Program-made: the position numbers and the translations under genes
Assembly (NCBI GenBank): GCA_046154185.1
Contig: JBJXGE010000070.1
Coordinates: 129,935-193,934 of the forward strand
From: Planctomycetota bacterium
GTDB taxonomy: Bacteria > Planctomycetota > UBA8108 > UBA1146 > JAJFFE01
Length of the DNA: 64,000 nucleotides
Reading direction: 5' to 3'
Notes under the pieces: generated by a model
Database searches by the model: none
The model's input: only the letters and a program-made list of their open reading frames with translations
What the model was told of the DNA's origin: nothing
In this document: piece after piece, positions 1 through 64,000 of the stretch
How positions within the stretch are numbered: the stretch's first letter is position 1
How the letters are laid out: the number at the start of each line of letters is the position of its first letter

Positions 1-19
1 TTCCGCGCCGGGGGATCCG

Positions 20-1237
20 TTGGAAGCGCATGTTTTGCCGACACTTCCGATCAACTGGCTCGACCGCGGTAAATCGCTGTCGGCTGGCGACTCGCCTTCG
101 TATCCCGTCGTCGCGGTCACCGGCCCGCGCCAGTCTGGAAAAACTACCCTCTGCCGCCATACGTTTCCGGATCATGCATACGTCACACTCGAGGCTCAAG
201 ACGTGAACGCCTACGCGCGCAGTGATCCGCGCGGGTTTCTCGGCGAGTTTGCTCAGGGTGCCATTCTCGACGAAATACAAAACGCACCGGAATTGCTCGG
301 CTACATTCAGGAGCGCGTTGACCGGGATCCAGCTCGCGGTCGCTTTGTGCTGACCGGATCGCAACACTTTGGTCTAACCGCACAGATCTCGCAATCGCTC
401 GCTGGCCGAGTCGGAATTGCGCGATTGCTGCCGCCGAGTTTTGACAAACTCAGTCGTTTCAAAAACGCGCCGGCTGATCTCTTCGCCACACTGTGGTCCG
501 GAAGCTATCCTCGAATCTTCGACGCCGAAATTCCGCCCGAACAGTGGCTACGAGATTACTTCTCGACATACGTGCAGCGCGACGTACGCCAAGTCATGAA
601 TGTCGGCGACTTGACGACGTTTTCAACCTTCGTGCGCGTGTGCGCAGGTCGCACGGCTTGCGAAGCAAACCTATCCGGCATCGCGTCCGACGTCGGCGTG
701 TCTCATCACACGATCGGCGCCTGGCTGTCCGTGCTCGAAACCAGTTTCTTGACGCTGCAGATCCCGTCCTTCCACGCGAATGTTCGCAAGAAATCTATCA
801 AGGCGCCGAAAATGCACTTTGTCGACTCCGGACTCGTATGCTGGTTGCTCGGCATTCGTAGTCCAACTGAACTCCGCCACCACCCCTTGCGCGGCGCAAT
901 TTTTGAGAGTTGGGTCGCGAGCGAACTCTACAAACTTTTTGCGCACTCGAATCTCGATCCGCAGATTCACCATTATCGGGCTGCGCGTGGCGTCGAAATC
1001 GATCTCATACTGGACGCCGGCGCGAAACTCGGTCTCGTTGAAGTCAAATCAGGCGCGACGATCGACAGCAGCTACTTCAAGGCGTTTGAGGCGTTTCGAG
1101 AATCGGGAGAATTCTCTAATAAGACGATCGAAACCTTTCTGGTGTATGGCGGAGTGGCGGCACAAAGTCGCACGTCGACGGCCGTCGTGCCGTGGCGCAG
1201 TATCCGGCAAGTTTTCGAGCGGGTGGTTGCAGTCTGA
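20..1237 (+). CDS. AAA+ ATPase with DUF4143-type C-terminal region
   Basis: P-loop VAVTGPRQSGKTTL near the N-terminus. The overall layout is that of AAA_14/DUF4143 ATPases. The start may lie a few codons upstream near the window edge. Confidence 0.75.
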   Translation: MEAHVLPTLPINWLDRGKSLSAGDSPSYPVVAVTGPRQSGKTTLCRHTFPDHAYVTLEAQDVNAYARSDPRGFLGEFAQGAILDEIQNAPELLGYIQERVDRDPARGRFVLTGSQHFGLTAQISQSLAGRVGIARLLPPSFDKLSRFKNAPADLFATLWSGSYPRIFDAEIPPEQWLRDYFSTYVQRDVRQVMNVGDLTTFSTFVRVCAGRTACEANLSGIASDVGVSHHTIGAWLSVLETSFLTLQIPSFHANVRKKSIKAPKMHFVDSGLVCWLLGIRSPTELRHHPLRGAIFESWVASELYKLFAHSNLDPQIHHYRAARGVEIDLILDAGAKLGLVEVKSGATIDSSYFKAFEAFRESGEFSNKTIETFLVYGGVAAQSRTSTAVVPWRSIRQVFERVVAV

Positions 1238-1294
1238 CGGCTCGGGAATTGTCCGCCAGCAAACTGCGAACCCGAGTTGGGCGACTTGATTGAA

Positions 1295-2722
1295 TCATCC
1301 AGTGGGACTAGATCCAGACGCCACGTTCTCAGCCATGCGCCGCGCCACGATGGTCTCAGGCCGTAAGAACACGAGCACTGTCAGCGGCACGATCGCCAGG
1401 AAACCTGCCAAAACGTAGAAGTCGGAATGTGCGAACTGCACGTCGTTCAGCAGCGACCAATTGTTGAGGCGATTGAGCCACGCGCCGGTTGCGTGCCCCA
1501 AGTTGTTCATCGCCATGTACAAGGTGAACTGCGTCGCCGCGGCGCGCGTCCACGAGATATTCATGTAGAGCGAGAACAAACAAACCGTCGTGAAAGCGAA
1601 GGAGCCTTTGAAGAGTGGCAACAGCAAGGTCTGTGGATAGTTCTCGTGTCGCCAATACTCTGAGCTCAAGCCGAAGGTCAGTAAGACGAGAGAAGTCAGC
1701 ACCATGCCGCAGCCCGCCATCCGGCGACGGCCAAGGAAGTCACAAAGCACGCCGCCGAGTAACGCACCGCACAACTGGCCAAGCGTTCCCCACGTGCCTT
1801 CCCGTTGGGAGAATTTTTGCGAGGTCCAGCCAAAGTCCTGCACGAACAGGTCGGTCGTGAGCGGCACATACAGTCCCTCGCAAAGCGGCACGGTCATCGC
1901 CATCAAGACGGCGAGCGCCGTGGTCCGCGTTGACAAGGCGCGCTTGAGTTCGCGCACGACGCCGATCATTCCGCCCGGCAGTAGTCGCTGCGCAACCACC
2001 AGAGTCGCGTCTGCGCCGCGACTCCATGGCGTGAGCCGCTCGCCCGCGCGCTCGCGCAGGGCAACGACGAGTCCCATGATCGCGATCACCGTCAGCGCTT
2101 GCAGCAAAACCGCCGTCTCGATCCCGTAGCTCGACATCAGCGTGCCAAGCCCCGCGCCACCAACGCCGATGCCGGCGAGCTTCGAGCCCCACATGAACCC
2201 GTTGACTCGCCCCCGCTCGCCATCTTCGAGCAGGTCGACCGCAAGCGCATCCGTCGCGACATCTTGGAGCGACGCGAAGCAGTTGTGAATGAAGAAGACC
2301 CATTTGAGATAAGCGAGAGTCGTGTCGCGACCCAAGTCGCCCGTTGACCAAACCCCGAGCAACGTCGCCGCCATACCGAACTGCGCGAATAAGATCCACG
2401 GACGTCGAATGCCGAATGCCGGCAGGCGAAGCGCGTCGATCATCGGCGCCCAGATGAACTTGAAGGTCCACGGCAAGATCACCATCGCGACCAAACCGGA
2501 CGTCGCCTCTTTCGGATGGCCGGCCTCGCTCAACTTGGCGAGCAGCGCAATCGTCGCAAAGCCGTAGGGAAATCCCTGCGCGAAATAAAGGAGACACAAT
2601 AGCGCCGTGCGCAGTGTGCAATCGTCGGCGAGAAATAAACCTCGTGAGCCTATCGCGTGCAGCTCGACACTTCCTCTCCGCGCAATTGCTAGTTGTGGGT
2701 TTCCTACTCGTCCGTTCGCCAA
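1295..2722 (-). CDS. MFS transporter, AmpG/PAT-family-like permease
   Basis: A 475-aa polytopic hydrophobic protein. The N-terminal region LLCLLYFAQGFPYGF...KFIWAPMIDALR...RRPWIL matches AmpG/PAT-type MFS signature positions. Confidence 0.6.
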   Translation of the reverse strand: MANGRVGNPQLAIARRGSVELHAIGSRGLFLADDCTLRTALLCLLYFAQGFPYGFATIALLAKLSEAGHPKEATSGLVAMVILPWTFKFIWAPMIDALRLPAFGIRRPWILFAQFGMAATLLGVWSTGDLGRDTTLAYLKWVFFIHNCFASLQDVATDALAVDLLEDGERGRVNGFMWGSKLAGIGVGGAGLGTLMSSYGIETAVLLQALTVIAIMGLVVALRERAGERLTPWSRGADATLVVAQRLLPGGMIGVVRELKRALSTRTTALAVLMAMTVPLCEGLYVPLTTDLFVQDFGWTSQKFSQREGTWGTLGQLCGALLGGVLCDFLGRRRMAGCGMVLTSLVLLTFGLSSEYWRHENYPQTLLLPLFKGSFAFTTVCLFSLYMNISWTRAAATQFTLYMAMNNLGHATGAWLNRLNNWSLLNDVQFAHSDFYVLAGFLAIVPLTVLVFLRPETIVARRMAENVASGSSPTG

Positions 2723-3284
2723 CGATCGTCGCCGGCACTTGCCAGAAACACAAGCTCAGCCACAAGCCCGCGAACATCCGTGAGGAGAATTCAGCTTCTT
2801 GAACCGTGGCGCTTTATCGTGCAACACTCTCGCACGCGGGAAACGTCCACCACCGGCAATGCGCGACTTCGTGCAGAAGGCGCAGTCATTCGAGGAGAAT
2901 CCGGAAGGCGAGTTCTTCGGATACAACTCTGCAGCAAACGCTGGAGCCCTTCGAGAACGCCGAGTGGTTTCAACTTTGTCCTCGTGCAAAGATGAACGCC
3001 GATTGGTTCACCGCTGGACCGCCAGCGTGTCGCGCGGAGAAGATGCCGGCACTCAAGTTGCCGACTACTGGCTCGCGCAAGCCTGGGTCTCAAGAAAGTC
3101 TGTCGATGTCGTCACCAGTAACAATTTCACCGGCGTCGACTCTCGTTCGATTGCGGACAAGTCGCGCTATAGAGCCAAAAACCAGTAGCACCTGCCAATT
3201 GCGTTCCAACCGCTTGGGCGAGGTCTAGATCATCCCTGGTTTGCTGAGCGGATACGAGCATGACGAGTGAGGGAAGTCACGCCC

Positions 3285-3710
3285 TTAACGCGGAGACGCC
3301 TTGGGTTTCAGAACCAGCAGGTCGAGACCCGGTATGTCAGTAAAGTCCTTGGCGTTGCCAGTTGCCAATCGCATCCCATTTTGAATCGCCACCGCCGCAA
3401 TCCATAAATCGTTCACACGATGCTTAGATGGTGTGCCTTGTGAATCCAAAAGTGCGGCCAAACGCCCGAATACTTCCCCGGTTTCTCGATCCAAGATCAG
3501 ACACGGCTTGCGGCGAATGCGCGCCAAAGCTGCGGCGCGGCGGGCCTGCGACGCCGGGTCGGGTGCTCGCTCGACCCCGTACTGCAACTCTGCGAGGATC
3601 GGTGGCGCCAAGTAAACCGCTTCGGACCCAGTAACCACGGCGACTTCCGCCGGCGTCAGTTTTCCGCGCTCGACATCGATCCAGATGGAAGTGTCGAGAA
3701 TTACGCCCAT
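3285..3710 (-). CDS. vapC: PIN-domain ribonuclease toxin (VapC family)
   Basis: The N-terminus MGVILDTSIWID carries the PIN acidic residues. The size is 141 aa and it sits directly downstream of a small antitoxin-like gene. Confidence 0.8.
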   Translation of the reverse strand: MGVILDTSIWIDVERGKLTPAEVAVVTGSEAVYLAPPILAELQYGVERAPDPASQARRAAALARIRRKPCLILDRETGEVFGRLAALLDSQGTPSKHRVNDLWIAAVAIQNGMRLATGNAKDFTDIPGLDLLVLKPKASPR

Positions 3711-4009
3711 GGATCTCTGAGTTTCTTGCGACTACGACGATCGAGTTTACGAGCGTCACGGATCCATGCCGCGCCATCGGCGGGAGACATCGTCTGATAA
3801 ATATCACTCAACGCCTCGAGCGCTGTCATTCGAGGCGCACCCGGCACGAGCTTCGCGACCGGGTGGTCATTTCGAACTACCACAATCTCCTCCGAACCAC
3901 GCTCGAGCATATCCAGCAGGCGACTGAAATTGCGCGCCGCCTCGGTAGCAGAAACTGTTCTCAATGTGCGACCTCTCAATCTCCGAGCCGTCAAGTACTG
4001 CCGAATCAT
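3701..4009 (-). CDS. Phd/YefM-type antitoxin
   Basis: An internal start (MIRQYL...) in ORF 3701..4192 gives a protein of about 102 aa with the motif TEAARNFSRLLDMLERGSEEIVVVRNDHPVAKLV. The ORF overlaps vapC by 10 nt. Confidence 0.6.
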   Translation of the reverse strand: MIRQYLTARRLRGRTLRTVSATEAARNFSRLLDMLERGSEEIVVVRNDHPVAKLVPGAPRMTALEALSDIYQTMSPADGAAWIRDARKLDRRSRKKLRDPWA

Positions 4010-4147
4010 ATAATCTGATTGACGACGCGTCAAGTTGCAGCCGGGCACGCGCGATGTTAATAGACAGCGGTCGGCAACTTGACTTTTCTTCGTCGCTCGC
4101 AAGACTGGTCGACGTAGTATAAACGCTCGACTTCGCGCAGTCCGACG

Positions 4148-7100
4148 TTGAGGAGAGTGAATCGACGTATGCGGTCGCATCGAAAAGACCATCGTCGAGA
4201 CTGGAAACTACCTATAGCTCTAGCTCTCGCGGTCACTGTGGTGACGAGCGCGTACTTCTTGAGCAGGCCGAAGTCAGCAACCGAGCGCGAGACCGACCGG
4301 CTTGCTACGGACGACGTCTCCATTTCCGGCCTCGTGCTCGACATCGTTCACGAGCATCCCATCGTCGGAGCGAACATCGCGCTCCTGCAATATGACGTCG
4401 TACTCGCCCGCGAAGTGAGCGACTCTTCCGGGCGGTTCGAGTTTCGCGCGCCAGTATCGGGGCGCGCGGAAGCTCGATTGAAGATTGAGCGCGATCACTT
4501 TCTTCCGATCGAAGTTCGAGCGCCGCGATGTAAAGAGGCTCGCATCTATCTCGTCCCCGCGGTTCTAGTGCGTGGTCGGGTCGTCGATGCGCACGGACGC
4601 GGAATAGTCGGCGCGGACGTTTGGGTCCACGGTGGCATCGATCCGGAATCGTATGCGCGCATTGCGCTACACCTTCAGACGCGGAGCGCCGCGGAGTCGC
4701 CGACGTTCACGGACAAAGATGGCCGGTTCTCGGGCTGGGTCGCCTGCGGCGATGTTGTTTGCGAAGCCGCCGCGTCCGGGTTCGCACCGGGTTTCTCAGA
4801 GCCGCGAGTGCTCGGTATTGACGGAATCGCCGATTTTGAGATTCGGCTCGTCGTAGGCCACGCGTTGCGGGGCGAAGTTGTCGACGGGCAGGGCGCGCCG
4901 ATCGCAGGCGCGATCGTCGAGGCCAAGTCGGCGCTGCGAGACGAGCTGCCCGATGGGCTCTTCACGAGTTTCTCTGGAACTCGACGCACAACGACTGGCG
5001 ATGACGGCCGATTTGACGTCGATGGCCTGACGGCGAATTGCGCAGAATTGTCGGTCACACATTCCGCGCACGCGACGCACAAGACTTCCAGTCTCTTCTC
5101 TACCGTCGACTCTCGTCGAGTGGTGCTCGACCGCGCGCAGTGGCTCACCGGCCGACTGGTTGTGCCGCCACCAAACAAAGTAGAGTTGCCGGTGAAGGCG
5201 TGGCTGCGATACGCCGTCGAGTACGGTTCGATCGCCATTCACGTCGAACCAAACGGGATCTTTCGCTCGGACGCCTTCGCACATACTTGGACCAACGGCA
5301 CACTTTGCATCGACGGCTTTGTACCGATTGCGATGAACTGGCAGCCGCGCGCTGGCGTCAATGACCTAGGCGTCGTCACGCTGGATCGCGGCTCTACGCT
5401 GCGCGTCCGCGTCTCGTCGACGACGGGTGAACCGCTCGGCGACGCGTCGCTGACCATCGACATCTCGCAAGGATGTCGACTGCGCGAGCCGATCCGCTCG
5501 CACACGGACCCGAGCGGAGAAGCGACCCTCGCCGGCCTTGCGCCCGGACAACACGACTTGAAGATCAGTCGCGCTGACTTTGCGGGACGAGATGAAATTA
5601 TCACGCTGCTTGCGACTGACGCGGAGACGCGACTCGACGTCAGACTCTCGCCGGCCTCGCGGGCACAAGGTCGATTAGCGCGCGCCGATGGCGCGCCGCT
5701 GCGAGGCGCGCGCGTCGCGACGGCGAGTCGGCCTACCGACGCGCTCGACCCGAAACCAGTGGTCTTGGCCAGCGGCGAATTCATCGCGCGTGACTTGCCA
5801 GCGGGTCAGCCGATCGAGCTGGAAGCGTGGGCGACAGGCACCGAGATCTGCCGCGCGCAGCTCGAACCAATCCGCGCCGGCGAGCTTTGCGAGTTCGGCA
5901 CGCTCGTGCTCGAGACCGGAATCGTGCTCGAAGGCAACGTCTTTGACGAGACCGGCCGCGTGCGAGCGGGAGTGCTGGTTCGCGCCGAACCTCGTTTCGC
6001 GTTCCGCACCCGTTTCGATACAAACGCCGCGCGCCGCTCTTTCGCGGCGCAGAGCGACGAGAACGGTCGCTTCAGATTCTCAGGGCTTGAAGCCGACCAG
6101 TATCAACTCTGCGCGGGGTTCGATCCCATGCCGGACAATAGTAGAAATATCTTCCCTGGGAGTGACAAAAATTCTGAAGCCGTGTCGCTGATCGTGGAGA
6201 GCACCGTCACCTTTCGCGGTCGCGTGGTCGACCCACAAGGCCAGCCGATTGTCGGAGCAACCGTGCACAACAATCATGCACAAGCCCCTTCGCTCGTGAG
6301 TGGCAGTGACGGCACCTTCGAGCTACACGGAGTCAGTCGACGTCGGCCTTCCATAACGGTCGGTCATTCCGACTACAAAGAGCTCCGATTCCCGGGAACC
6401 GGAACTAGCGCCGCGGAAATGCCGCCGACGATTGAATTGCACCCGGCGGCGTCTTTGGAAGTCGCACTTGTTCACGAAGACGGCTCCAATTATGTGAGCG
6501 ATCCGCTCAGAGTCTCTCCGTCTGAGTTATCTGAAGCCCTGTTTCGCGTCGGCGACCAAGTGTCCTGGGGTAACAGCGGACCCGACGAAGTCTTCCGACT
6601 CACCGAACTCGATGCGGGAGCCCGTGAGATCGTCGCAGAAGTGCGAGGTTATTCAGCTTCACGCGCCGAAACCGTGACGCTCGAACTCGGGCACACACGA
6701 CAAGTCAAGCTCACACTCGGCCCCAAGCATCCGCCGCTTCATGTGCGCGTCCTCGACCCATCGGGATCCGCGATAGTTGGCGCTCGCGTAAAGACGACAA
6801 GACTTATTCGGTTGCCGCTCGAGCTCAAGACGGATAGCGACGGAACACGGATCTTCGATCATCTCGATTGGGAGAATACCGAGGTCACGGTGCGGGCCGA
6901 AGGATTCGCAACCCGGTGTTTCGCCTTAGGGGATCTGGCTCCCACGACCGAACTGCTGGTCCGGCTTGCGCCGGAGTCCGTGATCGTCGTCGGCACCGTC
7001 TTGCCCGATGGCGCCTTCGTCAGCCCGATCCGTGCGGAACTGAGGGACGCCGAAGCGCTTCGCGCCTTGGAGGACTCTTCCCCGCTACGGAAGCAGGAAG

Positions 7101-7798
7101 TGAAAGAGTCGCGGTGGCGATCGCCCTTTCGCGGACTCACTGAATGCGACGTCGGTGAGCGCATCCGCTTTGCTGGACTCTCGGCTGGGGACTACGAGAT
7201 CACGCTCAACAACGGAGCGAGCGACCTCGGACGCGTGAACGTCACGCTGCTAGAAGCGGAAACCAAAGAGGTCAATCTAGAGGTCAACTTTCCCTCCAAG
7301 GTTTACGGTCAAGTGCGCATGGATGGCCAGCCAGTGATCGGTGGTGGAGTGACGCTCTCGAACCGCTCGCAGATTTACATGCACTGCGACGTCGATGTTT
7401 ACGGATTTTTTACGGCTGTGTTGTATGCGACTCGCGAGGATGAAATTCACTACAGCTTTCACGACCTCAAACGCAGTTTTTTCATTAAGGGGCGGCGAGT
7501 CATCGATCGAAGCGCCGACTGGATCATCGCAATCCAGACTGGCCAAATCGCAGGTCGCGTCGTCGACACCAACGGGATCCCCATCGTCGGAGCAAAGGGT
7601 TTCGTCTATTGCGGTGCCGGGCATGCACTCTTCAAAACCGAAAGCGACGGCCGCTTCGAGATCGCGCGCCTGCCAGTCGGCTCGTGGGGCGCGAGTCTGC
7701 ACGCCCCGTGGTCAGTCGATCACACGGTCGGCGACTCGCAACTCCGGCCAGGAGCCAAACTCGAAGTCGTCATCACGGCGGTGCCGGCTACTAAGTGA
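4148..7798 (+). CDS. Large membrane-anchored/secreted protein built from repeated carboxypeptidase-regulatory-like (CarbopepD_reg) beta-sandwich domains
   Basis: Basic N-terminus followed by a TM helix (LPIALALAVTVVTSAYFL). The motif G-R-V-V-D-x-x-G-x-P-I-x-G-A-x-V recurs at least 8 times, for example RGRVVDAHGRGIVGADV, GRVVDPQGQPIVGATV and GRVVDTNGIPIVGAKG. Confidence 0.7.
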   Translation: MRRVNRRMRSHRKDHRRDWKLPIALALAVTVVTSAYFLSRPKSATERETDRLATDDVSISGLVLDIVHEHPIVGANIALLQYDVVLAREVSDSSGRFEFRAPVSGRAEARLKIERDHFLPIEVRAPRCKEARIYLVPAVLVRGRVVDAHGRGIVGADVWVHGGIDPESYARIALHLQTRSAAESPTFTDKDGRFSGWVACGDVVCEAAASGFAPGFSEPRVLGIDGIADFEIRLVVGHALRGEVVDGQGAPIAGAIVEAKSALRDELPDGLFTSFSGTRRTTTGDDGRFDVDGLTANCAELSVTHSAHATHKTSSLFSTVDSRRVVLDRAQWLTGRLVVPPPNKVELPVKAWLRYAVEYGSIAIHVEPNGIFRSDAFAHTWTNGTLCIDGFVPIAMNWQPRAGVNDLGVVTLDRGSTLRVRVSSTTGEPLGDASLTIDISQGCRLREPIRSHTDPSGEATLAGLAPGQHDLKISRADFAGRDEIITLLATDAETRLDVRLSPASRAQGRLARADGAPLRGARVATASRPTDALDPKPVVLASGEFIARDLPAGQPIELEAWATGTEICRAQLEPIRAGELCEFGTLVLETGIVLEGNVFDETGRVRAGVLVRAEPRFAFRTRFDTNAARRSFAAQSDENGRFRFSGLEADQYQLCAGFDPMPDNSRNIFPGSDKNSEAVSLIVESTVTFRGRVVDPQGQPIVGATVHNNHAQAPSLVSGSDGTFELHGVSRRRPSITVGHSDYKELRFPGTGTSAAEMPPTIELHPAASLEVALVHEDGSNYVSDPLRVSPSELSEALFRVGDQVSWGNSGPDEVFRLTELDAGAREIVAEVRGYSASRAETVTLELGHTRQVKLTLGPKHPPLHVRVLDPSGSAIVGARVKTTRLIRLPLELKTDSDGTRIFDHLDWENTEVTVRAEGFATRCFALGDLAPTTELLVRLAPESVIVVGTVLPDGAFVSPIRAELRDAEALRALEDSSPLRKQEVKESRWRSPFRGLTECDVGERIRFAGLSAGDYEITLNNGASDLGRVNVTLLEAETKEVNLEVNFPSKVYGQVRMDGQPVIGGGVTLSNRSQIYMHCDVDVYGFFTAVLYATREDEIHYSFHDLKRSFFIKGRRVIDRSADWIIAIQTGQIAGRVVDTNGIPIVGAKGFVYCGAGHALFKTESDGRFEIARLPVGSWGASLHAPWSVDHTVGDSQLRPGAKLEVVITAVPATK

Positions 7799-9623
7799 TC
7801 CTCGCGACCGCCCGCCGCAACTTCCGGTGGCTATCGAAGAGTCGGACGAAGTCTGACTCGTGCCGCCCGCCTTTGGCTTTCACCACGGCCGCGAGCGCCC
7901 GCTTTTCGGCTACGGTCCATCCCGAGACGCCATCGAGCGCCATCACCAACGGGATCCATCGCTCCCAGGCCTGCCGCTCGTGCGCGTCAAAGCCGCGCAG
8001 CGACTTGAGCCCAAGTAACTGCATCGCCTCTCGAGAACACACGCGCATTCCTTCTTCGCGCGCCGCTCCGAAGCGCGCCGCCAAGTAGCGCGATACTGCC
8101 GCCCCAATCTCGCCGAGCGGCAACCGCCCGATCACATCCGCACGCGGCCGTCCTGTGTAATAGAAAACCTCCGCGGCTGCGAGCCGCTTCAGCGTCGGTA
8201 TGTCCGAACGATGTCGTGGGTTCTTTCTTACCGCCGCCAACTCGCGATCGACGATTCGCAACACTTCGCGATCGTGCGGCCGAAATCCCAACTTGTAATA
8301 GAACCACCAGGCACCCGACTTCAGCCCTTCCGAGTTCTCGTGCCCAAGCTGATACGGATCGATGACGAACGCGTCCGCACCGAACACGTGCCGCGCCGCC
8401 GCGAGCACGCGCCCATAGATGTAGCCGCTCTCACCGCCGCGAAACGTCTCGAACACGTTGTAGGCGATCTCAGCGGAATTGAAGAGCGAACTCACCAACA
8501 CGTAACCGATCGGCACGCCGTTCTTGAGCATCAAAAATGCGTAAACCGCTTCCAGCATCAAGCGCCGCTCGGGCACGAGCCCGATGCACGCGAACTGGAG
8601 TCCGTCGCCGCACTCGATCATGCGCACGTCGCGCGGATTGGAGTACTTGAATGAGTAAAGGTCGCGGGCGCGCGTCACCATCGACTCGCGCGCGAGTTCG
8701 ATCAGCGCTTCCGCTTCGCGCGGCTTCACATCCAACACGGCGAGCGGCGCGCGCCGCAACTCCTTCGGTAGCTCCGGTCGCTCGAGCCGCAACGGGCGGC
8801 GCTGAAACACGAGCTTCGACCCCGCGAAACGGGCGTCGGTTCGGTTCGGCGTTTCTGGCCCCGACTTCAAGGTGTACGGAACGTCGAGGTCCTCGTAGCG
8901 TTTCTCGCGCGTGAACGCATCGCCGGGCATCTGCTCGAAACGCTTCACGAGAAACGCGCCGTCGGTCTCGCCCGGTTGCTTCAATAGTTCGATCCACTCG
9001 CGCGGCGCCGCGGAATAGTTATCGAGCGCCAACGTCTCCGTGTACGGCAGAATCAACGGCAACTCCTCGACGAGTCGCTCGGAGTTTTCGAACGTCGGCC
9101 AGTCGATGCGCAATTGCTCCGGCCAGCGCTCCGCGAGCCACTGCGCGGTCGGCCAATAGAATGAATAGTAGATAGTCGTTCCCGCGACGCCGCTGTCAGC
9201 CAGCGCCGCGCGGTGACGTCGAAGGTCGCGGCGGTTCGCAAAGACCGCCAGTATTCGTTCCGCCTCGGCGAGCAACTCAGGCCCGTCGGGATATGCGCGC
9301 ATGAAACAGAGTACTTCGTGAAAGCGGAGCAGCGCGCTCGCCCGCCCAAACCTCGCCCGGTCCAGCGCGCGCATCAACGCGACTTTGCGCACCGCGGCGT
9401 CCCCGCCATACGAGAGCTTCAACCCCTCGAGTTCCTGCAACAGCGCGATCGTGCCTCGTGTGACCATGACCGGCACTCTATCGGAAAAGAGGGCGCGGCG
9501 TCGATGCGGCGGCACCCGCTCTCGCCGCGTCCGCGGGGTTCCTTCGATCAAGCGACCGCGCAAACGACTATGCGGCGCCCGATGGGCGCCGCATAGTCGG
9601 CTCGAGATCACACTGCCCGACAC
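7791..9623 (-). CDS. Hypothetical protein with possible GNAT-like C-terminal fold
   Basis: A long unbroken ORF. The C-terminal half (RGGESGYIYGRVL ... WWFYYKLGFRP) resembles acyl-CoA N-acyltransferase motifs. The true start is uncertain; an alternative Met at 9467 is possible. Confidence 0.45.
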   Translation of the reverse strand: MSGSVISSRLCGAHRAPHSRLRGRLIEGTPRTRRERVPPHRRRALFSDRVPVMVTRGTIALLQELEGLKLSYGGDAAVRKVALMRALDRARFGRASALLRFHEVLCFMRAYPDGPELLAEAERILAVFANRRDLRRHRAALADSGVAGTTIYYSFYWPTAQWLAERWPEQLRIDWPTFENSERLVEELPLILPYTETLALDNYSAAPREWIELLKQPGETDGAFLVKRFEQMPGDAFTREKRYEDLDVPYTLKSGPETPNRTDARFAGSKLVFQRRPLRLERPELPKELRRAPLAVLDVKPREAEALIELARESMVTRARDLYSFKYSNPRDVRMIECGDGLQFACIGLVPERRLMLEAVYAFLMLKNGVPIGYVLVSSLFNSAEIAYNVFETFRGGESGYIYGRVLAAARHVFGADAFVIDPYQLGHENSEGLKSGAWWFYYKLGFRPHDREVLRIVDRELAAVRKNPRHRSDIPTLKRLAAAEVFYYTGRPRADVIGRLPLGEIGAAVSRYLAARFGAAREEGMRVCSREAMQLLGLKSLRGFDAHERQAWERWIPLVMALDGVSGWTVAEKRALAAVVKAKGGRHESDFVRLFDSHRKLRRAVARIT

Positions 9624-9646
9624 GTCGCGTCACGCGCGCCGACGTC

Positions 9647-11731
9647 TCACGGGCACGGCGAGTAACTCGCGCAATCGAGCGCGTCGTCCGTCAGGTCGGG
9701 GCCGCAGGTCGATGGCCCCGGGAACGGAATCACGGCGCCGAGGAACAGCCCGGACAACATGTGAATCGGGTCGCCGATGTTGAAGTTGCCGTCGTCGTTG
9801 GCGTCGACGGCATCGAGACACGTGGCGAGCGGCCCCCCGCTGAAGAGTGAACTCAACGCGTAAATCACGTCGCCGATGTTGAAGCCACCGTCGGCATTCG
9901 CGTCGCCACGCTGGAAGAACGGCTCGGAGCCGGGACCGAAGAACCCGCTGAGGTACGCGGCGGCGAGCGCGTTTTTATCGCCGCCGTAGCCGCCGAATTC
10001 CCACGATTGACACAGGACAGGCGCACTCGGAATGTCAAGGAACACGCCGGTCGTGTAGCTCCCAAGGCCGCCGTTCAACCACACCGATCCGGCGGGCTGC
10101 AGCGGATCCGGTAGCAAACGATCGGTGTAATCGTTGCCGAACTGGTCTTGCGAGTAAGACGCGGCATAGCCGAGCAAATGCAGGGGACCGTGGTTCGCGC
10201 CGATCATGGCGACGAACGAATCGTCGCCGTCGCCGACGCCGAAGTCCGCGACGCCATCGACCGCGGCAAATGGCGTGGCCGGGTCGAAGCCCCAGATGTC
10301 GGCGCCTTCGCAGTAAATCGGGGTTCCCGCATCGGCCAACGCCGCGAGGAGAGCGCCGTCGCCGAACGACAGAACGTAATTATCAGGATAAGTACCAGCG
10401 CACACGAACACCGCGCGCGGCTGCGACGCGAACACCGACGGATCGAGGCGACTGACGACGGCGACGGGCTCTGCCAGATTCGCGAAGGCGCCGGCGAGCG
10501 TCGCCGCGCTTGCAATCAAACCATCGCCGCTCTCCAAATCGCACACGACCAACGCATCGGCGACCGCCACGCGGCAGCGCGCTTCATCGAGTTTGCCCGC
10601 GGGGGTGTGCGACTCGACCGTGAACTCGTGCACGCCACTCAGCGGCGGTGACACATAACTGGTTTCTAATCCCGGCATCACGGCGACCAGCTCGCCGTCG
10701 ATTCGCACTTGAATCAGCGCGAGCATCTGGCCGGGACCAAGCGCCCAGTTGAGCTGCACGACGCCCGTCGTCGGATCGATCGGCGTCACCGCGCAACTCA
10801 AGTTGCGAATCGGTCGCGGCGCCGGAAAGGCCGAGTTGCGCAACTCGACGCGACCGAGCCAGCCGAGTTCCGGCGAATCGTTCTGGAACATCAAAGTCCA
10901 GTTGCCGCCGACCGGCAGGCCCGTGAGTTCGAAGAGCGAGCCCGGGCCGCTCGGCTGCAAATCCCGGCCGCTACGCATGAAAGGCGGTGAGTTCGGCTCG
11001 CCGATCGCCGAGTAGCTCGACCAAAGTTGATTCTCGCCGGATGCGCCGCCGTGATCGTGAAGTCGAGTCGTGTCGCCGTTGGGCGCAATCAAGTCGATCG
11101 CCAAGCCGCTGAGACTGAGTTGCACCAACTCGATCTCCACTTGCAGGTCGGACACCGGCGCGGTGCTGGGCAGGAACACGTTGACGGCCGTGAGCCCAGG
11201 CGGGAGTAACGAAATCGTACTGAGCATCCCGCTCACGTCGTGGGGCGCGACGGCGCAAAGTAGGATCTTGCAGTTCTGTGACGTACCGCTCGTTTGCTTC
11301 GTGTGATCGGTTCCCACGAGCTTGTAGATGATGTACTCGCCATTTCCGAGTTTGCCCTTCTTGTCGCCGACGGCGGCGATGCAAATCTTGAACGTGACGT
11401 TCCCTTCGCTGTTATCCGCGCGCGAGAAGCAGAGGAACTTCTTCGTGCCGACAGTGGCGATGGACTTGGTCCAGCCGTCGGGAATTCCGCCGGCGCCGTT
11501 GCCGGTCACGTTCGCATCCGGGATGTTCTCGTCGATTTCGACGTAGACTCGGCTGATCGGATTATTCGAATCGACGCCGGTGACCTCGACGTCGAAGTAA
11601 GTCGAGTCGGCGGGCGCGCCGGCGGGCCGCGTCCCCGCTTTGATCTTCGGCGCCTTGTAGGCGAACACCTGCAGCGGAATCAAGAGCGCGAACACGAGCG
11701 CCGCGCGTCCGAGGCGAGATTGACAAAACAT
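9647..11731 (-). CDS. Secreted protein with proprotein-convertase P-domain-like region and C-terminal Cys-rich dockerin-like module
   Basis: Start at ATG 11731, preceded by AAAGGAG with a 5-nt spacer. Signal peptide MFCQSRLGRAALVFALLIPLQVFA. P-domain-like segment IDLIAPNGDTTRLHDHGG...NWTLMFQNDSPELGWLGRVELR. The last 90 aa are FQRGDANADGGFNIGD...DANDDGNFNIGD...PFPGPSTCGPD...CP. Confidence 0.7.
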   Translation of the reverse strand: MFCQSRLGRAALVFALLIPLQVFAYKAPKIKAGTRPAGAPADSTYFDVEVTGVDSNNPISRVYVEIDENIPDANVTGNGAGGIPDGWTKSIATVGTKKFLCFSRADNSEGNVTFKICIAAVGDKKGKLGNGEYIIYKLVGTDHTKQTSGTSQNCKILLCAVAPHDVSGMLSTISLLPPGLTAVNVFLPSTAPVSDLQVEIELVQLSLSGLAIDLIAPNGDTTRLHDHGGASGENQLWSSYSAIGEPNSPPFMRSGRDLQPSGPGSLFELTGLPVGGNWTLMFQNDSPELGWLGRVELRNSAFPAPRPIRNLSCAVTPIDPTTGVVQLNWALGPGQMLALIQVRIDGELVAVMPGLETSYVSPPLSGVHEFTVESHTPAGKLDEARCRVAVADALVVCDLESGDGLIASAATLAGAFANLAEPVAVVSRLDPSVFASQPRAVFVCAGTYPDNYVLSFGDGALLAALADAGTPIYCEGADIWGFDPATPFAAVDGVADFGVGDGDDSFVAMIGANHGPLHLLGYAASYSQDQFGNDYTDRLLPDPLQPAGSVWLNGGLGSYTTGVFLDIPSAPVLCQSWEFGGYGGDKNALAAAYLSGFFGPGSEPFFQRGDANADGGFNIGDVIYALSSLFSGGPLATCLDAVDANDDGNFNIGDPIHMLSGLFLGAVIPFPGPSTCGPDLTDDALDCASYSPCP

Positions 11732-12028
11732 GACCGCTCCTTTCGAGTGAGCACGCATGAGAGTCCGTGTATCCACAACTAAAGCGGTATTGCGCGATGT
11801 GGGCGAAAACGGACAACTCAGTCGGGCGCGAACAAGCTCGTCAGTGGGGCTTGGAGGTCCGACGCGGTCGAACTATGCGCCAACGCGGGCCGTCGCGACT
11901 CTCGCGAGCAACAACTGCGCGAAGCGCGACCTCGTGTCCGCGGTGTTAACCGCGTACATCCCGCCGAGAGTATCGAAGGGAGCGGCGCGACGGTGGCTGT
12001 TTCGAGTCGCCGGCACGAGCGCGTCCGG

Positions 12029-12325
12029 CTACGAACGGTAGATCTGCAGGACATAGATCAGCCAAGAGGCGCCGATCCCAAATACCGAGCAAGCAACTTC
12101 GATCCCGCTCGTGTAGTAGCTGAATACGGTGCCGCCGATGATCGCCGATATACCCAGACTCAGCAGCGTGAAGAAGAAGACGTCGGTGCTGCCTCGGACC
12201 GCAACGATTCGCTGGCACGCGTGACAATTCGTGAGGCCGCCCTTCAACGTGCGCGGGATTTCGATCGACTGGCCACAGTGCTCGCAGTCGATGCGCATCG
12301 AAGGAGTCAAACCGGGCTCGTCCAT
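12029..12325 (-). CDS. Small zinc-ribbon membrane protein
   Basis: Internal Met start MDEPGL. Cys pairs CEHCGQ...CHACQ, then a C-terminal hydrophobic TM helix. Confidence 0.4.
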   Translation of the reverse strand: MDEPGLTPSMRIDCEHCGQSIEIPRTLKGGLTNCHACQRIVAVRGSTDVFFFTLLSLGISAIIGGTVFSYYTSGIEVACSVFGIGASWLIYVLQIYRS

Positions 12326-12368
12326 GCGTATCTTCTCCACACCAGAAGCGCCGGCTCCGCCGAGCCGC

Positions 12369-12959
12369 TCAGCGCTGGCGTCCCTCGATCGCCGCCAACA
12401 GGATGCCCGCAGCCAAGGCGAAATTGGGATCGATGACTTGCTCGGCGTCTGGCGCTGCGCGCACGACCATTTTGAAGACGAACGGGTTGAAGAACTGCCG
12501 ATACGTGACCAATACCTTGTCACCAGCTTTGGCGTGAAAAGTCTGCGGAATGAGGTTCGAGAGAAATCGGCGCAGCGTCGCCTTTGTCATGCTGTCTTCT
12601 TCGAGCTTGGCGATGGGGCGGTCATGCGCGTCGAGAAACTCCCAGGAGTCGCGCAGAAGCGAGCGGAAACCCTTGCGTCGCAGCGCACCGAGCTTCTTGC
12701 TCGATCGGGAATCGACGACGTCGTAGGCGGCGGAAAAATCGACGATTTGTCGCGCTTTGATGAGCAATCGCTCCTCACGCATCGTGTCATCGGAATAAAT
12801 CCGGATGTCCTCCTTCAGCTTGAACACCTTCTGTCTGCAATACAGCACGACGATTCCGCTCGAATCATAGATGTGAAAAACCGGCCCCAGAAAATTGAAG
12901 ACCTTGCGGCGAATCAAGTGCTCGGACTGCAAATTCAGCGCCGGCGCGTTCGTCGCCAT
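12369..12959 (-). CDS. LURP-one-related / tubby C-terminal-like (DUF567-like) protein
   Basis: About 196 aa from the internal start MATNAPALN. The VFNFLGPVFHIYDSSGIVVLYCRQKVFKLKEDIRIY pattern is typical of this family. Identified by eye only. Confidence 0.4.
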   Translation of the reverse strand: MATNAPALNLQSEHLIRRKVFNFLGPVFHIYDSSGIVVLYCRQKVFKLKEDIRIYSDDTMREERLLIKARQIVDFSAAYDVVDSRSSKKLGALRRKGFRSLLRDSWEFLDAHDRPIAKLEEDSMTKATLRRFLSNLIPQTFHAKAGDKVLVTYRQFFNPFVFKMVVRAAPDAEQVIDPNFALAAGILLAAIEGRQR

Positions 12960-13376
12960 CGATTCGCTCCCTTCGTGCGGCACCATTCCGGCAGCAATCG
13001 CTGAATAGTATAGAAAACTTCCTGCCGCGCACAACGAACGGGAAGTCGGAGCTGACCACGATTTGAGCGCCTTTGCCACGTCACCCTCCACTAGACTCTT
13101 GCCGACTAGGAAAGTGAGTTCAGCAACGGCGAGGTCGACCGACGCTTCGGCTTTTTCAAACCAGGGCCGCCGGTGCTGGCGCCTTCGCTCTGGTGCTTGA
13201 CGCTACTTTCCGCGTCGTCCAGACTCCGATGCGTGCAAAGCGATTCGTGTAACCGCCAAAAAGTGCGCGCTCGCATCGCGGCATTGCGACGCACCGTCGC
13301 CGAGGCAGACGCCGCGGCAGCGGCGCTCTCAACTTCACGGTGCGGCGAATGACGAAAGCGCGAACCGAGTCGTCTG

Positions 13377-14597
13377 ATGCTGATTCAAACCGCACTCATC
13401 GGTTTCGTTTTGCTCTTCGGCCTATGTTTCATCGTGTTCGGTTTTTCGCAATTGCTCCTCGGCATCCGGACGATCGTTCACGACATTCGAGTGTGGGTCG
13501 ACTATTGGCAGAGTGCCGGCTGGGAGACGACGCGTGGCACCATCACGCGTTCCGTCTTGACGCGAAACTACTACAGCAGACGCATCAAGACGATCAAACC
13601 GGCCATCGCGTTTTCGTATTCCGTCGACGGCCAAACGTATACTTCGACCCAGTACATGTTTCGTGCGTGGTGGCACGAAGGGGCGCAGCCGAGAACCCAG
13701 CCGCCGCTTGGTGCGGACGTCACGGTCTACTACAACCCGCGGAATCCGCGGTCCGCGACGCTCGATCGCGGACGCCCGGCAGTTTCCCCGGCGCTGTGCT
13801 TCCAGATGCTCATGCTTGCGTATGGCCCACTGTTCATCTGGCTCGGCGCGTATGTTGCGATCGGGCCGCTCAACGACCCGCCGTCGTTCGCGGCGGATGA
13901 GCTGCCGTCCATCGCGCAGCAATCCGGAGGAGCGCTCGTCGGTCTCGGCAGCGTTTCGTTACTGGTGGCGTGGTGCCGGCGACGTCACGCAGAGCGCCGC
14001 TGCGAACTACTGCGACGACTCGAATCGGCAACGCCCGTGCGCGCTGCGGATGCTGTGCGGAATCGCGCAATCGCCATCTTTGGCCGCGCCGAATCGAGCG
14101 AGGCAGGACCCATTGTGTCGCCCCTGACGGGCGAACCCGTTTTCTACTACCGAGCGCGCATCGACTGGGGTCGTGAACCCGTGGAGAGAGTCGGACATCA
14201 CAAATTTTGCGTTCGCGACGAAACCGGACGGGTTCAAGTCGACACGCAATTCGGCACGGACCGCCTTGCAACGAATCGCCCGAAAATCGATGCGAAGATG
14301 CAGAAATGGATCGATTGCGTGTTCGCTGACCTAATGTGGAAACCCGACCCATGTCGGGTATCGGAAGCGCACATCGCTCCCGGCGACTCGGTCTTGGTGG
14401 TCGGTGAACTCCGGCGAGTTCGCCGCGGGGAGTTTGCTCTCTGCGCAGTTCCGGACGATTCGCTATCGCTGATCTTCGCCGCGGCGCCGCTCCCCGAAAT
14501 GCTTCGGCGATTGAATGGCAGCGCGACGCGACGCCGAGCTTTGATTCGATGCGCCGCGGCGGCGCTGCTCGTCGGTATCGCGCTCCTTGTCGCGTGA
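13377..14597 (+). CDS. DUF3592-like membrane protein
   Basis: N-terminal TM helix followed by RGTITRSVLTRNYYSRRIKTIKPAIAFSYSVDGQTYTS...VTVYYNPRNP (DUF3592 signature), a second TM and a C-terminal TM. Confidence 0.55.
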   Translation: MLIQTALIGFVLLFGLCFIVFGFSQLLLGIRTIVHDIRVWVDYWQSAGWETTRGTITRSVLTRNYYSRRIKTIKPAIAFSYSVDGQTYTSTQYMFRAWWHEGAQPRTQPPLGADVTVYYNPRNPRSATLDRGRPAVSPALCFQMLMLAYGPLFIWLGAYVAIGPLNDPPSFAADELPSIAQQSGGALVGLGSVSLLVAWCRRRHAERRCELLRRLESATPVRAADAVRNRAIAIFGRAESSEAGPIVSPLTGEPVFYYRARIDWGREPVERVGHHKFCVRDETGRVQVDTQFGTDRLATNRPKIDAKMQKWIDCVFADLMWKPDPCRVSEAHIAPGDSVLVVGELRRVRRGEFALCAVPDDSLSLIFAAAPLPEMLRRLNGSATRRRALIRCAAAALLVGIALLVA

Positions 14598-14713
14598 TTC
14601 GCGCTCGCGCTGAACAAGCTGCGAGCTGAGCTTCGCGGCGAATTCGCGCTTCTATCTTGGCCGACGTTTCTTCGATCCCCGAATTGTCGCGCGTGATCGA
14701 GACGAGGAGATGA

Positions 14714-14938
14714 CTAGCGCAAGTTCGCGAGCACGGCGCGCACCGTTGCGCTCCAACCGTGCGGATCGGCGGCGCGCTCCAATTCGCGGCTCACGAGTTG
14801 ACGACGGAAGAGTTCATCGGCGTCAGCGGTCGACAGATCCCACCACTCGGAAGGCGGGATCAAGCGACCCTCGCGATCGCGTTCGCGAAAGGCAGAGACG
14901 CTGGCCTCGATCAGTGCGTCGCGCTCGCGCTGGTTCAC
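14714..14938 (-). CDS. Putative small protein translationally coupled to the ECF sigma factor (candidate anti-sigma factor)
   Basis: A GTG start at 14938 overlaps the TGA stop of the sigma factor gene (GTGA). The 74-aa product has no recognisable domain. Confidence 0.3.
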   Translation of the reverse strand: MNQRERDALIEASVSAFRERDREGRLIPPSEWWDLSTADADELFRRQLVSRELERAADPHGWSATVRAVLANLR

Positions 14939-15501
14939 GAGTAATTCTCCTCGAGCCGAATTCCGCGTCGCTCCAAGCACTTCGCCACCTGGCCCCGAGC
15001 ACGGACGACGTTCTGTAGAAACGTGTTCTTCGTCATCGCGAGCGACTCCGCAAGCAGCCGGTCTGCCCTCCGGCCGCCACCGCGAAGCCGAGCATGGAGT
15101 GCTTGGCGCGGCTTTCCTACGAGACGACCCAAACACTCAGCGATCGCTCGCCGAAGGTCGGGATCGCGATCGGGCACGGGATCGAACGGAGTCTCAGGAA
15201 GATCGTCCGGCGGAAGCAGATGCTCCCGCCGGTAACGCCGCGCCTCGGCGCGCGCGAGATTGCGCGCGACTCCGAGCGCGAACTTGAGCGACGCGTCTGC
15301 CCCGCTGAGCGTTCGTTCCGGGTCCCGTGCCAGCACCCACATGCGAAGAAAAGTCTCTTGCAGTACGGCTTCGACGTCCACTGCCCTGGCGTATCGACGG
15401 AGGCTCAGTCGGACGGCGAGCTCCACGCTCGCCATCCACTCGCCAAAGACTTCCGAACCACCGGCTCGCGCAGTGGCGAAGAGAACGTCGGCTCCGCTCA
15501 C
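14935..15501 (-). CDS. RNA polymerase ECF (sigma-70 family, group 4) sigma factor
   Basis: Region 2 (ETFLRMWVLARD) and region 4 helix-turn-helix (LHARLRGGGRRADRLLAESLAMTKNTFLQNVVRARGQVAKCL) are both present. Confidence 0.8.
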   Translation of the reverse strand: MSGADVLFATARAGGSEVFGEWMASVELAVRLSLRRYARAVDVEAVLQETFLRMWVLARDPERTLSGADASLKFALGVARNLARAEARRYRREHLLPPDDLPETPFDPVPDRDPDLRRAIAECLGRLVGKPRQALHARLRGGGRRADRLLAESLAMTKNTFLQNVVRARGQVAKCLERRGIRLEENYS

Positions 15502-15505
15502 TTCG

Positions 15506-17926
15506 TTACCTAGCTCCGATCAAAGGCGTTTTGAACTGAACGCGATAACCGATCCCGTTCGCGGAACTCAGCGGATCCGGCCGCTTCGCCGTCCACTCGA
15601 CGCGGAATGAAATCGACGAAGCCCAGAAAGCATCGTCTGCGACTCGCAGCGCCATTCGAACGATGAGCCCCTGCCGATGCGGGCCGACCCGAGAGGACTC
15701 TGACCTGTTTACCTCGGCATTACCCGAGTCTCCCAGTGCACCGATCAACCGAACGACACCATCCGGCAGCAAGAAGCCGTCGTGCGGCACCGTGAACTCG
15801 ATGATCACAGTGTCGTTGGCGAAGCGGACGGCGTTCGACGCGAAGATTTCCAACACCGGCAACTGGGGTGTGCCGCGGACTCGAATCCCTCCCGCGCTGC
15901 CGGTCGGCGGCGGTGAGGCCGGAGTCGCGCCTCCGAAAGCGGACCCCGCACTGCCATACCTTCTTGGCGCAGAGCCTCTAAACCGCGCAGCACCAAGCAA
16001 ACTGTGCAAGACGCCCACCCCCGCACCAGCAGGCGAGACGCCGTACGGCATCTCTACCGCGATACGCTCGCGACGTCGCGGCGCACGCGGATCCACCGCC
16101 GCTTCCTCTGCAATCGCTATCAAGCTCGTGCGCCGACTCACGACGCGATGCCGGAGTCCGAGCGCTTCGACAGCTTGATCCAGTCCGAGATCGGGTCCAC
16201 CCTCCGGCGCCAAACCGTCAGCGAGCGGGCGATGCGCGCTACGTTCGGGCTTCACGACGCCCGCTTCGAGATCCGCGATTCGCTCGCGCCCGTAGTACGC
16301 ACCGAGCGGGAGCGCGGTCGCGCCTGCGAACGCAGAATCGATGTTCACGCGCCAAGCCCATGTGCCTTTCTTCCCCGCGAGCTGACCCGTGACGTCCAGC
16401 GTGCCTCCAGCGGGACGAAGCTCGACTGCCATCACGAGTGGTTTCTCGGCGAAGACATCTCTCGGCAGCGCCGGTGCGCTCGCCACCACCGCCGAGCCGC
16501 CGATCATCAGTTCGGTCAACACGGGCCGCACGGTCGCGGCGCAGAGTCGCCGCGAGACTCTCGCCGCCGTGCGCTCATCGTTCGCAAAGAACTCGTGGCC
16601 GCGCCCGGCCCGCGCGACCCCGCTCGTCAGCGATCGATTGGGTGCTGCGCCGATTCCGACGGCATGAACGCGCACGCCGGCCGGGAGCTCAGCGGCGAGT
16701 TTGTGGACGATCTCTCTTTCAAAACCGATATAGCCGTCGGTCACCAACACGATCTGACGCTGCGTCTCCGGACGAAGCGAGACCATGGCCTCGGTAACCG
16801 CCGCCATCATCTCCGTGGCGCCGCCCGCTCGCAACGCGGCGAGTTTGGCGAGGCACTTCCTCACGGCGCGGGGTGTCGCATTCGAGAGTCGCGCGGACAA
16901 CGGCTCGACCGTGCTCGCGAACGCGAAAACCTCGAATCGATCGCCTGCGGCGAGACTCGCGAGTAAGTCTGCGACGACGCGCTTCGCCGCTTCGAGCGGC
17001 GGCCCACTCATCGAGCCGCTCGCGTCGATCAGCACGGTGACGTCGCGGTGGTAAACCACGGCCGGATCGGCCGCGGGCGTCACCGTGACGAGCGCGTAGC
17101 GACCGTCGTCGCCTGTTAGTCCGCGACCTTCGACGATTCGAACGCCAACATCGCGCGCGACGGCGGACCATTGGATGATGAGATCGCGATCGAGTCGCGC
17201 GTGTTCAGCGAGATGGACGTGCGTGACGTTGGCGCCGGCCACACACTTGATCTCGTGGCTCGGCGATGTGATGGCGGCTGTCGAGCCTGTCGCATCCGCG
17301 ATCTCGTCCGCTATCTCCACATCTAGCGCGACGCGAGTGGGAATTCCGCCGTCGTCCCCACGATCTACGTCGAGCTTCGCCGCGTCCGTTACGTGTCCCG
17401 GTTCCCCCTCGTAGCGAACGCCGACGACTGTCGGGAAACGATATTCCCAGATCGGCGCGCTCGCCTCGCCGCCGAGCAGGAACGCGAGAGCGTGCAGCAC
17501 CTCGATCTCGATCCGCGCGTTCGTGTGGGCGGGAAGATTGCCGAGCCGCTGCTCGAACGTGTCGGCGCGGTTCTGCTCGAGGAGCCCTGCCGTGCGCCCT
17601 TCGAAGAGCGCCTTTTTGTAATCGGCCTCCGCGATATCGCGCTTCTCGATCTCGCCGCGAATCACGCGCTCGCCCATGCGAATCTGGTAGCCGAGGACGG
17701 CGCCGTCAGCGGGAAGCGGCACCGTGTAGATGACTTCGAGCGGCTCGTCATGAGGATTCTCAAATTCCTGGATCAACGTCGTCAGCGCGAGCCCGCCCTC
17801 GGCGCGCGCGTGCACCTGTGCGGAGCGAAGCGGGTACACCCGCCCATCCACGGCAACGAGCGCCGGCGACGCCGGCGTTTTTGGTTGAGGCTCAACGATT
17901 TGCGGACACATAGGACTCTCCTTCAA
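15506..17926 (-). CDS. VIT (vault inter-alpha-trypsin) + von Willebrand factor type A domain protein
   Basis: N-terminal VIT region. The vWA MIDAS motif is DVTVLIDASGSMSG. 806 aa, ending 4 nt upstream of the sigma factor gene start. Confidence 0.8.
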   Translation of the reverse strand: MKESPMCPQIVEPQPKTPASPALVAVDGRVYPLRSAQVHARAEGGLALTTLIQEFENPHDEPLEVIYTVPLPADGAVLGYQIRMGERVIRGEIEKRDIAEADYKKALFEGRTAGLLEQNRADTFEQRLGNLPAHTNARIEIEVLHALAFLLGGEASAPIWEYRFPTVVGVRYEGEPGHVTDAAKLDVDRGDDGGIPTRVALDVEIADEIADATGSTAAITSPSHEIKCVAGANVTHVHLAEHARLDRDLIIQWSAVARDVGVRIVEGRGLTGDDGRYALVTVTPAADPAVVYHRDVTVLIDASGSMSGPPLEAAKRVVADLLASLAAGDRFEVFAFASTVEPLSARLSNATPRAVRKCLAKLAALRAGGATEMMAAVTEAMVSLRPETQRQIVLVTDGYIGFEREIVHKLAAELPAGVRVHAVGIGAAPNRSLTSGVARAGRGHEFFANDERTAARVSRRLCAATVRPVLTELMIGGSAVVASAPALPRDVFAEKPLVMAVELRPAGGTLDVTGQLAGKKGTWAWRVNIDSAFAGATALPLGAYYGRERIADLEAGVVKPERSAHRPLADGLAPEGGPDLGLDQAVEALGLRHRVVSRRTSLIAIAEEAAVDPRAPRRRERIAVEMPYGVSPAGAGVGVLHSLLGAARFRGSAPRRYGSAGSAFGGATPASPPPTGSAGGIRVRGTPQLPVLEIFASNAVRFANDTVIIEFTVPHDGFLLPDGVVRLIGALGDSGNAEVNRSESSRVGPHRQGLIVRMALRVADDAFWASSISFRVEWTAKRPDPLSSANGIGYRVQFKTPLIGAR

Positions 17927-18229
17927 GGGTCGCTCGACGCGCGCCCAGACATCCGAAATGGTAGCCAGGCGGCGCAGCGCTCCATCTCCCTATGTCGCAG
18001 AGGTCGATTTGGTGACAAGAATTTTTTGGCACGAACGCCGGGCGCGGCTATCGAAACGAACGGAGAGTGCAGCGGTGAAGGCCGATTGACTTCGAGTTCG
18101 GCCGGCGGTGAAGGCCGATCGCCTTCGTTTTCGGATTCCTTGTGACATGCGGCTGCTCGCACGAGGCACGTTTCCCTAGGCGAGCCATCCGCCTGAAGAC
18201 TTGGGGATCGAAAACAGGAAGGAGCTTCG

Positions 18230-18988
18230 ATGTTTCCGTGGAAGTTTGTGATTGCCGCCTTGCTGCTTGTGGGATCGTTGAGTTCAAATTCGCACGCCCA
18301 GTACCAGCTCGTGATCAGCGATGTGACCGCGGCGCCGGGAGATACCATCGCGGTGACCATCACGCTCATCGGCGCCGCGGGGGTGCAGGGTCTCTCGATG
18401 GGTGTCTGCCACGATCCGGTCGCGCTCGAGCTTATCGGCCTTGACCCGGGTCCGCTGTTTGATTCGATCTTCGACCCCGACCCGCTGAACTTCGTCGAAT
18501 ACTCGAATGGTTTCACGATCGCCTACGCGTCCATTATTGGTCCGGCGCTGCCAGCGGGGCCGATCTTGGTTGCTACCGTGAGTTACACGGTTCTAGCGCC
18601 GCTGACTTCCGACATTTGCGCGTGCCCGATTGGATCGCCGCCCGTCCAAACCTACGTGGTGGTCGGAGGCTCGTCTCTAGCTGTCACGACGAGTTGTGGG
18701 ACCGTGGCCGCAGGATCGACGATGTTCATGCGCGGCGACATTTCCGGTGACGACGCTTTCGATCTGGGGGACATCATCGCCATGTTGGCCGTGATTTTCC
18801 AAGGCGCGCCCGCACCGGGTTGCGCGGACGCCGCGGACACCAACGATGACGGCGTTTTCAACCTCGCGGATCCGATCTACGGAATCAACTACCTGTACGT
18901 CGGTGGACCACCGCCGCCCGGCGGAGTCGGATGCGCTTCGGACGGCAGCCTAGACCCGCTCGATTGCGATCTGAGCGGTTGTCTATAA
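18230..18988 (+). CDS. Secreted protein with cohesin-like N-terminal beta-sandwich and C-terminal Cys-rich dockerin-like module
   Basis: Signal peptide MFPWKFVIAALLLVGSLSSNSHA. YQLVISDVTAAPGDTIAVTITLIGAAGVQGLSMGVCHDPVALELIGLDPGP resembles the cohesin pattern. The C-terminal 88 aa are MFMRGDISGDDAFDLGD...DTNDDGVFNLADPIYGINYLY...C...CL. Confidence 0.65.
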   Translation: MFPWKFVIAALLLVGSLSSNSHAQYQLVISDVTAAPGDTIAVTITLIGAAGVQGLSMGVCHDPVALELIGLDPGPLFDSIFDPDPLNFVEYSNGFTIAYASIIGPALPAGPILVATVSYTVLAPLTSDICACPIGSPPVQTYVVVGGSSLAVTTSCGTVAAGSTMFMRGDISGDDAFDLGDIIAMLAVIFQGAPAPGCADAADTNDDGVFNLADPIYGINYLYVGGPPPPGGVGCASDGSLDPLDCDLSGCL

Positions 18989-19456
18989 CGGCGCAGCTGC
19001 GTTCGCACTGAAGTGCCGCAGAAGTGCTGCAGCTGGACGCAAGTCCTCATTGCGGCAGGGTCGGAAGTGGTTGCGGTTTCGTGGAGTCGATGCCCGCGTC
19101 GGCGTTCCACGATTTCGCGACCAGTTCCGGTTGCCGTAGGCCGGCAGCGCTCCCGGTATCGACAACTGTCTGTTAGCGCACTTACTCCGCATGAGCGGCC
19201 GACGGATCCTACTACCGGCACTTGCCTCGCAACGCACATTTCCCTGCTTTGAACTCACAGTTTCTCGATCCTCTCGGCTGCTCCGTCAACACTTCACCAT
19301 CGCCGACGCTTGACGCCGATAGGGGCTTTGTCGACACTGCTTACCGGTGTGAGTCTAGACTCGAATCAAGTGCGTTGCGCTAGATCCGGTTCTTGTGCAG
19401 CGGCAGACTGGGCGCGGTTCTTCGTCGCATACTTGAACGTTCTAGAAGGATGTCGC

Positions 19457-22249
19457 ATGTCACGCATCTTGAATATCGATGCACCGACTTTTCTCCGCTC
19501 CCCACGGCTGCTGATTCGACTGGCTGCGGTGCTCTCGGTGATCGCAGCGATTTGCGCGGATCTGCCGGCCGTTCACGCCGGTGGCTGCGTCTTTCGTCTC
19601 ACCAGTGATCTATCAGGTGGCACGACCGCGCTCTCGACCGTGAAGCTCGACAACTCGTGCGGCGAAATTGAAGGTTGGTCATTCGGAGTGTGCTTCGGCG
19701 ATGCGCCGATCAATATTCAGAGTGTTGAACCGACGCCGCTCGTGGCGACCGTTGCCGGTGGCGGGCCACCTGCGCTTCAGTCGATTGAGATTCATGCGGA
19801 GGGATTTACTGTCACGACAGTCATTTCGCTGGCTGGGCCGGTGACCGGTATGACTTTGCCGCCGGGCATTGACTATCCACTCTATGTCGCGACATTCTCA
19901 AGTGCCGTCGACGCGCTCGCGGAGATTTCGATCTGTGGCGAACTCGGTACACCGCCAGTGCCGATTTTGGTGACGACTGAAAGCGGCGACGAAGCGGCCG
20001 CTGTTGGCGCTGCGCAGCACCTCGCGTTCACGCATTTCCCTGCGATGAACGCACCGTTCCAGCGCGGAGATTGCAACTCGGATGCCGCGATGCAGGTTTC
20101 GGACGCCGTGTTTTTGCTTGAGTGGCTGTTTCAGTCCGGCGCGAATCCCGAGTGTCGCGTGGCGTGCGACGTGAATGATGACAACGGTGCCAACATCAGC
20201 GATGTCGTATTCTTGCTCAATTACTTGTTCGCGAGCGGACCGACACCACCCGCTCCATTTCCCGCTTGCGGCGTTGATCCGACTCCGGGAAGTCTACAAT
20301 GCGAGACGCCGCGATGTCTGAGCGCGCCAACAAGTCTGAGTTACTCGTCGCCTGCGGCGCAGTACTTCGTTGGCACCGCGATACCACCAAACATTCCAAC
20401 GGTGGCAGGCGCACCGGCCGAGATTTTTCTAGTAACGCCGCCGCTACCTGCCGGAATCTCGCTCACACCGGATAGCGGAGTCATTATCGGCGTACCACTC
20501 ACAGCCGCGACGACCAACCACACTGTTCTCGCTGCCAATCTCGCCGGCGGAGTTACAACGACGATTAGTGTGGTTGTCATTGATTCGACGGTGCCGGCCT
20601 TGGGCTCAAATCAGTTTTATCTGGGTCCGACACTCAACGTTCGACGCTACGGACACACAGCGACAGCGCTCGCAGACGGGCGCGTGTTGGTGGTTGGCGG
20701 CACGGATGAGAGATTCTTCACGAGCCTCGACACACTCGAAATTTTCGATCAAGCCGTGGCAACGTCACCGCCGCCGCCGTCATTAGCCGGCGCTTTTATC
20801 GACACCGACTTTTTGGGTAATCCGTTGACTCTTGATACCGGCGGTCGGGTCGGACATACCGCAACCTTGCTCGCGGATGGGTCAGTCTTGATCGCCGGAG
20901 GGACGAACGATTTTCTCGTCGCCGACGCATGTAGCGACAGTCTTGTCTTTGACGCAATAACGCGAACTTTCGCGTCCGACCTGCAGCCGCTGAATACCAT
21001 GATCTTCCCGAGATTCCGCCATACTGCGAACCGCCTACCCGATGGGCGGGTCTTGTTGGCGGGTGGCCAAAGGGCAGTGATCGAGACGATCATTGATCCA
21101 AACTTCCCTCCGGGCAGCCCGTTTTTCCAGTTCGATATCACAGTATTCCCGTCGACCCGTACGGTCGAGTGTTTCGATCCGGCGACGCGCTCCTTCGAGC
21201 TTGCGATCGATCTGCTGGGACAGCCAACCGAAATGCAATCGACGCGCGGACGCTTCGGCCATTCCGTTGTCGCTATGGCAGGACTCGACGGTGAAATCGA
21301 CACGATCGACGATGTTCTTCTTTTTGCCGGTGGCACTCAGACGCTTTCGGCGATTTTCGCGCCGCAACTAAAATTTCCGGGACAACCCGAATCTGTGGCG
21401 TTGCCCGGCGTCGAATATTACGACCTCGCTTCCGGCGTGCTCGCGTTAGCGCCGGGGGGTGTCGTCATCCCGCGTGTGCGCGCCGCGCTGCTCAATCTCG
21501 GGTCGCATGCACCTAGCACGTGGGACGGAGTAGCAGGGGTTAACAATGTCGCACTCGTTACCGGCGGCGACTCTGATGTCGGAATTTGCCTGGCAGCAGT
21601 GCCGTCGTCGCAGATCGTATCCTGCACATTCACCGGTTTCGGTCCTGCGAGCGGAATTCAGTTTTTCGTTTTCTCACCGATCTCTGCACAAGCGGGCCGA
21701 GAGTCGAGCATCGCAACATCGCTTCAGTGCGCGCACGGTCGAGCCTTCGCCGACTTTGTCGTGCTGCCAAATCGCCGCGTGTACTCCGGCGCCGTCTTCG
21801 ATGGCAATTGGGTATTCACGGCCGGCGGCGTCCATACTGCGCTGACGCCCGGAGGCTGTATCGAGATTGCAGAGGGACTTTGCTTGAGCGAATTGCGAGG
21901 CGCGAGTTTCTTCGATCCATTCTTCAACGCGACTCTGGCGGCACCGTGGGACTTGGCCGCGACGAGTAGCCCGCAAAACCCAACTGGGGTCGTCGGGAGC
22001 TGGCTCAACGGCGACGCAGAAATCCCGGATGCATCGCTTATCGGGTATGGCGATGGATCCGCCCCCGCGCTGTTGAACGTGCCGCGCGTATATCACACGA
22101 TGACGGTCATCCCCGGCGAGGACAACGTGCTCGGCACGATTGATGATCGTGTCGTTGTAATCGGCGGCGGAGATACAGCGCTCGGAATCATCGGCGGCGC
22201 ACCCGTGCAAGCGAGTTGCGAAATCTACGTTCCACCCGCGGGACCTTGA
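19457..22249 (+). CDS. Multidomain secreted protein: cohesin-like region, internal Cys-rich dockerin-like module, He_PIG-type Ig domain and Kelch/galactose-oxidase-type repeats
   Basis: ATG at 19457 with GAAGGA upstream. Signal/TM segment LLIRLAAVLSVIAAICADLPAVHA. The dockerin-like module lies at nt 20057..20320. The Ig-like segment is LPAGISLTPDSGVIIGVPLTA. Kelch-type repeats include GHTATALADGRVLVVGG, GHTATLLADGSVLIAGG and RHTANRLPDGRVLLAGG. Confidence 0.7.
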   Translation: MSRILNIDAPTFLRSPRLLIRLAAVLSVIAAICADLPAVHAGGCVFRLTSDLSGGTTALSTVKLDNSCGEIEGWSFGVCFGDAPINIQSVEPTPLVATVAGGGPPALQSIEIHAEGFTVTTVISLAGPVTGMTLPPGIDYPLYVATFSSAVDALAEISICGELGTPPVPILVTTESGDEAAAVGAAQHLAFTHFPAMNAPFQRGDCNSDAAMQVSDAVFLLEWLFQSGANPECRVACDVNDDNGANISDVVFLLNYLFASGPTPPAPFPACGVDPTPGSLQCETPRCLSAPTSLSYSSPAAQYFVGTAIPPNIPTVAGAPAEIFLVTPPLPAGISLTPDSGVIIGVPLTAATTNHTVLAANLAGGVTTTISVVVIDSTVPALGSNQFYLGPTLNVRRYGHTATALADGRVLVVGGTDERFFTSLDTLEIFDQAVATSPPPPSLAGAFIDTDFLGNPLTLDTGGRVGHTATLLADGSVLIAGGTNDFLVADACSDSLVFDAITRTFASDLQPLNTMIFPRFRHTANRLPDGRVLLAGGQRAVIETIIDPNFPPGSPFFQFDITVFPSTRTVECFDPATRSFELAIDLLGQPTEMQSTRGRFGHSVVAMAGLDGEIDTIDDVLLFAGGTQTLSAIFAPQLKFPGQPESVALPGVEYYDLASGVLALAPGGVVIPRVRAALLNLGSHAPSTWDGVAGVNNVALVTGGDSDVGICLAAVPSSQIVSCTFTGFGPASGIQFFVFSPISAQAGRESSIATSLQCAHGRAFADFVVLPNRRVYSGAVFDGNWVFTAGGVHTALTPGGCIEIAEGLCLSELRGASFFDPFFNATLAAPWDLAATSSPQNPTGVVGSWLNGDAEIPDASLIGYGDGSAPALLNVPRVYHTMTVIPGEDNVLGTIDDRVVVIGGGDTALGIIGGAPVQASCEIYVPPAGP

Positions 22250-22441
22250 AGCCATCCCGCGATTGACTCGGCTATTCTCTCGCCGCGTCGGCCGTCTCTG
22301 GGATCGTCAGTCTCGCGGCCTGACGATTCAAATAGTCGCAGAACGGGGAACGTTTCAGCATGCGCGACCGCGACAAGTACCAACGCGCCTACCCAAAACA
22401 AGGGTGAACGAGTTTTAGTCCTTTCGAGCCTGACGGCGCCC

Positions 22442-22966
22442 TCAGTGCCAATGCAGTCCGGTTCCTTCCAGAGGATTCATCGCTGCTCCACGATCCTTAG
22501 TGAGACCACTCACTTTGGTCCACCACGTTCGGTACGCGGTAAGCACAGGGTCATGGTTTCTTTCCGATGCAGTTGTCCACGGTTCCTCCTTGGCCGCGTT
22601 CCCAAAGCAGAGCGGATTCAATGACGCGAACTGGCCACCCTTGCGGATCCCTTCCACAAGCCACAAGGCGACCATCCCTTCGCTGCAGGTCGACTGCGAC
22701 TGGGAGGACAAAGGGTTGTGCGGGAAGCTGATAAGAGTTTGTCTGCTATCGGCGAGTGCGAGGAGGGCCGGGATGTGGTCCCACGTCAGCTCCGGAAACA
22801 CCGGCGTCGTGTAAGCGCCGTTCCGCATCGAGTCGAACAGCGAACGGACCGCAGCAGTTCGGACGGCGCCGAGATCCGACCCATGGTTCGGCGGCGACGG
22901 TTGGCGAGTGCAGCCTGCCGCGAGAAGGAGCGCAATCAATATGAGGACGGATCGGAACTCTGACAT
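22442..22966 (-). CDS. Hypothetical lipoprotein
   Basis: Signal peptide with lipobox LLAAGC. No recognisable domain. Confidence 0.5.
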   Translation of the reverse strand: MSEFRSVLILIALLLAAGCTRQPSPPNHGSDLGAVRTAAVRSLFDSMRNGAYTTPVFPELTWDHIPALLALADSRQTLISFPHNPLSSQSQSTCSEGMVALWLVEGIRKGGQFASLNPLCFGNAAKEEPWTTASERNHDPVLTAYRTWWTKVSGLTKDRGAAMNPLEGTGLHWH

Positions 22967-23287
22967 GTTGGGGGCCTCCTTTGCAAGAAACGTCGGCAGC
23001 GCACGCGGTGCCGATCAGTTTGCAGCTCCGATCACGTCGGATGGGTAACAGGGATGTAACGACGCAACGGCGACTGGCGGCGGTGGCCCGCGCCAAAACC
23101 AGCGCGACGTCCGCACGACGGTAGCGAGGATTCTGCCTGGGTGGTTTTAGCGTGAGCGGGATTGTCGTTGCGGCGCTGCCTCCCGTCATACGCCGGCCGA
23201 AGTTGCATAAGCGAACGCTTCCGATCCGTGATAGAAAACGCCGGCGCTAGAGGCGCGCTCGAACTCGTTTCCGAACAGGAGGATTCG

Positions 23288-24562
23288 ATGGCGATTCGTT
23301 CCCTGTTTGTTCCCATCGGCGCGACGGCGCTTGCTGTCGCGCTGGGTACTCTCACCTTGCCGGACCACGTTGAGCAAGAGATCCAGTGGCGCTCGGACCT
23401 CAAGGCTGCGGCGTTGATTGCTGCGCGCGAAGGACAACCGCTGCTGCTGGTCTTTCGCTGAGAAAAATGAAGGGATTGCGCTCCCTTTGACGAGCAGTTG
23501 GCTCGTCCATCCAGCGAGATCGTGGCATTGGCAAAGTCCTTTGTCTGCGTGCGCGTGACCGACATGCGCGAGGTCGATCTTGCGCGCTGGCGGTTCGATT
23601 TCGATCTTACCTTCGCGGCGTTGACGGCCGATGCCGATGGAACGGTGCTGCATCGCTACGGCGGGCGAGCGGCCCACGATCCACAGTCGGCGCTGTCCAT
23701 GCCGTCGTTCGCGGCCTTCTTGCGCGAGTCGCTTGCGGATTGGCGAACATACCGCAAGGATCCGCATCCGCCGAGCCTCGGACCCCCGCGTACTATCGAA
23801 GCCGTACCGGCATTCAAGAACCGCCAAAACAAGAAAGCGGGCGAGTGTGTGCATTGCCACACCATTCATGATTACGAATACAAGCAGGCCATCCTCGATC
23901 GATCGTGGCGCAGAGAACAAATGTGGAAGTTTCCCGACCCGGCGCGCCTCGGCATTGAAGTTGCCCGCGACCAACAGACTCGAATCATCTCGGTCGCTGC
24001 CGACTCCGCCGCGGCCGCAGCTGGAGTGCAAGTGGACGACTTGATTGTCAGCGCCGCGGGAAAGCGCATGGCGACTCGCGCCGATTTGCAGTGGATTCTC
24101 AACGGTCTTCCCTTCACGGCAACAGAGTTGGCGCTCGAACTCCGCCGCAATGAATTGCCCGTGGCGACGACCCTAAAACTGCCCGATGGTTGGAAGACAG
24201 CAAGCGCTTATGAATATGGTTGGCGACCCTTCAAATGGAATTTGCCGCCGCATCCGGGATTCGGCGGCAGCATTCAAGATGCCGACACAAAGCGGTCGCT
24301 CGGCTTGAAGGAAGACGAGTTCGCCCTGCGAATCGATTATCTCGTGACGTGGGGTGACGACGCTCGCACCGGCGAGAACGCCCAACGCGCCGGACTTAGA
24401 AAAGGCGATCTGTTGGTTTCTGTCGCCGGTAAGCGCGACTTCAAAAGCGAAAACGAGTTCCAAGCTTGGTACCGGATGACATCAAAGCCGGGGACGGTCT
24501 TAGATCTCATCGTGCTGCGCGATGGCAAGCGCAAAACGCTGCAAATGACCGTCATTGAATAG
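23288..24562 (+). CDS. Thioredoxin-fold + tandem PDZ secreted protein, candidate selenoprotein with two in-frame UGA (U-x-x-U) codons
   Basis: ORFs 23162..23461 and 23498..24562 are in the same frame and separated only by TGA at 23459-23461 and TGA at 23468-23470. The translation is ...AAREGQPLLLVFR*EK*RDCAPFDEQLARPSSEIVALAKSFVCVRVTDM..., which has a thioredoxin-like (DUF255/Thioredoxin_7-like) layout. The signal peptide MAIRSLFVPIGATALAVALG starts at 23288. Two PDZ domains lie in the C-terminal half. Confidence 0.55.
23489..23507 (+). promoter_or_regulatory. SECIS-like hairpin downstream of the tandem UGA codons
   Basis: GACGAGC-AGUUG-GCUCGUC forms a perfect 7-bp stem with a 5-nt loop containing GU. 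It lies 27 nt after the first UGA and 18 nt after the second. Confidence 0.4.
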
Positions 24563-24623
24563 CGCTGCTGCGATGCTAGTGAGTGTCGCTGAAGAAGACG
24601 CAAGCATCGGAAGTGAAGCAAAC

Positions 24624-24666
24624 ACGAACTCGCCGGGCGCCGGCCGTCGGCGCCCGGCGAGTTCGT
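24624..24666. terminator. Bidirectional intrinsic terminator between convergent genes
   Basis: An 18-bp perfect stem, ACGAACTCGCCGGGCGCC / GGCGCCCGGCGAGTTCGT, with a 7-nt loop. GTTTATTT follows on the plus strand. Confidence 0.6.
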
Positions 24667-24668
24667 GT

Positions 24669-26228
24669 TTATTTCGGTGAGGGTGTCGGCGTCGCGGATT
24701 TCGGCATACCGGTAGTCGTGAGCCACTCGCTCGCCCACGCGGTCACGGCGTCGCCGCCGGAGCCGCGCATGGTCTTGATGAAGTCGTCGAGCATCGGCGC
24801 CTTGCCGGCGAACTTTGCGGCAAACGCCGCGAGCCCGCGATCGAATCGTTCCGCGCCGATGCGCTCACGCAACGCACGGAGCGCGAGCGGTCCCTTGGCA
24901 TAAATCACTTCTGAATAGCGCGCAGAACGAAACGTGGCGTCTGCAATCGCATCCTCGGCGCCGGGATTATTCTGATAACGCTCTAACCAGCCTTTGGCGA
25001 GCTCGTTGGCATTGGCGACGCCGCGCGCCTCTTCAATAAATAAGTATGCGGACATCTCGGCAAGCGACTCCTTGAGGAACCGCTCGCCGCGACCCGAGGC
25101 GTTCACTTGCCCCCCCCACCAAAGATGCGCGACCTCATGCGCGACTTTCTCGATTCTGGCTTCCCGCCCGTCGAACAGCACCGCGTCGTAGACTGAAAAT
25201 CCGTCGGCTTCGTAGTTGTACGACCGCTTGCGATTGCGAACGCGCATCTCCGCGATTCCGTAGGTCGCGTTCTGTACCTTGCCGAAACGCGCTTCGAGCG
25301 ACTTCAGCGCTTCGAGCGCGGCCTTCGCCCAGAGTTTGGCGCCGGCCTGGTGCTCCTCGAACGCCAGCGCGCGCACTTGGAGCGCGCCATCCTTCACCGT
25401 CTGCGCAACGTACTTGCCAGCGAGTATCGAGCCTTTGATCGCGCGCTTTGACTCCCATTCATGCACCTCGCGACCGTTGGCACTCGCCTTCCGACCGCGC
25501 AGCTCCCCGGGACCGAGACTCTCGAGTCCGGCCGGCAGCGTCAGCTTCAACTTCATCGGGGCTGAGAGAATCGACATGGCGCGGTCGTCGCGCGGCAACA
25601 CCGGATACCACTGCGCTTGGTGACTCATGCGAATCTCAACCGCGCGGACGAGCAGCACTCCCATCCAATCGGGGTCCTCGGGTCCGGGATCGAGCGCCTT
25701 ACCGCGATACTTGATCACGAACTCGCGTCGCTCGCCTTTTCGCACCGGCGGCTTCAGTGTCAGCGTCACCTCGCGGCCCTCCGCGATTTCCTTGCCATCC
25801 TTGAACGCAACCGGCTTGCCCTGACTCTCAATGGCGGAGATCGTGAGCAGTCTATTCAAACTGAGTCGCGCTTCTTCGACTGAACCAGCAACAGCATGTA
25901 GCTCGAGTCGAGCTTCTCCGTGAATCTCGCGCGCGTCCGGCTCAATCTCGAGCGCAAGGTCGTAGGCGACAATCTCGAGCGGCTCGGGGTCCGCCGCCAC
26001 TAGAAGCCATGCGCAAATCACAAACGTCAGCACCGTCACTCCTCCGCGCTTTCCAACGCGCGCTCCTTTGCGAGTCGTCGTTCGTCCATCGCTTCGCCGT
26101 TCAGCGCGCGTGACTCTCCTCGGCTCGAACTCAGCGATGTGACCGTGGTTTTCTAATACAGCGAGCGTCGCTCGGCAAGGTTGCGATACGTAGTCGATCG
26201 ACGGAAAGCCGACGGACGTGGGATCCAA
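24669..26228 (-). CDS. M1-family zinc aminopeptidase
   Basis: HEXXH-type motif HEVAHLWWG and GAMEN-like GIAEM upstream. The N-terminus has a hydrophobic anchor. The start codon is uncertain. Confidence 0.7.
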   Translation of the reverse strand: MDPTSVGFPSIDYVSQPCRATLAVLENHGHIAEFEPRRVTRAERRSDGRTTTRKGARVGKRGGVTVLTFVICAWLLVAADPEPLEIVAYDLALEIEPDAREIHGEARLELHAVAGSVEEARLSLNRLLTISAIESQGKPVAFKDGKEIAEGREVTLTLKPPVRKGERREFVIKYRGKALDPGPEDPDWMGVLLVRAVEIRMSHQAQWYPVLPRDDRAMSILSAPMKLKLTLPAGLESLGPGELRGRKASANGREVHEWESKRAIKGSILAGKYVAQTVKDGALQVRALAFEEHQAGAKLWAKAALEALKSLEARFGKVQNATYGIAEMRVRNRKRSYNYEADGFSVYDAVLFDGREARIEKVAHEVAHLWWGGQVNASGRGERFLKESLAEMSAYLFIEEARGVANANELAKGWLERYQNNPGAEDAIADATFRSARYSEVIYAKGPLALRALRERIGAERFDRGLAAFAAKFAGKAPMLDDFIKTMRGSGGDAVTAWASEWLTTTGMPKSATPTPSPK

Positions 26229-26257
26229 TGCTCGCGTTCAGTGCACGCCGGCCCGCA

Positions 26258-28156
26258 TCACTTCGGCTCGAGCGTCAGCACGCCGCGTTCGCTGTCGAGG
26301 TCGACGCGGAAACTCTGCAGGAAGTTGAGGCCGAGGAGGCCGAGGCCGGGTTGCTCGGGCAAGTCGTGGACGAGGACGCGCACGTTCCGCACTTCCCAGC
26401 CGCCGAGTGAAATACTGTCGAGCGTGATATCGGGCGCGAGCACGACGCCGCTGGCCGTGCGCACCTCGAGGCGCCGCATCTGCGCCGTGATGCGAATGCC
26501 GAGCGCGAGCGCGGCCGAATACGGAATCGTCGTGATCGTCGCGCCGGTGTCGACGATGTAATCCTGCGCGACGCGACCGTTCAGCACTGCGCGCGCCGGA
26601 ATCGAACTCGAACCCGGTTGAAAGCGCAGCACGATCTTTCCCTGCTGCCCCTTGAGTTCCGACACGCGCGCCTTGAGAAGCCCGACGCGATCGGCGAACT
26701 CCGCCGGCCACGCACGTGCGCCGAGCAAACGGTCCGCCTGTTGCCACTGATTCTCGTGGAGAGTGAGCTCGATGCCGCGCAGAGCGATGTCTGCATCGTC
26801 GGGATAAATCGCGGCGGCGCTCGCATACACTTGCCAGGCGCGCGGCCAATCGCCAGCGTTCATCAGGTCGTAGAGCCAACGGGCATAGAGGCGCACGAGT
26901 AAGAGATCGAGTTGGCGTTCGGTCTCGCTGCCGCGCTCGATCAGCTCCGCACGCCAACGGCCTTCGAGCTGAACCGCCGCGTCGGCGCCATACGCGTTCG
27001 CCCAACTCGCGACCGCATAGTAAAGCAGTGTGCCATCCGCCACCGCTTGGATGACGCGTTCCGTCAGGAGTTCCGCTAGCGCCGAGCGATCGCGTTCGAC
27101 GAGCTGACTCGCGTCCGCGAGCAACACCCGCAGCACCGCCTCGGGTCGCAAATGCGCCGGTGTTTCCTCGAGCTCTAGCCGCGACGCGCGCGCGAACGAC
27201 GCGATCAACGCTTTGAGACGCGACGTCGCATCGACTTCTCGCAGCGCGATCGCCTGCGCCTCTTCGCGACCGCCCGCGAAAGTCAGCTCGTAAAACTCCT
27301 CGATCGTCAACTCGGCAGTCAATCTCTCGCCGGTCGGTCCGCGATAAAGCCACGCAACCACTTCGACGGGATCCGTCCCAACGAGGAACACCCAACCGAC
27401 GATCGCACCATCCTGTACGAGCGCGCCCGACGTCGCGACCTCGACATCGGCGCGCGTGAAATATCCCTCGCGACTCGCGACGCGCGGACGCAAGGACACC
27501 GGCTCCGCATCGCGTCGGTACTCAATGAACTCGACTTCGCCGCCATCCCACACTTCGAGTTGCGGGAGCGCCGCGCGCGCACTCGCAGTGAGCGGTCCTT
27601 CCGCCAGTTGCCAGAGCGCCGCGCTATCCCCAACTCGGTAGAGTCCGTTCTCGAGCGCGTCGACGCGACCTTCGATCTCGAGCTTCCATTTCGTGCCGCC
27701 GATGAGGAATCGCCGTGGCGCCGCCATCCATCCATCCGCCGTTACCGCGAGCGGCAGACTCGCGAGTCGGCGACCCCACGAGTCCTCGACGACCAACCAA
27801 CCGAAGCTCAATTTGATGCGCGGACGATCCGCGTCGACGCTGGCCGCCGGCTTCGCTGCCGCGTCGTCGGGTTTGTCTCGCTTGGCGCTATCGCGCGCTT
27901 TCGAATTCTGCTCGGCGTTCTTCTGCTGCTGCAGCTCCTCACCACCAACGCCGCGACCGTCGTCGCGCGCGCCCATCCACTTCAGCACGCCGAATAAGTT
28001 CGCGAGCCCGATCACCACCGTGATCACCAACAGCACGACCAACCATCGGCGCGGCCCGCGCGCCGCGTTACGTGCGTTCAAGTCGATCGGCGCTCCGCAC
28101 TGATCACAGTAGGAAGCGGACGTGTAATTGTGGCTCAAGCACTGCGGGCACTGCAC
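26258..28156 (-). CDS. Membrane protein with N-terminal zinc ribbon, TM helix, TPR-like middle and C-terminal retropepsin-like aspartic protease domain
   Basis: MQCPQCLSHNYTSASYCDQCGAP zinc ribbon, a TM helix (LVVLLVITVVIGLANLFGVL), and the C-terminal YIVDTGATITTIP (DTGA active-site motif). Confidence 0.65.
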   Translation of the reverse strand: MQCPQCLSHNYTSASYCDQCGAPIDLNARNAARGPRRWLVVLLVITVVIGLANLFGVLKWMGARDDGRGVGGEELQQQKNAEQNSKARDSAKRDKPDDAAAKPAASVDADRPRIKLSFGWLVVEDSWGRRLASLPLAVTADGWMAAPRRFLIGGTKWKLEIEGRVDALENGLYRVGDSAALWQLAEGPLTASARAALPQLEVWDGGEVEFIEYRRDAEPVSLRPRVASREGYFTRADVEVATSGALVQDGAIVGWVFLVGTDPVEVVAWLYRGPTGERLTAELTIEEFYELTFAGGREEAQAIALREVDATSRLKALIASFARASRLELEETPAHLRPEAVLRVLLADASQLVERDRSALAELLTERVIQAVADGTLLYYAVASWANAYGADAAVQLEGRWRAELIERGSETERQLDLLLVRLYARWLYDLMNAGDWPRAWQVYASAAAIYPDDADIALRGIELTLHENQWQQADRLLGARAWPAEFADRVGLLKARVSELKGQQGKIVLRFQPGSSSIPARAVLNGRVAQDYIVDTGATITTIPYSAALALGIRITAQMRRLEVRTASGVVLAPDITLDSISLGGWEVRNVRVLVHDLPEQPGLGLLGLNFLQSFRVDLDSERGVLTLEPK

Positions 28157-28412
28157 AGCCGGTCGACCTCAAGCGTGGTTGGCGCATGCTTCGGTTGGGT
28201 GGAAGCGATCACGGGTTCGTCAACAGTATATATCGGCGTCCTGCGCATCGAATGTGTCACTCGCGACTTTGACGCCGCGCGCGCCCTCGCGGCGCGGCGC
28301 TAACTCCCGGCATTGCTGGCACCAATGCGCCTTGCTATCCTCCCGCGTCCGCGCGAATTCTGCGTCCGCGTAACGACTCGCGGCGCCCGCCCACGCAAAA
28401 GGCTTAAAGTCC

Positions 28413-30026
28413 ATGCGACTCCTCGCCTCTCAAGTTGAAACTCAGAGCCCCGAGTATCTCGCCAACCGCGAGGCCATGCAGGCGCGTCTCAACACTCTTC
28501 GCGAACGCACGCAATTCGTCGAGCGCGGCGGTCGCGACGAGGCCATCGCCCGTCACGTCGCGCGCGGCAAACTGTTTGTGCGCGACCGCATCACTGAGCT
28601 GCTCGACCCCGATTCACCATTTCTGGAAATCGGCGCGCTCGCCGCGTGGGAACTCTACGACAACGAAGCGCCGTCCGCGGGCGTCGTCACGGGCATCGGC
28701 CGCGTCGAAGGCCGCCTCGTCATGGTGGTCGCGAACGACGCCACCGTCAAAGGCGGCACTTACTTTCCGATTACGGTTAAGAAGCACCTCCGCGCGCAAG
28801 AGATTGCCGCGGAGAATCACTTGCCGTGCGTGTACTTAGTAGACTCGGGTGGCGCGTTCTTGCCGCTCCAGGATGAAGTGTTCCCCGATCGCGATCACTT
28901 CGGCCGCATTTTCTACAACCAAGCACGCATGTCGGCGCAGGGCATCGCCCAGATCGCCGTGGTGTTGGGCTCCTGCACGGCGGGCGGCGCGTATGTGCCG
29001 GCGATGAGCGACGAGGCGATCATCGTGCGCAATCAAGGCACGATTTTTCTCGGCGGACCGCCGCTCGTGAAGGCGGCGACCGGCGAGGAAGTGAGCGCCG
29101 AGGAACTCGGAGGCGGCGATGTCCATTGCCGCACGAGCGGTGTGACCGACCACTTAGCGCGCGATGACCGCGACGCGCTCGAACTCGCGCGCGCCGCCGT
29201 CGCGAATCTCAATCGCCGCAACGCTAGCGGCGCCGCCTTCGACCGCCAAGCCCCGGTCGACCCCGCCTACGACCCGCGCGAACTCTACGGCCTCGTGCCT
29301 CCCGATACGCGCAAGCCGCTCGAGATCCGCGAAGTGATCGCGCGCATCGTCGACGCCAGCTTGTTCAGCGAATTCAAACAGAATTACGGTACGACGCTCG
29401 TGTGTGGCTTCGCTCGCATCCACGGCTACCTGGTCGGCATCCTCGCGAATAACGGCGTGCTGTTCTCGGAGTCGGCGCTCAAGGCCACGCACTTCGTCGA
29501 ACTTTGCTCTCAGCGCGGGATCCCGACGATTTTCATCCAGAACATCACCGGCTTCATGGTCGGCAAGAAATACGAGCAAGGCGGCATCGCGAAGGATGGC
29601 GCGAAGCTCGTGCACGCAGTCGCGAATTCTCCAGCGCCACGGTTCACGGTCGTGGTCGGTGGATCGCACGGCGCCGGCAACTACGGCATGTGCGGGCGCG
29701 CGTATCAGCCGCGACAGATGTGGATGTGGCCGAACGCGCGCATCTCCGTCATGGGCGGCGAGCAAGCGGCGCAGGTGCTGCTCACCGTCAAGCGCGACCA
29801 GCTCGCCGCGAAAAAACAGCGACTCACCGCGGCCGCGGAAGAGGAGATCGTCGCGCCGATTCTCGCGAAGTACGACACCGAGGGTAGTCCGTACTACTCG
29901 ACCGCGCGACTGTGGGACGACGGCATCATCGACCCCGCGCGCACGCGCGATGTTTTAGGTCTCGGCATCGAGGTCGCGGCCGAAGCGCCGCTCGCCGAGC
30001 GACGCGTCGGCATCTACCGCATGTAG
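28413..30026 (+). CDS. Methylcrotonyl-CoA carboxylase carboxyltransferase (beta) subunit
   Basis: Acyl-CoA carboxyltransferase family, 537 aa. It is clustered with methylglutaconyl-CoA hydratase-like, biotin carboxylase, BCCP and HMG-CoA lyase genes. Confidence 0.85.
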
Positions 30027-30037
30027 GAGCACGTCGA

Positions 30038-30832
30038 ATGCAGTTTCAGTATTTGCTCGTCGATCATTCGACGGCGGTCGCACGCGTCACGTTGAATCGT
30101 CCCGAACTGCACAATGCGTTTAGCGATGAAGTGATTGTCGAGTTGCGCCGCGCGTTCGACCAACTCGCCGCAACGCCGCACGTGCGTGTGATTGTCCTTG
30201 CCGGCGCCGGCAAGTCGTTTTCCGCGGGCGCCGACGTAAACTGGATGCGGCGCATGGTCGACTACAGTCGCGCCGACAACGAGCGCGACGCGCGCGCCAT
30301 GGCCGAGATGTTTCGCGCCATCGATCGCTCACCCGCGCCGGTCATTGCGCGCGTGCACGGCGCCGCGCTCGGCGGCGGCACGGGACTCGCCGCCGTCGCG
30401 GACATCGCGGTCGCCGCCGAGAGCGCAAAGTTTGCGCTCTCCGAAGTGCGACTCGGCATTATTCCGGCCGTGATCTCACCGTACGTGCTCGCGAAGATCG
30501 GCGTGGCGCGGGCGCGCGAGTACTTCCTAACGGGCGAGCGCATCGACGCGCGCCGCGCCGCCGAGATTGGATTGGTAGCGCACGTCGTGCCGGACTCCGA
30601 ACTTGATGCCGAGGTCGCGCGCATCACCGGCGAACTCCTGAAGTCCGGCCCGCAAGCGGTCGCCACCGCGAAAGCGCTTATCCGCAAAGTCGCGGCGGAA
30701 ACGGATCCCGATCGTGTGCTCACGCTCACCTCGCAGGCCATCGCCGAGCGTCGCGCGAGCGACGAAGGGCAAGAAGGCTTGAAGGCTTTTCTCGAGAAAC
30801 GCCCGCCGAGCTGGATCAAGGACGCCGAGTAA
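30038..30832 (+). CDS. Enoyl-CoA hydratase/isomerase family (methylglutaconyl-CoA hydratase-like)
   Basis: ATG at 30038 with AGGAGC upstream. Crotonase fold with VIVLAGAGKSFSAGADV. Confidence 0.8.
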   Translation: MQFQYLLVDHSTAVARVTLNRPELHNAFSDEVIVELRRAFDQLAATPHVRVIVLAGAGKSFSAGADVNWMRRMVDYSRADNERDARAMAEMFRAIDRSPAPVIARVHGAALGGGTGLAAVADIAVAAESAKFALSEVRLGIIPAVISPYVLAKIGVARAREYFLTGERIDARRAAEIGLVAHVVPDSELDAEVARITGELLKSGPQAVATAKALIRKVAAETDPDRVLTLTSQAIAERRASDEGQEGLKAFLEKRPPSWIKDAE

Positions 30833-32332
30833 ATGCGCGTCTTGGTGGCGAATCGCGGCGAGATTGCACTCCGCGTCCTGCGCGGAGTGAAGACGCTTGG
30901 GCACGAGGCGATCGCCGTGTATTCCGACGTCGATGCCGCGCTCCCGTTCGTGCGCGCCGCGGATCACGCCGCGTGCATCGGTCCCGCGCCCGCGGCGGAG
31001 AGCTATCTTTCCATCGAAAAAATCATCGCTGCGTGCCGCACAACCGGCGCGACCGCGGTGCATCCGGGTTATGGCTTCTTGTCAGAAAATCCACGTTTCG
31101 CGGACGCCGTCGAAAGCGCTGGGATTGTCTTCATCGGGCCGACGGGCGCATCGATGCGCCTCATGGGCGATAAGACAGCGGCCATCGAAACCGCGCGCGC
31201 CGCGCAAGTGCCGACCGTACCGTCTTACACACCGGCAACCGGCGAAGATCCAAAACGCCTCGCACGCGAAGCCCAGAACATCGGCTTTCCCGTGCTGATC
31301 AAGGCCGCCGCCGGCGGCGGCGGCAAGGGCATGCGCGTCGCTCGCAATCTAGCGGAACTCGCCGAGCTGCTGCCTTCCGCGGTGCGCGAATCGACCTCGG
31401 CTTTCGGCGACGGCCGCGTATTCATTGAACGATACATCGAACGCGCGCGGCACGTGGAAGTGCAAGTACTCGGCGACGGCAAGGGTGATGGCGTGGCACT
31501 GGGCGAACGGGACTGCACGCTGCAACGCAGGCATCAAAAACTCATCGAAGAGGCGCCGGCCCCGCGACTCGCGGACGCCGTGCGCACACGCCTCCACGCG
31601 GCGGCAGTCGCGCTCGTCAAGAAGACGAGCTACCGCGGCGCCGGCACGATCGAATTCATCCTCACGCCAACGGGCGAGTTCTTCTTCTTGGAGATGAACA
31701 CGCGTCTCCAAGTCGAGCACCCAGTCACGGAGCTGGTGCATGGCATCGATCTCGTGGCGCTGCAGCTTGCCGTCGCGCTCGACGAGCCGCTGCCCGCAAG
31801 TTTGCGAAATTGCGTGCCGCGCGGACACGCGATCGAAGTGCGCGTCTACGCCGAGACGCCCGCAACCGGATTCTTGCCGAGCATAGGACGGCTCACGGAA
31901 GTGGTGTGGCCGGCGGGCCCGGGCATTCGCGTCGACGCCGGCTACGAGCGCGGCAACGAAGTGTCGATGCACTACGATCCGCTGATCGCGAAGATCATCG
32001 CGCACGGCGCCGATCGCGCGCAGTGCATCGCGCGCTTGCGGAGCGCCCTCGCCGAGACGTTCGTCGCGGGCGTTGATACGACCGTCGGCTACTGTCGTGA
32101 TCTCTTGGGTCGCGCCGAGTTCCGCGACATGGACGTCTACACGACCTTCATTCAGGAACAAGCGAACGGCGCATCGCCGACGACGAGCGACGATGGTTGG
32201 ACACGCGCGGCAGCCGCCGCCGCGGTTTTTCTAGGCGTGCAAGAAGGCGCGCGCGCCGCGAACGGCGCAGGCGCGCAGCAGATTGCACCGTTGTGGCAGA
32301 GCCTCCCCGGCTGGAAAATGTGCAACTCATGA
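30833..32332 (+). CDS. Biotin carboxylase (alpha subunit of MCC, BC domain only)
   Basis: MRVLVANRGEIALRVLR is the classic BC N-terminus. The ATP-grasp region follows. Ends with TGA at 32330-32332. Confidence 0.9.
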   Translation: MRVLVANRGEIALRVLRGVKTLGHEAIAVYSDVDAALPFVRAADHAACIGPAPAAESYLSIEKIIAACRTTGATAVHPGYGFLSENPRFADAVESAGIVFIGPTGASMRLMGDKTAAIETARAAQVPTVPSYTPATGEDPKRLAREAQNIGFPVLIKAAAGGGGKGMRVARNLAELAELLPSAVRESTSAFGDGRVFIERYIERARHVEVQVLGDGKGDGVALGERDCTLQRRHQKLIEEAPAPRLADAVRTRLHAAAVALVKKTSYRGAGTIEFILTPTGEFFFLEMNTRLQVEHPVTELVHGIDLVALQLAVALDEPLPASLRNCVPRGHAIEVRVYAETPATGFLPSIGRLTEVVWPAGPGIRVDAGYERGNEVSMHYDPLIAKIIAHGADRAQCIARLRSALAETFVAGVDTTVGYCRDLLGRAEFRDMDVYTTFIQEQANGASPTTSDDGWTRAAAAAAVFLGVQEGARAANGAGAQQIAPLWQSLPGWKMCNS

Positions 32333-32808
32333 GCGACGCGCCGAAGAGTCCCGCGCGCGTGCGCCGCGACGGTGATCGCCTCCAGATCGATGTTCCGGAT
32401 GAAGCGGCACCCTACACGGTCGTTTCGTGGTTGCCGCCGCGTCTCGTCCTCGCTCGCGGTCCCGAGCAGCGCGCGTTCTTCATCGCCGGCGACGCCGACT
32501 TTCTGTGGCTCGGACACGATGGCCACGTCGTGCGCACGGCGCGCGCCGGTCGCCGCCGCAGCGGCGCGGCGCATGCCGCGCAAGGCCACGAAGACTTGTC
32601 GTCACCGATGCCGGGCAAGGTGCTCGCGGTACTCGTTGCGGAAGGTGACCACGTGAAAGCCGGCCAACAACTGCTCGTCGTGGAAGCGATGAAAATGGAA
32701 TCGCCCATCCGAGCGCCGCACGACGCCGTGGTCACGCGCATTCGCACGACCAAAGGCGCAAGCGTCGCGCCGGGCGAAACGCTGATCGAGTTAGAGGCAA
32801 AAGCGTGA
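32329..32808 (+). CDS. Biotin carboxyl carrier (biotinyl/lipoyl) subunit encoded separately
   Basis: The ATG at 32329 overlaps the upstream TGA (ATGA). The biotinylation motif EAMKME lies near the C-terminus. Confidence 0.7.
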   Translation: MSDAPKSPARVRRDGDRLQIDVPDEAAPYTVVSWLPPRLVLARGPEQRAFFIAGDADFLWLGHDGHVVRTARAGRRRSGAAHAAQGHEDLSSPMPGKVLAVLVAEGDHVKAGQQLLVVEAMKMESPIRAPHDAVVTRIRTTKGASVAPGETLIELEAKA

Positions 32809-33746
32809 CGGCGCGCCTTCGCGATCGCCTGCCGCGCACCGTGCGCGTCGTCGAAGTCGGCCCGCGTGACGGACTCCAGAATCAACCGCACCAAATTCCG
32901 ACGGACATCAAAGCCGAGTGGATTCGGCGACTCGATCGTGTCGGCCTCAGCGAGATCGAGGCGACCTCGTTCGTGCATCCGAAATGGGTGCCGCAGCTCG
33001 CCGACGCGACGCCGCTGCTCGCGGAACTCGCGCGCGGCACGCCGCTGCGAACGCCGCTCTCGGCGCTCGTACCAAATCTCAAAGGGCTCGAGCCCGCGCT
33101 CGCCGCCGGGCTCGAACGCATCGCGCTCTTCACCGCGGCATCGGAGACGTTTAGCAAAAAGAACACGAACGCGAGTCTCGACGAGACGCTCGCGCGCTTT
33201 GCTGAAGTGTTTGCCGTGCTCGCCGCGCGGCCGACCGGAGGACGCGTGCGCGTGCGCGGCTACGTTTCGACGTGCTTCGGTTGTCCGTACGAGGGCGCGA
33301 TTTCGCCGGCCGCGGTCGTGCATGTTGCGCGCCGCCTCCGCGAACTCGGCTGCGCCGAGATCGCACTCAGCGACACGATCGGTGTTGCCACGCCCGCGCA
33401 AGTGGAAGAGGTCGTGCTCGCGGTCGCCGAGCATGTGCCGCTCGGCGACCTGGCGCTCCACTTTCACGACACGCGCGGCACGGCGCTTGCAAATGTCTAC
33501 GCCGGCCTCTTACTCGGCGTGCAAACTTTCGATGCGTCGGCGGGCGGTCTCGGCGGCTGTCCGTTCGCGCCCGGCGCCGCCGGCAATCTCGCGACCGAGG
33601 ATCTCGTGTACATGCTTCAAGGTCTCGGCCTTGCCGGTGATGTCGATCTGGCTGCGCTCGGCGCGGCGACGCTTTGGTTCGAGGCGCAACACGGCGCCAC
33701 GTTGCCCGGTCGCGTGCTCGGGAGTTTGCGAGGCCCGCAGAAGTAG
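32805..33746 (+). CDS. Hydroxymethylglutaryl-CoA lyase
   Basis: VRVVEVGPRDGLQNQ near the N-terminus. DRE-TIM family. The GTG start overlaps the upstream TGA. Confidence 0.85.
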   Translation: MTARLRDRLPRTVRVVEVGPRDGLQNQPHQIPTDIKAEWIRRLDRVGLSEIEATSFVHPKWVPQLADATPLLAELARGTPLRTPLSALVPNLKGLEPALAAGLERIALFTAASETFSKKNTNASLDETLARFAEVFAVLAARPTGGRVRVRGYVSTCFGCPYEGAISPAAVVHVARRLRELGCAEIALSDTIGVATPAQVEEVVLAVAEHVPLGDLALHFHDTRGTALANVYAGLLLGVQTFDASAGGLGGCPFAPGAAGNLATEDLVYMLQGLGLAGDVDLAALGAATLWFEAQHGATLPGRVLGSLRGPQK

Positions 33747-34646
33747 ATGGAGATACCGATGACTCCGGCAAAGGAACTGACGATGGCTCCATCTCACAAG
33801 AAAATCAGACATGTTGGGTCGATCGCGGCGCTCGGCCTCATCACATGGGCTTTCATTTCCGCGCAGGAAACGCCGGCGCCACCGCCGCCGCGCACGAATC
33901 CGCACGAACTGCTGAACGCCACGCTCTGGATACAGCGGGCGGCCGAGTATCGCGCGTGCTGTTGGCAGGCGTATGCGCTTGCGCGCGTGCAACTCGACCG
34001 TGCGCTCACCGATCCGAATTGGACGGCGGCTCTCGAGCAAACCGGTGCGGCGCTCGAAGGCTTGCCGCCGGCCGTGATTCTCGACCTCGACGAGACGGTG
34101 CTCGACAATTCGGCGTTCGAAGCGCGACTGATTCGCGACGGCACCGAGTTTGTAACGAACACGTGGGACCCGTGGGTTGCGGAAGCGTCGGCGGCGGCGG
34201 TGCCGGGCGCCGTCGAGTTTTGCCGATACGCGCGGGAGCGCGGCGTGACGGTCTACTACGTCACGAATCGGGACGAGCGTCACCTTGCGGACACGCGACG
34301 CAATCTCGAGCGCTTGTCGTTGCCACTCGTCGCCGAACAAAACACGATCTTGTGCCGCACCGAGAATTCGGACAAAGCGCCGAGGCGCGAGTTCGTCGCC
34401 AAATCTCATCGCGTGCTGTTGTTGATCGGCGACAACAACGGCGACTTCGCATCAGACTATACGCGCAAGACCGAGCCCGAGCGCGCGGCCGCAGCCGAAC
34501 GACATCGAAAATTCTTCGGCGAAAAGTGGATTGTGTTGCCGAACCCTATGTATGGCGACTGGGACGGCGCGCTGATCGGCTACGACTGGAAACAGCCGCA
34601 AGAGCAGCGGCTAGTGAAGAAACTGGCAGCGTTGCGATTTCAGTGA
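33747..34646 (+). CDS. Class B acid phosphatase / 5-prime-nucleotidase, lipoprotein e(P4) family (HAD superfamily)
   Basis: DLDETVLDNS (DxDxT motif) and IGDNNGDF. A signal-like segment follows the first 12 aa. Confidence 0.7.
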   Translation: MEIPMTPAKELTMAPSHKKIRHVGSIAALGLITWAFISAQETPAPPPPRTNPHELLNATLWIQRAAEYRACCWQAYALARVQLDRALTDPNWTAALEQTGAALEGLPPAVILDLDETVLDNSAFEARLIRDGTEFVTNTWDPWVAEASAAAVPGAVEFCRYARERGVTVYYVTNRDERHLADTRRNLERLSLPLVAEQNTILCRTENSDKAPRREFVAKSHRVLLLIGDNNGDFASDYTRKTEPERAAAAERHRKFFGEKWIVLPNPMYGDWDGALIGYDWKQPQEQRLVKKLAALRFQ

Positions 34647-34649
34647 GCG

Positions 34650-35546
34650 TCAGAAGTTGACGCACCACATCAGCAGTATGCCGTCGCCGGCGGCGGTCGG
34701 CGCTGGCACGAACTTCCAGATCTCAAAAATCCCATCGCCGTCGCGGCCATAATGCGCGTCCCAAACTGTGTTCGCGAGGTAGCCGCCGATAATGATCGAC
34801 GCGGCGACATCGGTCGGAAAATGCTTGTCGTTTTCGACGCGCGTGAACGCCGTGTAGATGACGCCGCCATAGAGGGCGAGCTCGGCCGGCACGAACCAGA
34901 GACTCTGCGCGCGCAACCAGCGCCCCGAGACCACCGCGCCCGCCATTGCGCTCGCCACGTGCCCGGATGGAAACGAGCGATTCGACGGGTTCGCGCGCCC
35001 GCCGCGACCGGAATTATTGTTCGGTCGTTCGCGGCCGACGAGCGGCTTCAGAAGCTCTGTCGCTAGCACCGTCCACCCCACCGACTCGACGCCGACTTCG
35101 ACGAGTTCCAGCGCCGAATCCGACTCCGGCGGAAACACCGCCGCCGCGCCGGCCGCAACCAGCGGCGAACCCGCGAGCACCGCGGCGACGACATCGCCGT
35201 GACGACTGCCGCTCGACCCACCAACGGGACGGTCGCGCGTGAGCCGTCGCGAAATCCGATCATCCTCCTCGGCGAGAAACGGCAATGCCACCAGCGTCGC
35301 GATCGACGGCAAGTGTTGCGGATTGAGCGGTGAAGCCGCTGCGAGCCAAGGATCTGCCTGAACGTGCGCGGCGAGCCAGGATCGGTCGGTTGGTTCTGGG
35401 TTAGCGCGTTGCGGCGTAGCGCTGCAGCCGACGAAGGGCAGCGCGCTGACGAAAAACAAACACGCGACATCGCACCGGTTACTGAGTCTTGCGATCCAGT
35501 GACTCGCCCGACTCTGCTCTTTGCAGCTCGAACCCGTGTGCACCAA
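34650..35546 (-). CDS. PAP2-family (type 2 phosphatidic acid phosphatase-like) membrane phosphatase
   Basis: KPLVGRERP ... PSGH ... (SR..H) motifs. The start is probably an internal Met. Confidence 0.6.
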   Translation of the reverse strand: MVHTGSSCKEQSRASHWIARLSNRCDVACLFFVSALPFVGCSATPQRANPEPTDRSWLAAHVQADPWLAAASPLNPQHLPSIATLVALPFLAEEDDRISRRLTRDRPVGGSSGSRHGDVVAAVLAGSPLVAAGAAAVFPPESDSALELVEVGVESVGWTVLATELLKPLVGRERPNNNSGRGGRANPSNRSFPSGHVASAMAGAVVSGRWLRAQSLWFVPAELALYGGVIYTAFTRVENDKHFPTDVAASIIIGGYLANTVWDAHYGRDGDGIFEIWKFVPAPTAAGDGILLMWCVNF

Positions 35547-37113
35547 TAAATCCCCAGGGCGTTGTCAGATTATCGACGATTGCCAACGTCGCGATTCGGC
35601 CACGCAGGCTCGTTAGCTCCCAGCGAACTTCAAACGGCAAATTATCGCAACGGCCCGTCATGCGCCGATGGGCGCGCGGACCATCCCACAGTTCGATCGC
35701 GAGCTGTCCGGGATCATAGCCGCCGTGCACGAAGAATCGCAACTCGAGCGCGTCGTCGGGCACGAGGAAACACTGATACAAACGGCCAACATTGTCGTCG
35801 CCCTTCTTGCCGAAACTCGAAAGACGCCCCGCGCCGCGACCGCCGTAGACCAAGAACTGATCCGCGCCGTCTTCCGCGATCCAGCCGTCAAGACCTTGCG
35901 TGAAGTCGCCGTTCTTGAGCGCTCGTTGCTCGCGATCCGCACGCGCCGCGACGGCCGCCTCCGCTGCTGGCACTTCCCGCACGACATCCGCACACGGCGG
36001 TCGATCGTATGCAAAGCCGAATTCCGCGTGCGGACTTTCATCGCAGTATCCGAACCAAAATTCGCCGCCTGCTTGAAACGGCTCACGCAATTCGAAGTTC
36101 TCGATCGCCGGCCCGCCGGGAATCGGCGACTTCGTGCCCCAGTAAACGCGACGCCCGTTGGTGCGACAACGCACGCGACTGTCCCAGGTCCCTGCGCGCT
36201 TGAGCCAAAACTGCGCTTGCCAACGCCCGAGATGGCGCCAGGCGCCATCCGGCAGCGGCCAAACTTCGCTCGGCTCGACTTCGTCTGGCGAGATCGCGAC
36301 GACCAAATCACCGGCGAGCGTCTGATGCAACTCGGCCGCTGGGATCAGCGATCGCTCCATGAAGCCGTTGCGTCGATGGTCCGAGAACAACGCGTGCGCA
36401 CTCTCGGCGCGTTCCGCGAGCCAAAGATCCCGACAACGCGATTGGTTGCCCATTGTCGCCGTCAGTACGCACTCTTTGAGCGGTGCGCACTTCTCCGCGG
36501 CGAAAGTGCGCAAACACACGCGCCGCGGCTCTTGTTGATGGAGCGTGACTTCAATGATCGGGCGCGCGCCGTTGGCGAACTCCTCGACGTGAATCGCGAA
36601 GCGCAAGGCCGGACCGAACTCGGTCGTTAGCAATTCAGACGGCGGTATCGCGTCGGCGTCGACGGGTTGCGCGTCGACTTGCGACGACAAGCGAAACTGT
36701 TTGCCACGTTCGCCGTCCGCCGAACGCTCCAACTCCGAGAGTCCACGTTTTCCATCGACCAGCGGTTCGACCGCGATGTAATTGATCAGCGTGAATTTCC
36801 CGTTCTCTTCGTAGCCGACGCGCAACAATCCACGCGGACCGCCTTCGGGTCGGGCGTCCAGCGCTGCCGGATAGACAGCGACAACGATTCCGCCCCGCAC
36901 TCCGTAGATCGGCGGGTCGCCGGCCTTCATGGGCCGAATAAAATCCGCGGCCAGTGGACTCGCGAGGAACAAGCAACAAACGATCGCGCCAACCACGACG
37001 CGACTCGTCGTCGCGCGCCAACAACGCGTTTCGATTGCGAAGACCGCTGCGCGGTGTCGTTTCGCACGCTGGTTATGAACTGTCATCTGTCTCCCCCGAA
37101 AGGAATACACCAC
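35479..37113 (-). CDS. Hypothetical secreted protein
   Basis: A long ORF with a hydrophobic N-terminal segment VVVGAIVCCLFLASPLAADF. No recognisable domain. Confidence 0.45.
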   Translation of the reverse strand: MVYSFRGRQMTVHNQRAKRHRAAVFAIETRCWRATTSRVVVGAIVCCLFLASPLAADFIRPMKAGDPPIYGVRGGIVVAVYPAALDARPEGGPRGLLRVGYEENGKFTLINYIAVEPLVDGKRGLSELERSADGERGKQFRLSSQVDAQPVDADAIPPSELLTTEFGPALRFAIHVEEFANGARPIIEVTLHQQEPRRVCLRTFAAEKCAPLKECVLTATMGNQSRCRDLWLAERAESAHALFSDHRRNGFMERSLIPAAELHQTLAGDLVVAISPDEVEPSEVWPLPDGAWRHLGRWQAQFWLKRAGTWDSRVRCRTNGRRVYWGTKSPIPGGPAIENFELREPFQAGGEFWFGYCDESPHAEFGFAYDRPPCADVVREVPAAEAAVAARADREQRALKNGDFTQGLDGWIAEDGADQFLVYGGRGAGRLSSFGKKGDDNVGRLYQCFLVPDDALELRFFVHGGYDPGQLAIELWDGPRAHRRMTGRCDNLPFEVRWELTSLRGRIATLAIVDNLTTPWGFIGAHGFELQRAESGESLDRKTQ

Positions 37114-37362
37114 GTGTCATGACACGCAGTTGGACGAGACACTATGGCACCGAAACCGAGGGAAGGGAAGCCGTGAGCTGAGCGCGCGGGAATAGCCGAT
37201 ACGCGACTTTGTCCGAATTCCCAGCACGGGACTCCAGCCGTGCGTGCGTAAGCTCTGTACGCCGTCGTCGCATTTCCTTTAACGAAGAATAGACAAAGAA
37301 AATAAGCCAGAGGTTTTTGGCGCTCGCGACGCCAACGTCGCGAGCACCAAAGATTTTCATCG

Positions 37363-38244
37363 CTACGGAAGCTGAACCTCGTCGTCGAACTTGTAATCGC
37401 TATACGTGAAAACCGACGAGCTCATCTGCTGCTCGCCCATCCGCGACACCATCGTCTCTTTCACTGGCACGTAATACTTGCCGACGACTGCGTATTCGTT
37501 CTCGACCGTCACTGCAATCGTGCCCATGCCTTGAATCGCGATGTTGATCACTTGTTTCTTGAGTACGTACTGCCCCTCGTGCTCTGCGAATTCCGTCGTC
37601 ATCAAGCCCGCGGTCGGCGGACCCGCCTTCTTGAAATTCATTTCGAGACTCGCCGGCAGGCCTTGCGCGTTGAGCGTGACACTCTTGATGCCATCCAATT
37701 GATCGCCTTCACACACGATCTTCGTCTTGCCGTCGACGAGCACACTCGACAACTTGCAGCCGGAGAACTGGTCCGGCCAGCGCGTGTCGCGAAAGTGCTC
37801 TTCGAGCTTTTTCGCTTCCAAGCCCGCGCGCGCCGCGCTGCCGCGATCCGCCGCATTCGCGAACGACAACTTGCCGGCCTGGCCGTCCCAAGCGTAGTCG
37901 AACGCTCCTTCCGACGAAGTACCCATCGCTTCGGTCTTAAACGTCCCCTTCAGAGTCGCTTTCTTGAGCCCTTTCCGAGCGGCCATGTAGCTCAGCTCGT
38001 CCATCTTGTCGAGCAGCTTGGCGGTCTCAGGATCGGCGGTCCCGGGCGTTTTCTTCTCCGCCGCCGGGGGGGCGCCGTTGCCCGGTTTGAGGGTCTCCGG
38101 TTTCGCCGGCTCGGGCTTATTGACCGGCGGAATCGGCACGGGCTTCGGTTCGGCGGGCGGAGCCTGACCGACAACGATATGGCCCATCGCGAACATCCAG
38201 CCGGCGAGCAGCAGAAACATCACGGACCTGCGAATCGACATGCG
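37363..38244 (-). CDS. Hypothetical secreted protein with Pro/Lys-rich linker
   Basis: Start MSIRRSVMFLLLAGWMFAMG (signal), followed by a PPAEPKPVPIPPVNKPEPAKPETLKPG linker. Confidence 0.5.
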   Translation of the reverse strand, partial: RMSIRRSVMFLLLAGWMFAMGHIVVGQAPPAEPKPVPIPPVNKPEPAKPETLKPGNGAPPAAEKKTPGTADPETAKLLDKMDELSYMAARKGLKKATLKGTFKTEAMGTSSEGAFDYAWDGQAGKLSFANAADRGSAARAGLEAKKLEEHFRDTRWPDQFSGCKLSSVLVDGKTKIVCEGDQLDGIKSVTLNAQGLPASLEMNFKKAGPPTAGLMTTEFAEHEGQYVLKKQVINIAIQGMGTIAVTVENEYAVVGKYYVPVKETMVSRMGEQQMSSSVFTYSDYKFDDEVQLP

Positions 38245-38384
38245 GCCTCCAGATTCTCGGTTCAAAAGTGCGTTCAACAAGAAAGCCGCGCCATTGTATG
38301 GCGCGCCCCGAACGACAGCCACGCCAATAGGCGCCGCGCAGATCGCGGCTGCGTCGCGATCGCGCGATCTCGTAGAATCCGCGC

Positions 38385-39401
38385 ATGTCGTATTGGGGAC
38401 TCCTTTACAACGCGGCCGCCCATTCGGCGCAGCGTCGACGCGGCGCGCTCGAGACGCGAGCGTCGGCGCTCGCGCGCGCGCACGCGTCGGCGCCCGAAGT
38501 GCGCTGGATTCCGATCGCGGACCTCGATCGCGTGACGGAGATGCCAGCGCGTCTCATCGCAATTGGCGGCGATGGCACTGTGAATGCGGCCGCGTCGTGG
38601 CTCGCGCGCAAAGCCGACGCAGCCGCGCTGCGCAACGCGCCGCACCCCGCTATCGAACTCGGCATCGTGCCCGTTGGAACGGGCAATAATCTCGCGCGCG
38701 GACTCGCGCTGTCTCTCGATCCCGACGCCGCGCTCGAAGTCGCGCTTGGCTCGGGGCCGACGACGCCGCTCGACGCGCTGCGCTTTTCCAGCATCGGCGA
38801 CGAGCGTGAGTGGCTGTGCCTGCAAAGCGCCGCGCTCGGTTTTCCCGCGCGCGTCGCCGCGCGCTACGACTCGTGGCGCCGCCGCGCTTGGTTTCGCGCG
38901 CTCGCGCGCCCGACCGGTCCGTATATCTATCGCGTGCTCGCGGCGCTCGAACTCTTCGCGCAAGCGCGACGCCAATGGCGCCGCCGCGGCCTCGTCGAGA
39001 TCGCGATCGGCGACGCGTCGCGTCGCGAGTCCGCGATGGCGCTGTTCATCAACAACGAACGCTCACTCGGCGGCAACTTCATCCCGTGCCCCGCCGCTCG
39101 CATCGACGACGGCGCGTTCGACTATTGTCTCGTGCGCACGACGCGCGTCCGCGACTACGCTCACATCTTCAGCCGCGTCATCAAGGGCACGCACGTCGAA
39201 CTCACGACCGTCGTCGCGTGCGCCCAAAGCGCCGCGCCGGTGCGCTTCCAGTTTTCGACGCCGCTCACTCTCCTCGTCGACGGCGATCTACATAAAGGCG
39301 TGCACGGTATCGAGGTGCGGGTGATTCCGGGGTGCTTCCGGGTGCGGCGCGCGAGCAAGAAAAGCTCCGCCGGCCCTTCAGGCCGGAACCTCCCTTCTTG
39401 A
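38385..39401 (+). CDS. Diacylglycerol-kinase-family lipid kinase (YegS/BmrU-like)
   Basis: LIAIGGDGTVN and GIVPVGTGNNLAR are catalytic-domain motifs of this family. Confidence 0.8.
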   Translation: MSYWGLLYNAAAHSAQRRRGALETRASALARAHASAPEVRWIPIADLDRVTEMPARLIAIGGDGTVNAAASWLARKADAAALRNAPHPAIELGIVPVGTGNNLARGLALSLDPDAALEVALGSGPTTPLDALRFSSIGDEREWLCLQSAALGFPARVAARYDSWRRRAWFRALARPTGPYIYRVLAALELFAQARRQWRRRGLVEIAIGDASRRESAMALFINNERSLGGNFIPCPAARIDDGAFDYCLVRTTRVRDYAHIFSRVIKGTHVELTTVVACAQSAAPVRFQFSTPLTLLVDGDLHKGVHGIEVRVIPGCFRVRRASKKSSAGPSGRNLPS

Positions 39402-39900
39402 TCGTGACCCGGAGTAGGCCGCAGGGCCGGCCAACCCGACATCTCCCGGGGTAGGCCGCCGAGCCGGCCAACCCCGGGTTCATTCGGGAAAAGGATCCGG
39501 CCTGACAGGGCCGGCGGAAAGGCTATATCCCGTCGGGCCTTTCAGGCCCTCTCAGAAATCGGCGGCAGCGAATCGAACTTCGCTTGAATCGATGCGGGCG
39601 TGCGTTCGAAAACCTTGTGACCCAGATCATTCTCGTCCGCGTTGACTCCGTTGAACTCTTCGGGCCTTTCAGGCCCTCTCAGAAGGTGGAGGCAGTGAAT
39701 CCATCCTCGCGCTTGAATCCGCGCCGCCCGCGTTCGGAAGTTTTTCGACCCACAAGATTCTCGTTCTTGTCGGATCCTCTGAATTCTGAGGGCCTGCAAG
39801 GCCCGTCGGGTTAAAGCCCGGGGTTGGCCGGTCCGCCGGCCTACCCCGGGTTCGTTCGGAAAAGGGATCCGGCCTGAAAGGCCGGCGGAGAGTTGGGTCT
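39402..39900. repeat. Intergenic cluster of REP-like GC-rich palindromes with two divergent tandem ~128-bp units
   Basis: Units at 39535..39661 and 39662..39789 each begin with GGGCCTTTCAGGCCC, and a partial third copy lies at 39790..39804. A roughly 70-nt flanking element is present at 39450..39518 and 39821..39889, with its first 24-nt hairpin inverted between the two copies. There are many CCGGCC..GGCCGG hairpins. Confidence 0.6.
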
Positions 39901-40153
39901 AGAGCGGCATGCTCTCCAACGGATGAGATTGCATGCGAATACCGATCACGGTTTCGAGCTTCATCGAAAACTCTTAGGCAGAGACGGCTACAAAATCACC
40001 CACGTCTAGCACGACGCGGGCGGGAATCGAGTATTGACGTGCCCGAGCGCCGTCAGTCGACTAGACTATCGCGCCTTCGAGCGGTGCTCGACCGAGTCGA
40101 GGGTTTTTGAATTCCTACGGGCGGTGGTTTTCGCGTTGGGAAAGGGAGGCGGA

Positions 40154-42754
40154 ATGCTGAGACTCAGCCGAATGTTGTTGTTGGCCGGTGTCTGTTGCAC
40201 GATTTGCGCATTCACGAGTCCGGCGCACGCGCAAGGGGCCGGCACCACGGATGGCCGCGATATCATCGTCGGCGATCTGTATGACGTCGCTTCGTGGGGC
40301 GTTTCCGGCACGATCGCAGCGTTCTCGGTCGGCACGATCTCCTGCAACATCGGCGATGTCGCGGTGCCCTGGGTCGCATCGACGAACGAACATCCGGTCA
40401 TCGGGCAGAACATGTTTCGCCTCAAAGACGGCGTCATGGAACAAATCGGGCAAAGCTGGCTCAAGCATGGGTTCACGGCGTTGACGGGCACGACGTGCTC
40501 GGCCGGTTTGGGTGGCTGCACGGGGCCCGGCGGCTCGCAACTCAGTCCGGGCTGCTCCGATCCTTACTCCGCGGGTCTCAACGGTTCGCAAAGCAATCTC
40601 GGACCGCGCTCGCCGGTCAATGCCGCGACCGGATATTTCCCATACCCGTTCAGCGCGCCGTCGCCCGAGCCGGTGATCGGTCGGCGCTTGCAAGTCATCG
40701 TCGACGACCTGCTCCCGGCGCTCAATCCGGGAGCCGAGTACTTCGTGACGGGCCGCTACGTATCATCCGCGGATTCGGAGGACGAAAACGACAACAACAA
40801 TGTCTCGTACCGTCGCATCAACGTCGCGGGCACTTCGCCGTACACGATCTCGCTCATAGATTCGACTCAGCGGCAACTGACGGCGATCGACGCATGGCAG
40901 GATTCGCATGCGGATGTCGAAATCGACGTCATCGACATCAGCGGCGACGGACGCATCGTCCTCGGCACGCGCGTCATCGACCTCGGCGGCAATCAGTATC
41001 AATACGAGTATGCGATCTACAACATGACGTCGGATGCCTCGGTCGGGTCGTTCACCGTGCAAACGCCCCCGGGCACGTCGTTTTTGAGCACGGGCTTTCA
41101 CGCGGTGTTCTCACACAGCGGCGAGCCCTACTCGAACACTCCGTGGACGATCACGCCGGGCTCGACGAGCATCGTCTGGTCGACGCAGACGTTTTCCTCG
41201 AATCCGAATGCGAACGCGCTGCGGTGGGACAACATGTACAACTTCCGTTTCGTCACCGATCAGCCGCCGGTAGTGGGCAACGCCACGATTGGACTCTTCA
41301 AGTCGCCGGGCCAATTCACCGTTCAAACGCTCGTGCCGGATAACGGCACCATTTCGAACTTCTCGTGCGCCGTGAATGCGCAGGGCGTCCAACTCGACTG
41401 GCTCAACGGCACCGCGTTCACGACGATCGAGCTCCGGCGCAATGGCTCTAGCATCGCGACGTTGGCCGGCACCGCGCAGAGCTATCTCGATACGAGCGCC
41501 ACAGCGGGATTCAACCAGTACGAGGTCATCGGTTTCGTCGGCGCAGTGGCCGCGCCCGCCGCGGTCTGTGCGCTCGACGTACCCCAACCGCTCGTCGTGG
41601 CGTTCACGGGCGCGATTCCAAAACTCATCAGTGATCAAGGCGAAACGCTTGCGGTGACGATTACGCAGTTCAACGGCGGTGTGTACGCGTCCGGATCCGC
41701 GCAACTTCACGTCGATAGCGGCGCGGGTTTCGTGTCGACGCCGCTCATCGAGTCGCCGCCGCTCGCGTTCACCGTGAACTTGCCGGCGCTCGCGTGCGGC
41801 ACATCGATCGCGTTTTATGTGAGTGCGAACTCCACGCTCGGTGAGACCTTCACGGCTCCGGACGGGGCGCCGACGGTTGTGCACGAGGCGGTCGTGGCGA
41901 GCGCAATTGTGACGGAGTTCGCGGACACCATGGAGACCGACACCGGTTGGATCGTTGGCACGCCGAGTGATACCGCAACGACGTCGGGCATTTGGGTGCG
42001 CGAAGACCCGAATGGTTCCGCCGCTCAACCGGAAGATGATTCATCGGACGACGGCGCATTCGCATGGTTCACGGGCCAAGGCGCGCCCGGTGCGGCGCTC
42101 GGCGCGGCGGATGTCGATGGCGGCAGCACGACGCTGACATCGCCGGCGATCAATCTCGCGGGATCCGATAGTGCAGTGATCAGTTACAGGCGGTGGTTCT
42201 CGAACGACACCGGCGCGGCGCCTGGGCTCGACATCTTTGAAGTCGAAGTCTCGGCCGACGGGACCAACTGGGTGAACGTCGAGACGGTTGGACCGACCGG
42301 CGCCGAAGCGAGCGGTGATTGGTACTCGCACGAGTTTCGCGTCGCCGATTTCGTGACGCCGAGCGCTGCCGTGCGAGTTCGATTCCGCGCGAGCGACACG
42401 GGCGCGGCATCGATCGTCGAAGCCGCGATCGACTTCTTTGAGGTCAGAGACTTCGTGTGCGGCCCGCTCGGTGAGTCGTTCATGCGCGGCGACTGCAACG
42501 GCAGCGGGCTTCTCGACATCTCGGACGCGTCGTTCTTGCTCTCGCAACTGTTCGTGCCCGGTAGTCCGAGCGGCCCGTGCCAAGACGCTTGCGACGTGAA
42601 CGACGATAGCCTCGTCAACATCGCGGATGCCGTGTACACGTTGATCTACCTGTTCCAATTCGGCGCGAACCCGCTTCCGCCGTTCCCGGACTGCGCGATC
42701 GACCCGACGTTCGATGGCGTGAGCTGCGACAGCGTCCCGCCGAACTGTCCGTAA
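40154..42754 (+). CDS. Large secreted protein with C-terminal Cys-rich dockerin-like module
   Basis: Signal peptide MLRLSRMLLLAGVCCTICAFTSPAHA. The C-terminal 92 aa (nt 42476..42751) are FMRGDCNGSGLLDISD...CDVNDDSLVNIAD...PFPDCAIDPTFDGVSCD...CP. Confidence 0.7.
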   Translation: MLRLSRMLLLAGVCCTICAFTSPAHAQGAGTTDGRDIIVGDLYDVASWGVSGTIAAFSVGTISCNIGDVAVPWVASTNEHPVIGQNMFRLKDGVMEQIGQSWLKHGFTALTGTTCSAGLGGCTGPGGSQLSPGCSDPYSAGLNGSQSNLGPRSPVNAATGYFPYPFSAPSPEPVIGRRLQVIVDDLLPALNPGAEYFVTGRYVSSADSEDENDNNNVSYRRINVAGTSPYTISLIDSTQRQLTAIDAWQDSHADVEIDVIDISGDGRIVLGTRVIDLGGNQYQYEYAIYNMTSDASVGSFTVQTPPGTSFLSTGFHAVFSHSGEPYSNTPWTITPGSTSIVWSTQTFSSNPNANALRWDNMYNFRFVTDQPPVVGNATIGLFKSPGQFTVQTLVPDNGTISNFSCAVNAQGVQLDWLNGTAFTTIELRRNGSSIATLAGTAQSYLDTSATAGFNQYEVIGFVGAVAAPAAVCALDVPQPLVVAFTGAIPKLISDQGETLAVTITQFNGGVYASGSAQLHVDSGAGFVSTPLIESPPLAFTVNLPALACGTSIAFYVSANSTLGETFTAPDGAPTVVHEAVVASAIVTEFADTMETDTGWIVGTPSDTATTSGIWVREDPNGSAAQPEDDSSDDGAFAWFTGQGAPGAALGAADVDGGSTTLTSPAINLAGSDSAVISYRRWFSNDTGAAPGLDIFEVEVSADGTNWVNVETVGPTGAEASGDWYSHEFRVADFVTPSAAVRVRFRASDTGAASIVEAAIDFFEVRDFVCGPLGESFMRGDCNGSGLLDISDASFLLSQLFVPGSPSGPCQDACDVNDDSLVNIADAVYTLIYLFQFGANPLPPFPDCAIDPTFDGVSCDSVPPNCP

Positions 42755-42764
42755 CGATCCCGCG

Positions 42765-42838
42765 CTTTGCTGCGCCGACGCGCGGCGCAAAGTAGTTTTT
42801 TGGAGGCGCCCGATCTGGGCGCCTCTTTTCTTGTTTCG
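42765..42838 (+). terminator. Tandem intrinsic terminators
   Basis: Hairpin CTTTGC(T)GCGCCG-ACGCG-CGGCGCAAAG followed by TAGTTTTTT. A second hairpin GGAGGCGCCC-GATCT-GGGCGCCTC is followed by TTTTCTTGTTT. Confidence 0.65.
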
Positions 42839-42896
42839 AATCTGCGCCCCCGCCACCCCTTTGAACTCGCGCGCGCTTCGGGTCTAATCCGCGCCC

Positions 42897-43697
42897 ATGT
42901 CGGACTGGGTCGTCGCCATCATTTTGGGAATCGTCGAGGGCGTGACCGAGTTCATTCCGGTCTCGAGCACCGGGCACTTGCTCATCGCAGAGCATTGGCT
43001 CCCGCGGCAAAGCGACTTGTTCAATATCGTGATTCAGAGCGGCGCGGTGCTGGCAGTGTTGCCGCTCTTTCCGCAGCGGCTCCGCCAACTGTTGAACGCG
43101 TGGCGCGACGCCGCGGGACTCGACTATCTTCTGAAACTCGGCGCGGCATTCTTACTCACCGGCGTCGGAGGCATCGTCCTTTCGAAAGCCGGCTTCAAAC
43201 TGCCCGAGTCGCTGCGCCCGGTGGCGATCTCGTTGCTCGCCGGTGGCGTGCTGTTTCTCGTCATCGAACGCCGCAACGCCGGTCGTGTCGGCGACGCGCG
43301 CATCACGTGGACGATCGCCGTCGCCGTTGGCATCGCGCAACTCGTCGCCGCTGTATTCCCCGGGGCGTCGCGCTCCGGCGCCACGATCCTGGCGATGTTG
43401 CTCCTCGGCGCGAGCCGCCCCGCCGCCACTGAGTTCTCGTTCCTCGTCGGCATCCCCACTTTGCTTGCGGCGGGCGCACTCAAGATCTTTGACCACCTGA
43501 GCAACTCGACTCCGACCTCCGCCCCCGAGAATTGGCAACTCGTCGCGATCGGGTTCGTCGCATCGGCGTTGGTGTCGTTCGTCGTCGTGAAATGGATGCT
43601 GCGCTACGTCGAGACCCATTCGTTCGTACTTTTCGGTTGGTACCGCATCGCGCTCGGCGCCGGTCTCCTGGCCTGGTCGCTTGGCGTCGGGAGTTGA
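42897..43697 (+). CDS. uppP: Undecaprenyl-diphosphatase
   Basis: MSDWVVAIILGIVEGVTEFIPVSSTGHL is the canonical UppP/BacA N-terminus. Polytopic, 266 aa. Confidence 0.85.
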   Translation: MSDWVVAIILGIVEGVTEFIPVSSTGHLLIAEHWLPRQSDLFNIVIQSGAVLAVLPLFPQRLRQLLNAWRDAAGLDYLLKLGAAFLLTGVGGIVLSKAGFKLPESLRPVAISLLAGGVLFLVIERRNAGRVGDARITWTIAVAVGIAQLVAAVFPGASRSGATILAMLLLGASRPAATEFSFLVGIPTLLAAGALKIFDHLSNSTPTSAPENWQLVAIGFVASALVSFVVVKWMLRYVETHSFVLFGWYRIALGAGLLAWSLGVGS

Positions 43698-43730
43698 GTG
43701 ACGGCCTCGCAAGCGAAGCGCGCACAGGAG

Positions 43731-43770
43731 AATGCGTAGTTATTCACGGCGTGAATGAAAATCATTCATG
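43731..43770. promoter_or_regulatory. Near-perfect 40-bp palindrome (candidate operator) upstream of the dipeptidase gene
   Basis: TTATTCACGGCGTGAATGA-AA-TCATTCATGCCGTGAATA. Each arm is itself a TTCACG-G-CGTGAA palindrome. Confidence 0.35.
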
Positions 43771-43943
43771 CCGTGAATAGATCTCCAAGTACTGGCGCAG
43801 CGTGTCGGCCGCGGAGTGAGCGAGCCATCGCATCGCCTCGATTTCCAACCGAGGAGCGTCGCACGTTAACATGTCGCGCGCCGGCTCAGCCATTGATGGC
43901 GGGCGTTTGCGCTCGAGTTGAATCCTTCTGAGAGAAAACACCC

Positions 43944-45290
43944 ATGCCCGAAACAACGATGACCAACCTCTACGCCGAACACCTCACTCGCTTGGCCGAC
44001 TTCGGTCGTCGTGCGCTCGAGCACAGTCGCGCGCAGGGCGCGGAGTTCGCCGGCATCGTGTTCCATGCCGGGTCGGTCGAGTACTACCACGCGGACGATC
44101 ATCCGGTGCACTTTCATAGCGTGCCGCACTTCGCGCGCTACGTGCCGATCGCGGGTCCCGATCACTTGCTCGTGTGGACGCCGGGCGCGTCGCGGCTGCG
44201 GTTGATCGAAGTCGTGCCGACCGACTATTGGTTCGAACCCTTCGCAAAGCTCGAGCATCCCTATCGCGAGCACATGGACATCGTGACGGTCGAATCGGCG
44301 CAAGCGGCCATCGCCGCGATCGGCGCGGTGCCGCGGCACGCCTACATCGGTAACGATCCCAAAGTCGGCGCGGCACTCGGCCTCGCGCCCGCGGCGATTC
44401 AGCCGCCGGAACTCGTGGGCGCACTCGATTGGTACCGCGCGTACAAGACCGACTACGAAGTCGACTGCCTGCGCGCGGCCGCGCGCATCGGTGCGAACGG
44501 CTACCGCGCCGCCGCGCAGGGATTCCACGCGCGCGCGTCCGAGCGCGAGTTGTTCATCGCTTTTCAAGACGCGACGCAACAGTACGTGCCGGACCTCGCC
44601 TTCAATCCGATCATCGGGTGGGACGAGATGAGCAGCGTCCTCCACTATCAATCGAAACGCGCCACGCGGCCGCGGCCTGCGCACACGCTGCTGGTCGACG
44701 CCGGCGCGCGCGCGTTCGGCTACGCGAGCGATACGACGCGGACGTGGTGCCACGACGGCTGCGATCCGGTGTTTCGTGCGATCCTCGCGCGCCTCGATGC
44801 GCTGCAGCTCGAACTCTGCGCGCGCTGCCGGCCTGGCCAAGACTACGTCGAATTGCACGACGAAGCGACGCGCGGCATCGCGCGGATTCTCGTCGACGCG
44901 GGAGTTCTCAAGATCAGCGCGACCGACGCGTTCGAGCGCCGACTCGTGTGGCCGTTCTTCCCGCACGGGCTCGGCCATCACCTTGGCCTCCAAGTGCACG
45001 ATGTCGGCGGCAAGCTGCACGCGCCCGGCACGCAAATCGTGCCGCCGCCGGAGCGCGCGCCGCACTTGCGAACCACGCGGCCGCTCGAAGTCGGCCATGT
45101 CGTGACGATCGAGCCGGGGATTTACTTCATTCCGATGTTGCTCGCTCCCCACCGCACCGGCCGCGATGCGGCGGCCTTCCATTGGCCGCTCATCGATCGC
45201 CTGATTCCGTGCGGCGGCATGCGCATCGAAGATGACGTGCTCGTCACGAGCGGCGCGCCGGTGAATCTCACGCGACCGGCGATGGGATAG
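43944..45290 (+). CDS. Xaa-Pro dipeptidase / aminopeptidase P (M24 family)
   Basis: HGLGHHLGLQVHDVGG and the pita-bread fold metal ligands. 448 aa. Confidence 0.8.
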   Translation: MPETTMTNLYAEHLTRLADFGRRALEHSRAQGAEFAGIVFHAGSVEYYHADDHPVHFHSVPHFARYVPIAGPDHLLVWTPGASRLRLIEVVPTDYWFEPFAKLEHPYREHMDIVTVESAQAAIAAIGAVPRHAYIGNDPKVGAALGLAPAAIQPPELVGALDWYRAYKTDYEVDCLRAAARIGANGYRAAAQGFHARASERELFIAFQDATQQYVPDLAFNPIIGWDEMSSVLHYQSKRATRPRPAHTLLVDAGARAFGYASDTTRTWCHDGCDPVFRAILARLDALQLELCARCRPGQDYVELHDEATRGIARILVDAGVLKISATDAFERRLVWPFFPHGLGHHLGLQVHDVGGKLHAPGTQIVPPPERAPHLRTTRPLEVGHVVTIEPGIYFIPMLLAPHRTGRDAAAFHWPLIDRLIPCGGMRIEDDVLVTSGAPVNLTRPAMG

Positions 45291-45484
45291 CGGAACACGC
45301 TGGCGAGCCAGAAAGAGCAACGTCGCCGCGACGGGGCGCATCCCACGCATGGGACTCTCCGTGTCGCAAGCTCGTCGAGTCGGACGTCAATTGGGACGAG
45401 AAAGCCATAGTCGCCGCGTGCGTGCGCGCATTATCCTGAGCGCGCCCTCGATGAACTCGAACTCTCGACTCACAAGGAGAACGC

Positions 45485-46639
45485 ATGGAGCCAGCGACGA
45501 ATCGGCGCGACTTTCTCAAGTATTCAGCGGCGCTCGCGGCGCTTGGACTTTCGAGTAACGGTTCCGGGCTGCTTGCACTTGGCGCACAAGCGACACCGGC
45601 ACCCCTGCCAGCGCCATCGCCCGCAGCGAAGAAGCTGAAACTCCTCATTCTCGGCGGCACGGCGTTTCTCGGTCCGGCAATCATCGATGCGGCGAAGGCG
45701 CGTGGCCACACCATGACGCTCTTCAACCGCGGCAAGACGAATCCACAGTTGTATCCGGATCTCGAAAAACTCCGCGGCGATCGCGATGGCAAACTCGAGG
45801 CGCTCGTGGGCCGCAAGTGGGACGCGGTCATCGACACGTCGGCTTACGTGCCGCGCGAAGTGAAATTGTCCGCCGAGTTGCTCGCGCCCAACGTCGATCA
45901 GTACATCTTCATCTCGTCGGTGTCGGTCTACGCGCAGGGCGACGAAGCGGACGTCGATGAATCGAGCGCGGTCGGCAAGATCGACGACGAGACCATCGAG
46001 ACAGTGGATGGCGTTACGTACGGCCCGCTCAAGGCGCTCTGCGAGCAAGCCGCCGAGCGCGCGCTGCCGGGTCGCGTGACGAACATTCGGCCGGGTCTGA
46101 TCGTCGGGCCGGGGGATAAATCGGACCGATTCACGTATTGGCCCGTCCGTTACCAACGCGGCGGCGAAATGCTGGCGCCGATCGGCCCCGATCAAACGAT
46201 GCAGATCATCGACGTGCGCGACCTCGGCGAGTGGTGCGTCACGTGTCTCGAGCAGAAAATCTGCGGCGTCTACAACGCCATCGGACCCGCGAAGCCGCTC
46301 CGCTTCGGCGAGTTGTTCGATGCTTGTCGCAGCGCGACCGGTTCCGACACGCGCGTCACGTGGGTGGATGCGAAGTTCCTCGAGGAGCAGAAAATTCAGG
46401 CGTGGGCCGATCTCCCCTCGTGGATACCCGCGTCGGAGAAACTCGGACGCCAGCCGGTTACTTCGATCGAGCGCGCCGTCGCGAAGGGTCTCAAGTTTCG
46501 CCCGATTGCCACGACTGTCGCCGATCTCCTCAAGTGGCACGCGGAACGCGGACCGGACTACAAACTCAAAGCGCGCTTCACGTCCGAGCGAGAGCAGGCG
46601 GCGCTCGCGGCCTGGCACGCGCGCGACAAAAGAGGTTAA
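45485..46639 (+). CDS. Tat-exported NAD(P)-dependent epimerase/dehydratase family (SDR) protein
   Basis: Twin-arginine signal NRRDFLKYSAALAALG, followed by a Rossmann motif ILGGTAFLGPAII. Confidence 0.7.
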   Translation: MEPATNRRDFLKYSAALAALGLSSNGSGLLALGAQATPAPLPAPSPAAKKLKLLILGGTAFLGPAIIDAAKARGHTMTLFNRGKTNPQLYPDLEKLRGDRDGKLEALVGRKWDAVIDTSAYVPREVKLSAELLAPNVDQYIFISSVSVYAQGDEADVDESSAVGKIDDETIETVDGVTYGPLKALCEQAAERALPGRVTNIRPGLIVGPGDKSDRFTYWPVRYQRGGEMLAPIGPDQTMQIIDVRDLGEWCVTCLEQKICGVYNAIGPAKPLRFGELFDACRSATGSDTRVTWVDAKFLEEQKIQAWADLPSWIPASEKLGRQPVTSIERAVAKGLKFRPIATTVADLLKWHAERGPDYKLKARFTSEREQAALAAWHARDKRG

Positions 46640-46669
46640 TGCGCGTTCACGTCGCAGGAGCCGAGTAGC

Positions 46670-48049
46670 GTGCCCGTACTGCGCAACTTGCTCCGCAAAG
46701 TGGTTCGCTACGAACCGCACGAGCTGCGCGCGCTGCTGTGGGCGTTCGCGTTTTTCTACTTCGTGCTCGCGGCGTACTACGTCCTGCGACCGCTCCGCGA
46801 GTCGTTTGCCGTCAAGGCGGAGCTCGATCTCCTCGCCAGCTTCAGTTTGACTTTCGGCATCATGTTGATAGTCATGCCGCTGTACGAGTTGCTCGTCGCA
46901 CGGTTTCAACGCCGAATGCTCGTCGCATTGGTCTATCGGTTTTTTATGTTGCAGATCGGCGCGTTCTGGCTGCTCTTCGCCTTCTTCGACGCTGGCAAGT
47001 CGCCAGGCATTTCGCAGTGCTTCTTCGTCTGGCTGACGGTCTTCAACGTGCTCATCGTCGCCGTGTTTTGGAGCGTACTGGTCGATCTCTTCAACAAAGA
47101 TCAGGGCCGGCGACTCTTTGGTTTCATCGCGGCGGGCGGTACGTTCGGCGCGCTCTCGGGTTCGATCGTAACGAGCACGGTTGCGCAGCAAATCGGCAGC
47201 GCGAACATTTTCGTCATTTCATTCTGCCTACTGGAGGCAGCCGTCCAATGTAGTCGCTACGCCGTGCGAGCCGGGCGGGCGGCGTCGACAACCGCGAACA
47301 CGCCCGTGCTCGCGAGTGCGCGTGATGCCGAGAACGCGCACGGGAGTGATTCGCGCGGGCCGCGCCTCTTCACGGGTCTTCAGTTCGTCTTACGATCAAA
47401 TCTCCTGCTCTTCATCGCGCTCTATCTTCTCTGTGCCACGATCAGCGCATCGTTCGGATATGCGCAGCAGAACGCCGTCGTCAGAGCGCAGCAACTCGAA
47501 GACGACGCGCGAACTCAGTTGTTTGCGAATATCAATTTGGTCGGGCAACTGCTGGCCGGACTGCTCCAGGCGGTCTTCGCCGCGCGCATCGTTCGACGCT
47601 TTGGCCTGGGCGTGACGCTCGCGGTGCTGCCGGTATTCCACGTGCTCGCGAATCTGACGCTCGGCTGCTCGCCCTACCTCGCGCCGATGTTTGAGCTCGT
47701 GATCATCATGGATGTCTTGCGTCGCGGCATCGGCCTCGGCCTCACGACGCCCGCGCGCGAAGTGTTGTTCACGACGCTGCCGAGCGAGCAGAAGTACCCG
47801 GCCAAGTATTTCATCGACACCGTCGTCTTCCGCGGCGGCGATGCGGTGGCACTCGCGATCTATCGCGTCACCGGCGCCGCCGCCGACATCGCAACGACCG
47901 CACTGCTCGTCGCGCCCCTCGGCCTGGTGTGGGCCGCGCTCGCGCTCCTGCTCGGCAGGCTCCATGCCGACGGGAAGCCGGCACGGGGCGGGTCGTCCAC
48001 AGGGCAAAGCGAAGACGAAGGGCCGAATCTGTTCGTCAACCGAGGTTGA
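46670..48049 (+). CDS. Polytopic transporter, MFS-like / ATP:ADP-antiporter (Tlc/Npt1)-family-like
   Basis: About 12 TM segments. The N-terminal pattern FAFFYFVLAAYYVLRPLRESFAV resembles Tlc-family signatures. The family assignment is tentative. Confidence 0.5.
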   Translation: MPVLRNLLRKVVRYEPHELRALLWAFAFFYFVLAAYYVLRPLRESFAVKAELDLLASFSLTFGIMLIVMPLYELLVARFQRRMLVALVYRFFMLQIGAFWLLFAFFDAGKSPGISQCFFVWLTVFNVLIVAVFWSVLVDLFNKDQGRRLFGFIAAGGTFGALSGSIVTSTVAQQIGSANIFVISFCLLEAAVQCSRYAVRAGRAASTTANTPVLASARDAENAHGSDSRGPRLFTGLQFVLRSNLLLFIALYLLCATISASFGYAQQNAVVRAQQLEDDARTQLFANINLVGQLLAGLLQAVFAARIVRRFGLGVTLAVLPVFHVLANLTLGCSPYLAPMFELVIIMDVLRRGIGLGLTTPAREVLFTTLPSEQKYPAKYFIDTVVFRGGDAVALAIYRVTGAAADIATTALLVAPLGLVWAALALLLGRLHADGKPARGGSSTGQSEDEGPNLFVNRG

Positions 48050-48059
48050 CTGCGCCGGT

Positions 48060-48830
48060 TCAGGTTAGGAGCAGCTCGGGAAACGCCTTTCGCCGGAACT
48101 CTGCGATGACCTGGTCGGTGAGTTTCCACGCGGCGCCAGGAATTCGCACTATCAGTTCTCTCCAAACGGTCTCGAACGCACTAAGCGCATCGCGCTCGTC
48201 GTATCGAACTCCGACCGGCAACAGCGGCGCGATATCCTCGGTCAGGCTGCGCGCGAGCTTCGCCAACATCCGCGCTTCGGCCGTCGCGCGTGTGAGCGGC
48301 TTCCCTTCCAAAGTAGTGCAATGCCGAAAACATGAAATCAATCTGCCTCGATCGAGAGACAATAGCCGGAGGCCCTCGTGCAAATCGAACAAATCGCGGC
48401 CCTTTCTCCGCTGGAGTAGCGCTCGCAACTTGGTACCGAAGATCTCCTCCGGCTCGAACGAAGTGACCTCGCACGCGGCGTCAAACCAATCGCTCTACGG
48501 CAAACGAATATTTCTTGGTGTCGAGCAGGCTGCCGTGCTCTCGTGTGTTCACTTCAATTTTTAGTTTGAGTTTCTCATTCGATTCCGTTTCAGCAGCGAA
48601 ACTGTAAATCAAACGCATCGAGTGGTCAGTTTGCTCTTCACCAATCTCGTAATTGCCGATGCAAAAGCGCGTGGCGTGATACCGAGTTCTCCAAGCGCAC
48701 TTTCGCGTGTGAAGTGCGCGCGGCCAGCTGCGAGCTGGGAATCGATGTAGTCGACTAGAGTTGGCACGCCCGAATCGTATGCAAAAATCGGCAGTAATCT
48801 GGTGTTTTTGCATATGACCTAGGCCCAATT
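48060..48830 (-). pseudogene. Frameshifted fragment of an AbiEii/AbiGii-type nucleotidyltransferase (DUF1814-like)
   Basis: ORFs 48060..48428 (RKGRDLFDLHEGL) and 48481..48828 (KLKLKIEVNTREHG) lie in different frames on the minus strand. No N-terminal nucleotidyltransferase motif was found. Confidence 0.35.
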
Positions 48831-48937
48831 TAAAACCCTGAGCATCCGGAAGGCCTTATCAAGCGGGTGTTAAGCTCGCGACGGCTGAACCAGGTCGCTG
48901 TTTTTTCGCTGACGCCGCGGAATCAACGTGCGCACAC

Positions 48938-49200
48938 CATGCCGGAGCAACCCATTCCAGGAGTGTCAAACGCCAATGTCGAGCGAGTCGTGCGGCGCGA
49001 CTACGCCACCGATCGCATCCCGGAAGCGCTGGAGATTCTCACCGAGTACGGCCACTCTGCCGAGCGAGCAGAAAGACCCGGCCAAATATCTCATCGCACC
49101 GTCGTCTTCCGCGGCGGCGATGCGGTGGCGCTCGCGATCTATCGCGTCACCGGCGCCGCCGCCGACATCGCTACGACCGCGCTGCTCGTCGCGCCCGAAG
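48938..49200 (+). repeat. Chimeric duplicated segment: 5-prime part of gene 49665..50024 fused to a copy of the 3-prime part of transporter gene 46670..48049
   Basis: 48938..49054 matches 49667..49783 (MPEQP.P.VS.A.VERVVRRDYATDRIPE). 49055..49200 matches 47775..47925 at about 90 percent identity (VVFRGGDAVALAIYRVTGAAADIATTALLVAP). The junction is at CTGCCGAGCGAGCAG. Confidence 0.55.
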
Positions 49201-49664
49201 CGGCGATCCCCGTGACGCCAATTCTGCCTCGGAGACTGAGAACAGCCGCGCAGCGTACTCCGCCGCACTCGCGATGCCTTCGCGCGCGGACATCGGCCAG
49301 CTAAAGCTCTGAAACTCGGGCCCACGGGACACGAACGCTCGGCTGTCATCGATGAGCGCTTCGATGTCGGCATCTACAATCGGACTGCCATCGGGATCGA
49401 TGACATCGATTCGGAGGGGATATCCTCGCACGAGCGTGTATTGCAGAAACAAGTCTTGCGTCACCTCAAGCACCAACCTTGGGGCGAGACAGTTTGGCGG
49501 CAATGAATGCAGCGCGACGGAAGCGATCGCCAAATATGCCGAGATTCGCCTCGTGTTGCTACTCACGACCAATTCAAATGGCAACAGCGCAACCGTGCGC
49601 GTGTTTGAAAGACGCAAGGTGTCGGATCGCCGAACGCTAACACGAAGGGAAACGGGCGCACGCC

Positions 49665-50024
49665 ATGCCAGAGCAACCAGTACCACGAGTGTCGGACGCC
49701 GATGTCGAGCGAGTCGTGCGGCGCGACTACGCCACCGATCGCATCCCGGAAGTGCTGGCGATGCTCAACGAGTACGGCCAGGAACGTTGGCAGCAAGAGC
49801 CTGCGCGCGTTCGACTCGCCGTACTGCGGTTAGCAGCGGGGAACATCGCGCGACTTCGCGGCGAGATTGAGAGCGCGAAGTGTGACTATCGCGATGTACT
49901 CGCGCCCGCCGAGTATCCGAATTACTTCAAGCGAGTCAGCGGCGTCGGGTCGCTGCCGCCAGCGGAAGAGCAACGCATAATTGACGCCGACTGGAAGCAG
50001 TATCAGGATTGGCTCAAACGCTGA
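49665..50024 (+). CDS. Hypothetical protein (119 aa)
   Basis: Intact ORF with no recognisable domain. A truncated paralogous copy lies about 700 bp upstream. Confidence 0.45.
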   Translation: MPEQPVPRVSDADVERVVRRDYATDRIPEVLAMLNEYGQERWQQEPARVRLAVLRLAAGNIARLRGEIESAKCDYRDVLAPAEYPNYFKRVSGVGSLPPAEEQRIIDADWKQYQDWLKR

Positions 50025-50099
50025 TGACGTCGACCATGTTGTCATTGGGCGCCTGAAATTCCTCGCGCCGCGGAGGCGCGCATCTGTACGCGCGAATGC

Positions 50100-50624
50100 G
50101 TGCGGTTGCTGAACGGAGCCGCGTTGCCCTTCACGCCTTTTCATTTTGGGCCCGGAGTTGCGGTTCACGCCGTCGCGCCGCGGCATGTGAGCTTTCTCGC
50201 ATTCTGCACCGCCAACGTGCTCATCGATGTCGAGCCGCTCTACTTCATACTCACGGATGAGTTTCCGCTCCACCGTTTCTTTCACACTTATCTGGGTGCG
50301 ACCATCGCTGTGTTCGCCACCGTCGCGCTCTTCGCAACCGCGCTCAAACTCGCAGCCGCCGCGACCCTGCCGAATCTGTTTGGATGGAAGCAACTCACGG
50401 CGCGCCCGATCGCGCTCGGCGCCATGCTCGGCGGCTACTCGCACATACTCCTCGACAGCCTCATGCACGCGGACATGCGACCGTTCGCGCCGTTCTGCGC
50501 CGCCAATCCGTTGCTGAGAGCGGTCTCGAATGACGCCCTGCACTGGGCCTGTGTCGTCTCAGGCATGGCGGGAATCATCTTCCTGGGCGTCCGCAAGGCG
50601 CTGCGGATGCCGCGAAAAAACTGA
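50100..50624 (+). CDS. Membrane-bound metal-dependent hydrolase-like protein (YdjM/DUF457-like)
   Basis: Polytopic, with conserved His/Asp positions (FHFGPG, IDVEP, HRFFHTYLGA) similar to the inner-membrane hydrolase family. Confidence 0.45.
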   Translation: MRLLNGAALPFTPFHFGPGVAVHAVAPRHVSFLAFCTANVLIDVEPLYFILTDEFPLHRFFHTYLGATIAVFATVALFATALKLAAAATLPNLFGWKQLTARPIALGAMLGGYSHILLDSLMHADMRPFAPFCAANPLLRAVSNDALHWACVVSGMAGIIFLGVRKALRMPRKN

Positions 50625-50715
50625 CGCCGCGCGTAGCGGATCCATGCTGCGTCTGGCAAAGTGTGTACGCGTAACGATCCTTGTTGAGTTCCGCGCAAAA
50701 TAGAATCGTCCACGC

Positions 50716-51051
50716 ATGAAATTCGCCTCCGTTCGTCGCATCGCCATGGCGCTGCCCGAAGTCACGGAGCAGCCGCATTTCGAGTACGGCTCGTTTCGCG
50801 TGCGCGGAAAAATCTTCGTCACAATGCCGCCGGATGAGAAACACATTCACGTGTTTGTCACCGGCGAAGATCGCGAACAAGCGCTCGCCATGTACGCAGA
50901 TTTTGTCGAGCCGCTTTTGTGGGGTGGCAAGATCGCCGGCGTCCGCGTCGTTCTCGCTTCCGCCTCGCCAACGATCGTCAAACAGCTCGTGCGGCGCGCC
51001 TGGGCAACAAAAGCGCCAAAGACGCTTGTCGCGAAAGCCAGGAGTCAATAA
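50716..51051 (+). CDS. MmcQ/YjbR-family protein
   Basis: RRIAMALPEVTEQPHFEYGSFRVRGKIFVTM matches the family signature. 111 aa. Confidence 0.6.
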   Translation: MKFASVRRIAMALPEVTEQPHFEYGSFRVRGKIFVTMPPDEKHIHVFVTGEDREQALAMYADFVEPLLWGGKIAGVRVVLASASPTIVKQLVRRAWATKAPKTLVAKARSQ

Positions 51052-52223
51052 TGAATCGGTCGCGCCGCACACTGTGTCGATCGTCAGTCATCCTTTGCGT
51101 GAGCGCGAGCCTGCTTGCGATTTTGTCGGCGGCCACCAACGACGCCGCGTCAAAACAGAAGTCGCCCGAGGATGTCGCTCCGCTCCTCAAGGATCTCGTC
51201 GCGAAGCACAAGGTCCCGGGCCTCGTGGCGCTGGTGCTCAAGAACAACGACGTCGTCGGACTCGGCGCCGCCGGCGTGCGAGCGGTCGGTCACGACGCGC
51301 CGATCACAGTGACCGACAAGTTTCATCTCGGCTCGTGCACAAAGGCGATGACCGCGACCTTGTGCGCGCGACTCGTCGAGCGCGACAAGCTCAAATGGAA
51401 CTCGACGCTCGCCGATGTGTTTCCCGATTTTCGCGACAGCATGCACGCCGACTTTCGCGGCGTGACGCTCGAGCAACTGCTCAGTCATCGCAGCGGTCTG
51501 CCTGGCCACGCGAATCGCGACGATCTTTGGTCGCGCTTATGGGCGCACAAGGGCTCGACGCGCGAAGGGCGTCGTCTGGCGCTCGAGAGCTTGCTCAAAC
51601 ATCCGCCTGAGTCGGCGCCTGGTACGCAGTTCATCTATTCGAACATGGGCTACATGTTGGCTGGCCACATGGCGGAGCAAGTGACCGACAAGTCGTGGGA
51701 AGAATTGATGCGCGAACTGATCTTCAAGCCGCTCAAAATGGCGAGCGCCGACTTCGGCGCGCCTGGGACAGCCGGCAAGTTCGATGAGCCGTGCGGTCAC
51801 AAGACGGATGGCAAGTGCGTCGAACCCGGCCCGGCCGCCGACAATCCGCCGAGCTTGGGACCGGCCGGCACCGTGCACGCACGCATGGAGGATTGGGCGC
51901 GGTTCGTCGCGCTCCATCTGCGCGGCGCGCGTGGCGACGCGCCGCCACTCTTGCGCACGGAGACATTTGCCCGGCTGCATGCGCCCCTCGGCGCCGATAA
52001 GAACTACGCGCTGGGCTGGAGCACGACCGAACGCGAGTGGGCGCAGGGTCCCGTCCTCACGCACTCCGGCAGCAACACGATGTGGTTTTGCGTCGTGTGG
52101 ATCGCGCCGAAACGCGACTTCGCGGTATTGATCGCCTGCAACCAGGGCGGCGGTTCGGCGGAGCGCGCGTGCGACGACGCCGCCGGAGCGCTGATCGCGC
52201 GCTTTCTCACCGAGAAGAAATGA
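51051..52223 (+). CDS. Secreted serine hydrolase of the beta-lactamase/class-C-like family
   Basis: ATG at 51051 overlaps the upstream TAA (TAATG). Signal peptide present. S-x-x-K motif in FHLGSCTKAMTA. YSN-like motif in IYSNMGY. Confidence 0.75.
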   Translation: MNRSRRTLCRSSVILCVSASLLAILSAATNDAASKQKSPEDVAPLLKDLVAKHKVPGLVALVLKNNDVVGLGAAGVRAVGHDAPITVTDKFHLGSCTKAMTATLCARLVERDKLKWNSTLADVFPDFRDSMHADFRGVTLEQLLSHRSGLPGHANRDDLWSRLWAHKGSTREGRRLALESLLKHPPESAPGTQFIYSNMGYMLAGHMAEQVTDKSWEELMRELIFKPLKMASADFGAPGTAGKFDEPCGHKTDGKCVEPGPAADNPPSLGPAGTVHARMEDWARFVALHLRGARGDAPPLLRTETFARLHAPLGADKNYALGWSTTEREWAQGPVLTHSGSNTMWFCVVWIAPKRDFAVLIACNQGGGSAERACDDAAGALIARFLTEKK

Positions 52224-52330
52224 TCGCGTGCGCGAAACACGCGGAGATAGATCTGTCCGGTCGGCAGTGATATTGTTTGCGACAGAAACGAATCTCGCGC
52301 TCGTTCAACATTTTGGGATGGGAGGCGCTG

Positions 52331-53086
52331 ATGTCGCATCGAGTTCTGTTCGTTCTGGGTTTGTTCGTGGCGATCTGCTTCGCGACCCCGAGTTCTGCTC
52401 AAACGACGCCTTATCAACTCAACCCGACCGGCACCGACTACACGTACGGCTGCTACCCGCCGTGCTTATGCCCCATCTTCGTCGGCGAATTCATGACAGG
52501 CGGCTTCGAGTTGACGTTCACGAGCTTCGACGGGCTCTACAACAACTACGACATCACCGGCATCGATTGGGCAACGACCGGGAGCCAGCTCGTCGGCTCC
52601 GGCACCTATAGAGTCTCGGTCGGCGCGCCGGAAGTGATGCACGAGATCACGCTCGATCTCGCCATTAATGGCGAGCCCCATCTGTTAGTCAGTGGACTCC
52701 TCCCGACTGACGACATCTTCCCGACGATTCAAATCGGCGCCGCCGAGAACGGCTACTTCTGCTTCGATTACACCGTGCTGATCGACGCCACACCGGTGTT
52801 CGCGCCAGCGCCGGATTTCGTCCGTGGCGACTGTAACGTCGACAACTCGACGAATATCGCCGACGCAATCTTCGCGCTCGACACGTTGTTCATTCCCGGC
52901 TCGACCGGCGGCCCTTGCGCGAAAGCCTGCGACGCGAACGACGACGGCAGCTTCAACCTCGCTGACGTGATCACGCTCCTGAGTCATTTGTTTTTGTCGG
53001 GGCCGATCCCGCCGCCGTTTCCCGGTTGCGGCGCGGATCCCACAATGGATAGCTTGAGCTGCGACGCGTTTGGGTTCTGTCCATAG
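52331..53086 (+). CDS. Small secreted protein with C-terminal Cys-rich dockerin-like module
   Basis: Signal peptide MSHRVLFVLGLFVAICFATPSSAQ. The C-terminal 90 aa (nt 52814..53083) are FVRGDCNVDNSTNIAD...CDANDDGSFNLAD...PFPGCGADPTMDSLSCD...CP. Confidence 0.65.
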   Translation: MSHRVLFVLGLFVAICFATPSSAQTTPYQLNPTGTDYTYGCYPPCLCPIFVGEFMTGGFELTFTSFDGLYNNYDITGIDWATTGSQLVGSGTYRVSVGAPEVMHEITLDLAINGEPHLLVSGLLPTDDIFPTIQIGAAENGYFCFDYTVLIDATPVFAPAPDFVRGDCNVDNSTNIADAIFALDTLFIPGSTGGPCAKACDANDDGSFNLADVITLLSHLFLSGPIPPPFPGCGADPTMDSLSCDAFGFCP

Positions 53087-53285
53087 CCGCCGACACTCGA
53101 CCTCGATGCGCGAGATCCGAAATTGTCGATTCAGAGTACATCGGCATCGACCTCGGTTCGGATCTCGCACTGTTTGTGCTCGACGCACTGAATCGCATTG
53201 ACCTCCCGTGGCGCTTGCATCGCCCTTTTCGAATTCGCGCCAGGAGAGTCTCGGCGCGTACTCCCACATTGAAATCGATACCGTC

Positions 53286-54959
53286 ATGACCCGAACTCCC
53301 GCGAGATTCCTCGTCGTTGCGCTCCTAACGACTGCCATTCGGCTCGCCGCCGTTGCACAGGATGTCGCCCCTGGCAACGCCGAGGAAATCGCACGGCTCG
53401 AGCGCGTCGAGGAACTCACCGAGGACCTTGCCAACGACTTGCTGGAACTTTCGGTGGCGGTGCGGGACGGTGATAAAAAACTTATCCGCGAGTTTTTCGC
53501 GGATAAGTTGAACTCCGCACCGCTCACGTGTGAGCCGGGTGCGCTCACCGCGAATCTCAAGTGGCTGGCGAACCGCGCGTGGGGTCCGCACTCGGCGGAC
53601 GGACCAACCGGGAAGCAGCAGGCCGTCACCGGCGACCTCTTTCTCGAGCGGTGGCTGCGCTTGCTAGCGCACTTCGATTCGATCGACGACGTGCGCTTCA
53701 AAGTGAAGGAAGGCGACTTCGACGACAACGGCGTCGCCAAAGTCCGTGTTTCGTTCTACGTCATCGGCCGCAATCGACAGTCTCAACGCGAATGGCTGCG
53801 CGGGAATGTCTGGATCACCGCAGCCAAATCCGCCGGGCACTGGCGGTGGAGCAGCTACCAACCCCTCTCGATCGATTCACTCGTGGCGCAAGAAGATTTG
53901 TTTTCGGAAGTGGCCGACAGCTCCGGCCTCGCCTTGGAACTGCCACCTTACACGGGCGGCTACGCCTGGTACGGCGCCGCAACGGCGGACTTCGACAACG
54001 ATGGTTTTCTCGATCTCTTCACGACGACTGGCGCGCACAATCGCCTCTACCTGAACCGAGCCGGCCGAGCGTTTGAGGATGTCTCCGCGGCCACTTCAGT
54101 GGCGTCGCTCGCGTCAGGACTCGCGCCGCTCATCCTCGACTACGATCATGACGGCGATCTGGATGTGTTCTTGAGCGGCATCGGACCGCAAACACTGCTG
54201 CAAAACCGCCTCGTCCCCGATGGCAAGCTCAGCTTCGACGATGTCTCACTCACCGCGGGCGTCGCTCGCGACGCGGTCGGATTCTCAGCCGTCGCCGGCG
54301 ATGTCGATGGCAATGGCTGGGAGGACATCTACGTCTGCTCCTACAATCATTACGGACGCGTAACGCCAAACTCGTGGTTCAAGGCGACGAACGGCACTCC
54401 AAACCTGTTGTTCGTCAACAACGGCGATGGCACGTTTCGTGAAGCGGCGGCAGCGTGGAAGGTCGACGATTGGCGCTGGAGTTATGCCGCGCAGTTCGTC
54501 GATCTCGACCGGGATGGCCGCATCGACTTGTACGTTGCGAACGACTTCGGCGAGAAGGCGCTGTTCATGAATAAGGGCGGATACTTCGAGGACGAGGCCG
54601 CGCGCCGCGGCGCCACCGATGCCGGCAATGGTATGGGCGTTTCGTTCGGCGACTTCGACAACGACGGGCATCTCGATGTCCATGCGACCAACATGTCGAG
54701 CACGGCCGGGAATCGCATTATCGGCCGAATCTTCGCGGGTGCGACGAGCACCAACAATGTGCTCAAGAAACTCGCGTCCGGCAACAACCTGCTGCGCAAC
54801 CGCGGTGACGGCACATTCGAAGATGTCACGACGGCCATCGGCGGCTTCTCAGGTGGATGGGCTTGGGGCGGCGGCTTTATCGACTTCGACAACGATGGGT
54901 GGAGTGACTTCTTTTGTCCAAATGGGTTTGTCTCCGGCCCATCGATGAAAGACACCTGA
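53286..54959 (+). CDS. CRTAC1-like FG-GAP/ASPIC-UnbV repeat protein, N-terminal part up to an in-frame TGA
   Basis: Signal peptide MTRTPARFLVVALLTTAIRLAAVAQ. Repeated DFDNDGxLDL and DYDHDGDLDV calcium-binding loops. The ORF ends at TGA 54957-54959, in frame with the next ORF. Confidence 0.65.
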   Translation: MTRTPARFLVVALLTTAIRLAAVAQDVAPGNAEEIARLERVEELTEDLANDLLELSVAVRDGDKKLIREFFADKLNSAPLTCEPGALTANLKWLANRAWGPHSADGPTGKQQAVTGDLFLERWLRLLAHFDSIDDVRFKVKEGDFDDNGVAKVRVSFYVIGRNRQSQREWLRGNVWITAAKSAGHWRWSSYQPLSIDSLVAQEDLFSEVADSSGLALELPPYTGGYAWYGAATADFDNDGFLDLFTTTGAHNRLYLNRAGRAFEDVSAATSVASLASGLAPLILDYDHDGDLDVFLSGIGPQTLLQNRLVPDGKLSFDDVSLTAGVARDAVGFSAVAGDVDGNGWEDIYVCSYNHYGRVTPNSWFKATNGTPNLLFVNNGDGTFREAAAAWKVDDWRWSYAAQFVDLDRDGRIDLYVANDFGEKALFMNKGGYFEDEAARRGATDAGNGMGVSFGDFDNDGHLDVHATNMSSTAGNRIIGRIFAGATSTNNVLKKLASGNNLLRNRGDGTFEDVTTAIGGFSGGWAWGGGFIDFDNDGWSDFFCPNGFVSGPSMKDT

Positions 54960-54970
54960 AGCCACTTTTG

Positions 54971-54987
54971 GCGTCAGGTCGTGACGC
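54971..54987 (+). promoter_or_regulatory. SECIS-like 17-nt hairpin 11 nt downstream of the in-frame UGA
   Basis: GCGUCA-GGUCG-UGACGC: a 6-bp perfect stem with a loop containing GGUC. The 11-nt spacer after the UGA at 54957-54959 is the canonical bacterial SECIS spacing. Confidence 0.4.
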
Positions 54988-56054
54988 AAACCAACAATCC
55001 AACCGCTGAGTCTGCACTGCGCAGCGACCAGTCACGCCTCATGGGCGCTGAGGGATTCTCATTCAGCGGCTATGAGCGCGATCCGCTGTTCTTGAATCTA
55101 GCTGGCAAGAAGGTGCTGGACATCTCCGGTGTCTCGGGCGTCGACTCCATTTCCGACGGACGCGCCGGCGTGTTTGCCGACTTCGACAATGATGGCGACA
55201 CCGACATTTTCATGAACAGCATTCAAGGCGCCGCGCACATGCTGTTTCGCAACAACGTGGGCGCGGCAAGTGGCTGGCTGCGCGTGACGCTGACGGGCGA
55301 CGCACGCACTGGCCCCGAAGCGTTCGGCACGCAAGTGCGAGTGAAAACCACGAGCGGCGTGCAGACGAAAGTCAAAAGCGGCGGCGAAGGTTATCTTTCG
55401 CAGCACGACCCGCGCCTGTTGTTCGGATTAGCGAAAGGTAGTTCCGCAGAGTGGATCGAAGTGTATTGGCCGGGTGGCCGCACGGATCGATTTGACGGCC
55501 CATTCGCCGATGGCAGCGAGCTGCGAATCCGTCCCGGCATAAAAGCTCCCGAGTTGGCCCCGCTGCCGCGCGGCGCATTGCCGGATTCGCTGACGCGGGC
55601 CAATACCGCGTTGCGACCGCTCGCGTTGCGCATCGGCATGAAACTGCCCGATCTCGAGATCACCGAAACCTCCGGCGCGCGCGTGCCGCTCGCCGCGCAA
55701 CGGAAGCCGGGCCGTCGCTTGCTCGTCAATTTGTGGGCCACCTGGTGCGGCAACTGCGCTCGTGAGATGCCGCAGCTCGATCGCCTCGCTCCCGCATTGG
55801 CGCGCGGCAACATCGATCTCTGCGGCATCAGCGTCGACACCGATGCAGGCGTCGACATCGCCGCATTCGCGAGCGCTCGAAAACTCAGCTATCCGCTGGT
55901 AAAAGGCGGCTCCTCCGCGGCCGAAAAGCTCTTCCCCGGCGGCAAGATCTCGGTACCGATCACGCTGCTTTTGAGCGACAACGGCACAATTTTAGATGCT
56001 TGGAGTGGGTGGAACGCGGAGGTCGAAGCCGCCATCCGTGCGCTCGCGCCCTGA
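54981..56054 (+). CDS. Continuation of the CRTAC1-like protein: ASPIC/UnbV domain plus C-terminal TlpA-like thioredoxin domain
   Basis: Same reading frame as 53286..54959. FADFDNDGDTDIF and ASPIC-type GTQVRVKT..GEGYLSQHDPRLLFG motifs. The thioredoxin CxxC is WATWCGNCAREMP. If translated independently it would lack a signal peptide. Confidence 0.6.
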   Translation: MTQTNNPTAESALRSDQSRLMGAEGFSFSGYERDPLFLNLAGKKVLDISGVSGVDSISDGRAGVFADFDNDGDTDIFMNSIQGAAHMLFRNNVGAASGWLRVTLTGDARTGPEAFGTQVRVKTTSGVQTKVKSGGEGYLSQHDPRLLFGLAKGSSAEWIEVYWPGGRTDRFDGPFADGSELRIRPGIKAPELAPLPRGALPDSLTRANTALRPLALRIGMKLPDLEITETSGARVPLAAQRKPGRRLLVNLWATWCGNCAREMPQLDRLAPALARGNIDLCGISVDTDAGVDIAAFASARKLSYPLVKGGSSAAEKLFPGGKISVPITLLLSDNGTILDAWSGWNAEVEAAIRALAP

Positions 56055-56101
56055 TCTAAGGGATGTTCGAGCGGTGCTCGTTTTTCTGAGAGGTCTTTTG
56101 A

Positions 56102-59100
56102 ATGCGGCATTCGCGCTTCGTCCTGGCGATCGCGTTGATGTTGGCGCCGAGAATCGCGGCCCAGAACAAAACCGAAGATGCGTGGCGGGAAATCAACGCC
56201 GGCGTCGCGCTCCTCGAACAGCAGAGCCCCGCGAAGGCGTCCGAGCGTTTTCGCGCCGCGCTGAAGCTCGACGAAAAACTGACGCCCGCGCGAATCAACT
56301 TGTCGATCGCGCTCTACCACGTTTCAAACTTCGCGGAAGCGCAGGCCGAAGCGCGCGCCGCAGCGATCGAAGCACCCGACTCGCCGCATGCGCACTACAT
56401 GGTCGGGCTCGCAGCACGACAATTAAGTGACACAAACGTGGCCCGCGCGGCCTTTGAGCGCGTGTTGGCGCTCGACGCCTTCGACTGCGCGACGCGAATC
56501 TATCTTGCCAGAGCCTGCCTCGAGACAGGCGAAATCGAGCGAGCACGCGGCTTGCTCGTCGAAGCCGTCGAGCGCGAACCATTCAATGTCACCGCGGTGT
56601 ACTCGCTCGCGACGACGCTCCAGCGGCTTGGTAAGCGAGAAGAGGCGAAGCCGTTCTTCGCGCGATTCCAAACGCTGCGCGCGAGCGGCTACGCGGTCAC
56701 ACTCGGGACCCAGTACCTTGAGACCGGTCGCTACGGCGCAGCCGTCACGGCGCGCGCCGACTCGCAACTTTTTGACTCGCGGACCGCGAAGTTTTCGCTT
56801 CGTCCGCCGGAGCAACGCGCCACGGCAGCGCTGCCCGCCCGTCGTGAATTCGGCGAAGGTGCGGTCGTTGATGCCGCCGGAAAAAACGAACTCGCCCAAC
56901 GCCAACCACCCGGGCTTTTGCTCGCCGACCTAGATGCCGATGGCAATCCGGAGGCGCTACTCTTCGGCGGCGGAGGCGTCATCGTGTGGCGGAACAACGA
57001 CGCGCAGTTTGCCGCGCAGGCGCCGCTCCTCGAAACGCCCGCGATCGGCGCTCTCGCCGGCGATCTAAACGGCGATGCACGCACCGATCTTCTCCTCTTG
57101 GCGGCAGATGGCCTGCACTTGTGGCTGCAAGATGCAAATACGGTGACGTTCCTTCCGAACGCGGCGAGTGCGCCGTTGCCGCAGCCGGCGGGGCTCCTGA
57201 CTACCGGCTGCCTCGCGGACGTCGACCACGATGGTGACCTCGACGTGTTCGCCGCGGGAACTACACCGACGCCGATGCTGCTGCGGAATAACGGCGATGG
57301 AAGTTTCACGGACATCGCCGCGGCCTCCGGCTTCACGATCGATTCCAAGGTGAGCGTCGCCGCGGCGGCGAGCGATCTCGACCTCGGCCGCGACACCGAC
57401 TTGCTGCTCCTGCGGCAAGACGCCAGCACACTCGTGTTTCGCAATCGTCGCGACGGGAGTTTCGTTGAAGCCGGAGCTCGCATGGGATTCGCCGCGACAC
57501 GCGCGGCCGCGACCAGCCTCGCCCTCGGCGATTACAACAAGGATGGTTTTGAAGACGTCTTTCTCGGCCGCCGCGAATTACCGGGACTCATCTTCACGAG
57601 CGACGGGCGCGCGGAAAGTTGGAAGTCAACGGACGCGCCTGCGGCGACCGGGGATGCTGACGCCGCGTTGTTCGCCGATCTCGACTGCGACGGCTGGCTC
57701 GATCTCATCACGCTTGCTGCCGGCCGACTCGCGCTCGACCGCGGCAGTAACCGCGCGTTTACGCCGTTTCCGCCTGGCACAGCACCCGATGCCTCGTTGC
57801 CCGCGCGCGCCCTCGGTGTCGCGGATGTGGATCGCGACGGCGATCTCGACATCGTGCTCGCGGATTCTGCCTCGCGCCCCATGGTGCTCACGAACGACCT
57901 GGCGGACGCGAAGTCCGTTATCGTCACACTCGCTGGCCGCGTTTCCAACAAGAGCGGCCTCGGCACAAAGCTCGATTTCCGCGCCGGCAGTTTGGCGCAG
58001 AAGATCGAATGCGGCATGAGCACGCCGGCGTCCACTCCGGCAACTCTGCACATTGGGCTCGGCGGTCACGCGCGGCCCGACGCGGTGCGACTCTTGTGGC
58101 CGTCCGGCAACGTGCAAGCCGAGCTTCCGCCGGAAGCGCTGAACCGCGGAATGCGCTGGGAAATCTTGGAAGTCGATCGGATGCCGTCGTCGTGCCCGAA
58201 TCTCTACACTTGGGATGGCCAGCGGTTCCGCTACGTGTCGGATTTTCTCGGCGGCGGCGAGATGGGCGCATGGGTCGCCGAAGGTATCCGCAATCAGCCC
58301 GATCCGGAGGAGTTCGTGCGCATACCGACCGGCGCGCTGGAACCGCGCGATGGACGCCTTGAGTTGCGCATCACCAACGAACTCGAGGAAGCCCTCTTCG
58401 TGGATCATCTCTCGTTGGTCGCGGTCGATCATCCGGCGAGCGTCGATGTGTACCCGAACGAGGGCCTGAGCTTCGTCGCGGCTCGGCCTTGGAAACTCCA
58501 CGTGATCGAAGCGCCGCAGCCGCCACTTCACGCTAGCGATGACGCTGGCCGCGATCACACGGCCGCGGTCGCAGCAACGGACCGCGTCACCGTCGAGGGC
58601 TTCCCTTTGCATCCCGTGCGCGGTTTCGCGGCGCCGCACTGGTTGGAGTGCGAGTTCGCGGCGTTGCCCGCGCACCCGGTGCTACTGCTCACGGGCTGGA
58701 CCGATTACGCCTTCAGCAGCGACACGCGCCGCGCTCAACAGGCGGGGCTCAATTTCGAAGTTCCCGTGCTTGAGGCACGCACGCGCGATGGCGCATGGCG
58801 CGTCGTCGAAGCAGACATCGGCATTCCTGTTGGCCATCCGCAAACGGTCTGCATAGAACTCGCTGGACGGCTGCAGCCTTTTGAAACGCGCCTGCGTCTC
58901 CGCACGAACATGCGCGTCTATTGGGACGCCGTCGCGATCGCAAACGCATGTCCGGCGGCGGTGCCGCGGATTTCTCGCCAATGGGCCGTGGCCGCCGACC
59001 TGCGTTGGCGCGGTTACAGCGCCCGAACGTTTCCCGGTGGGCGAAACCCGTGCGTGTACGAGTACGAACGGGTCACGACTGAGTCGCCGTGGAAATCGTT

Positions 59101-59473
59101 TGCCGGCGCATTCACTCGCACCGGTGACGTGCGCGAACTCGTCGAGCGCGTCGACAATGGGTTCGTGATCTGCACAACCGGCGATGAGATTGAGCTCAGC
59201 TTTTCGGCAGCGGCGTTTCCGTCGCTGCCGGCGGGCTGGACGCGCACCTGGCTCTTGCACGCGGATGGTTACTCGAAAGAGATGGATCCAAACTCCGCGA
59301 CGCCGGATCGACTGCTGCCGTTGCCCTTTCACGGCATGAGCCAGTATCCCTATGGACCCGAGGAAAAATTCCCCCTGACTCCACAGCTCGAATCTTGGCT
59401 CGAGTCGCTCAATACGCGATTCCTTCGCGGACACGTGCCGTTTCTGCCGGCCGCATCGGAAGCGACGCAATAG
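56102..59473 (+). CDS. TPR-repeat + FG-GAP/VCBS-like repeat + ASPIC/UnbV domain protein (CRTAC1-like)
   Basis: Signal peptide MRHSRFVLAIALMLAPRIAA. N-terminal TPR helices. Repeated LLLADLDADGNPE, DVDHDGDLDVF and DVDRDGDLDIV loops. The ASPIC segment is GLGTKLDFRAG...LHIGLGGHARPDAVRLLWPSG. Confidence 0.75.
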   Translation: MRHSRFVLAIALMLAPRIAAQNKTEDAWREINAGVALLEQQSPAKASERFRAALKLDEKLTPARINLSIALYHVSNFAEAQAEARAAAIEAPDSPHAHYMVGLAARQLSDTNVARAAFERVLALDAFDCATRIYLARACLETGEIERARGLLVEAVEREPFNVTAVYSLATTLQRLGKREEAKPFFARFQTLRASGYAVTLGTQYLETGRYGAAVTARADSQLFDSRTAKFSLRPPEQRATAALPARREFGEGAVVDAAGKNELAQRQPPGLLLADLDADGNPEALLFGGGGVIVWRNNDAQFAAQAPLLETPAIGALAGDLNGDARTDLLLLAADGLHLWLQDANTVTFLPNAASAPLPQPAGLLTTGCLADVDHDGDLDVFAAGTTPTPMLLRNNGDGSFTDIAAASGFTIDSKVSVAAAASDLDLGRDTDLLLLRQDASTLVFRNRRDGSFVEAGARMGFAATRAAATSLALGDYNKDGFEDVFLGRRELPGLIFTSDGRAESWKSTDAPAATGDADAALFADLDCDGWLDLITLAAGRLALDRGSNRAFTPFPPGTAPDASLPARALGVADVDRDGDLDIVLADSASRPMVLTNDLADAKSVIVTLAGRVSNKSGLGTKLDFRAGSLAQKIECGMSTPASTPATLHIGLGGHARPDAVRLLWPSGNVQAELPPEALNRGMRWEILEVDRMPSSCPNLYTWDGQRFRYVSDFLGGGEMGAWVAEGIRNQPDPEEFVRIPTGALEPRDGRLELRITNELEEALFVDHLSLVAVDHPASVDVYPNEGLSFVAARPWKLHVIEAPQPPLHASDDAGRDHTAAVAATDRVTVEGFPLHPVRGFAAPHWLECEFAALPAHPVLLLTGWTDYAFSSDTRRAQQAGLNFEVPVLEARTRDGAWRVVEADIGIPVGHPQTVCIELAGRLQPFETRLRLRTNMRVYWDAVAIANACPAAVPRISRQWAVAADLRWRGYSARTFPGGRNPCVYEYERVTTESPWKSFAGAFTRTGDVRELVERVDNGFVICTTGDEIELSFSAAAFPSLPAGWTRTWLLHADGYSKEMDPNSATPDRLLPLPFHGMSQYPYGPEEKFPLTPQLESWLESLNTRFLRGHVPFLPAASEATQ

Positions 59474-59651
59474 CTCACGCCTTGAGGGGGCTCGCGTATC
59501 GTCTCCCCGTCGCACACACTGACCACTGTGCACATCTCAGTGAAAAACAGCTTTGCGCGGGACCGTGGGCGAGCATGAGCAGACCGTTGACGCGACGTCC
59601 GCACGCCTTGAAAATTTTGCGACCGCTTGCGCCCCGAAGAAAGGTCCGTTC

Positions 59652-61106
59652 ATGCGACGACGCGCGTTTGGTTTGGTTTTGGTGATCGCGGCGCTCGGCG
59701 GCGCCGTTGCTCAGGACAACGCGGGCGAGTTGCTGGTGAACGGCGGTTTGAGCGATTGGCAACAGGGCGCGCCGCGCGGCTGGGAGCTTGAAGTCGGCGC
59801 GCGCCTCGGCGACGGACCGGCTTCACGCTGCGAGCAAACCCCGCAGGGTCTCAAGCTCACCGTCACAGCGGAGTCGCGCGTTTTCCACATGATCACGCAG
59901 CGCGTCGCCCTCGTTCCGAAACAGAGCTACGCGCTCTCCTTCGCGGCGCGCGCCACCGAGATCAGCCTTGCGCCCGGCCAGTTCGACAATGCGTACGTCG
60001 GCGCGATTCTCAAGCGCAATGGCGAGCGCTGCGGCGTGCAGATTAACAGCGACTTCGGCGAGTCGTTCGGGCCGCACGAGATCGTCATCGCCGCGGGCGG
60101 GGCCGACAGCGCCGACATCGCGATCTTTCTGTCGAAGAACGGCGCACTCGAAGTGCGCGACATTTCGCTCCGCGCACTCGATGGCGCCGACAGTTTCGAT
60201 CTCCTGGTGCGCCAGCTCGGGCGCTATTACAGCTACTTTGCGCACAAGCAGATTCACTGGCGGGAGCTCGCGGCGCGCTATGCCGAGCGCGGGCGCGCCG
60301 CGAAGAGCGAAGCAGAGTTCATTGCGGTGGCGCGCGAACTCCTCGCCGAACTCAAGGATCTTCATGTGACGCTTCTCGCGAGCGACGGAACGATCACCGC
60401 GACGTGTCAGGAGCCGGCCGTGCCGAATTACGATTTCAGAGCTGTCGCGCGCGAGTTGCGCGACGCGCAACAGATCGGCAAAGTCGCGCTGAGCGGACTC
60501 ACAGCGGAGGGCTTCGCGTACTTGGCGGTCGGCTCGCTCCAGTACGACGATGCGATCGAGCAGCAGGTGTTAGCGGCTATCGAGCGACACATCGACGCGC
60601 CGGCTTGGATCATCGACCTGCGAGCCAATCGCGGTGGCGACGAGCGGCGCGCCGCCGTGATCGCATCGATGTTTGCCGACGAAGAGCGCGTGTATGCGCG
60701 CGCGCGCCGGCGCAGCGGCGCCGAGCCGAGCGACCTCGGGCCGCCGACCCTGCGCCGCATCGCGCCGCGCGCGGCGCCCCACACCGACAAGCCGATCTTG
60801 TGTCTCATCGGTCCCGGCTGTGTTTCGAGCGGTGAAGGTTTCGCGAAGATGATGCGCGCGCTCCCGCACGCAACGCTCGCCGGTTTGCCGACGCGCGGCG
60901 CGAGCGGCAACCCTGCTCCGCTCGTCCTTCCGAACGGCGTCACCGTCAGCTATTCGCGCTGGGTCGACGAACTCCCCGACGGCACGTGCCTCGAAGGCCG
61001 CGGGCTCGAACCCGATTGGAAGTTTGAATTCAGCGACGCGGAAGGCGATCCAACGTTCCGCGCCGCCGTGAAAAAGTTCGCGGAGAAGTTGAGCGCCGGC
61101 AAATAG
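59652..61106 (+). CDS. S41-family (C-terminal-processing/tail-specific-like) peptidase
   Basis: Signal peptide MRRRAFGLVLVIAALGGAVA. The S41 catalytic-region motif is WIIDLRANRGGDERRAAVIASMF. Confidence 0.65.
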   Translation: MRRRAFGLVLVIAALGGAVAQDNAGELLVNGGLSDWQQGAPRGWELEVGARLGDGPASRCEQTPQGLKLTVTAESRVFHMITQRVALVPKQSYALSFAARATEISLAPGQFDNAYVGAILKRNGERCGVQINSDFGESFGPHEIVIAAGGADSADIAIFLSKNGALEVRDISLRALDGADSFDLLVRQLGRYYSYFAHKQIHWRELAARYAERGRAAKSEAEFIAVARELLAELKDLHVTLLASDGTITATCQEPAVPNYDFRAVARELRDAQQIGKVALSGLTAEGFAYLAVGSLQYDDAIEQQVLAAIERHIDAPAWIIDLRANRGGDERRAAVIASMFADEERVYARARRRSGAEPSDLGPPTLRRIAPRAAPHTDKPILCLIGPGCVSSGEGFAKMMRALPHATLAGLPTRGASGNPAPLVLPNGVTVSYSRWVDELPDGTCLEGRGLEPDWKFEFSDAEGDPTFRAAVKKFAEKLSAGK

Positions 61107-61149
61107 CGACCGCTGGTTCAGCTCTGAGCTGCGCGATTTGCACTGGCGC

Positions 61150-62379
61150 TTACAGCGCGTTTGCCCGCAACTGTTCGAGCGCTTCGGAGAGGGCGCGCTC
61201 GGGATCGACGCCGATCGAGAGGGATTCGATCGCGGTCGCGCCGACGGAGCCGCTGATGCCGGGGTTGAACATCAACTCGGTGCGCAGTTGGGCAAGCGCT
61301 TCGCGGTAGCGCGGCGCGGTCGAGCAGAGTTGCGCCACACGATCCGGCAAGTCGCGCATGCGCGCGGGCGGCATCACGATGCCGATGCGCTCGCGCAACG
61401 CGCTTTCGATCGGGTGACGCGGGTAGCGCGTGCAGTTGGGATTGCTGACGCGTCGCGGCATATCGAAGGTGAGGACGGGTTTCTCCATGCCGAGCGCGAA
61501 GTCGAACGCGATCGCGGAACCATCGCTGATCAACACGTCGGCGTTGACGAGCGTGAGGAATCCGCGCGGGTCCGGATAGACCGCGAAGTGTGGCGCGCTA
61601 TCGAATTCGCGGTGCAACGCCTTCAGCGTCTGCGGCGACGTGCGCAACACGGAAGGATGCGGCCGCACCGTCACGCGAAAGCCAGACTTGAGGAGCTGCC
61701 GCACGATTTCCGCTCCGTGGAGTTCGAGGAGTCCATTCGGGCCGGCGCCGGTCGCGATTAACACGTGGTGTTGTCGGCCGGGGACCGGATCCTGCGTCGC
61801 GCGGCGGCGCTCGAGCATCGCGTCGATCTTGCCGTAGCCGTGTTCGATCAGTCGCGGCGGTTTCCGGTCGCGTAGCTGTGCGCCGATCTTGAGCTCCGCC
61901 ATTTGATGCGGACCCGCACACAGGATCGTGTCGTAGTGGTCGAAGTCATCTTCGCGATACGCCATGTGCGTGCTCAGCAGCGAGTGGAACATGTACACGT
62001 AGTGCACGGGATGCGACTTCGAGCGCGTCAAGTCGCGCGTTTCGAGCCCGGGCTTCGTCGTGACGAGCACACCGGTACACATTTTCGCGAACACGTTTTC
62101 GCAGATCTTGCCGCGGCCGATGTAGTAAACCTGCAAGTTGGGATACGGAGTGTCGAGCAGCGGGTCGTCGGCGTCGGATGTCAAATAGCAAACGCGACGG
62201 TTGTACGCGATCGTCAAGCCGTAAATGACGCGCTCGTAGTGGTCGTAGCTCGCGGCGTTGTCGGCGTAGAACGTGATCGGCTTGTCCTTGAGCGCACGCC
62301 CTTGATAGGCGCGCGCGTCCGACCACGCTCGAAGACTCTCCTGCAGCAACGGCGCACATCCTTTGCACGTGCCAGACAA
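61150..62379 (-). CDS. CDP-glycerol glycerophosphotransferase (TagB/TagF)-like GT-B fold protein
   Basis: The C-terminal region LVNADVLISDGSAIAFDFALGMEKPVLTFDMP resembles the TagF-family motif (LITDYSS..FDF...kPiiff..D). Tentative. Confidence 0.45.
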   Translation of the reverse strand: MSGTCKGCAPLLQESLRAWSDARAYQGRALKDKPITFYADNAASYDHYERVIYGLTIAYNRRVCYLTSDADDPLLDTPYPNLQVYYIGRGKICENVFAKMCTGVLVTTKPGLETRDLTRSKSHPVHYVYMFHSLLSTHMAYREDDFDHYDTILCAGPHQMAELKIGAQLRDRKPPRLIEHGYGKIDAMLERRRATQDPVPGRQHHVLIATGAGPNGLLELHGAEIVRQLLKSGFRVTVRPHPSVLRTSPQTLKALHREFDSAPHFAVYPDPRGFLTLVNADVLISDGSAIAFDFALGMEKPVLTFDMPRRVSNPNCTRYPRHPIESALRERIGIVMPPARMRDLPDRVAQLCSTAPRYREALAQLRTELMFNPGISGSVGATAIESLSIGVDPERALSEALEQLRANAL

Positions 62380-62609
62380 GTACCGATTCGCCTCTTTGGC
62401 GTCCTCCGAGGTTATCGGCTCGCCGCGGGCTATGACTGAAGCGACCCAGGATTAACCATGGGTTGACAGCGTCGCCGCGGCAGCGCAGAGTCCGCGGCCC
62501 TCGGCGTTCTGAGCGCCAAGGGCGCTCCCAAATGGAACGTGGGCGTCCCCCCGCTCCGGCGAAGGCGTCGCACGCGCGAGATTTCCGCTGGGATTGAGAA
62601 AGTCCATCC

Positions 62610-63278
62610 GTGCAAGACCTGTTCGATCTGTTTCATAAGATCTACGACGTCGAAGGCATCATCACTTGGGGCGGGCTGCTCGCACTCATCGTGATCGTGT
62701 TCGCCGAGACCGGGCTCTTGATTGGATTCTTCCTGCCGGGCGACTCACTGCTCGTGACGGCGGGGATCTTCTGCACGCCGCACAATCCGGCCGGTGAGCC
62801 GCTCCTCAACATCGTGTGGCTCAATATTCTCGTTTCGCTGGCGGCCATCGCCGGCGACTCGCTCGGATATTACATCGGCAATAAAACTGGCCCGAAGATG
62901 TTCTCGCGCGAGAAATCGCTGTTCTTTTCGCCGAAGCACCTGCTGCGCACCAAAGAGTTTTATGAGCGGCACGGCGGCAAGACGATCGTAATCGCGCGCT
63001 TCATGCCGATCGTGCGCACGTTCGCACCCGTCGTCGCCGGCATCGGCGCGATGAACTACCGTCGATTCGTCGCCTACAACATTTTCGGTGGCATCTTATG
63101 GGTGTCGTCGATGTCGCTCCTCGGCTACGGCCTCGCCAGCCTGTGGCCCGGCGTGACGAAGCACGTCGAAAAGCTGATCATCATCATTATTTTCCTGTCA
63201 TTGTTGCCGGGGATGATCGCCTTCGCGCGCGCGAAACTCGCCGAACGAAGAGCGCGCGCGGCGATGCCGCCGAACTAG
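62610..63278 (+). CDS. DedA/TVP38-family membrane protein
   Basis: FLPGDSLLVTAGIF is the DedA signature. 222 aa. Confidence 0.8.
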   Translation: MQDLFDLFHKIYDVEGIITWGGLLALIVIVFAETGLLIGFFLPGDSLLVTAGIFCTPHNPAGEPLLNIVWLNILVSLAAIAGDSLGYYIGNKTGPKMFSREKSLFFSPKHLLRTKEFYERHGGKTIVIARFMPIVRTFAPVVAGIGAMNYRRFVAYNIFGGILWVSSMSLLGYGLASLWPGVTKHVEKLIIIIIFLSLLPGMIAFARAKLAERRARAAMPPN

Positions 63279-63982
63279 CGCGTCGGACGCGGCGGCCAGC
63301 CAGTCAGAAGCGCGAGCGCGAGGAGCGCGCCGACGACGGCCACCGCGATGCGAATCCACTTGTCGCCGCCCTTGATCGCGAGTCGCGCGCCGATCACGCC
63401 GCCGAAGCCATTCCCGATCGCGAGCGGCACGACGCACGTCCAATAGACCTGCCCTTGCCAGACAAAGACGACGCTCGCACTCGCCGACAACACGAGCACC
63501 ATGAGCGTCTTCACGACCACTGCGTTCAACAGCGAGATCCCGAGCAGTCGCGGCAGCACCATCATGATCAATACGCCGATGCCGGCGCCGAGAAATCCGC
63601 CGTAGAGCCCGAACAAGAACGCCGTGAGCCAACTCGCCGCCCGCCGAACGCCCGACACGTTTGATCGAATGGTGGGCGGACGCGCCGGCGCGATGAACAT
63701 CATCGCGACACCCGCAAGCAGCACCCACGCCATGATGGTGCTGAAGTCCGCGCCTTCGAGCACGCTCGCTAGATACGAACCCGGCAGCGCGCCGAGACCG
63801 GCAGCGACCGCGCACGCGATCGCATCGCGCAAACTCCCCGCGCGCGCGCGTCGCAACGTGTCCGTTCCCGCGAGCGCTTGCACCACAACCGCCAGTCTAT
63901 TCGTGGCATTCGCGATCTGATCGGGGAGCCCAAACACGAGCACCAAGAGCGGCAACGTCAGCGTCGTGCCGGCGCCGACCAT
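63275..63982 (-). CDS. TauE/SafE (TSUP) family sulfite/anion exporter
   Basis: Polytopic, with an internal duplication typical of TSUP. The N-terminus may extend beyond the window end (in frame to 64000). Confidence 0.65.
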   Translation of the reverse strand: MVGAGTTLTLPLLVLVFGLPDQIANATNRLAVVVQALAGTDTLRRARAGSLRDAIACAVAAGLGALPGSYLASVLEGADFSTIMAWVLLAGVAMMFIAPARPPTIRSNVSGVRRAASWLTAFLFGLYGGFLGAGIGVLIMMVLPRLLGISLLNAVVVKTLMVLVLSASASVVFVWQGQVYWTCVVPLAIGNGFGGVIGARLAIKGGDKWIRIAVAVVGALLALALLTGWPPRPTR

Positions 63983-64000
63983 CGTGTTGACGATTCCGGC

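Follow-up and report, generated by a model that had tools for sequence, protein, structure and literature searches.

The gene at 18230..18988 (+ strand) of the 64-kb window, by which we mean the whole stretch of DNA analyzed here, encodes a 252-aa protein composed of a signal peptide, a cohesin module (residues ~25-162), a dockerin module (residues ~165-230) and a Cys-rich tail (residues 231-252), with a linker of 5-7 residues between the cohesin and the dockerin. The protein is 100% identical to NCBI entry MFN0059890.1, which bears the name "cohesin domain-containing." Its N-terminus (MFPWKFVIAALLLVGSLSSNSHA, followed by QY) looks like a Sec signal peptide spanning residues 1-23 (18230..18298, + strand; the cohesin follows from 18302), with a lysine at position 5, a hydrophobic core of 12 residues and an S-H-A|Q site, all taken from the sequence. 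The structural model places a helix at residues 4-16 within this predicted signal peptide, and a hydrophobic N-terminal stretch ending in A-Q is kept among homologues in the family alignment. The initial annotation of this DNA had described a secreted 252-aa product, and both the open reading frame with its quoted sequence and the putative export signal agree with that description. A scan of 17900..19600 for promoters and terminators returned no more sites than shuffled sequence, and is thus silent on co-transcription of this gene with the neighboring gene at 19457..22249.

The cohesin module (18302..18715, + strand), identified by Pfam, by comparison of a family profile with the PDB and by Foldseek, is a type-I-like β-sandwich containing four cysteines (C60, C129, C131, and C156) and the family motif G-[WL]-S-x-G-V-C-H-D-P. 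Pfam Cohesin (PF00963) recognizes residues 26-82 with a score of 26.6 bits (E 7.7e-6), above its gathering cut-off of 24.1, in a match that spans profile positions 2-56 of 139, i.e., the first ~40% only. Solved cohesins are matched by the single sequence (3kcp_A, E 6.2e-5; 1aoh_A, E 1.2e-3), and the family profile matches the ScaB cohesin 3l8q_A (E 2.9e-7) over profile positions 26-148. An AlphaFold2 model built with a 30-sequence alignment (mean pLDDT 90.2, pTM 0.72) superposes on solved cohesins, the fold of which is an elongated, ~9-stranded β-sandwich. Cohesins account for all 50 of the PDB matches listed by Foldseek (best E 1.8e-10), with TM-scores of 0.75-0.81 and an rmsd of 2.3-3.0 Å over ~150 columns to type I cohesins, which rules out the possibility that the N-terminal region belongs to another Ig-like family. 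The cohesin-like segment first suspected here is therefore borne out by the profile search, by PDB sequence matches and by the predicted fold.

The dockerin module (18722..18919, + strand) was identified by phmmer against PDB dockerins, by the family profile and by the helices of the model. The single sequence matches 2y3n_B (E 1.3e-4, residues 167-221) and 5lxv_B (E 1.1e-3), and the family profile matches 2y3n_B (E 7.5e-8) as well as 2mte_A and 1daq_A (both E 1.1e-4). Two predicted Ca2+ loops, D169-x-S-x-D-x6-D180 and D203-x-N-x-D-x6-D214, are each followed by a helix, and their ligand residues (D169/S171/D173/D180 and D203/N205/D207/D214) follow the dockerin pattern of D/N at positions 1, 3, 5, and 12; across 155 related modules, D or N occupies the ligand positions in 88-100%. 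Helices are modeled at residues 179-191 and 213-224, with a short one between the two (199-202). Pfam Dockerin_1 (PF00404) gives no match to the 252-aa protein even at E≤1; of 30 full-length homologues, 19 match the same profile at E≤0.01 (best 6.9e-8), and the relatives P0007 and P0009 match it with 149 and 343 bits. The assignment of this C-terminus, initially called dockerin-like and Cys-rich, as a dockerin holds by sequence, by its Ca2+-loop residues and by its three-helix secondary structure. It is followed by a Pro-rich turn and the Cys-rich tail (C235, C246, and C251; 18920..18985, + strand), both defined from the homologue alignment and the model. C198 in the dockerin linker, C235 and C251 are invariant in 30 homologues, C246 is present in at least 90% of them, and the extreme C-terminus, ending in C-P, is conserved in the family. 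Short β bridges are modeled at residues 165-167 and 235-237. The tail probably acts as a clasp stapled onto the dockerin by disulfides, whose pairing we infer. The 252-aa protein is thereby confirmed as a secreted, non-catalytic chain in which a cohesin is fused to a dockerin, on Pfam, PDB and fold evidence that lies far beyond chance and rules out an artefact as the source of the call.

The first ~290 residues encoded by the neighboring gene (19457..22249, + strand) are a paralogue of this entire cohesin-dockerin cassette. BLASTP aligns them with the 252-aa protein at 32% identity over 235 aa (E 1e-23), extending to the whole cassette what had been noted as a similar N-terminal segment. They comprise a signal peptide or N-terminal helix (residues 1-42, 19457..19582, + strand; RSPRLLIRLAAVLSVIAAICADLPAVHA followed by GG, read from the sequence, with a helix at residues 16-34 in the model), a cohesin module (residues ~44-192, 19586..20032, + strand; BLASTP to the 252-aa protein and Foldseek) and a dockerin with a Cys tail (residues ~200-290, 20054..20326, + strand; BLASTP and the family dockerin HMM) that is internal, not C-terminal. 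Pfam assigns the remainder (20381..22246, + strand) to a weak Ig-like He_PIG match at residues 309-374 (E 3.5e-3, below cut-off) and then a Kelch/galactose-oxidase-like β-propeller region (Kelch_4, E 2.8e-12; Kelch_6, E 2.9e-9). Pfam Cohesin by itself does not detect the neighbor's cohesin, and Dockerin_1 matches weakly (E 0.089; 13.4 bits, below the 22.9 cut-off); the family dockerin HMM scores 3.5e-36, but the neighbor's sequence is part of that HMM. In a model of the N-terminal 298 aa (pLDDT 85.6, pTM 0.59), the 16 top-ranked Foldseek matches are all cohesins (best 5lxv_A, E 1.5e-6; TM-score up to 0.74), so that structure prediction supports the earlier suggestion for this protein too, and from rank 17 downward some other β-sandwiches appear (Als adhesins, a CBM2 cellulose-binding domain, a CLIPPER adhesin domain and an integrin). 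The neighbor's dockerin was absent from the initial annotation, which had given only a cohesin-like segment there.

Family HMMs find two cohesins and five dockerins in the window, three of the latter, each with its tail, being located at the C-termini of other secreted proteins. One belongs to a 703-aa protein (9650..11758), where the module occupies 9650..9916 (− strand; family dockerin HMM E 1.8e-29, its sequence being outside that HMM) and a weak P-domain match is also seen (Pfam P_proprotein, E 0.003). The others end an 867-aa protein (42479..42748, + strand; family HMM E 5.3e-30, Pfam Dockerin_1 E 0.0031) and the 251-aa protein MFN0059917.1 (52817..53083, + strand; family HMM E 4.4e-31, Pfam Dockerin_1 E 0.022), which also has an N-terminal domain of unknown type. 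Glycoside hydrolase (GH) domains were recognized in none of the five window dockerin proteins, in none of the other large window proteins scanned and in none of 20 dockerin-only proteins sampled from related loci, and a role as a cellulosome component is rejected on this ground. P-domains, HYR domains and trypsin-like peptidase domains occur at related loci. No cell anchor was found in the window, and neither an LTD nor a cohesin-only protein was present among the window proteins scanned.

Word-indexed homologue searches gave few matches (6, 10, and 4), and the size of the family comes from an exhaustive search, in which 23,110 proteins reached E≤1e-3, 3,351 reached E≤1e-10, and dozens were full-length homologues of 255-285 aa. 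Among 80 genome loci gathered with an alignment of a family subset, nearly all from Planctomycetota metagenome-assembled genomes (MAGs), a dockerin is present in cis on 37 of 38 cohesin ORFs, the lone exception being a frameshift-split gene. A second set was fetched by a degenerate DNA motif from the cohesin, with no use of the dockerin; it comprised 23 loci, seven of which were unrelated chance matches, and all 16 complete cohesin ORFs in it end in a dockerin. Every complete cohesin gene of the family in about 100 related loci thus also bears a dockerin, in a layout of Coh(1-3)-Doc. P0162 (152 aa), a candidate cohesin-only protein, appears to be a fragment produced by a frameshift, located on a contig of 1.5 kb, and was for that reason not counted as a true one. 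That no cohesin-only protein turned up is the outcome of family-specific probing of about 54 ORFs, and the window covers 64 kb of a contig that measures 322 kb or more; an anchoring cohesin of divergent sequence, encoded elsewhere in the genome, would have gone unnoticed.

We propose that the 252-aa protein is a secreted, non-catalytic connector, a member of a large paralogous Coh(1-3)-Doc family of uncultured Planctomycetota pairing a type-I-like cohesin with a putatively Ca2+-binding, Cys-clasped dockerin, and we give this reading, in which all binding is predicted, about an even chance of being correct. After Sec export, the dockerin would fold around two Ca2+ ions and be stapled by disulfides, and the face of the cohesin would capture a same-family dockerin borne by another protein. 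This partner could be cargo, for example any of the three dockerin-only proteins of the window, or a Coh-Doc paralogue such as the neighboring Coh-Doc-Ig-Kelch protein, while the protein's own dockerin would plug into a further cohesin. The resulting assembly would be non-cellulosomal, linking proteins with peptidase, lectin, propeller, P-domain and other domains of unknown type instead of GHs.

A rather unlikely alternative is that the protein is a classical monovalent adaptor, whose cohesin binds cargo and whose own dockerin, of another specificity, docks onto an anchoring scaffoldin that bears cohesins only and is encoded at another place in the genome, with no self-association. This is the mode of known cohesin-plus-dockerin adaptors such as ScaC (PMC11557425; PMC5429695), whose cohesin, 5lxv_A, is the best Foldseek match, and the ratio of five dockerins to two cohesins in the window fits it as well. 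It is opposed by the 38 + 18 cohesin ORFs, among which the family HMM, a probe that divergent cohesins would escape, found no cohesin-only ORF of the family. Nor do the dockerins on cohesin proteins form a separate sequence subtype; they are intermixed with cargo dockerins (nearest neighbors share a label at 0.38 against 0.32 expected), although such cross-genome clustering is a crude proxy for specificity. Quite improbable is an intramolecular or rigid unit in which the dockerin rests on its own cohesin or is locked against it, the pair serving as one structural or ligand-binding module. A conserved linker of few residues (median 7 aa; ≤12 aa in 46 of 53) joins the two modules, the cis arrangement is obligate, and the pTM of 0.72 exceeds what would be expected were only the 140-aa cohesin confidently placed in 252 aa, which may hint faintly at fixed packing. 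Yet in six family members the two modules are separated by inserts of 100-450 aa, cohesins outnumber dockerins in the Coh2-Doc and Coh3-Doc forms, the same dockerin is common at related loci on proteins without any cohesin, and the neighbor's pTM reaches only 0.59.

We consider it equally improbable that the dockerin-like module is a general Ca2+-dependent surface-retention or export module with no cohesin ligand, the cohesin-like domain then binding, e.g., a glycan or another protein. In 144 of 164 ORFs, whose products vary widely, the module lies ≤10 aa from the stop codon. Its very last residues are conserved, and it is present on every cohesin protein, as a shared sorting tag would be. It is, however, N-terminal or internal in 17 of the 164, the neighboring gene among them, and in relatives it forms tandem chains of four (P0156) to twelve (P0009) dockerins that would make little sense for a sorting tag; that the genuine cohesin fold strictly comes together with it also favors a cognate pair.

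Under the connector reading, head-to-tail chains and branched assemblies become possible, because all cohesins found are on dockerin-bearing chains and no distinct subtype of cohesin-borne dockerin is apparent. The initial suggestion of self-polymerizing or daisy-chained scaffolds is compatible with the family data and plausible, the binding itself being putative. A bolder and unlikely extension, offered as speculation, would be an anchor-less, self-assembling extracellular network built from a single cohesin-dockerin specificity, in which Coh(1-3)-Doc proteins polymerize head-to-tail and branch, poly-dockerin chains (4-12 modules), one of which carries a peptidoglycan-binding domain, serve as inverted scaffoldins or as hubs on the cell wall, and dockerin-tagged peptidases, lectins and propellers cap free cohesins, giving a Ca2+- and disulfide-stabilized matrix that is not a cellulosome.

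As a bare observation, the presence of this protein is ordinary, its cohesin being already annotated at NCBI and cohesin and dockerin in one chain being textbook knowledge from adaptor scaffoldins. What is distinctive is the cis dockerin on every complete family cohesin found, the conserved cysteines of that dockerin and the lack of GHs among the dockerin-bearing proteins examined. If binding occurs as proposed, abundant uncultured marine and freshwater Planctomycetota would organize dozens of secreted proteins per genome by a non-cellulose cohesin-dockerin code, differing from cellulosomes both in the dockerin carried by every cohesin itself and in the disulfide stapling of the dockerin. This would extend the "planctosome" idea, offer a concrete two-domain protein of only 252 aa for tests of self-assembly, and could give protein engineers cohesin-dockerin pairs that are orthogonal and stable to oxidation.

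Among known systems, ScaC of the Ruminococcus flavefaciens cellulosome is also small, secreted and non-catalytic, and it too carries a single cohesin and a single dockerin; its cohesin is the top structural match of the 252-aa model (5lxv_A, Foldseek E 1.8e-10), and ScaC-type adaptors link dockerin-bearing proteins to a further cohesin (PMC11557425; PMC5429695), a role predicted here too. The two share only 14% sequence identity, the present host is a Gram-negative-type Planctomycetota MAG, and the dockerin here is marked by conserved cysteines and a Cys-rich tail. Cellulosome dockerins sit on plant-cell-wall glycoside hydrolases, whereas no GH was seen on the dockerin-bearing proteins examined here, sequence clustering (a crude proxy) does not set any dockerin class apart by specificity, and no cohesin-only anchoring scaffoldin was found. 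CipA of Acetivibrio (Clostridium) thermocellum likewise combines a cohesin and a dockerin in one solved chain (Coh9-X-DocII, 3kcp_A/4fl4); 3kcp_A is the best PDB sequence match, and both modules of the 252-aa protein align to it. CipA differs in the X module between cohesin and dockerin, in a type II dockerin whose specificity is unlike that of its type I cohesin, and in being a nine-cohesin, cellulose-degrading scaffoldin.

The "planctosome" was hypothesized in freshwater Planctomycetes (Nemodlikiaceae), with a Doc-HYR-Coh adaptor and an LTD-anchored 2,210-aa protein supplying the terminal cohesin (Andrei et al., 2019; PMC6461901). It too is a non-cellulosomal cohesin/dockerin system of Planctomycetes with both modules on an adaptor and with associated P-domains, HYR domains and peptidases, represented here by a weak P-domain in the window and by all three at related loci. 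The order here is instead Coh-Doc with a ~7-aa linker, with no LTD anchor among the window proteins scanned and no cohesin found without a dockerin. The cohesin fold is also found without a cellulosome in the Archaeoglobus fulgidus cohesin 2xdh and the Clostridium perfringens cohesin-like modules 2jh2 and 2vo8; of these, 2xdh and 2jh2 also appear in the Foldseek results. Non-cellulosomal cohesins and dockerins outside the cellulolytic clostridia were reportedly described by Peer et al. in 2009. The archaeal and clostridial examples belong to other lineages and are joined to other partner domains, whereas the Planctomycetota family has undergone a large paralogous expansion in a fixed Coh(n)-Doc layout.

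The gene at 18230..18988 (+) starts with ATG and encodes a 252-aa protein, here called the Coh-Doc protein, whose sequence is as quoted in the initial annotation and identical to that of NCBI entry MFN0059890.1, on a contig of 322,724 nt. G+C content is 58-67% across the whole window, with no compositional break at 18230..18988. The N-terminus reads as a putative Sec signal peptide (MFPWKFVIAALLLVGSLSSNSHA, ending before QY), and a hydrophobic N-terminus ending in A-Q is common to the homologues. The Coh-Doc protein is secreted and composed of two modules, a cohesin fold followed by a dockerin with canonical Ca2+ loops.

The cohesin, which NCBI already annotates in MFN0059890.1, is matched by Pfam Cohesin (PF00963) over residues 26-82 at 26.6 bits (E = 7.7e-6), above the curated cut-off of 24.1 bits and covering only profile positions 2-56 of 139. 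Among PDB sequences, phmmer matches the protein to the cohesins 3kcp_A (6.2e-5), 1aoh_A (1.2e-3), and 1anu_A (9.7e-3), and a profile built from alignment A1, which holds 30 full-length homologues, matches the ScaB cohesin dyad 3l8q_A over positions 26-148 (E = 2.9e-7). The AlphaFold2 model built with A1 (mean pLDDT 90.2, pTM 0.72) places a beta-rich domain at residues 26-161, and a Foldseek search of the PDB returned 94 matches at E <= 0.001, all 50 of those listed being cohesins, led by the Ruminococcus flavefaciens ScaC cohesin 5lxv_A (E = 1.8e-10). Superposition on type I cohesins, among them 2vn5, 6kgc, 1aoh, and 1ohz, gives TM scores of 0.75-0.81 and rmsd values of 2.3-3.0 Å over ~150 columns. 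The Pfam, PDB-sequence, and fold evidence therefore rules out an N-terminus that lacks a cohesin fold or belongs to another Ig-like family; the fold is genuine, and the initial annotation was correct in placing a cohesin and a dockerin on one chain.

The proposed dockerin-like nature of the C-terminal module is likewise borne out by solved dockerins, Ca2+ loops, and predicted helices. Residues 167-221 match the PDB dockerins 2y3n_B (phmmer E = 1.3e-4) and 5lxv_B (1.1e-3), and a family profile improves these matches (2y3n_B at 7.5e-8; 2mte_A and 1daq_A both at 1.1e-4). The two Ca2+ loops, each of 12 residues, follow the canonical pattern (D169-I-S-G-D-D-A-F-D-L-G-D180 and D203-T-N-D-D-G-V-F-N-L-A-D214), and the helices expected of a dockerin appear in the model at 179-191, 199-202, and 213-224. 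Pfam Dockerin_1 gives no match on this copy; it matches 19 of the 30 full-length homologues (best E = 6.9e-8) and other relatives at up to 343 bits. Across 155 non-redundant related modules, Asp or Asn occupies Ca-ligand positions 1, 3, 5, and 12 of both loops in 88-100%, a linker cysteine (C198 in the Coh-Doc protein) is kept in 154, and the tail cysteines are highly conserved, a pattern that suggests disulfide stapling of the dockerin. An optional pair of cysteines, "RGD-C" in loop 1 and "A-C-D" immediately before loop 2, occurs together in 25 modules, singly in 4, and not at all in 126 (Fisher p = 1.7e-24, from counts uncorrected for shared ancestry), and probably links the two Ca2+ loops through an additional disulfide; the Coh-Doc protein lacks both members.

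The adjacent gene at 19457..22249 (+), MFN0059891.1, is annotated by NCBI only as a hypothetical protein. The initial annotation had noted a similar cohesin-like segment at its N-terminus, and the resemblance extends further: the entire Coh-Doc protein, with its dockerin and Cys tail, has a paralogous counterpart in the first ~290 residues of the neighbor (32% identity over 235 aa, E = 1e-23). A model of the N-terminal 298 residues (pLDDT 85.6) has 5lxv_A as its top Foldseek match (1.5e-6) and cohesins at ranks 1-16 (TM up to 0.74), and from rank 17 onward it also has a few matches to different beta-sandwich folds (Als adhesins, a CBM2 cellulose-binding domain, a CLIPPER adhesin domain, and an integrin). 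Downstream, a weak match to the Ig-like He_PIG precedes a Kelch/galactose-oxidase-like propeller (Kelch_4 E = 2.8e-12), making the dockerin internal in a Coh-Doc-Ig-like-Kelch architecture. The propeller weakly matches the radical copper oxidase GlxA and the glyoxal oxidase N-terminus, and therefore might be a galactose-oxidase-like enzyme.

A six-frame search of the window with family HMMs found exactly two cohesins, in these adjacent genes, and five dockerin-plus-tail modules. The modules at 9650..9916 (-), 42479..42748 (+), and 52817..53083 (+) were left out of HMM building and scored E values of 1e-29 to 1e-31. The last belongs to MFN0059917.1 (52277..53086, +), a 251-aa secreted 'hypothetical' protein with this module at its C-terminus; its N-terminal Cys-containing domain has no Pfam match and seems related to the N-terminal region of the 400-aa relative P0005. 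The other two lie in large secreted proteins with hardly any recognizable domains, one (9647..11776, -) with a weak P-domain match (E = 0.003), a domain resembling 'planctosome' components (PMC6461901), and the other (40034..42754, +) with a weak F5/8 type C match (E = 0.026). The gene directly upstream of the Coh-Doc gene runs in the opposite direction and encodes an 805-aa VIT + vWA protein (15506..17926, -); it is followed by a 187-aa ORF (14935..15501, -) that by eye looks like an ECF-type sigma factor and has no Pfam match at E <= 1e-3. The flanking genes and other large ones code for VIT-vWA, DUF3592, DUF4943, PDZ, M1 peptidase, CarboxypepD_reg repeat, FG-GAP/ASPIC, S41 peptidase, and aspartyl protease proteins; the window proteins scanned include no glycoside hydrolase, LTD, or third cohesin.

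An exhaustive search retrieved 23,110 related proteins at E <= 1e-3 and 3,351 at E <= 1e-10, the majority matching through the dockerin. End-to-end matches include dozens of proteins of 255-285 aa (for example P0008, 49% identity), and a class of ~360-370 aa carries an additional N-terminal domain. A scan of one genome per species confirmed 376 relatives, the best 80 almost all from Planctomycetota MAGs, often with several per genome; a few dockerin matches (L009, L022, and L076) fall in MAGs titled Bacillota, Woesearchaeota, and Parcubacteria, which may be due to contaminated bins or to genuine spread. Each complete cohesin gene found in the Planctomycetota family is accompanied by a dockerin: in the best 80 loci (817 kb), 37 of 38 cohesin ORFs carry one in cis, and the exception is a frameshift-split gene. 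Architectures in these 80 loci comprise Coh-Doc (23, counting one half of the split gene), Coh2-Doc (11), Coh3-Doc (1), and Doc-Coh-Doc (2). Since these loci had been fetched via the dockerin, the test was repeated on metagenome contigs selected through the cohesin instead, by a degenerate DNA motif encoding its signature GWSxG[VI]CHDP; this gave 18 cohesin ORFs, of which the 16 complete ones all terminate in a dockerin and the two lacking one run off their contigs. Between the last cohesin and the dockerin the median linker is 7 aa long (<=12 aa in 46 of 53, with insertions of 100-450 aa in six). Among 164 ORFs, 144 have the dockerin <=10 aa before the stop codon and 17 have it at another position. 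Tandem Coh(n)-Doc arrays on Planctomycetota MAG contigs (four consecutive genes at L054:4336-10306, two at L014:3946-6741), together with the adjacent pair in the window, point to local duplication as the likely route of family expansion. In 38% of cases the dockerin closest to a cohesin-borne one also sits on a cohesin protein (32% expected; label permutations give up to 58%), and cohesin-borne dockerins do not appear to form a separate subtype.

The domains recognized in twenty dockerin-only proteins encoded at related loci are penicillin amidase, trypsin-like peptidase with PPC, proprotein-convertase P-domain, C-type lectin, FG-GAP propeller, beta-helix, arylsulfotransferase, HYR, MopE, and CarboxypepD_reg; seven of the twenty have no recognizable domain and none a glycoside hydrolase. 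Other relatives are dockerin chains: P0156 (391 aa) consists of a signal peptide and four dockerin-plus-tail modules, P0009 (1187 aa) has 12 Pfam Dockerin_1 repeats (E = 1e-104) and a PG_binding_1 peptidoglycan-binding domain, and P0007 (874 aa) is a further example. With so many plugs per chain, they resemble inverted scaffoldins and would naturally serve Coh-Doc proteins as hubs.

The arrangement suggests a connector, a reading we regard as about evenly balanced, in which the cohesin would capture the family dockerin of another protein and the protein's own dockerin would plug into another cohesin. As only one dockerin class is apparent and no anchor bearing a cohesin alone was found, the proteins could join head to tail or in branches, giving assemblies that would display peptidases, lectins, and propellers; this daisy-chaining is less certain than the connector itself. 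A classical adaptor whose anchoring cohesin is encoded elsewhere in the genome, out of view, is a less probable account. The 7-aa linker and the pTM of 0.72 would suit a rigid or intramolecular unit, which we consider improbable, and we give equally little weight to a dockerin-like module serving as a general surface-retention tag with no cohesin ligand.

Cohesin and dockerin on one chain are standard in adaptor scaffoldins (PMC11557425; PMC5429695), and under the connector reading, which could equally well hold or fail, the Coh-Doc protein would function similarly by analogy. Its closest analogue is the monovalent ScaC of Ruminococcus, whose cohesin is the top structural match. Cellulosome membership is rejected because no glycoside hydrolase cargo was found among the window proteins scanned or the 20 dockerin-only relatives. 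Non-cellulosomal cohesin and dockerin modules were previously reported in Planctomycetes, together with a hypothetical "planctosome" in which an LTD-anchored protein bears a cohesin, an adaptor has the order Doc-HYR-Coh, and peptidases are tagged with dockerins (PMC6461901), and kelp-associated Planctomycetes show dockerin expansions through gene duplication (PMC5264255). Against this background the finding is real, and its family regularities (obligate cis dockerin, short linker, putatively Cys-stapled dockerin, single apparent dockerin class, and poly-dockerin relatives) are modestly interesting. The Coh-Doc protein differs from the published planctosome in having no visible anchor among the window proteins scanned, in a module order other than Doc-HYR-Coh, and in its Coh(n)-Doc layout, with a dockerin in cis on every complete cohesin ORF found.

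Follow-up and report, generated by a model that had tools for sequence, protein, structure and literature searches.

A bacterial SECIS works at a set distance from its UGA, and thus the decoding of two UGAs lying 6 nt apart is a question. Bacterial proteins with a UxxU motif include, besides hydrogenases, Prx-like 2, FmdB-family proteins and the metal-binding protein NF041115, while in SelL the UxxU stands in place of the canonical CxxC. Group 4 [NiFeSe] hydrogenase large subunits are UxxU proteins whose CxxU and UxxU forms reportedly share an unchanged SECIS (PMC13582414), and it is for these hydrogenases that the decoding of adjacent UGAs was raised explicitly as a question in 2026. SelL, from eukaryotes, is a peroxiredoxin-like selenoprotein whose UxxU forms a diselenide (Shchedrina et al. 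2007, cited in PMC2398784). A further family, NCBIfam NF041199 'Trx7/PDZ domain-containing (seleno)protein', was found in 2008 by the GOS study, where it was named 'putative secreted serine protease MucD' (PMC2398784), and reviews enter it as 'PDZ domain-containing protein, pfam13899, CxxU', with one Sec (PMC9312934; PMC13188914).

The DNA analysed here, a 64 kb stretch from a bacterium of the Planctomycetota (hereafter the window), contains a gene of this family with two in-frame UGAs. As a sequence-only reading of the window had claimed, a single frame of 425 codons runs from an ATG to a TAG (24560-24562) and is broken internally by two TGAs only (UGA1 and UGA2, Table 1), the translation being ...PLLLVFR-U-EK-U-RDCAPFDEQLARP... 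With U replaced by C, the NF041199 HMM matched at 363.4 bits (cut-off 300, E = 1.3e-108) over profile positions 1-389 of 390 and protein residues 32-421. The window protein is a full-length member of NF041199, and a new protein family is ruled out, since NF041199 already covers it. It has in common with the family the signal peptide, the Thioredoxin_7 domain, a C-x-H-C-H motif and two PDZ domains; the SECIS hairpin is shared too, and the CxxU position of the catalogue is occupied by Sec. The catalogued form, however, is CxxU with one Sec, whereas the window gene and other UxxU members have UxxUxxC and an extra hairpin, H1.

The thioredoxin-like domain and the two PDZ domains expected from the sequence-only reading were recovered by Pfam (PF13899 on residues 33-92, 30.9 bits) and by NF041199. 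Its signal peptide also held, as a signal-peptide-like N-terminus; in full-length Cys homologues the signal peptides are of the classical kind, with an AxA end. The C, H, C and H of the C-x-H-C-H motif were unchanged throughout two 36-sequence alignments, and the motif may bind a metal or haem, or form a second redox pair. A Foldseek search of the PDB with the model of a Cys homologue gave matches in the tandem PDZ part only (DegP, DegQ, RseP), the C-terminal half of the model superposing on the tandem PDZ domains of these proteins. Unlike DegP-type proteins, the window protein has no protease domain; the thioredoxin-like and DegP-type proteins used for comparison, in turn, lack the extra upstream Cys/Sec and the C-x-H-C-H motif. 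Judging from the family architecture, the PDZ domains would presumably tether substrate proteins via their C-termini.

Table 1. Features of the selenoprotein gene and its immediate surroundings (positions in the window).
Feature	Position	Strand	Remarks
Shine-Dalgarno-like AGGAGG	23277..23282	+	5 nt upstream of the ATG; read from the sequence
Complete CDS, Trx7/PDZ selenoprotein	23288..24562	+	424 residues, two Sec counted in; reading frame, NF041199, Pfam
Signal-peptide-like N-terminus (MAIRSLFVPIGATALAVALGTLTL)	23288..23359	+	predicted from the sequence
Thioredoxin-like (Thioredoxin_7) core holding the U-x-x-U-x-x-C triad	23384..23563	+	PF13899, PDB alignments
Predicted lower stem, three-way junction around UGA1, H1 and H2	23453..23519	+	23453-23463 pairs with 23510-23519
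UGA1, first Sec codon	23459..23461	+	TGA in 35/81 homologues, TGC/TGT in 46/81
UGA2, second Sec codon	23468..23470	+	TGA in 74/81 homologues, Cys in 7/81
Hairpin H1, core AGGGA-UUGCGC-UCCCU at 23471-23486	23469..23488	+	up to 7 bp; putative accessory element
TGC, C3, third member of the triad	23477..23479	+	resolving-Cys position of the canonical CxxC; also in the H1 loop
Hairpin H2, GACGAGC-AGUUG-GCUCGUC, predicted SECIS	23489..23507	+	7-bp stem, loop AGUUG
C-V-H-C-H motif, residues 187-191	23846..23860	+	invariant; between the Trx domain and PDZ1; CXXCH type
PDZ domain 1	23939..24187	+	Pfam PDZ_2, PDZ_6 and PDZ on residues about 218-297
PDZ domain 2	24368..24553	+	second PDZ_2/PDZ_6 stretch; NCBIfam DegP/DegS-type partial matches, residues 361-424
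Bidirectional intrinsic terminator, 20-bp, GC-rich	24623..24667	.	serves the convergent peptidase M1 gene as well

The homologue survey covered 81 species-level loci, namely 35 with both TGAs (UxxU forms), 39 with the second TGA only (CxxU) and seven all-Cys forms (CxxC). The two TGAs occupy an identical register in the 35 UxxU loci, each from another species and with 40-57% identity at the protein level, which goes far beyond chance. Alignment of the U-to-C translation with the homologues, proposed earlier as a check, placed Cys or Sec at both UGA positions: Cys is found opposite UGA1 in 46 of the 81 members and opposite UGA2 in seven, and full-length Cys homologues carry RC[IV]PCxxC at the Sec region. 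The in-frame residues between and past the TGAs (E-x, [KR]-D-C, FDGQ) are also kept across homologues. Since the double TGA is kept in 35/81 homologues, it is conserved and not an error, and the observation of a Sec gene with two in-frame UGAs is real. It is hardly credible that the TGAs are true stops or errors and that the locus represents a pseudogene, an assembly error, or a 57-residue peptide followed by a PDZ protein starting from TTG 23498. Gene callers and RefSeq do annotate the downstream ORF only, but 35 species share both TGAs at identical codons, opposite the Cys of uninterrupted homologues and amid conserved in-frame residues, and the downstream ORF alone would have no signal peptide and be missing half of the thioredoxin fold. 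A pseudogene or sequence error is ruled out by the conserved TGAs aligned with Cys.

Annotation pipelines do cut the gene short, as had been foreseen: more than 110 database homologues begin after the motif, including RefSeq WP_145195005.1 and two NCBI entries themselves named '(seleno)protein'. The cultured Saltatorellus ferox Poly30 has the UxxU form, its gene falling within 1417125-1424318 of NZ_CP036434.1, and its RefSeq entry is a truncated protein of 327 aa. When the N-terminal 127 residues were used to look for full-length U-annotated homologues, one fragment was the only match. The two-Sec UxxUxxC form is present in nearly half of the sampled species (35/81) and has been overlooked by public annotation. 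As for gene neighbourhood, none of six proteins flanking the window gene was found again in 80 homologous loci, and all-against-all clustering of flank ORFs, which are high-GC sequences, was uninformative for a conserved neighbourhood.

TGA is the commonest ordinary stop in the window, ending 16 of 29 Pfam-supported ORFs, with the ATGA overlap at 32329-32332 among them. Because TGA is an ordinary stop elsewhere in the window, the two TGAs represent local recoding and not a changed code, as the sequence-only reading had maintained; reassignment of the code is ruled out by these stops. No selA, selB, selC or selD was found in the 64 kb window by a Pfam scan of about 39 ORFs and a tRNA scan; neither this tRNA scan nor an Rfam scan across the window gave any hit, and a tRNA scan of 60 related loci revealed no tRNA-Sec nearby. 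The window does hold a second gene with a conserved UGA (TGA in 34/34 stops at that site) and a textbook SECIS, which is fdhF-like with an 11-nt spacer and a GGUC loop, giving indirect support to a working Sec system in the organism. This second selenoprotein gene, spotted via a Pfam domain split, is FG-GAP/ASPIC-UnbV/TlpA-like and located at about 53.2-56.1 kb, at 53286-56054; its Sec is paired with Asn or Ser, not Cys, and the residues seen so far in place of Sec are N, S or E, with Cys never among them. The window ORF 54981-56054 has a 99% identical protein, P0122, on an NCBI MAG contig, and the family of the second gene may be uncatalogued.

A hairpin downstream of the TGAs (H2) had been suggested as a SECIS within the distance range of bacterial models, and this was supported: in the window gene its loop begins 25 nt past UGA2 and 34 nt past UGA1, and it folds at -11.4 kcal/mol. 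Every one of the 74 Sec forms has H2 (mean -11.2 kcal/mol), its loop 25-26 nt from UGA2, whereas the seven Cys forms lack it (mean -3.4). In the alignment, 89-93% of the cells of H2 columns are paired, with GC/AU/CG compensatory changes, and a G is found in the first two loop positions in 74/74 Sec forms. These properties agree with the bSECIS criteria quoted in PMC13188914 (UGA-to-loop distance of 16-37 nt, MFE of -7.5 or lower, G in the first two loop positions). As all 74 Sec forms have H2 with compensatory changes and the Cys forms do not, H2 is, on comparative grounds, the SECIS of the family. It resembles the E. coli fdhF-type SECIS in having a stem of at least 4 bp, a 5-nt loop with G and then G/U first and an MFE of about -11 kcal/mol, but its spacer of 18 nt is longer than the 11 nt of both fdhF and the window's second selenoprotein gene, and in UxxU forms the spacer itself folds into H1. 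An Rfam scan of the 64 kb window gave no usable bacterial SECIS match. RNAfold predicted a Y-shaped structure for 23450-23525 (-30.1 kcal/mol, z = -3.2), and none of 200 shuffles was as stable. The lower stem of this structure was ruled out as a UxxU-specific element: it is weakly conserved, being predicted in about 23/35 UxxU and 18/39 CxxU forms.

The smaller hairpin, H1, had also been pointed out at its core positions; it extends to 7 bp and folds in the window gene at -8.4 kcal/mol. H1 follows the presence of UGA1 closely. A hairpin of -4.5 kcal/mol or better occurs in 31/35 UxxU but only 4/39 CxxU forms (Fisher 4e-12), the four latter also having a stable hairpin in the H1 region, and H1 columns are paired in 86% of cells in UxxU vs 46% in CxxU forms. 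On a neighbour-joining tree without bootstrap, the association had the same direction in six of six independent sister contrasts; for example, the H1 region folds at -8.4 in the window gene and at -1.1 in its closest relatives, L001 and L002. Compensatory variants of H1 were found in L008, L014, L049, L061 and L065, and compensatory and synonymous substitutions preserve the stem even though the encoded residues differ (KDCxSF, SDCQSF, PDCSGF, TSCKTL, GDSRSF, ADAKAF, RDCAPF). Where UGA1 has become TGC, the stem decays. The tree shows at least 8 switches of position 1 between U and C, so that the family offers a natural experiment in which CxxU and UxxU forms were interconverted and a small hairpin was gained or lost together with the extra UGA. 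Likewise, in other bacterial UxxU selenoproteins the UGAs are 6 nt apart and CxxC, CxxU and UxxU forms are intermixed on the tree; in the [NiFeSe] hydrogenases, however, the SECIS is reportedly the same in both forms, whereas UxxU forms of NF041199 have the extra hairpin.

Compared with the bSECIS criteria, H1 falls short in part, with a mean MFE of -6.4 in UxxU forms (-7.5 or lower required) and 13-17 nt from UGA1 to its loop (mode 15-16, criterion 16-37). Its stem has 5-7 bp and its loop 3-7 nt, and only 28 of the 35 forms have a G at the first two positions of the loop. In the RNAalifold consensus of the 35 UxxU sequences H1 was not recovered, because its register shifts among sequences. 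This sub-threshold character and the missing consensus call would suit another explanation, in which both UGAs are decoded as Sec by means of H2 alone and H1 is inherited, a by-product of residue preference, or an element of mRNA stability or pausing. The distances from H2 to both UGAs (25 and 34 nt) lie within the range of 16-37 nt, so that H1 may be dispensable, and the 2026 study of UxxU [NiFeSe] hydrogenases proposed one SECIS for both codons (PMC13582414). Nevertheless, we regard decoding by H2 alone as unlikely, given that H1 follows UGA1 over the six sister contrasts and through 8 or more changes of state, that its stem is held by compensatory and synonymous changes while amino acids vary, and that it decays once UGA1 turns into TGC.

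The most probable reading is that the gene encodes a secreted thioredoxin-fold oxidoreductase of NF041199 with two PDZ domains, that both UGAs specify Sec, that H2 is the SECIS and that H1 is needed for UGA1. The protein would be periplasmic, both UGAs being recoded during translation. H2 would be the SelB-binding SECIS, ancestral to the family and serving UGA2, and H1, which occupies the 18-nt spacer between UGA2 and H2 and appears to be kept only alongside UGA1, would be required for the decoding of UGA1. This might occur in two ways. H1 could be a second, minimal SECIS for UGA1, its loop coming 14-16 nt behind that codon. Alternatively, it could act as a collapsible spacer: with UGA1 in the A site, the folded H1 would shorten the single-stranded path to the H2 loop from 34 to about 17 nt, and the ribosome would melt H1 by the time UGA2 enters the A site. 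In the window's second selenoprotein gene, the SECIS loop likewise lies about 17 nt from its UGA. The collapsible spacer is slightly favoured, because the H1 loops have no conserved G-G/U.

A bolder interpretation, which we offer only tentatively, is that H1 is a nested element dedicated to UGA1, working either as a small SECIS of its own or by the collapsible-spacer route, and would be the first described tandem-Sec cis-element in bacteria; that it arose or was lost repeatedly with the first Sec; and that the triad forms a diselenide/selenenylsulfide relay undescribed in thioredoxin-fold proteins. If this is true, bacteria may in this family handle UGAs 6 nt apart by the addition of a second RNA element nested in the SECIS spacer.

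A different possibility is that a SECIS-dependent tRNA-ReC (selC*) inserts Cys at one UGA or at both, and the protein would then contain fewer than two Sec. tRNA-ReC-like genes are reported to be strongly enriched with UxxU hydrogenases, being present in about 56% vs 2.3% of genomes, and according to the same study either or both of the UGAs might in that case mean Cys (PMC13582414). The Cys forms of the family, which have Cys at both positions, are compatible with such decoding. On the other hand, the 64 kb window contains no tRNA-ReC/selC*, and a conserved change to UGA at a redox position, seen here in 74 of 81 species and combined with a SelB-type hairpin, is the usual mark of Sec, which makes the reading of either codon as Cys improbable.

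With both UGAs taken as Sec, the active-site loop of the window protein is R-U-E-K-U-R-D-C. The sequence-only reading had both UGAs filling the canonical CxxC cysteines, and this was not borne out. Alignments to solved thioredoxin-like structures cross the active site at E = 0.002-0.15 (3fk8, a disulphide isomerase of Xylella; 2l57; ERp18/TXNDC12), and in those to 3fk8 (CTDC), 2l57 (CPYC) and ERp18 (1sen/2k8v, CGAC) the canonical CxxC corresponds to U2-R-D-C3. The solved thioredoxin-like proteins have A, T or K opposite U1, three residues before the canonical nucleophile. Similarly, in the AlphaFold model of the Cys homologue P0119 (pLDDT 87.7), the strand stops at R66, and C70, equivalent to U2, is at the helix N-cap. 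Thus, by alignment, the second Sec and the next Cys occupy the canonical CxxC position as a predicted UxxC selenol/thiol pair, and the first Sec is an additional, family-specific position with a presumed redox or ligand role.

Kinship with SelL, which had also been suggested, did not hold. SelL shares with the window protein the U-x-x-U spacing, a thioredoxin-superfamily fold and a possible diselenide, but it is Prx-like (AhpC/TSA), whereas the window protein belongs to Thioredoxin_7: a Pfam search at E up to 1 matched Thioredoxin_7, Thioredox_DsbH and Thioredoxin_2 and gave no AhpC-TSA or Redoxin match. Moreover, only the second U is canonical in the window protein, its canonical partner staying Cys, and the single eukaryotic SECIS in the 3'-UTR of SelL differs from the in-frame bacterial hairpins of the window gene. 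Membership in SelL is ruled out, there being no Prx-like domain and U1 lying outside the canonical CxxC. A U-x-x-[U-x-x-C] arrangement would predict redox behaviour unlike the SelL-type diselenide. C3 is Cys in 46/46 CxxU and CxxC forms and in 31/35 UxxU forms, its loss being restricted to the latter (4/35 vs 0/46). Because C3 was lost only in double-Sec members, the first Sec may form a diselenide with the second or act as its relay.

The Trx7/PDZ gene occupies a single reading frame in which the only in-frame stops are two TGA codons, UGA1 and UGA2. The sequence-only reading had described such a frame, with two hairpins past the TGAs, and both the frame and the hairpins, a smaller one (H1) and a larger one (H2), were recovered from the window sequence. 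The conceptual product contains the segment ...GQPLLLVFR-U-EK-U-RDCAPFDEQLARPSSEIVALAKSFVCVRVTDM..., in which the two encoded selenocysteines are designated U1 and U2. With both replaced by Cys, the protein was assigned a Thioredoxin_7 domain (residues 33-92) and a pair of PDZ domains by Pfam, confirming the proposed domain composition; along its whole length it also matched equivalog NF041199 of NCBIfam, 'Trx7/PDZ domain-containing (seleno)protein' (363 bits; cut-off 300). The finding is real, and the gene belongs, with its two Sec codons, to a selenoprotein family that is not new. This family was catalogued in the GOS study under the name 'putative secreted serine protease MucD', with a CxxU motif and 2 Sec sequences (PMC2398784), and in a 2022 review as 'PDZ domain-containing protein, pfam13899, CxxU' (PMC9312934).

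Coordinates of the features in the window
Feature	Coordinates	Strand	Remarks
Long ORF	7791-11776	-	
AGGAGG	23277-23282		upstream of ATG 23288
Trx7/PDZ gene	23288-24562	+	425 codons from ATG 23288; stop TAG 24560-62
UGA1	23459-61		
UGA2	23468-70		
H1	23469-23488		stem AGGGA/UCCCU
H2	23489-23507		taken as SECIS
C-[VI]-H-C-H motif	23846-23860		residues 187-191; between Trx domain and PDZ1
Bidirectional intrinsic terminator	24623-24667		between Trx7/PDZ gene and convergent peptidase M1 gene; perfect 20-bp GC-rich inverted repeat, T-runs on both strands
Carboxylase cluster	28413-33746	+	compact
ATGA start/stop overlap	32329-32332		
Long ORF	35479-38322	-	
Long ORF	40034-42754	+	
Long ORF	43866-45350	-	
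Second gene, upstream ORF	53208-54959	+	FG-GAP/VCBS repeats; likely start ATG 53286
Second gene, TGA	54957-59		
Second gene, hairpin	54971-54987		GCGUCA-GGUCG-UGACGC; 11 nt past UGA
Second gene, downstream ORF	54981-56054	+	UnbV_ASPIC and TlpA-like WCxxC (WCGNC) domain

A species scan with one genome per species yielded 252 relatives; 80 loci were retained, nearly all from Planctomycetota with a few from Armatimonadota and Verrucomicrobiota. The motif was read in every locus, and among the 81 loci including the window it has the UxxU form (both positions Sec) in 35, the CxxU form (only the second Sec) in 39 and the all-Cys CxxC form in 7, all in one fixed register; the aligned residues, which the sequence-only reading had proposed to compare, are Cys or Sec at both positions throughout. 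Both TGAs are found at identical codons in 35 species with 40-57% protein identity, and the residues between and after them are conserved in frame, which excludes sequencing errors as well as a pseudogene or a pair of separate genes. TGA is also the most frequent genuine stop of the window, terminating 16 of 29 Pfam-supported ORFs, including one at the ATGA overlap, so the genetic code is not reassigned and the recoding is local, as had been claimed.

Among the best 120 of 155 relatives found by the protein search, more than 110 are about 330-370 residues long and start just past the motif, a signature of miscalled selenoprotein genes, while the full-length relatives P0114-P0120 carry R-C-[IV]-P-C-x-x-C or R-C-V-P-C-Q-C. 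Truncation by annotation pipelines had been anticipated, and is seen in the 327-residue RefSeq 'PDZ domain-containing protein' of the cultured Saltatorellus ferox Poly30 (WP_145195005.1) and at the N-terminus of two NCBI entries bearing the name '(seleno)protein'. Within 1417125-1424318 of its complete genome (NZ_CP036434.1), this planctomycete encodes R-U-E-P-U-R-D-C, a UxxU form accompanied by H1 as well as H2, which makes it an experimentally tractable host for this form.

The N-terminal domain was compared by phmmer with solved Trx-like proteins, the CxxC of which aligned to U2 and the following Cys (C3, the third of the triad): GANW-CTDC of 3fk8, KTDT-CPYC of 2l57 and HKSW-CGAC of ERp18 (1sen, 2k8v) place A, T and K, respectively, opposite U1. 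In the AlphaFold2 model of a Cys homologue, P0119 (pLDDT 87.7, pTM 0.84), the strand ends at R66, and helix 71-81 has C70 (equivalent to U2) at its N-cap and C73 (equivalent to C3) in its first turn. On these alignments and this model the active site reads U-x-x-[U-x-x-C], a canonical UxxC pair with an extra upstream Sec. The same evidence rules out a SelL-like UxxU in place of CxxC, with UGAs at both of its cysteines, as had first been supposed; membership of SelL fails as well, since SelL is peroxiredoxin-like whereas the present family is of the Thioredoxin_7 type and has no peroxiredoxin-like domain. The third Cys is kept in all 46 CxxU and CxxC forms but has given way to another residue in 4 of the 35 UxxU forms (S in L014, A in L049 and L055, M in L057). 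Its loss only in UxxU forms favours a working U1-U2 pair, and suggests that U1-U2 can stand in for U2-C3.

In structure, the C-terminal half overlays the PDZ tandems of DegP, DegQ and RseP, and the protein carries no protease domain. The C-[VI]-H-C-H motif, which no Pfam domain spans, is invariant throughout the aligned members of the family, whether they are Sec or Cys forms; it fits the CXXCH haem-c pattern, but a metal site or a second redox pair would be just as possible.

H2, a 7-bp hairpin directly downstream with the loop A-G-[G/U]-U-x, is present in 74/74 Sec forms, and its region has a mean MFE of -11.2 kcal/mol in these versus -3.4 in the seven Cys forms. Its columns are paired in 93.5% of cells in UxxU and 89.1% in CxxU forms, compensatory changes among GC, AU and CG are numerous, and it was found by RNAalifold unguided. 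It agrees with the bSECIS criteria of a 2026 review (stem 4-16 bp, loop 3-9 nt, G within the first two loop positions, UGA distance 16-37 nt, MFE -7.5 or lower; PMC13188914), in support of the earlier assignment of the downstream hairpin as a SECIS. RNAfold of 23450-23525 gave a Y-shape, consisting of a lower stem containing UGA1 and the arms H1 and H2, at -30.1 kcal/mol (z = -3.2; 0/200 shuffles folded equally well).

H1, a hairpin of 5-7 bp, occupies the 18-nt spacer between UGA2 and H2, usually with the third Cys codon in its loop, and its association with UGA1 is strong. Its mean MFE is -6.4 kcal/mol in UxxU versus -1.7 in CxxU forms (Mann-Whitney p = 1e-11), -4.5 kcal/mol or better is reached in 31/35 versus 4/39 (Fisher p = 4e-12), and its columns are paired in 86% versus 46% of cells. 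Because both tests ignore shared ancestry, a neighbour-joining tree was made from the last 350 residues; on this unbootstrapped tree motif position 1 switches between U and C at least eight times by Fitch parsimony, and H1 is more stable in the U clade in 6/6 independent sister contrasts (among them the window, -8.4, versus its closest relatives L001/L002, -1.1; L065, -4.8, versus L067/L070, -2.1; L008, -6.6, versus an 18-member CxxU clade, -1.4). Compensatory changes in UxxU forms preserve the stem although the encoded residues vary, as in AAGGAC/GUCCUU (K-D...S-F), AGCGAC/GUCGUU (S-D...S-F, with a different Ser codon), CCCG/CGGG (P-D...S-G) and CGUCU/AGACG (T-S...K-T), besides GGCGA/UCGCU and ACGC/GCGU. 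H1 was not included in the RNAalifold consensus of the 35 UxxU sequences, because its register shifts among them. Spacer hairpins of -4.7 to -6.1 kcal/mol with differing sequences occur in four CxxU loci (L015, L050, L016, L071), so that H1-like folding is not strictly confined to UxxU forms.

H2 would be the ancestral SECIS and serve UGA2. It could in principle serve both codons, being also within the permissive range of UGA1 (34 nt); one SECIS for both was proposed for UxxU hydrogenases, in which it was reported to be alike in CxxU and UxxU forms (PMC13582414), whereas in the Trx7/PDZ family an extra element, H1, tracks the extra codon. The same 2026 paper names, for UxxU motifs, the alternative that tRNA-ReC inserts Cys (PMC13582414). 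UGA2 is probably decoded via H2, and UGA1 by a mechanism dependent on H1, for which two possibilities may be considered. [quoted passage not shown] Alternatively, H1 may act as a collapsible spacer, folded outside the ribosome when UGA1 is in the A site, so that the single-stranded path to the H2 loop would be 9 + 1-2 + 7, about 17 nt, equal to the UGA-to-loop distance of the SECIS in the second selenoprotein gene of the window (11-nt spacer and 6-bp stem); three codons on, the ribosome would have melted H1, and H2 would work at the ancestral 25 nt. The collapsible spacer is slightly preferred, since the G-[G/U] conserved in the loop of H2 is missing from the loops of H1.

Several further bacterial families were already known to have UxxU motifs. 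New with respect to the literature searched are three points: the UxxUxxC form is widespread, the canonical redox pair is now placed correctly, and an accessory hairpin co-varies with the extra UGA. The main interest lies in a testable decoding mechanism.

The flanking genes (DUF4943, a Kelch-repeat protein, peptidase M1 and an aspartyl protease) are functionally unrelated, lie on diverging or converging strands, and none recurs beside homologues of the Trx7/PDZ gene. No tRNAs were found in the 64-kb window, and no sel genes among the approximately 39 window ORFs scanned.

The second gene is a candidate selenoprotein gene, composed of two ORFs in one frame parted by a single TGA (...SMKDT-U-SHFWRQVV...). 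Nearly all of its best 120 database relatives cover one side of the TGA only; in 80 metagenomic loci the stop is TGA in all 34 homologues with a stop, and the other 15 homologues have N, S or E, never Cys. The hairpin beyond the UGA is conserved, with a GGUC loop like that of fdhF, and its stem varies among homologues in a compensatory manner. No NCBIfam model names the protein, and it is absent from the 2026 selenoprotein catalogue and from the literature search; it may represent an undescribed family of selenoproteins. The presence of this gene speaks for a functional Sec system in the organism. A protein from an NCBI Planctomycetota MAG (P0122) is 99% identical to the downstream ORF.

None of the four long ORFs (319-906 aa) matches Pfam at E <= 1e-4, and they are either real genes of unknown families or spurious high-GC ORFs. 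The carboxylase cluster, which includes the ATGA overlap, contains genes for a carboxyltransferase, an enoyl-CoA hydratase, a biotin carboxylase, a biotin carrier (biotin-lipoyl) protein and an HMG-CoA-lyase-like protein, the gene set that would be expected for methylcrotonyl-CoA carboxylase and leucine catabolism.

Follow-up and report, generated by a model that had tools for sequence, protein, structure and literature searches.

This locus raises a simple question: what is the odd 500-bp spacer that lies between a lipid kinase gene and the gene downstream of it? The DNA that we analyzed, referred to below as the window, is a 64-kb stretch from a Planctomycetota bacterium. A preliminary description, made from the sequence, had read the spacer as REP/BIME-like, and had also mentioned a small non-autonomous element, a structured regulatory RNA, and an invertible-looking flank. 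We conclude with considerable confidence that the region is a cluster of REP-type palindromes (REP/BIME-type), in which a composite unit of ~111 nt is present once in full and twice in part.

The upstream gene (38385..39401, + strand) encodes a DAGK/YegS-type lipid kinase (Pfam DAGK_cat and YegS_C), which shows 100% identity to MFN0059906.1 (NCBI), a protein of a Planctomycetota MAG. A separate look-up by exact protein sequence drew no record for either flanking gene. The next-best kinase homologue, at locus L107, is 48% identical, so that the source MAG is without a close relative, and has a different synteny, with a convergent DUF2339 gene 42 bp downstream of it; because gene order is not conserved in this nearest homologue, there is no orthologous spacer to compare. 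The downstream gene (40154..42754, + strand) starts 263 bp past the cluster and encodes an 866-aa protein that is probably secreted, with a weak match to Pfam Dockerin_1 (E 0.003, under the curated cut-off). Two terminator-like hairpins with T-runs, at 39997-40022 (- strand) and 40087-40101 (+ strand), lie in the 260-bp gap before this gene and are outside the repeat family. Within ~±10 kb, the ORFs with Pfam matches encode acyl-CoA carboxylase subunits, a PAP2 phosphatase, BacA, an epimerase, and an MFS transporter. The large ORFs tested over this distance, which include three without a Pfam match, yielded no recombinase, integrase, or transposase. The stretch 34650-43697 is rich in lipid-carrier functions, namely the PAP2 phosphatase (34650-35546, - strand), the DAGK-type kinase, and the BacA undecaprenyl-diphosphatase (42897-43697, + strand).

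The repeat cluster spans positions 39365-39890 of the window, and it starts within the final 12 codons of the kinase rather than at 39402, where the preliminary description had placed its beginning. It otherwise occupies the extragenic sequence between the two genes, and overlaps only the final 37 nt of the kinase coding sequence. That overlap (39365-39401) is the first part of the leftmost unit, U1; it encodes the last 12 codons and the stop of the kinase, and places one of the hairpins, P1, inside the coding sequence. The conserved domain of the kinase stops before the repeat, and the 18-residue tail, which is partly encoded by U1, is variable among homologues. Insertion of the repeat has probably remodelled the 3′ end of the kinase gene.

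Base composition does not set the cluster apart (G+C 0.625 in the region and 0.626 in the 64-kb window). Folding does: 39365-39890 in full forms a single large, nested, imperfect palindrome, with fold z-scores of -10.6 (+ strand) and -12.5 (- strand). A two-hairpin unit of ~74 nt, consisting of palindrome A, a linker of ~17 nt, and hairpin B, occurs three times in the cluster. The three 24-mers that had been pointed out are present within 1-2 nt of the positions given for them, at 39413-39436, 39450-39473, and 39822-39845 (- strand), with no more than three mismatches each and an expectation by chance of 0.00. They had also been taken for inverted flanks, a reading that falls away, since each is a palindrome and a direct repeat of palindromes automatically scores as inverted. 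The direct repeat between 39445-39509 and 39817-39881 is likewise real, and only its length has to be amended, from 46 nt to 65 nt at 85% identity. The inverted 34-mers at 39445-39478 and 39817-39850 are 91% complementary, with 338 bp between them. Four inverted repeats, I1-I4, nest in order within the cluster, and one of them, I3, pairs the 39519-39551 region with 39788-39818 (31 nt, 87% complementary). Neither motif searches nor the covariance model R1 (described below) detected a second occurrence of the cluster motifs elsewhere in the 64-kb window.

The composite unit in metagenomes and in the window

A metagenome scan with the 24-nt palindrome (A) pattern returned 83 loci, the orientation of each being set by the GTAG/CAAC asymmetry. 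In 42 of the 83, the bases flanking the extended P2 stem are held in common, along with a wider P1-P2-CT-P3 context in fixed orientation, all of which lay outside the search pattern. The metagenome unit is ~111 nt long and comprises P1 (for example CAACCC-TTTCA-GGGTTG), a linker of ~24 nt, P2 (ACCCAGGGTAGGCCGC-N4-GCGGCCAACCCTGGG), a CT dinucleotide, a linker of ~9 nt, and P3 (for example AACGCC-TTCG-GCGTT). The window units align to this context throughout.

We aligned 37 metagenome copies, with the window sequence excluded (alignment A7), and built the covariance model R1 from A7 alone. In A7, 94.5% of cells are paired, 14 pairs show changes on both sides, and compensatory cells number 94, compared with 27.7 ± 3.9 in shuffles; when the 3′ partners were slid as a control, pairing fell to 29-48%. 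Almost all of the covariation comes from P1 and P3, neither of which was constrained by the search pattern, and the CT after P2 is invariant. Changes in the stems almost always alter both sides and keep Watson-Crick pairing, one-sided G-U changes being confined to a handful of cells. Such a pattern, poor in G-U pairs, is what one expects of a DNA palindrome and not of an RNA helix. R1 gave no match at E≤0.01 in a negative control of 727 kb, comprising 98 loci of unrelated GC-rich genomes, and Rfam gave no match in 20 family loci.

The ~111-nt unit occurs in many unrelated metagenome contigs, both as single copies and as inverted doublets. With R1, a second full copy that the pattern had missed was recovered in at least 15 loci, where the two copies stand in a "(-) then (+)" orientation, 10-25 nt apart. 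One such doublet, at L118, sits between convergent ORFs and folds as one long DNA hairpin (z = -10.6). Judged by its gene content, the L118 contig looks planctomycete; its permease gene has its best named homologues only in Planctomycetota. At L178/L184, the units are convergent and ~109 nt apart. The genes adjoining the units are unrelated in different contigs, and all-against-all clustering of the ORFs near units returned mostly spurious ORFs that read through the repeats.

Of the 106 loci returned when the genome collection was scanned for hairpin B, almost all are single chance matches in unrelated taxa; none has the three matches seen in the window, and none comes from the source genome. 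Only one of the 106 is related, L013, which belongs to a Pirellulales MAG and carries a 77-nt tandem array. This array (L013 7735-8000; CAVTEK010000010, ~239.7-240.0 kb) is a direct tandem array with a period of 77-78 nt that reaches the end of the sequence piece; its unit combines a CCGGCC-TTTCA-GGCCGG hairpin with a short CCCAGGG-ATTCT-CCCTGGG hairpin, which corresponds to the outer P2 stem without the GTAG core. Viral contigs scanned with the palindrome gave no matches.

R1 was run across the whole 64-kb window without filters. The complete three-hairpin unit (39782..39890, - strand), which consists of U3 (39817-39890) plus P3, is matched over model positions 1-111 of 111 with 63.6 bits (E 4.4e-11). 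Reading along the - strand, it contains P1 (CCGGCC-TTTCA-GGCCGG, 39885-39869), P2 (CCCGGGGTAGGCCGG-CGGA-CCGGCCAACCCCGGG, 39850-39817) with its GTAG and an A.A mismatch, the CT (39816-39815), and P3 (GGGCC-TTGCA-GGCCC, 39804-39790). U1 (39365..39438, + strand) is a partial and degenerate copy that R1 matches at 39370-39438 with 17.7 bits (E 0.08, model positions 6-77), and that aligns with the family in alignment A6. It has a P1 hairpin (CCGGCC-CTTCA-GGCCGG, 39370-39386, + strand), a 21-nt linker, and a GTAG-type palindrome P2 (39408-39437, + strand); its 39365-39425 portion is also matched by an HMM of the L013 unit (E 3e-5). U2 (39445..39518, - strand) is another partial copy, of mixed orientation: its hairpin order is that of a - strand unit (30.0 bits at 39445-39513 (-), model positions 6-77), with the P1-type hairpin CCGGCC-TGACAG-GGCCGG at 39497-39514, and the GTAG of its P2 (39445-39478) reads on the + strand (34.1 bits at 39442-39478 (+), P2 only). 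It is followed on the + strand by a CT, a linker, and a P3-type hairpin (39519..39551), together an inverted copy of 39788-39818 (I3); the hairpin itself (GGGCC-TTTCA-GGCCC, 39535-39549) doubles as the first hairpin of the tandem unit C1.

The two outer units of the window are thus arranged convergently, P3 facing P3, around a 240-bp tandem-duplicated spacer and a nested partial unit. The three P2 copies are GC-rich imperfect palindromes of 30-34 nt, within the ~20-40 nt of REPs. All three carry GGGTAGGCCG...CGGCCAACCC, and in the complete unit P2 is followed by the CT. In the window units, CCCGGGG...CCCCGGG replaces CCCAGGG...CCCTGGG, a compensatory change that is also present in L123, L129, and L162. 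The best other R1 match in the window, at 62457-62532 (- strand) in another intergenic gap, scores 14.9 bits (E 0.3) and contains two hairpins, first a small one, GAGCGCC-CTT-GGCGCTC, and then GCCGCGG...CCGCGGC; this may represent a unit in decay, or just a terminator.

The spacer between the outer units holds the tandem pair noticed previously as being about 70% identical, and this observation stands. C1 (39535..39661) is a 15-nt hairpin with a 112-nt body, C2 (39662..39789) is a 15-nt hairpin with a 113-nt body, and the two are identical at 92 of 129 positions (71%), with a body alignment score of 38 compared with -13 ± 5.5 for shuffles. The hairpin GGGCCTTTCAGGCCC opens each unit, at 39535 and 39662, and a variant of it, the third start already pointed out, closes the array at 39790-39804. 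The unit boundaries are therefore P3-type hairpins, the first of which is an inverted copy of the P3 and linker of the complete unit (I3). An identical 25-mer, TCGGGCCTTTCAGGCCCTCTCAGAA, opens both units (39533-39557 and 39660-39684), compared with 68% identity over the remaining ~112 nt, which suggests that the hairpin module is homogenized or constrained. The bodies are no more stably folded than shuffles (z -0.74 and +0.98 for C1, +0.04 and -0.70 for C2), and the comparison of C1 with C2 on both strands gave a single compensatory pair. The period of 127 nt is not divisible by 3, and ORFs across the units lack a Pfam match. No homologue of the C units was found in any of the 192 fetched loci, the C sequence has no second copy in the window, and the 23-mer with which the units start had no exact match in the metagenome scan. 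An apparent likeness to the L013 units, in a GATTCTC block, failed in an HMM search (E about 5). We infer that C1 and C2 arose by local tandem duplication of a "hairpin plus spacer" between two convergent units, a process comparable to the one by which units have multiplied in tandem in L013, L193, and L194.

A linked Y1 transposase

Support for a mobile origin of the family comes from relatives in which the units flank a gene. In L129 (255-707) and L147/L192 (L147 4120-3668), a (-) copy and a (+) copy of the unit exactly frame a 151-aa ORF, and in L124 the same ORF is beside one copy, the other flank being at the contig edge. The ORF encodes a Y1 transposase (Y1_Tnp, PF01797, E 5e-22). When loci L193-L199 were fetched by means of two transposase proteins, using no DNA pattern, R1 units again flanked the gene, with the (+) copy beginning at the transposase stop codon. 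A Y1 HUH gene between inverted units, the arrangement that characterizes a REPtron, is accordingly found in the family at L129, L147/L192, L193, L194, L196, L198, and L199; the window has no such arrangement, there being no Y1 transposase gene in its 64 kb by tblastn.

In the 20-kb stretches around the transposase genes, unit copies are found only at the gene flanks, and the family may therefore be only moderately abundant. Beside the transposase gene at L193 (9669-9963) and L194 (10456-10725), units stand in tandem, with two to three direct copies at periods of ~94 and ~161 nt, those of L193 being upstream of the gene; tandem multiplication of the module thus seems to be a general habit of the family. 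The transposase sequence P0145 occupies a single conserved locus across several samples. Homologues of the transposase number more than 7,900 at E<1e-20, many of them carrying the JGI label "REP element-mobilizing transposase RayT", and one homologue is labelled Verrucomicrobiae.

In RAYTs, the signature NP(L/V)(R/K)xG adjoins the catalytic tyrosine (Nunvar 2010, PMC2817692). This signature is absent from the 151-aa protein, which carries HUH and YIxNQ motifs and reads YIENQEEHH (...VRQYIENQEEHHRK...) instead. The protein scores 22 bits against NCBIfam REP_Tyr_transpos (NF047646), for which the cut-off is 80, and 54.3 bits against transpos_IS200 (NF033573), for which the cut-off is 55. We regard the linked transposase as IS200-like by sequence and REPtron-like by arrangement, and not as a canonical RAYT.

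Proposed origin and rival explanations

We propose that the units are non-autonomous DNA that would be copied in trans by a Y1 transposase. By analogy with characterized enzymes, the transposase would act on single-stranded DNA, recognizing the GTAG hairpin once folded and cutting at the neighboring CT; recognition and cutting at a GTAG hairpin plus CT have been demonstrated in vitro for the TnpA-REP proteins of E. coli and Stenotrophomonas (PMC8266576). The local cluster could then have grown by nested or tandem duplication, which would have given rise to the extra P2 and inverted P1 in the left arm and to the pair of 127-nt units that P3-type hairpins delimit. A secondary consequence of so many stacked GC-rich hairpins is probably that the kinase transcript is ended or stabilized, and insulated from the downstream gene. 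A dedicated regulatory role is not needed to explain the sequence.

Some of the same observations have been weighed in favor of other explanations. Folding of 39365-39890 as a single long hairpin (z -10.6 and -12.5), the ordered nesting of I1-I4, and the one other locus with convergent units ~109 nt apart (L178/L184) would suit a MITE of ~526 bp that moved as one piece, with the convergent units 39365-39551 and 39782-39890 as its long terminal inverted repeats and C1-C2 as its cargo. We consider this unlikely, however, given that no second C segment or 526-bp arrangement is present in the window, the 192 loci, or the metagenomes, that no target-site duplication is visible at the ends, and that the recurrent unit of the wider family is the 111-nt module or the divergent doublet. 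Less probable again is a structured noncoding RNA, which would either serve the downstream secreted-protein gene as its leader or riboswitch, in line with the regulatory RNA suggested in the preliminary description, or consist of two tandem hairpin-ended small RNAs corresponding to C1 and C2. The region is certainly highly structured, C1 and C2 share their first 25 nt exactly, compared with 68% identity in the rest, and two - strand hairpins (39885-39869 and 39514-39497) are terminator-like by score, each having a T-rich stretch after it. Yet no Rfam 15 family reaches its gathering score in the window (the best being MIR1151, with 31 bits against 90, followed by ar45, with 26.8 against 40) or any threshold in the 20 family loci, and the C bodies are no more structured than shuffles and share a single compensatory pair. 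In the family stems, nearly all variation consists of Watson-Crick double changes and G-U pairs are scarce, the units lie beside unrelated genes in other contigs, and 263 bp separate the cluster from the start of the downstream gene; together, these results speak against an RNA function.

The remaining alternative is a promoter switch, in which a site-specific recombinase would flip the ~340-bp segment between the inverted 34-mers and turn the downstream surface-protein gene on or off. The invertible-looking flank of the preliminary description hinted at such a switch, and the 34-nt arms, 91% complementary and 338 bp apart, do lie upstream of a gene for a probably secreted protein. The arms, however, are themselves palindromes within the 65-nt, 85% identical direct repeat, and one direct repeat of this kind scores as inverted too, so that the inversion signal is trivial, an artifact of the repeated palindrome. 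Moreover, the palindrome is a dispersed repeat elsewhere, in metagenome contigs. Given the palindromic arms, the lack of a recombinase or integrase among the large ORFs tested within ~±10 kb, and the lack of a promoter-like site in the segment between the 34-mers, an invertible switch is effectively excluded.

The REP/BIME-like reading of the preliminary description, in contrast, has gained in substance, through the recurrence of the GTAG-tagged hairpin in a ~111-nt unit across metagenome contigs, its inverted doublets, and its position at the flanks of a Y1_Tnp gene; the suggestion of a small non-autonomous element holds along with it. On this REP-type reading, the odd 500-bp spacer is explained as ordinary selfish or semi-domesticated repeat DNA, and there is consequently no need to pursue it as a riboswitch, a small-RNA locus, or a phase switch. 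In practical terms, R1 provides a specific covariance model for a composite REP unit found in soil contigs, planctomycete-like ones among them, and could be used to mask or annotate such repeats in MAGs. A further idea, which we put forward tentatively, is that the three-hairpin module and the 151-aa IS200-like transposase without a RAYT signature might constitute a REPtron class, not yet described as such, that would be widespread among PVC bacteria of soil; an IS200-type enzyme would then have been domesticated separately here, and the 127-nt tandem units would be a copying by-product. The combination of an IS200-like sequence with a REPtron-like arrangement bears on how frequently Y1 transposases have been domesticated.

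Relation to known systems

We file this DNA as REP-type in the broad GTAG sense, known within the source genome from one cluster in 64 kb. The mobilizing enzyme is not claimed as a canonical RAYT, because the transposase is IS200-like, scores under the REP_Tyr_transpos cut-off, and lacks the RAYT motif. An attC/integron identity, considered on account of the AAC/GTT bases in the palindrome, was dropped, as the palindrome lacks the right R''/R' geometry and neither cassettes nor an integrase are present.

GTAG REPs have been reported previously in the PVC superphylum, including Planctomycetes, as have composite repeats in which a GTAG unit is joined to unrelated stem-loops (Di Nocera 2013, PMC3733652). 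The determinants recognized by TnpA-REP are the GTAG at the foot of the stem, an irregularity in the stem, and the neighboring CT, and it is single-stranded REP DNA that is recognized and cleaved (Corneloup 2021, PMC8266576). Like such sites, the unit described here has a 34-nt GC-rich imperfect palindrome that carries GTAG at the 5′ foot of an irregular stem and has a CT on its 3′ side, and it is extragenic and clustered; unlike them, what is repeated is a fixed composite of ~111 nt with two small covarying hairpins, and not a bare REP of 20-40 nt.

The window units also invite comparison with REPINs. These are reportedly doublets of REPs that form hairpins, a description credited to Bertels and Rainey in 2011. 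The metagenome units resemble them in being inverted, 10-25 nt apart, and in making up a hairpin-forming doublet of ~235 nt, an arrangement that equals the flanks of the transposase gene minus the gene. They differ in that each arm is ~111 nt, compared with ~20-25 nt for a bare REP arm, and the window units are convergent around a 240-bp tandem-duplicated spacer rather than a tight divergent doublet. The REPtron/REPIN arrangement has been described in several studies (Nunvar, PMC2817692; Di Nocera, PMC3733652; Bertels 2017, PMC5581495). As in REPtrons, inverted copies flank a Y1 HUH transposase gene in the relatives of our locus, and gene-less copies outnumber gene-linked ones, although the linked transposase has no RAYT motif and lies below the NCBIfam REP_Tyr_transpos cut-off.

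The mosaic of REP palindromes in both orientations, with conserved linkers, extra stem-loops, and local tandem multiplication, recalls the BIMEs of E. coli and the "TIR" repeats of Pseudomonas, the latter combining a degenerate GTAG REP with unrelated stem-loops (Di Nocera 2013, PMC3733652), but there is no sequence similarity to the enterobacterial BIME or Pseudomonas motifs. Lastly, the family shares with IS200/IS605 elements a hairpin-based make-up and a linked transposase that scores near the IS200 cut-off and has the HUH and YIxNQ motifs, whereas it departs from them in that the flanking hairpin units are inverted and not direct, gene-less copies dominate, and P0145 occurs at a single conserved locus across samples.

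What the first reader, a model, noticed from the sequence alone, without database searches (positions are those of the whole stretch)
54940..54990. Single in-frame UGA in the CRTAC1-like gene, followed at canonical spacing by a 17-nt SECIS-like hairpin
ORFs 53208..54959 and 54981..56054 are in the same frame, and the only interruption is TGA at 54957-54959 (...FFCPNGFVSGPSMKDT-U-SHFWRQVVTQTNN...). The flanking protein sequence is continuous with FG-GAP/ASPIC-type repeat architecture, so this is one gene. An 11-nt spacer after the UGA (AGCCACUUUUG) is followed by GCGUCA-GGUCG-UGACGC, a 6-bp perfect stem with a GGUC-containing loop. As far as I recall, an 11-nt spacer plus a 17-nt stem-loop with GU in the apical loop is the minimal geometry of the E. 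coli fdhF SECIS. Taken with the U-x-x-U candidate 31 kb upstream, this suggests the organism uses selenocysteine, and that this extracellular CRTAC1-like protein with a C-terminal thioredoxin CxxC domain carries an additional Sec. The alternatives are a genuine nonsense mutation or a sequencing error.
Basis: partly seen in the sequence, partly recalled or inferred. Interest (0 to 1): 0.7.

Follow-up and report, generated by a model that had tools for sequence, protein, structure and literature searches.

The report
New selenocysteine protein, CRTAC1-like propeller
The "stop" codon inside this secreted CRTAC1-like gene is almost certainly a conserved selenocysteine codon with its own RNA insertion signal, which points to a selenoprotein family absent from the catalogue I checked; it is common in soil Acidobacteriota and some Planctomycetota and is split into two genes in public annotations.

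Summary
TGA 54957-54959 is the only break in a 922-codon gene (53286..56054). Eleven nt downstream lies the hairpin GCGUCA-GGUCG-UGACGC (54971-54987).

It is not an error or a pseudogene. All 80 related genomic loci fetched carry TGA, never another codon, at the same position (SMKDT-TGA-S[H/Q]FWRQVV), with the frame open on both sides. The hairpin is kept in all of them. One stem pair shows five standard pair types with no break, and a loop-closing pair switches G:C<->A:U. An uninterrupted homologue encoding the same peptide, with Ala there, lacks the hairpin.

The hairpin meets all four published bacterial SECIS criteria. TGA is otherwise the commonest stop in the window. A second gene (23288..24562) belongs to a curated selenoprotein family and has the same loop type.

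The Sec machinery could not be checked. Wider relatives mostly have Ser, Ala, Asp or Glu at this position, rarely Cys.

The protein has a signal peptide, a CRTAC1-like FG-GAP propeller, an ASPIC domain and a TlpA/ResA-like CxxC domain. I infer a secreted redox selenoenzyme recycled by its own CxxC domain. The family is absent from a 2026 catalogue of 119 selenoprotein families and from NCBIfam.

The parts
53286..56054 (+). Complete selenoprotein gene: 922 codons including one Sec codon, with its own stop TGA at 56052-54. Public gene calls split it into 53208..54959 and 54981..56054.
   Evidence: The frame is continuous apart from one TGA. Pfam finds FG-GAP_3, FG-GAP, UnbV_ASPIC, AhpC-TSA and Redoxin. 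Uninterrupted homologues of 790-944 aa exist. The AlphaFold model has pLDDT 93.7 and pTM 0.92.
53286..53357 (+). Predicted signal peptide MTRTPARFLVVALLTTAIRLAAVA, implying export across the cytoplasmic membrane.
   Evidence: Read from the sequence. Orthologues start with comparable hydrophobic leaders ending in A-x-A/AQ. No signal-peptide predictor was run, so this is an inference.
53958..55270 (+). FG-GAP beta-propeller (CRTAC1-like); limits are approximate. The Sec codon lies inside this region, after the last DxDxDG calcium-loop motif DFDNDGWSD.
   Evidence: Pfam FG-GAP_3 scores 131 bits in 4 stretches. Foldseek matches murine CRTAC1 9etn_A with E = 8.9e-31 and TMt 0.74.
54957..54959 (+). 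In-frame UGA read as selenocysteine (residue 558 of the 922-aa precursor). In the model it sits just before helix 560-567 (SHFWRQVV).
   Evidence: TGA occupies this codon in the window and in 80 of 80 related loci, never TAA, TAG or a sense codon. A further 35 and 31 protein clusters end exactly at ...DT. The seven codons between the TGA and the GTG change almost only synonymously, including AGY<->TCG for Ser.
54971..54987 (+). bSECIS-type hairpin: 6-bp stem GCGUCA/UGACGC and loop GGUCG with invariant G-U. It starts 11 nt after the UGA, and 17 nt lie between the UGA and the loop.
   Evidence: -7.9 kcal/mol. Across 81 sequences 99.5% of cells are paired, and one pair shows UA/GU/UG/AU/CG with no break. 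The loop-closing pair switches G:C<->A:U, 43 against 22, with no intermediates. A tree requires at least 6 and at least 3 independent changes at these two pairs. The hairpin is absent from a non-Sec homologue encoding the same peptide. All four published bSECIS criteria are met.
55320..55508 (+). UnbV_ASPIC domain.
   Evidence: Pfam PF07593 scores 53.7 bits against a cut-off of 23.4. It aligns to CRTAC1 9etn_A residues 373-482.
55632..55991 (+). C-terminal thioredoxin-fold domain of the redoxin / TlpA-ResA-DsbE type.
   Evidence: Pfam AhpC-TSA scores 50.6 and Redoxin 40.9 bits, both above cut-off. Foldseek matches ResA, TlpA, DsbE, StoA and Etrx2 at E of about 1e-9 to 1e-11. NCBIfam TlpA and ResA equivalogs score far below their cut-offs.
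55746..55757 (+). CxxC motif (W-C-G-N-C) of the redoxin domain. These are the only two cysteines invariant in 70 full-length Sec-containing orthologues.
56102..59473 (+). Downstream gene, 47 nt after the selenoprotein gene: a 1123-aa TPR + FG-GAP + UnbV_ASPIC protein and probable operon partner.
   Evidence: Pfam. It lies on the same strand downstream in about 30 of the 80 related loci, directly adjacent in the Planctomycetota loci.
23288..24562 (+). Second selenoprotein gene in the window: a Trx7/PDZ (seleno)protein with two in-frame TGAs (23459-61 and 23468-70, U-E-K-U). Its hairpin GACGAGC-AGUUG-GCUCGUC lies at 23489-23507.
   Evidence: NCBIfam NF041199 scores 346.9 bits against a cut-off of 300, full length. 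Homologues P0270-P0272 have C-V/I-P-C at the two TGA positions. The hairpin loop is 25 and 34 nt from the two UGAs.

Best explanation
53286..56054 is a single gene for a secreted selenoprotein. When the ribosome reaches UGA 54957-59, the 17-nt hairpin 11 nt downstream acts as a bacterial SECIS. Its exposed G-U in the apical loop would be bound by SelB-GTP-Sec-tRNASec, which delivers selenocysteine instead of a release factor. Translation then continues to the ordinary stop at 56052-54.

The 922-residue product has these parts:
- a signal peptide;
- an N-terminal helix/beta-sheet domain of unknown function;
- a CRTAC1-like FG-GAP beta-propeller carrying the Sec at the N-terminal end of a conserved helix (DT-U-SHFWRQVV);
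- an ASPIC domain;
- a C-terminal TlpA/ResA-like thioredoxin-fold domain with CxxC.

**Shown by comparison:** one gene; a conserved, context-specific recoded UGA; a conserved SECIS-type RNA structure that goes with the TGA rather than with the peptide.

**Inferred:**
- The Sec is a redox-active catalytic residue working outside the cytoplasm on an unknown substrate.
- Its oxidised form (selenenic acid or selenenylsulfide) is recycled by the fused CxxC domain.
- The CxxC domain would in turn be reduced by a CcdA/DsbD-type membrane electron carrier.

The fusion logic resembles Neisseria PilB, in which a Trx-like domain is joined to MsrA/B (recalled from memory, not tested here).
For: **Conservation of the UGA**
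- TGA and the flanking frame are conserved in 80 of 80 loci from Acidobacteriota and Planctomycetota, at only 47-65% protein identity.
- The codons between the TGA and the next GTG evolve as coding sequence.
- Uninterrupted homologues carry the same peptide.

**The hairpin**
- 99.5% of cells are paired. One pair shows five standard pair types, and a second pair switches G:C<->A:U. No unpaired state is seen, and several independent events are required.
- Synonymous sites in the stem are frozen: GTG in 81 of 81, xCG in 80 of 81.
- The alternative fold is not supported.
- A non-Sec homologue with the identical peptide has no hairpin.
- All four bSECIS criteria are met.

**Genomic context**
- TGA is the normal, commonest stop in the window.
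- A curated selenoprotein family member with the same loop type lies 31 kb upstream.

**Protein**
- The only invariant Cys residues in 70 orthologues are the CxxC pair, and the region around U is the best conserved part of the protein.
Against: - No selA, selB, selD or tRNA-Sec is present in the 64-kb window. No tRNA-Sec was found in the flanks of the 80 loci; sel genes were not looked for there. The rest of the genome could not be searched.
- Nearly all known selenoproteins have many Cys homologues. Here the uninterrupted relatives carry Ser, Ala, Asp, Glu, Arg, Asn, Leu or Gln at this position, and only 2 clusters have Cys. The residue is therefore not catalytic in the wider family.
- Redoxin domains also occur in some non-Sec relatives, so the Sec-CxxC link is not exclusive.
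- No chemistry or substrate is known for any bacterial CRTAC1-like protein.
Confidence: 0.88

Rival explanations
1. SECIS-directed or hairpin-stimulated read-through inserts something other than Sec. One route would be Cys inserted by a tRNA-Sec-like 'ReC' tRNA with a SelB-like factor. Another would be near-cognate Trp, Cys or Arg insertion. The protein would then be full length but not a selenoprotein.
For: The Sec machinery was not seen. Relatives tolerate many residues at the position, so no specific chemistry is demonstrably required. selC*/tRNA-ReC systems are cited in the recent literature.
Against: The hairpin fits the SelB-type bSECIS model in size, spacing and G-U loop. A curated selenoprotein family member with Sec/Cys-aligned TGAs lies in the same window. 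If Cys or Trp were the product, TGC/TGT or TGG would be expected to replace TGA in at least some of 80 diverged genomes, and none does.
Confidence: 0.06
2. These are two separate genes. Translation stops at the UGA and re-initiates at GUG 54981, with the hairpin tuning the coupling. The products would be a secreted propeller fragment and a separate ASPIC-redoxin protein. This is how public annotations read the locus.
For: Gene callers start the downstream ORF at the conserved GTG in hundreds of genomes. The GTG lies in the 3' arm of the hairpin.
Against: - The seven codons between TGA and GTG are under protein-level purifying selection and match uninterrupted homologues.
- There is no ribosome-binding site.
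- The downstream part has no signal peptide, yet its domains are of extracytoplasmic types.
- The stop is always TGA, never TAA or TAG. Termination-reinitiation would not require that.
- The AlphaFold model folds the two halves as one confident chain.
Confidence: 0.04
3. The TGA is a nonsense mutation (pseudogene) or an assembly or sequencing error in this MAG.
For: Only the single-sequence view supports this: a stop in the middle of a domain.
Against: The identical TGA is present in 80 independent assemblies from two phyla. A further 35 and 31 protein clusters end at ...DT. Both halves are under strong purifying selection.
Confidence: 0.01
4. UGA is reassigned genome-wide as a sense codon, as in genetic codes 4 or 25.
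For: None beyond the in-frame TGAs themselves.
Against: TGA ends 11 of 23 well-supported genes in the window, including this gene itself.
Confidence: 0.01

Closest known systems
Escherichia coli fdhF SECIS (minimal 17-nt upper stem-loop 11 nt after the UGA; G23/U24 exposed in a GGUC loop), recalled from memory, plus the general bSECIS model quoted in PMC13188914
   Same: It lies in the coding sequence immediately after the UGA, with an 11-nt spacer and a 17-nt stem-loop. The apical sequence CA-GGUC is identical to the fdhF apex, with G-U in the loop. The G:C<->A:U covariation of the first and fourth loop bases fits an fdhF-like closing pair that leaves G-U exposed. All four criteria of the consensus model are met.
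   Different: There is no bulged U in the stem. One extra G lies on the 3' side of the loop (GGUCG). In the window sequence there is no extended lower stem, although some orthologues have one. Binding to SelB is untested.
Known Sec-containing thioredoxin-fold families: redoxin family protein (PF08534, UxxC), UGC-containing TlpA family (cd02966), Prx-like thiol:disulfide oxidoreductases (PMC13188914 Table 1)
   Same: A TlpA/redoxin-type domain, probably exported, in a protein that contains Sec.
   Different: In those families the Sec sits in the CxxC motif of the thioredoxin fold. Here the redoxin motif is an ordinary WCxxC, and the Sec lies 263 residues upstream in a beta-propeller domain. NCBIfam selenoprotein models do not match.
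CRTAC1 / ASPIC / UnbV family (murine CRTAC1 structure 9etn)
   Same: An FG-GAP propeller followed by an UnbV_ASPIC domain. The fold match has E = 8.9e-31 and TMt 0.74. Both are secreted.
   Different: CRTAC1 and most bacterial relatives have no Sec or Cys at this position and no redoxin domain. No enzymatic activity is known for the family.
Trx7/PDZ domain-containing (seleno)protein, NCBIfam NF041199 (the neighbour at 23288..24562)
   Same: It is in the same genome, is exported, and has the same SECIS loop type (AGUUG versus GGUCG) at a permitted distance from the UGA.
   Different: It is an unrelated protein. It is a classical case with Sec in a CxxC motif and Cys homologues.
Extracytoplasmic fusions of a catalytic redox domain to a TlpA-like recycling domain, such as Neisseria PilB (Trx-like + MsrA + MsrB), recalled from memory
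   Same: A catalytic chalcogen residue in one domain and a fused TlpA-like CxxC domain that could recycle it outside the cytoplasm.
   Different: The catalytic domain here is a beta-propeller of unknown activity. The relay is inferred, not shown.

Membership tests
Bacterial SECIS element (consensus model quoted in PMC13188914) | Apical loop of 3-9 nt on an upper stem of 4-16 bp | tested here: met
   5-nt loop and 6-bp perfect stem, kept in 81 of 81 sequences.
Bacterial SECIS element (consensus model quoted in PMC13188914) | A G in the first two loop positions, usually followed by G or U | tested here: met
   The loop is GGUCG, or AGUUG in some orthologues. The G and U at loop positions 2-3 are invariant in 81 sequences.
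Bacterial SECIS element (consensus model quoted in PMC13188914) | 16-37 nt between the UGA and the apical loop | tested here: met
   17 nt (54960-54976), identical in all 81 sequences with no indels.
Bacterial SECIS element (consensus model quoted in PMC13188914) | Minimum free energy of -7.5 kcal/mol or lower | tested here: met
   -7.9 kcal/mol for the 17-mer and -9.3 for the 39-nt context; -8.5 to -14.9 in orthologues.
Bacterial SECIS element (consensus model quoted in PMC13188914) | Binds SelB and directs Sec insertion | not testable with these tools
   Needs a binding or reporter assay.
Bacterial selenoprotein gene | In-frame UGA conserved among orthologues, with coding conservation on both sides | tested here: met
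   80 of 80 loci plus the window. The flanks are the best conserved part of the protein.
Bacterial selenoprotein gene | RNA structure downstream of the UGA is conserved, shows compensatory change, and is specific to the UGA-containing forms | tested here: met
   The hairpin is absent from an Ala-containing homologue with the same peptide.
Bacterial selenoprotein gene | Homologues with Cys aligned to the Sec | tested here: inconclusive
   Only 2 of roughly 45 uninterrupted representative clusters have Cys: P0148 (which has a WCQPC motif, though Pfam found no redoxin domain in it) and P0268. The rest have S, A, D, E, R, N, L, Q or I. The closest relatives (44-52% identity) have Ser, Ala or Gln.
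Bacterial selenoprotein gene | selA, selB, selC (tRNA-Sec) and selD in the same genome | not testable with these tools
   None in the window, and no tRNA-Sec in the flanks of the 80 loci. Indirect support: a curated selenoprotein (NF041199) in the same window, and Acidobacteriota reported as Sec users.
Bacterial selenoprotein gene | Selenium shown in the protein | not testable with these tools
   Needs 75Se labelling or mass spectrometry.
CRTAC1 / ASPIC-UnbV family | FG-GAP repeat propeller plus UnbV_ASPIC domain | tested here: met
   PF13517 131 bits, PF01839 57.9 bits and PF07593 53.7 bits, all above cut-off.
CRTAC1 / ASPIC-UnbV family | Fold like a solved CRTAC1 structure | tested here: met
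   9etn_A, E = 8.9e-31, TMt 0.74, 608 aligned columns, using a model with pLDDT 93.7.
TlpA / ResA / DsbE thiol-disulfide oxidoreductases (C-terminal domain) | Thioredoxin fold with a CxxC motif | tested here: met
   PF00578 50.6 bits and PF08534 40.9 bits. WCGNC is present, and both Cys are invariant in 70 orthologues. Fold matches to ResA, TlpA and DsbE.
TlpA / ResA / DsbE thiol-disulfide oxidoreductases (C-terminal domain) | Reaches the curated equivalog score for TlpA or ResA | tested here: not met
   53.8 bits against a cut-off of 230 (TlpA) and 46.3 against 170 (ResA). It is a related domain, not TlpA or ResA itself.
Known Sec-containing redoxin/TlpA selenoprotein families (UxxC, UGC) | Sec located in the CxxC motif of the thioredoxin fold | tested here: not met
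   The motif is Cys-x-x-Cys. The Sec is residue 558 in the propeller, against Cys 821 and 824. NF041054 (WAxxUGC) scores 31.6 bits against a cut-off of 300.

The most novel reading that the evidence does not exclude
This is an uncatalogued, widespread family of exported selenoenzymes in soil and freshwater Acidobacteriota (above all Pyrinomonadaceae) and Planctomycetota.

- The selenocysteine arose in a CRTAC1-like beta-propeller at a position that relatives fill with non-redox residues rather than Cys. That would be a gain of a new catalytic centre, serviced by a fused TlpA-like CxxC domain.
- Standard Sec/Cys-homology screens may have missed it for that reason. That is my inference; I found no source that says so.
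- If true, it would give the first biochemical handle on the bacterial CRTAC1/ASPIC family.
- It would also mean that Sec use in mostly aerobic soil bacteria is broader than current catalogues suggest.
Probability: 0.6. Interest if true: 0.72.

Novelty: new member of a known kind. Interest (0 to 1): 0.65.

Why it matters
**Annotation.** In every public protein set searched, this gene appears as two fragments. The names include 'VCBS repeat-containing protein, partial', 'redoxin family protein', 'ASPIC/UnbV domain-containing protein' and 'enediyne biosynthesis protein'. No full-length U-containing entry was found among 1.8 billion representatives. One rule, TGA after ...DT followed by S-x-FWRQVV and the hairpin, would repair a large number of gene models.

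**Selenium biology.**
- The family is missing from a 2026 catalogue of 119 prokaryotic selenoprotein families and from NCBIfam.
- It sits in a beta-propeller, whereas most catalogued selenoproteins have a thioredoxin-like fold.
- It largely lacks Cys counterparts, which exposes a blind spot of screens that rely on Sec/Cys pairs.

**Function.**
- CRTAC1/ASPIC proteins are abundant in Planctomycetota and Acidobacteriota.
- The human relative CRTAC1 is raised in osteoarthritic cartilage and synovial fluid (abstract seen).
- I found no enzymatic activity reported for the family, which is an impression rather than the result of a systematic search.
- A conserved Sec next to a fused disulfide reductase domain points to redox chemistry at a defined site that can be tested directly.

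Tried and rejected
- **Rfam and ARAGORN on the window:** no matches at Rfam gathering thresholds and no tRNA.
- **ARAGORN on the 80 loci:** only one tRNA-His and one tRNA-Cys, no tRNA-Sec.
- **Alternative fold:** the minimum-free-energy fold of the 71-nt context pairs the UGA itself. I rejected it because it has no compensatory change and its variable positions break it in 9-21 of 65 distinct sequences.
- **GC bias as the cause of the G:C<->A:U switch in the loop:** the same sequences keep CAG, ACC and TTC at neighbouring synonymous sites. The switch occurred at least 3 times on a tree built without the hairpin region.
- **Structure prediction with Cys in place of U:** X was used instead. Model coordinates are not exposed, so no Sec-to-CxxC distance could be measured.
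- **Sequence search against the PDB:** aligned only the ASPIC part to CRTAC1, not the Sec region.
- **Last homologue search with a short spanning query:** returned only short fragments. It gave 31 more clusters ending in ...DT and no new Cys forms.
- **Strict Sec-redoxin co-occurrence:** true inside the Sec clade, but redoxin domains also occur in non-Sec relatives.
- **Literature:** searches combining selenoprotein/selenocysteine with FG-GAP, ASPIC, UnbV, CRTAC1, VCBS or integrin, plus look-ups in six selenoproteome papers, found no mention of this family. BSepDB supplementary files were not held.
- **Strict operon with the downstream TPR/FG-GAP/ASPIC gene:** only about 30 of 80 loci show it.

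Full report
**1. The observation**

- ORF 53208..54959 and ORF 54981..56054 share a frame. The only interruption is TGA at 54957-54959 (...NGFVSGPSMKDT*SHFWRQVVTQTNN...).
- After an 11-nt spacer comes GCGUCA-GGUCG-UGACGC at 54971-54987.

On its own the hairpin is not compelling.
- The 17-mer folds at -7.9 kcal/mol (z = -2.8).
- In 39-nt and 71-nt contexts it is not better than shuffled sequence.
- The minimum-free-energy fold of the 71-nt context is a different hairpin that includes the UGA.

Pfam shows that the joined protein is one architecture: FG-GAP repeats, UnbV_ASPIC, then an AhpC-TSA/Redoxin domain with WCGNC. The likely start is ATG 53286, which gives a signal-peptide-like leader MTRTPARFLVVALLTTAIRLAAVA.

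**2. The TGA is conserved, not accidental**

A protein search with a 305-residue span across the site returned more than 100 proteins of 360-390 aa. They come from Pyrinomonadaceae, other Acidobacteriota and Planctomycetota, and they all begin at V/M-TQ..., the GTG just after the TGA.

I fetched 80 genomic loci encoding relatives of the downstream half. Every one has TGA at the same codon, in SM[K/S/A]DT-TGA-S[H/Q]FWRQVV. None has TAA, TAG or a sense codon, and the frame is open for about 550-620 codons upstream and 365-390 downstream. Protein identity to the window is only 47-65%.

An exhaustive search of 1.8 billion cluster representatives added 35 distinct 50%-identity clusters that end exactly at ...DT. 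A later search added 31 more. No full-length U-containing entry exists in these collections.

The seven codons between the TGA and the GTG change almost only synonymously, including Ser AGC/AGT<->TCG. They also match the peptide of uninterrupted homologues, for example P0122...RRDT-A-SHFWRQVVTH.... That stretch is therefore translated in this frame.

TGA is otherwise the commonest stop in the window (11 of 23 gene ends), and it ends this gene too. The genetic code is not reassigned.

**3. The hairpin behaves as a selected RNA structure tied to the TGA**

An ungapped alignment of 81 sequences (A2) gave the following.
- The pair formed by the third base of the Arg codon and the first base of the Thr/Ser/Ala codon shows U:A (53), G:U (8), U:G (2), A:U (1) and C:G (1), with no unpaired case.
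- The first and fourth loop bases switch together, G:C (43) against A:U (22), with no intermediates. This leaves an invariant G-U exposed.
- On a neighbour-joining tree built without the hairpin region, these two pairs need at least 6 and at least 3 changes.
- Synonymous sites inside the stem are frozen: Val GTG in 81 of 81, and xCG in 80 of 81.
- The alternative fold that contains the UGA has no compensatory change and is broken at its variable positions.

A negative control supports this. The gene for P0122 encodes the identical peptide with Ala (GCC) instead of Sec. It uses cgg-cag-gtg-gtg-acc, and the homologous 17-mer does not fold (-2.4 against -7.9 kcal/mol). The Ser-containing P0002 gene likewise has no hairpin.

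The element meets all four criteria of the published bacterial SECIS model as quoted in PMC13188914: loop of 3-9 nt, stem of 4-16 bp, G in the first two loop positions, 16-37 nt from the UGA, and energy of -7.5 kcal/mol or lower. Here the values are a 5-nt loop, a 6-bp stem, loop GGUCG, 17 nt and -7.9 kcal/mol. From memory, the 11-nt spacer, the 17-nt size and the CA-GGUC apex are those of the minimal E. coli fdhF SECIS. I could not retrieve that paper.

**4. Does the organism decode Sec?**

No tRNA-Sec, selA, selB or selD lies in the window. No tRNA-Sec lies in the flanks of the 80 loci. The rest of the genome was out of reach.

Indirect support is good.
- The U-x-x-U candidate 31 kb upstream is gene 23288..24562. 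With its two TGAs masked, it matches NCBIfam NF041199, 'Trx7/PDZ domain-containing (seleno)protein', over its full length at 346.9 bits (cut-off 300).
- Its few homologues have C-V/I-P-C exactly where the window has U-E-K-U.
- It is followed by a 7-bp hairpin with loop AGUUG, whose loop lies 25 and 34 nt from the two UGAs. This is the same loop type as the A:U variant of the main element.
- A scan of both strands of the window for a TGA, 16-37 nt, a stem of at least 5 bp and an RGUYG loop finds three sites. Two of them are these two genes.
- Acidobacteriota are documented Sec users.

**5. What the protein is**

The AlphaFold model of the 922-residue chain is confident (pLDDT 93.7, pTM 0.92).
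- Foldseek matches murine CRTAC1 (9etn_A, E = 8.9e-31, TMt 0.74) for the propeller-ASPIC body.
- It matches ResA, TlpA, DsbE, StoA and Etrx2 for the C-terminal domain.
- The Sec sits immediately before helix 560-567 (SHFWRQVV), at its N-terminal end.

In 70 full-length reconstructed orthologues, the only invariant cysteines are the two of the redoxin WCxxC. The segment around U is the best conserved in the protein.

NCBIfam has no model for this family. The C-terminal domain scores far below the TlpA and ResA cut-offs.

A TPR + FG-GAP + ASPIC gene follows 47 nt downstream. It recurs downstream in about 30 of the 80 loci.

**6. An unusual feature**

In uninterrupted relatives (30-52% identity) the residue aligned with Sec is:

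| Residue | Clusters |
|---|---|
| Ser | 9 |
| Ala | 6 |
| Asp | 6 |
| Glu | 5 |
| Arg | 4 |
| Asn | 4 |
| Leu | 3 |
| Gln | 2 |
| Cys | 2 |
| Ile | 1 |

These counts are and were made with a pattern match. I dropped its FG-GAP-repeat false hits by eye, so treat the numbers as approximate. The closest relatives have Ser, Ala or Gln.

This departs from the usual rule that selenoproteins have many Cys homologues (stated in PMC12013277). It may explain why homology-based screens have not listed the family; that is my inference. It also means the residue is not catalytic in the wider CRTAC1-like family.

Redoxin domains occur in some non-Sec relatives too. The Sec-CxxC coupling is therefore universal within the Sec clade but not exclusive to it.

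**7. Mechanism**

Shown by comparison: this is one gene, with a context-specific recoded UGA and a SECIS-type hairpin.

Inferred:
- SelB-dependent Sec insertion.
- Export through the signal peptide.
- A redox-active Sec on the propeller that is recycled by the fused TlpA-like CxxC domain. That domain would be reduced in turn by a CcdA/DsbD-type carrier, analogous to fused Trx-Msr proteins such as Neisseria PilB (from memory).

The substrate is unknown.

Rivals:

| Rival explanation | Probability |
|---|---|
| Non-Sec read-through, including Cys insertion by tRNA-ReC | about 0.06 |
| Termination-reinitiation giving two proteins | about 0.04 |
| Pseudogene or sequencing error | about 0.01 |
| Reassigned genetic code | about 0.01 |

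**8. Novelty**

A 2026 review that compiles 119 prokaryotic selenoprotein families lists none with FG-GAP, ASPIC, UnbV or CRTAC1 domains. The same holds for the deep-Sep, BSepDB, GOS, ISME 2016 and 2022 review texts. Full-text searches pairing selenoprotein terms with these domain names found nothing relevant.

I therefore rate it a new member of a known kind: a new bacterial selenoprotein family that uses the ordinary SECIS mechanism. It has two atypical traits, a non-thioredoxin propeller host domain and near absence of Cys counterparts.

Noticed in passing
window 23288..24562 (+); TGAs at 23459-61 and 23468-70; hairpin 23489-23507: A Trx7/PDZ (seleno)protein (NCBIfam NF041199, 346.9 bits against a cut-off of 300) in which both positions of the CxxC motif are TGA (U-E-K-U). 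The 2026 catalogue lists this family as CxxU with one Sec, so this would be a double-Sec variant. One hairpin (loop AGUUG) lies within SECIS range of both UGAs.
   Followed up: partly
window 56102..59473 (+): An 1123-aa TPR + FG-GAP + UnbV_ASPIC protein 47 nt downstream of the selenoprotein gene. Its C-terminal region of about 450 aa has no Pfam match. It recurs downstream in about 30 of the 80 related loci, which suggests a functional partner.
   Followed up: partly
L001-L080 and proteins P0001-P0120, P0273-P0300: Public annotations split this gene everywhere. The N-terminal halves are named 'VCBS repeat-containing protein, partial' or 'hypothetical protein'. The C-terminal halves are named 'redoxin family protein', 'thiol-disulfide isomerase/thioredoxin', 'peroxiredoxin', 'ASPIC/UnbV domain-containing protein' or 'enediyne biosynthesis protein'.
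   Followed up: yes
L003 (CAZPQE010000095.1): This contig is labelled 'uncultured Clostridia bacterium'. It carries the Acidobacteriota-type selenoprotein gene and the TPR/FG-GAP partner, so it is probably mis-binned or mis-classified.
   Followed up: no
L052 (CAVXOI010000003.1), upstream half of the gene: The open frame upstream of the Sec codon is only 268 codons, against about 550-620 elsewhere. This suggests an additional interruption (frameshift, second stop or assembly error) in this one genome.
   Followed up: no
P0139 (833 aa) and P0163 (568 aa): These relatives keep the N-terminal domain, the ASPIC domain and a WCxxC redoxin domain. They lack the propeller blades around the Sec site, so they look like natural deletion variants that bypass the Sec region.
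   Followed up: no
window 53373..53900 (residues about 30-205 of the precursor): The N-terminal domain has one long helix followed by a curved beta-sheet in the model and no Pfam match. It is conserved in the Sec clade and in uninterrupted relatives (motifs RLE..E.LSESLAND and RFK.K). Its function is unknown.
   Followed up: no
window 52277..53086 (+): A 269-aa protein with no Pfam match. By eye its C-terminus looks dockerin/EF-hand-like (DANDDGSFNLADVITLLSHLF). It is not conserved next to the selenoprotein gene in other loci.
   Followed up: no
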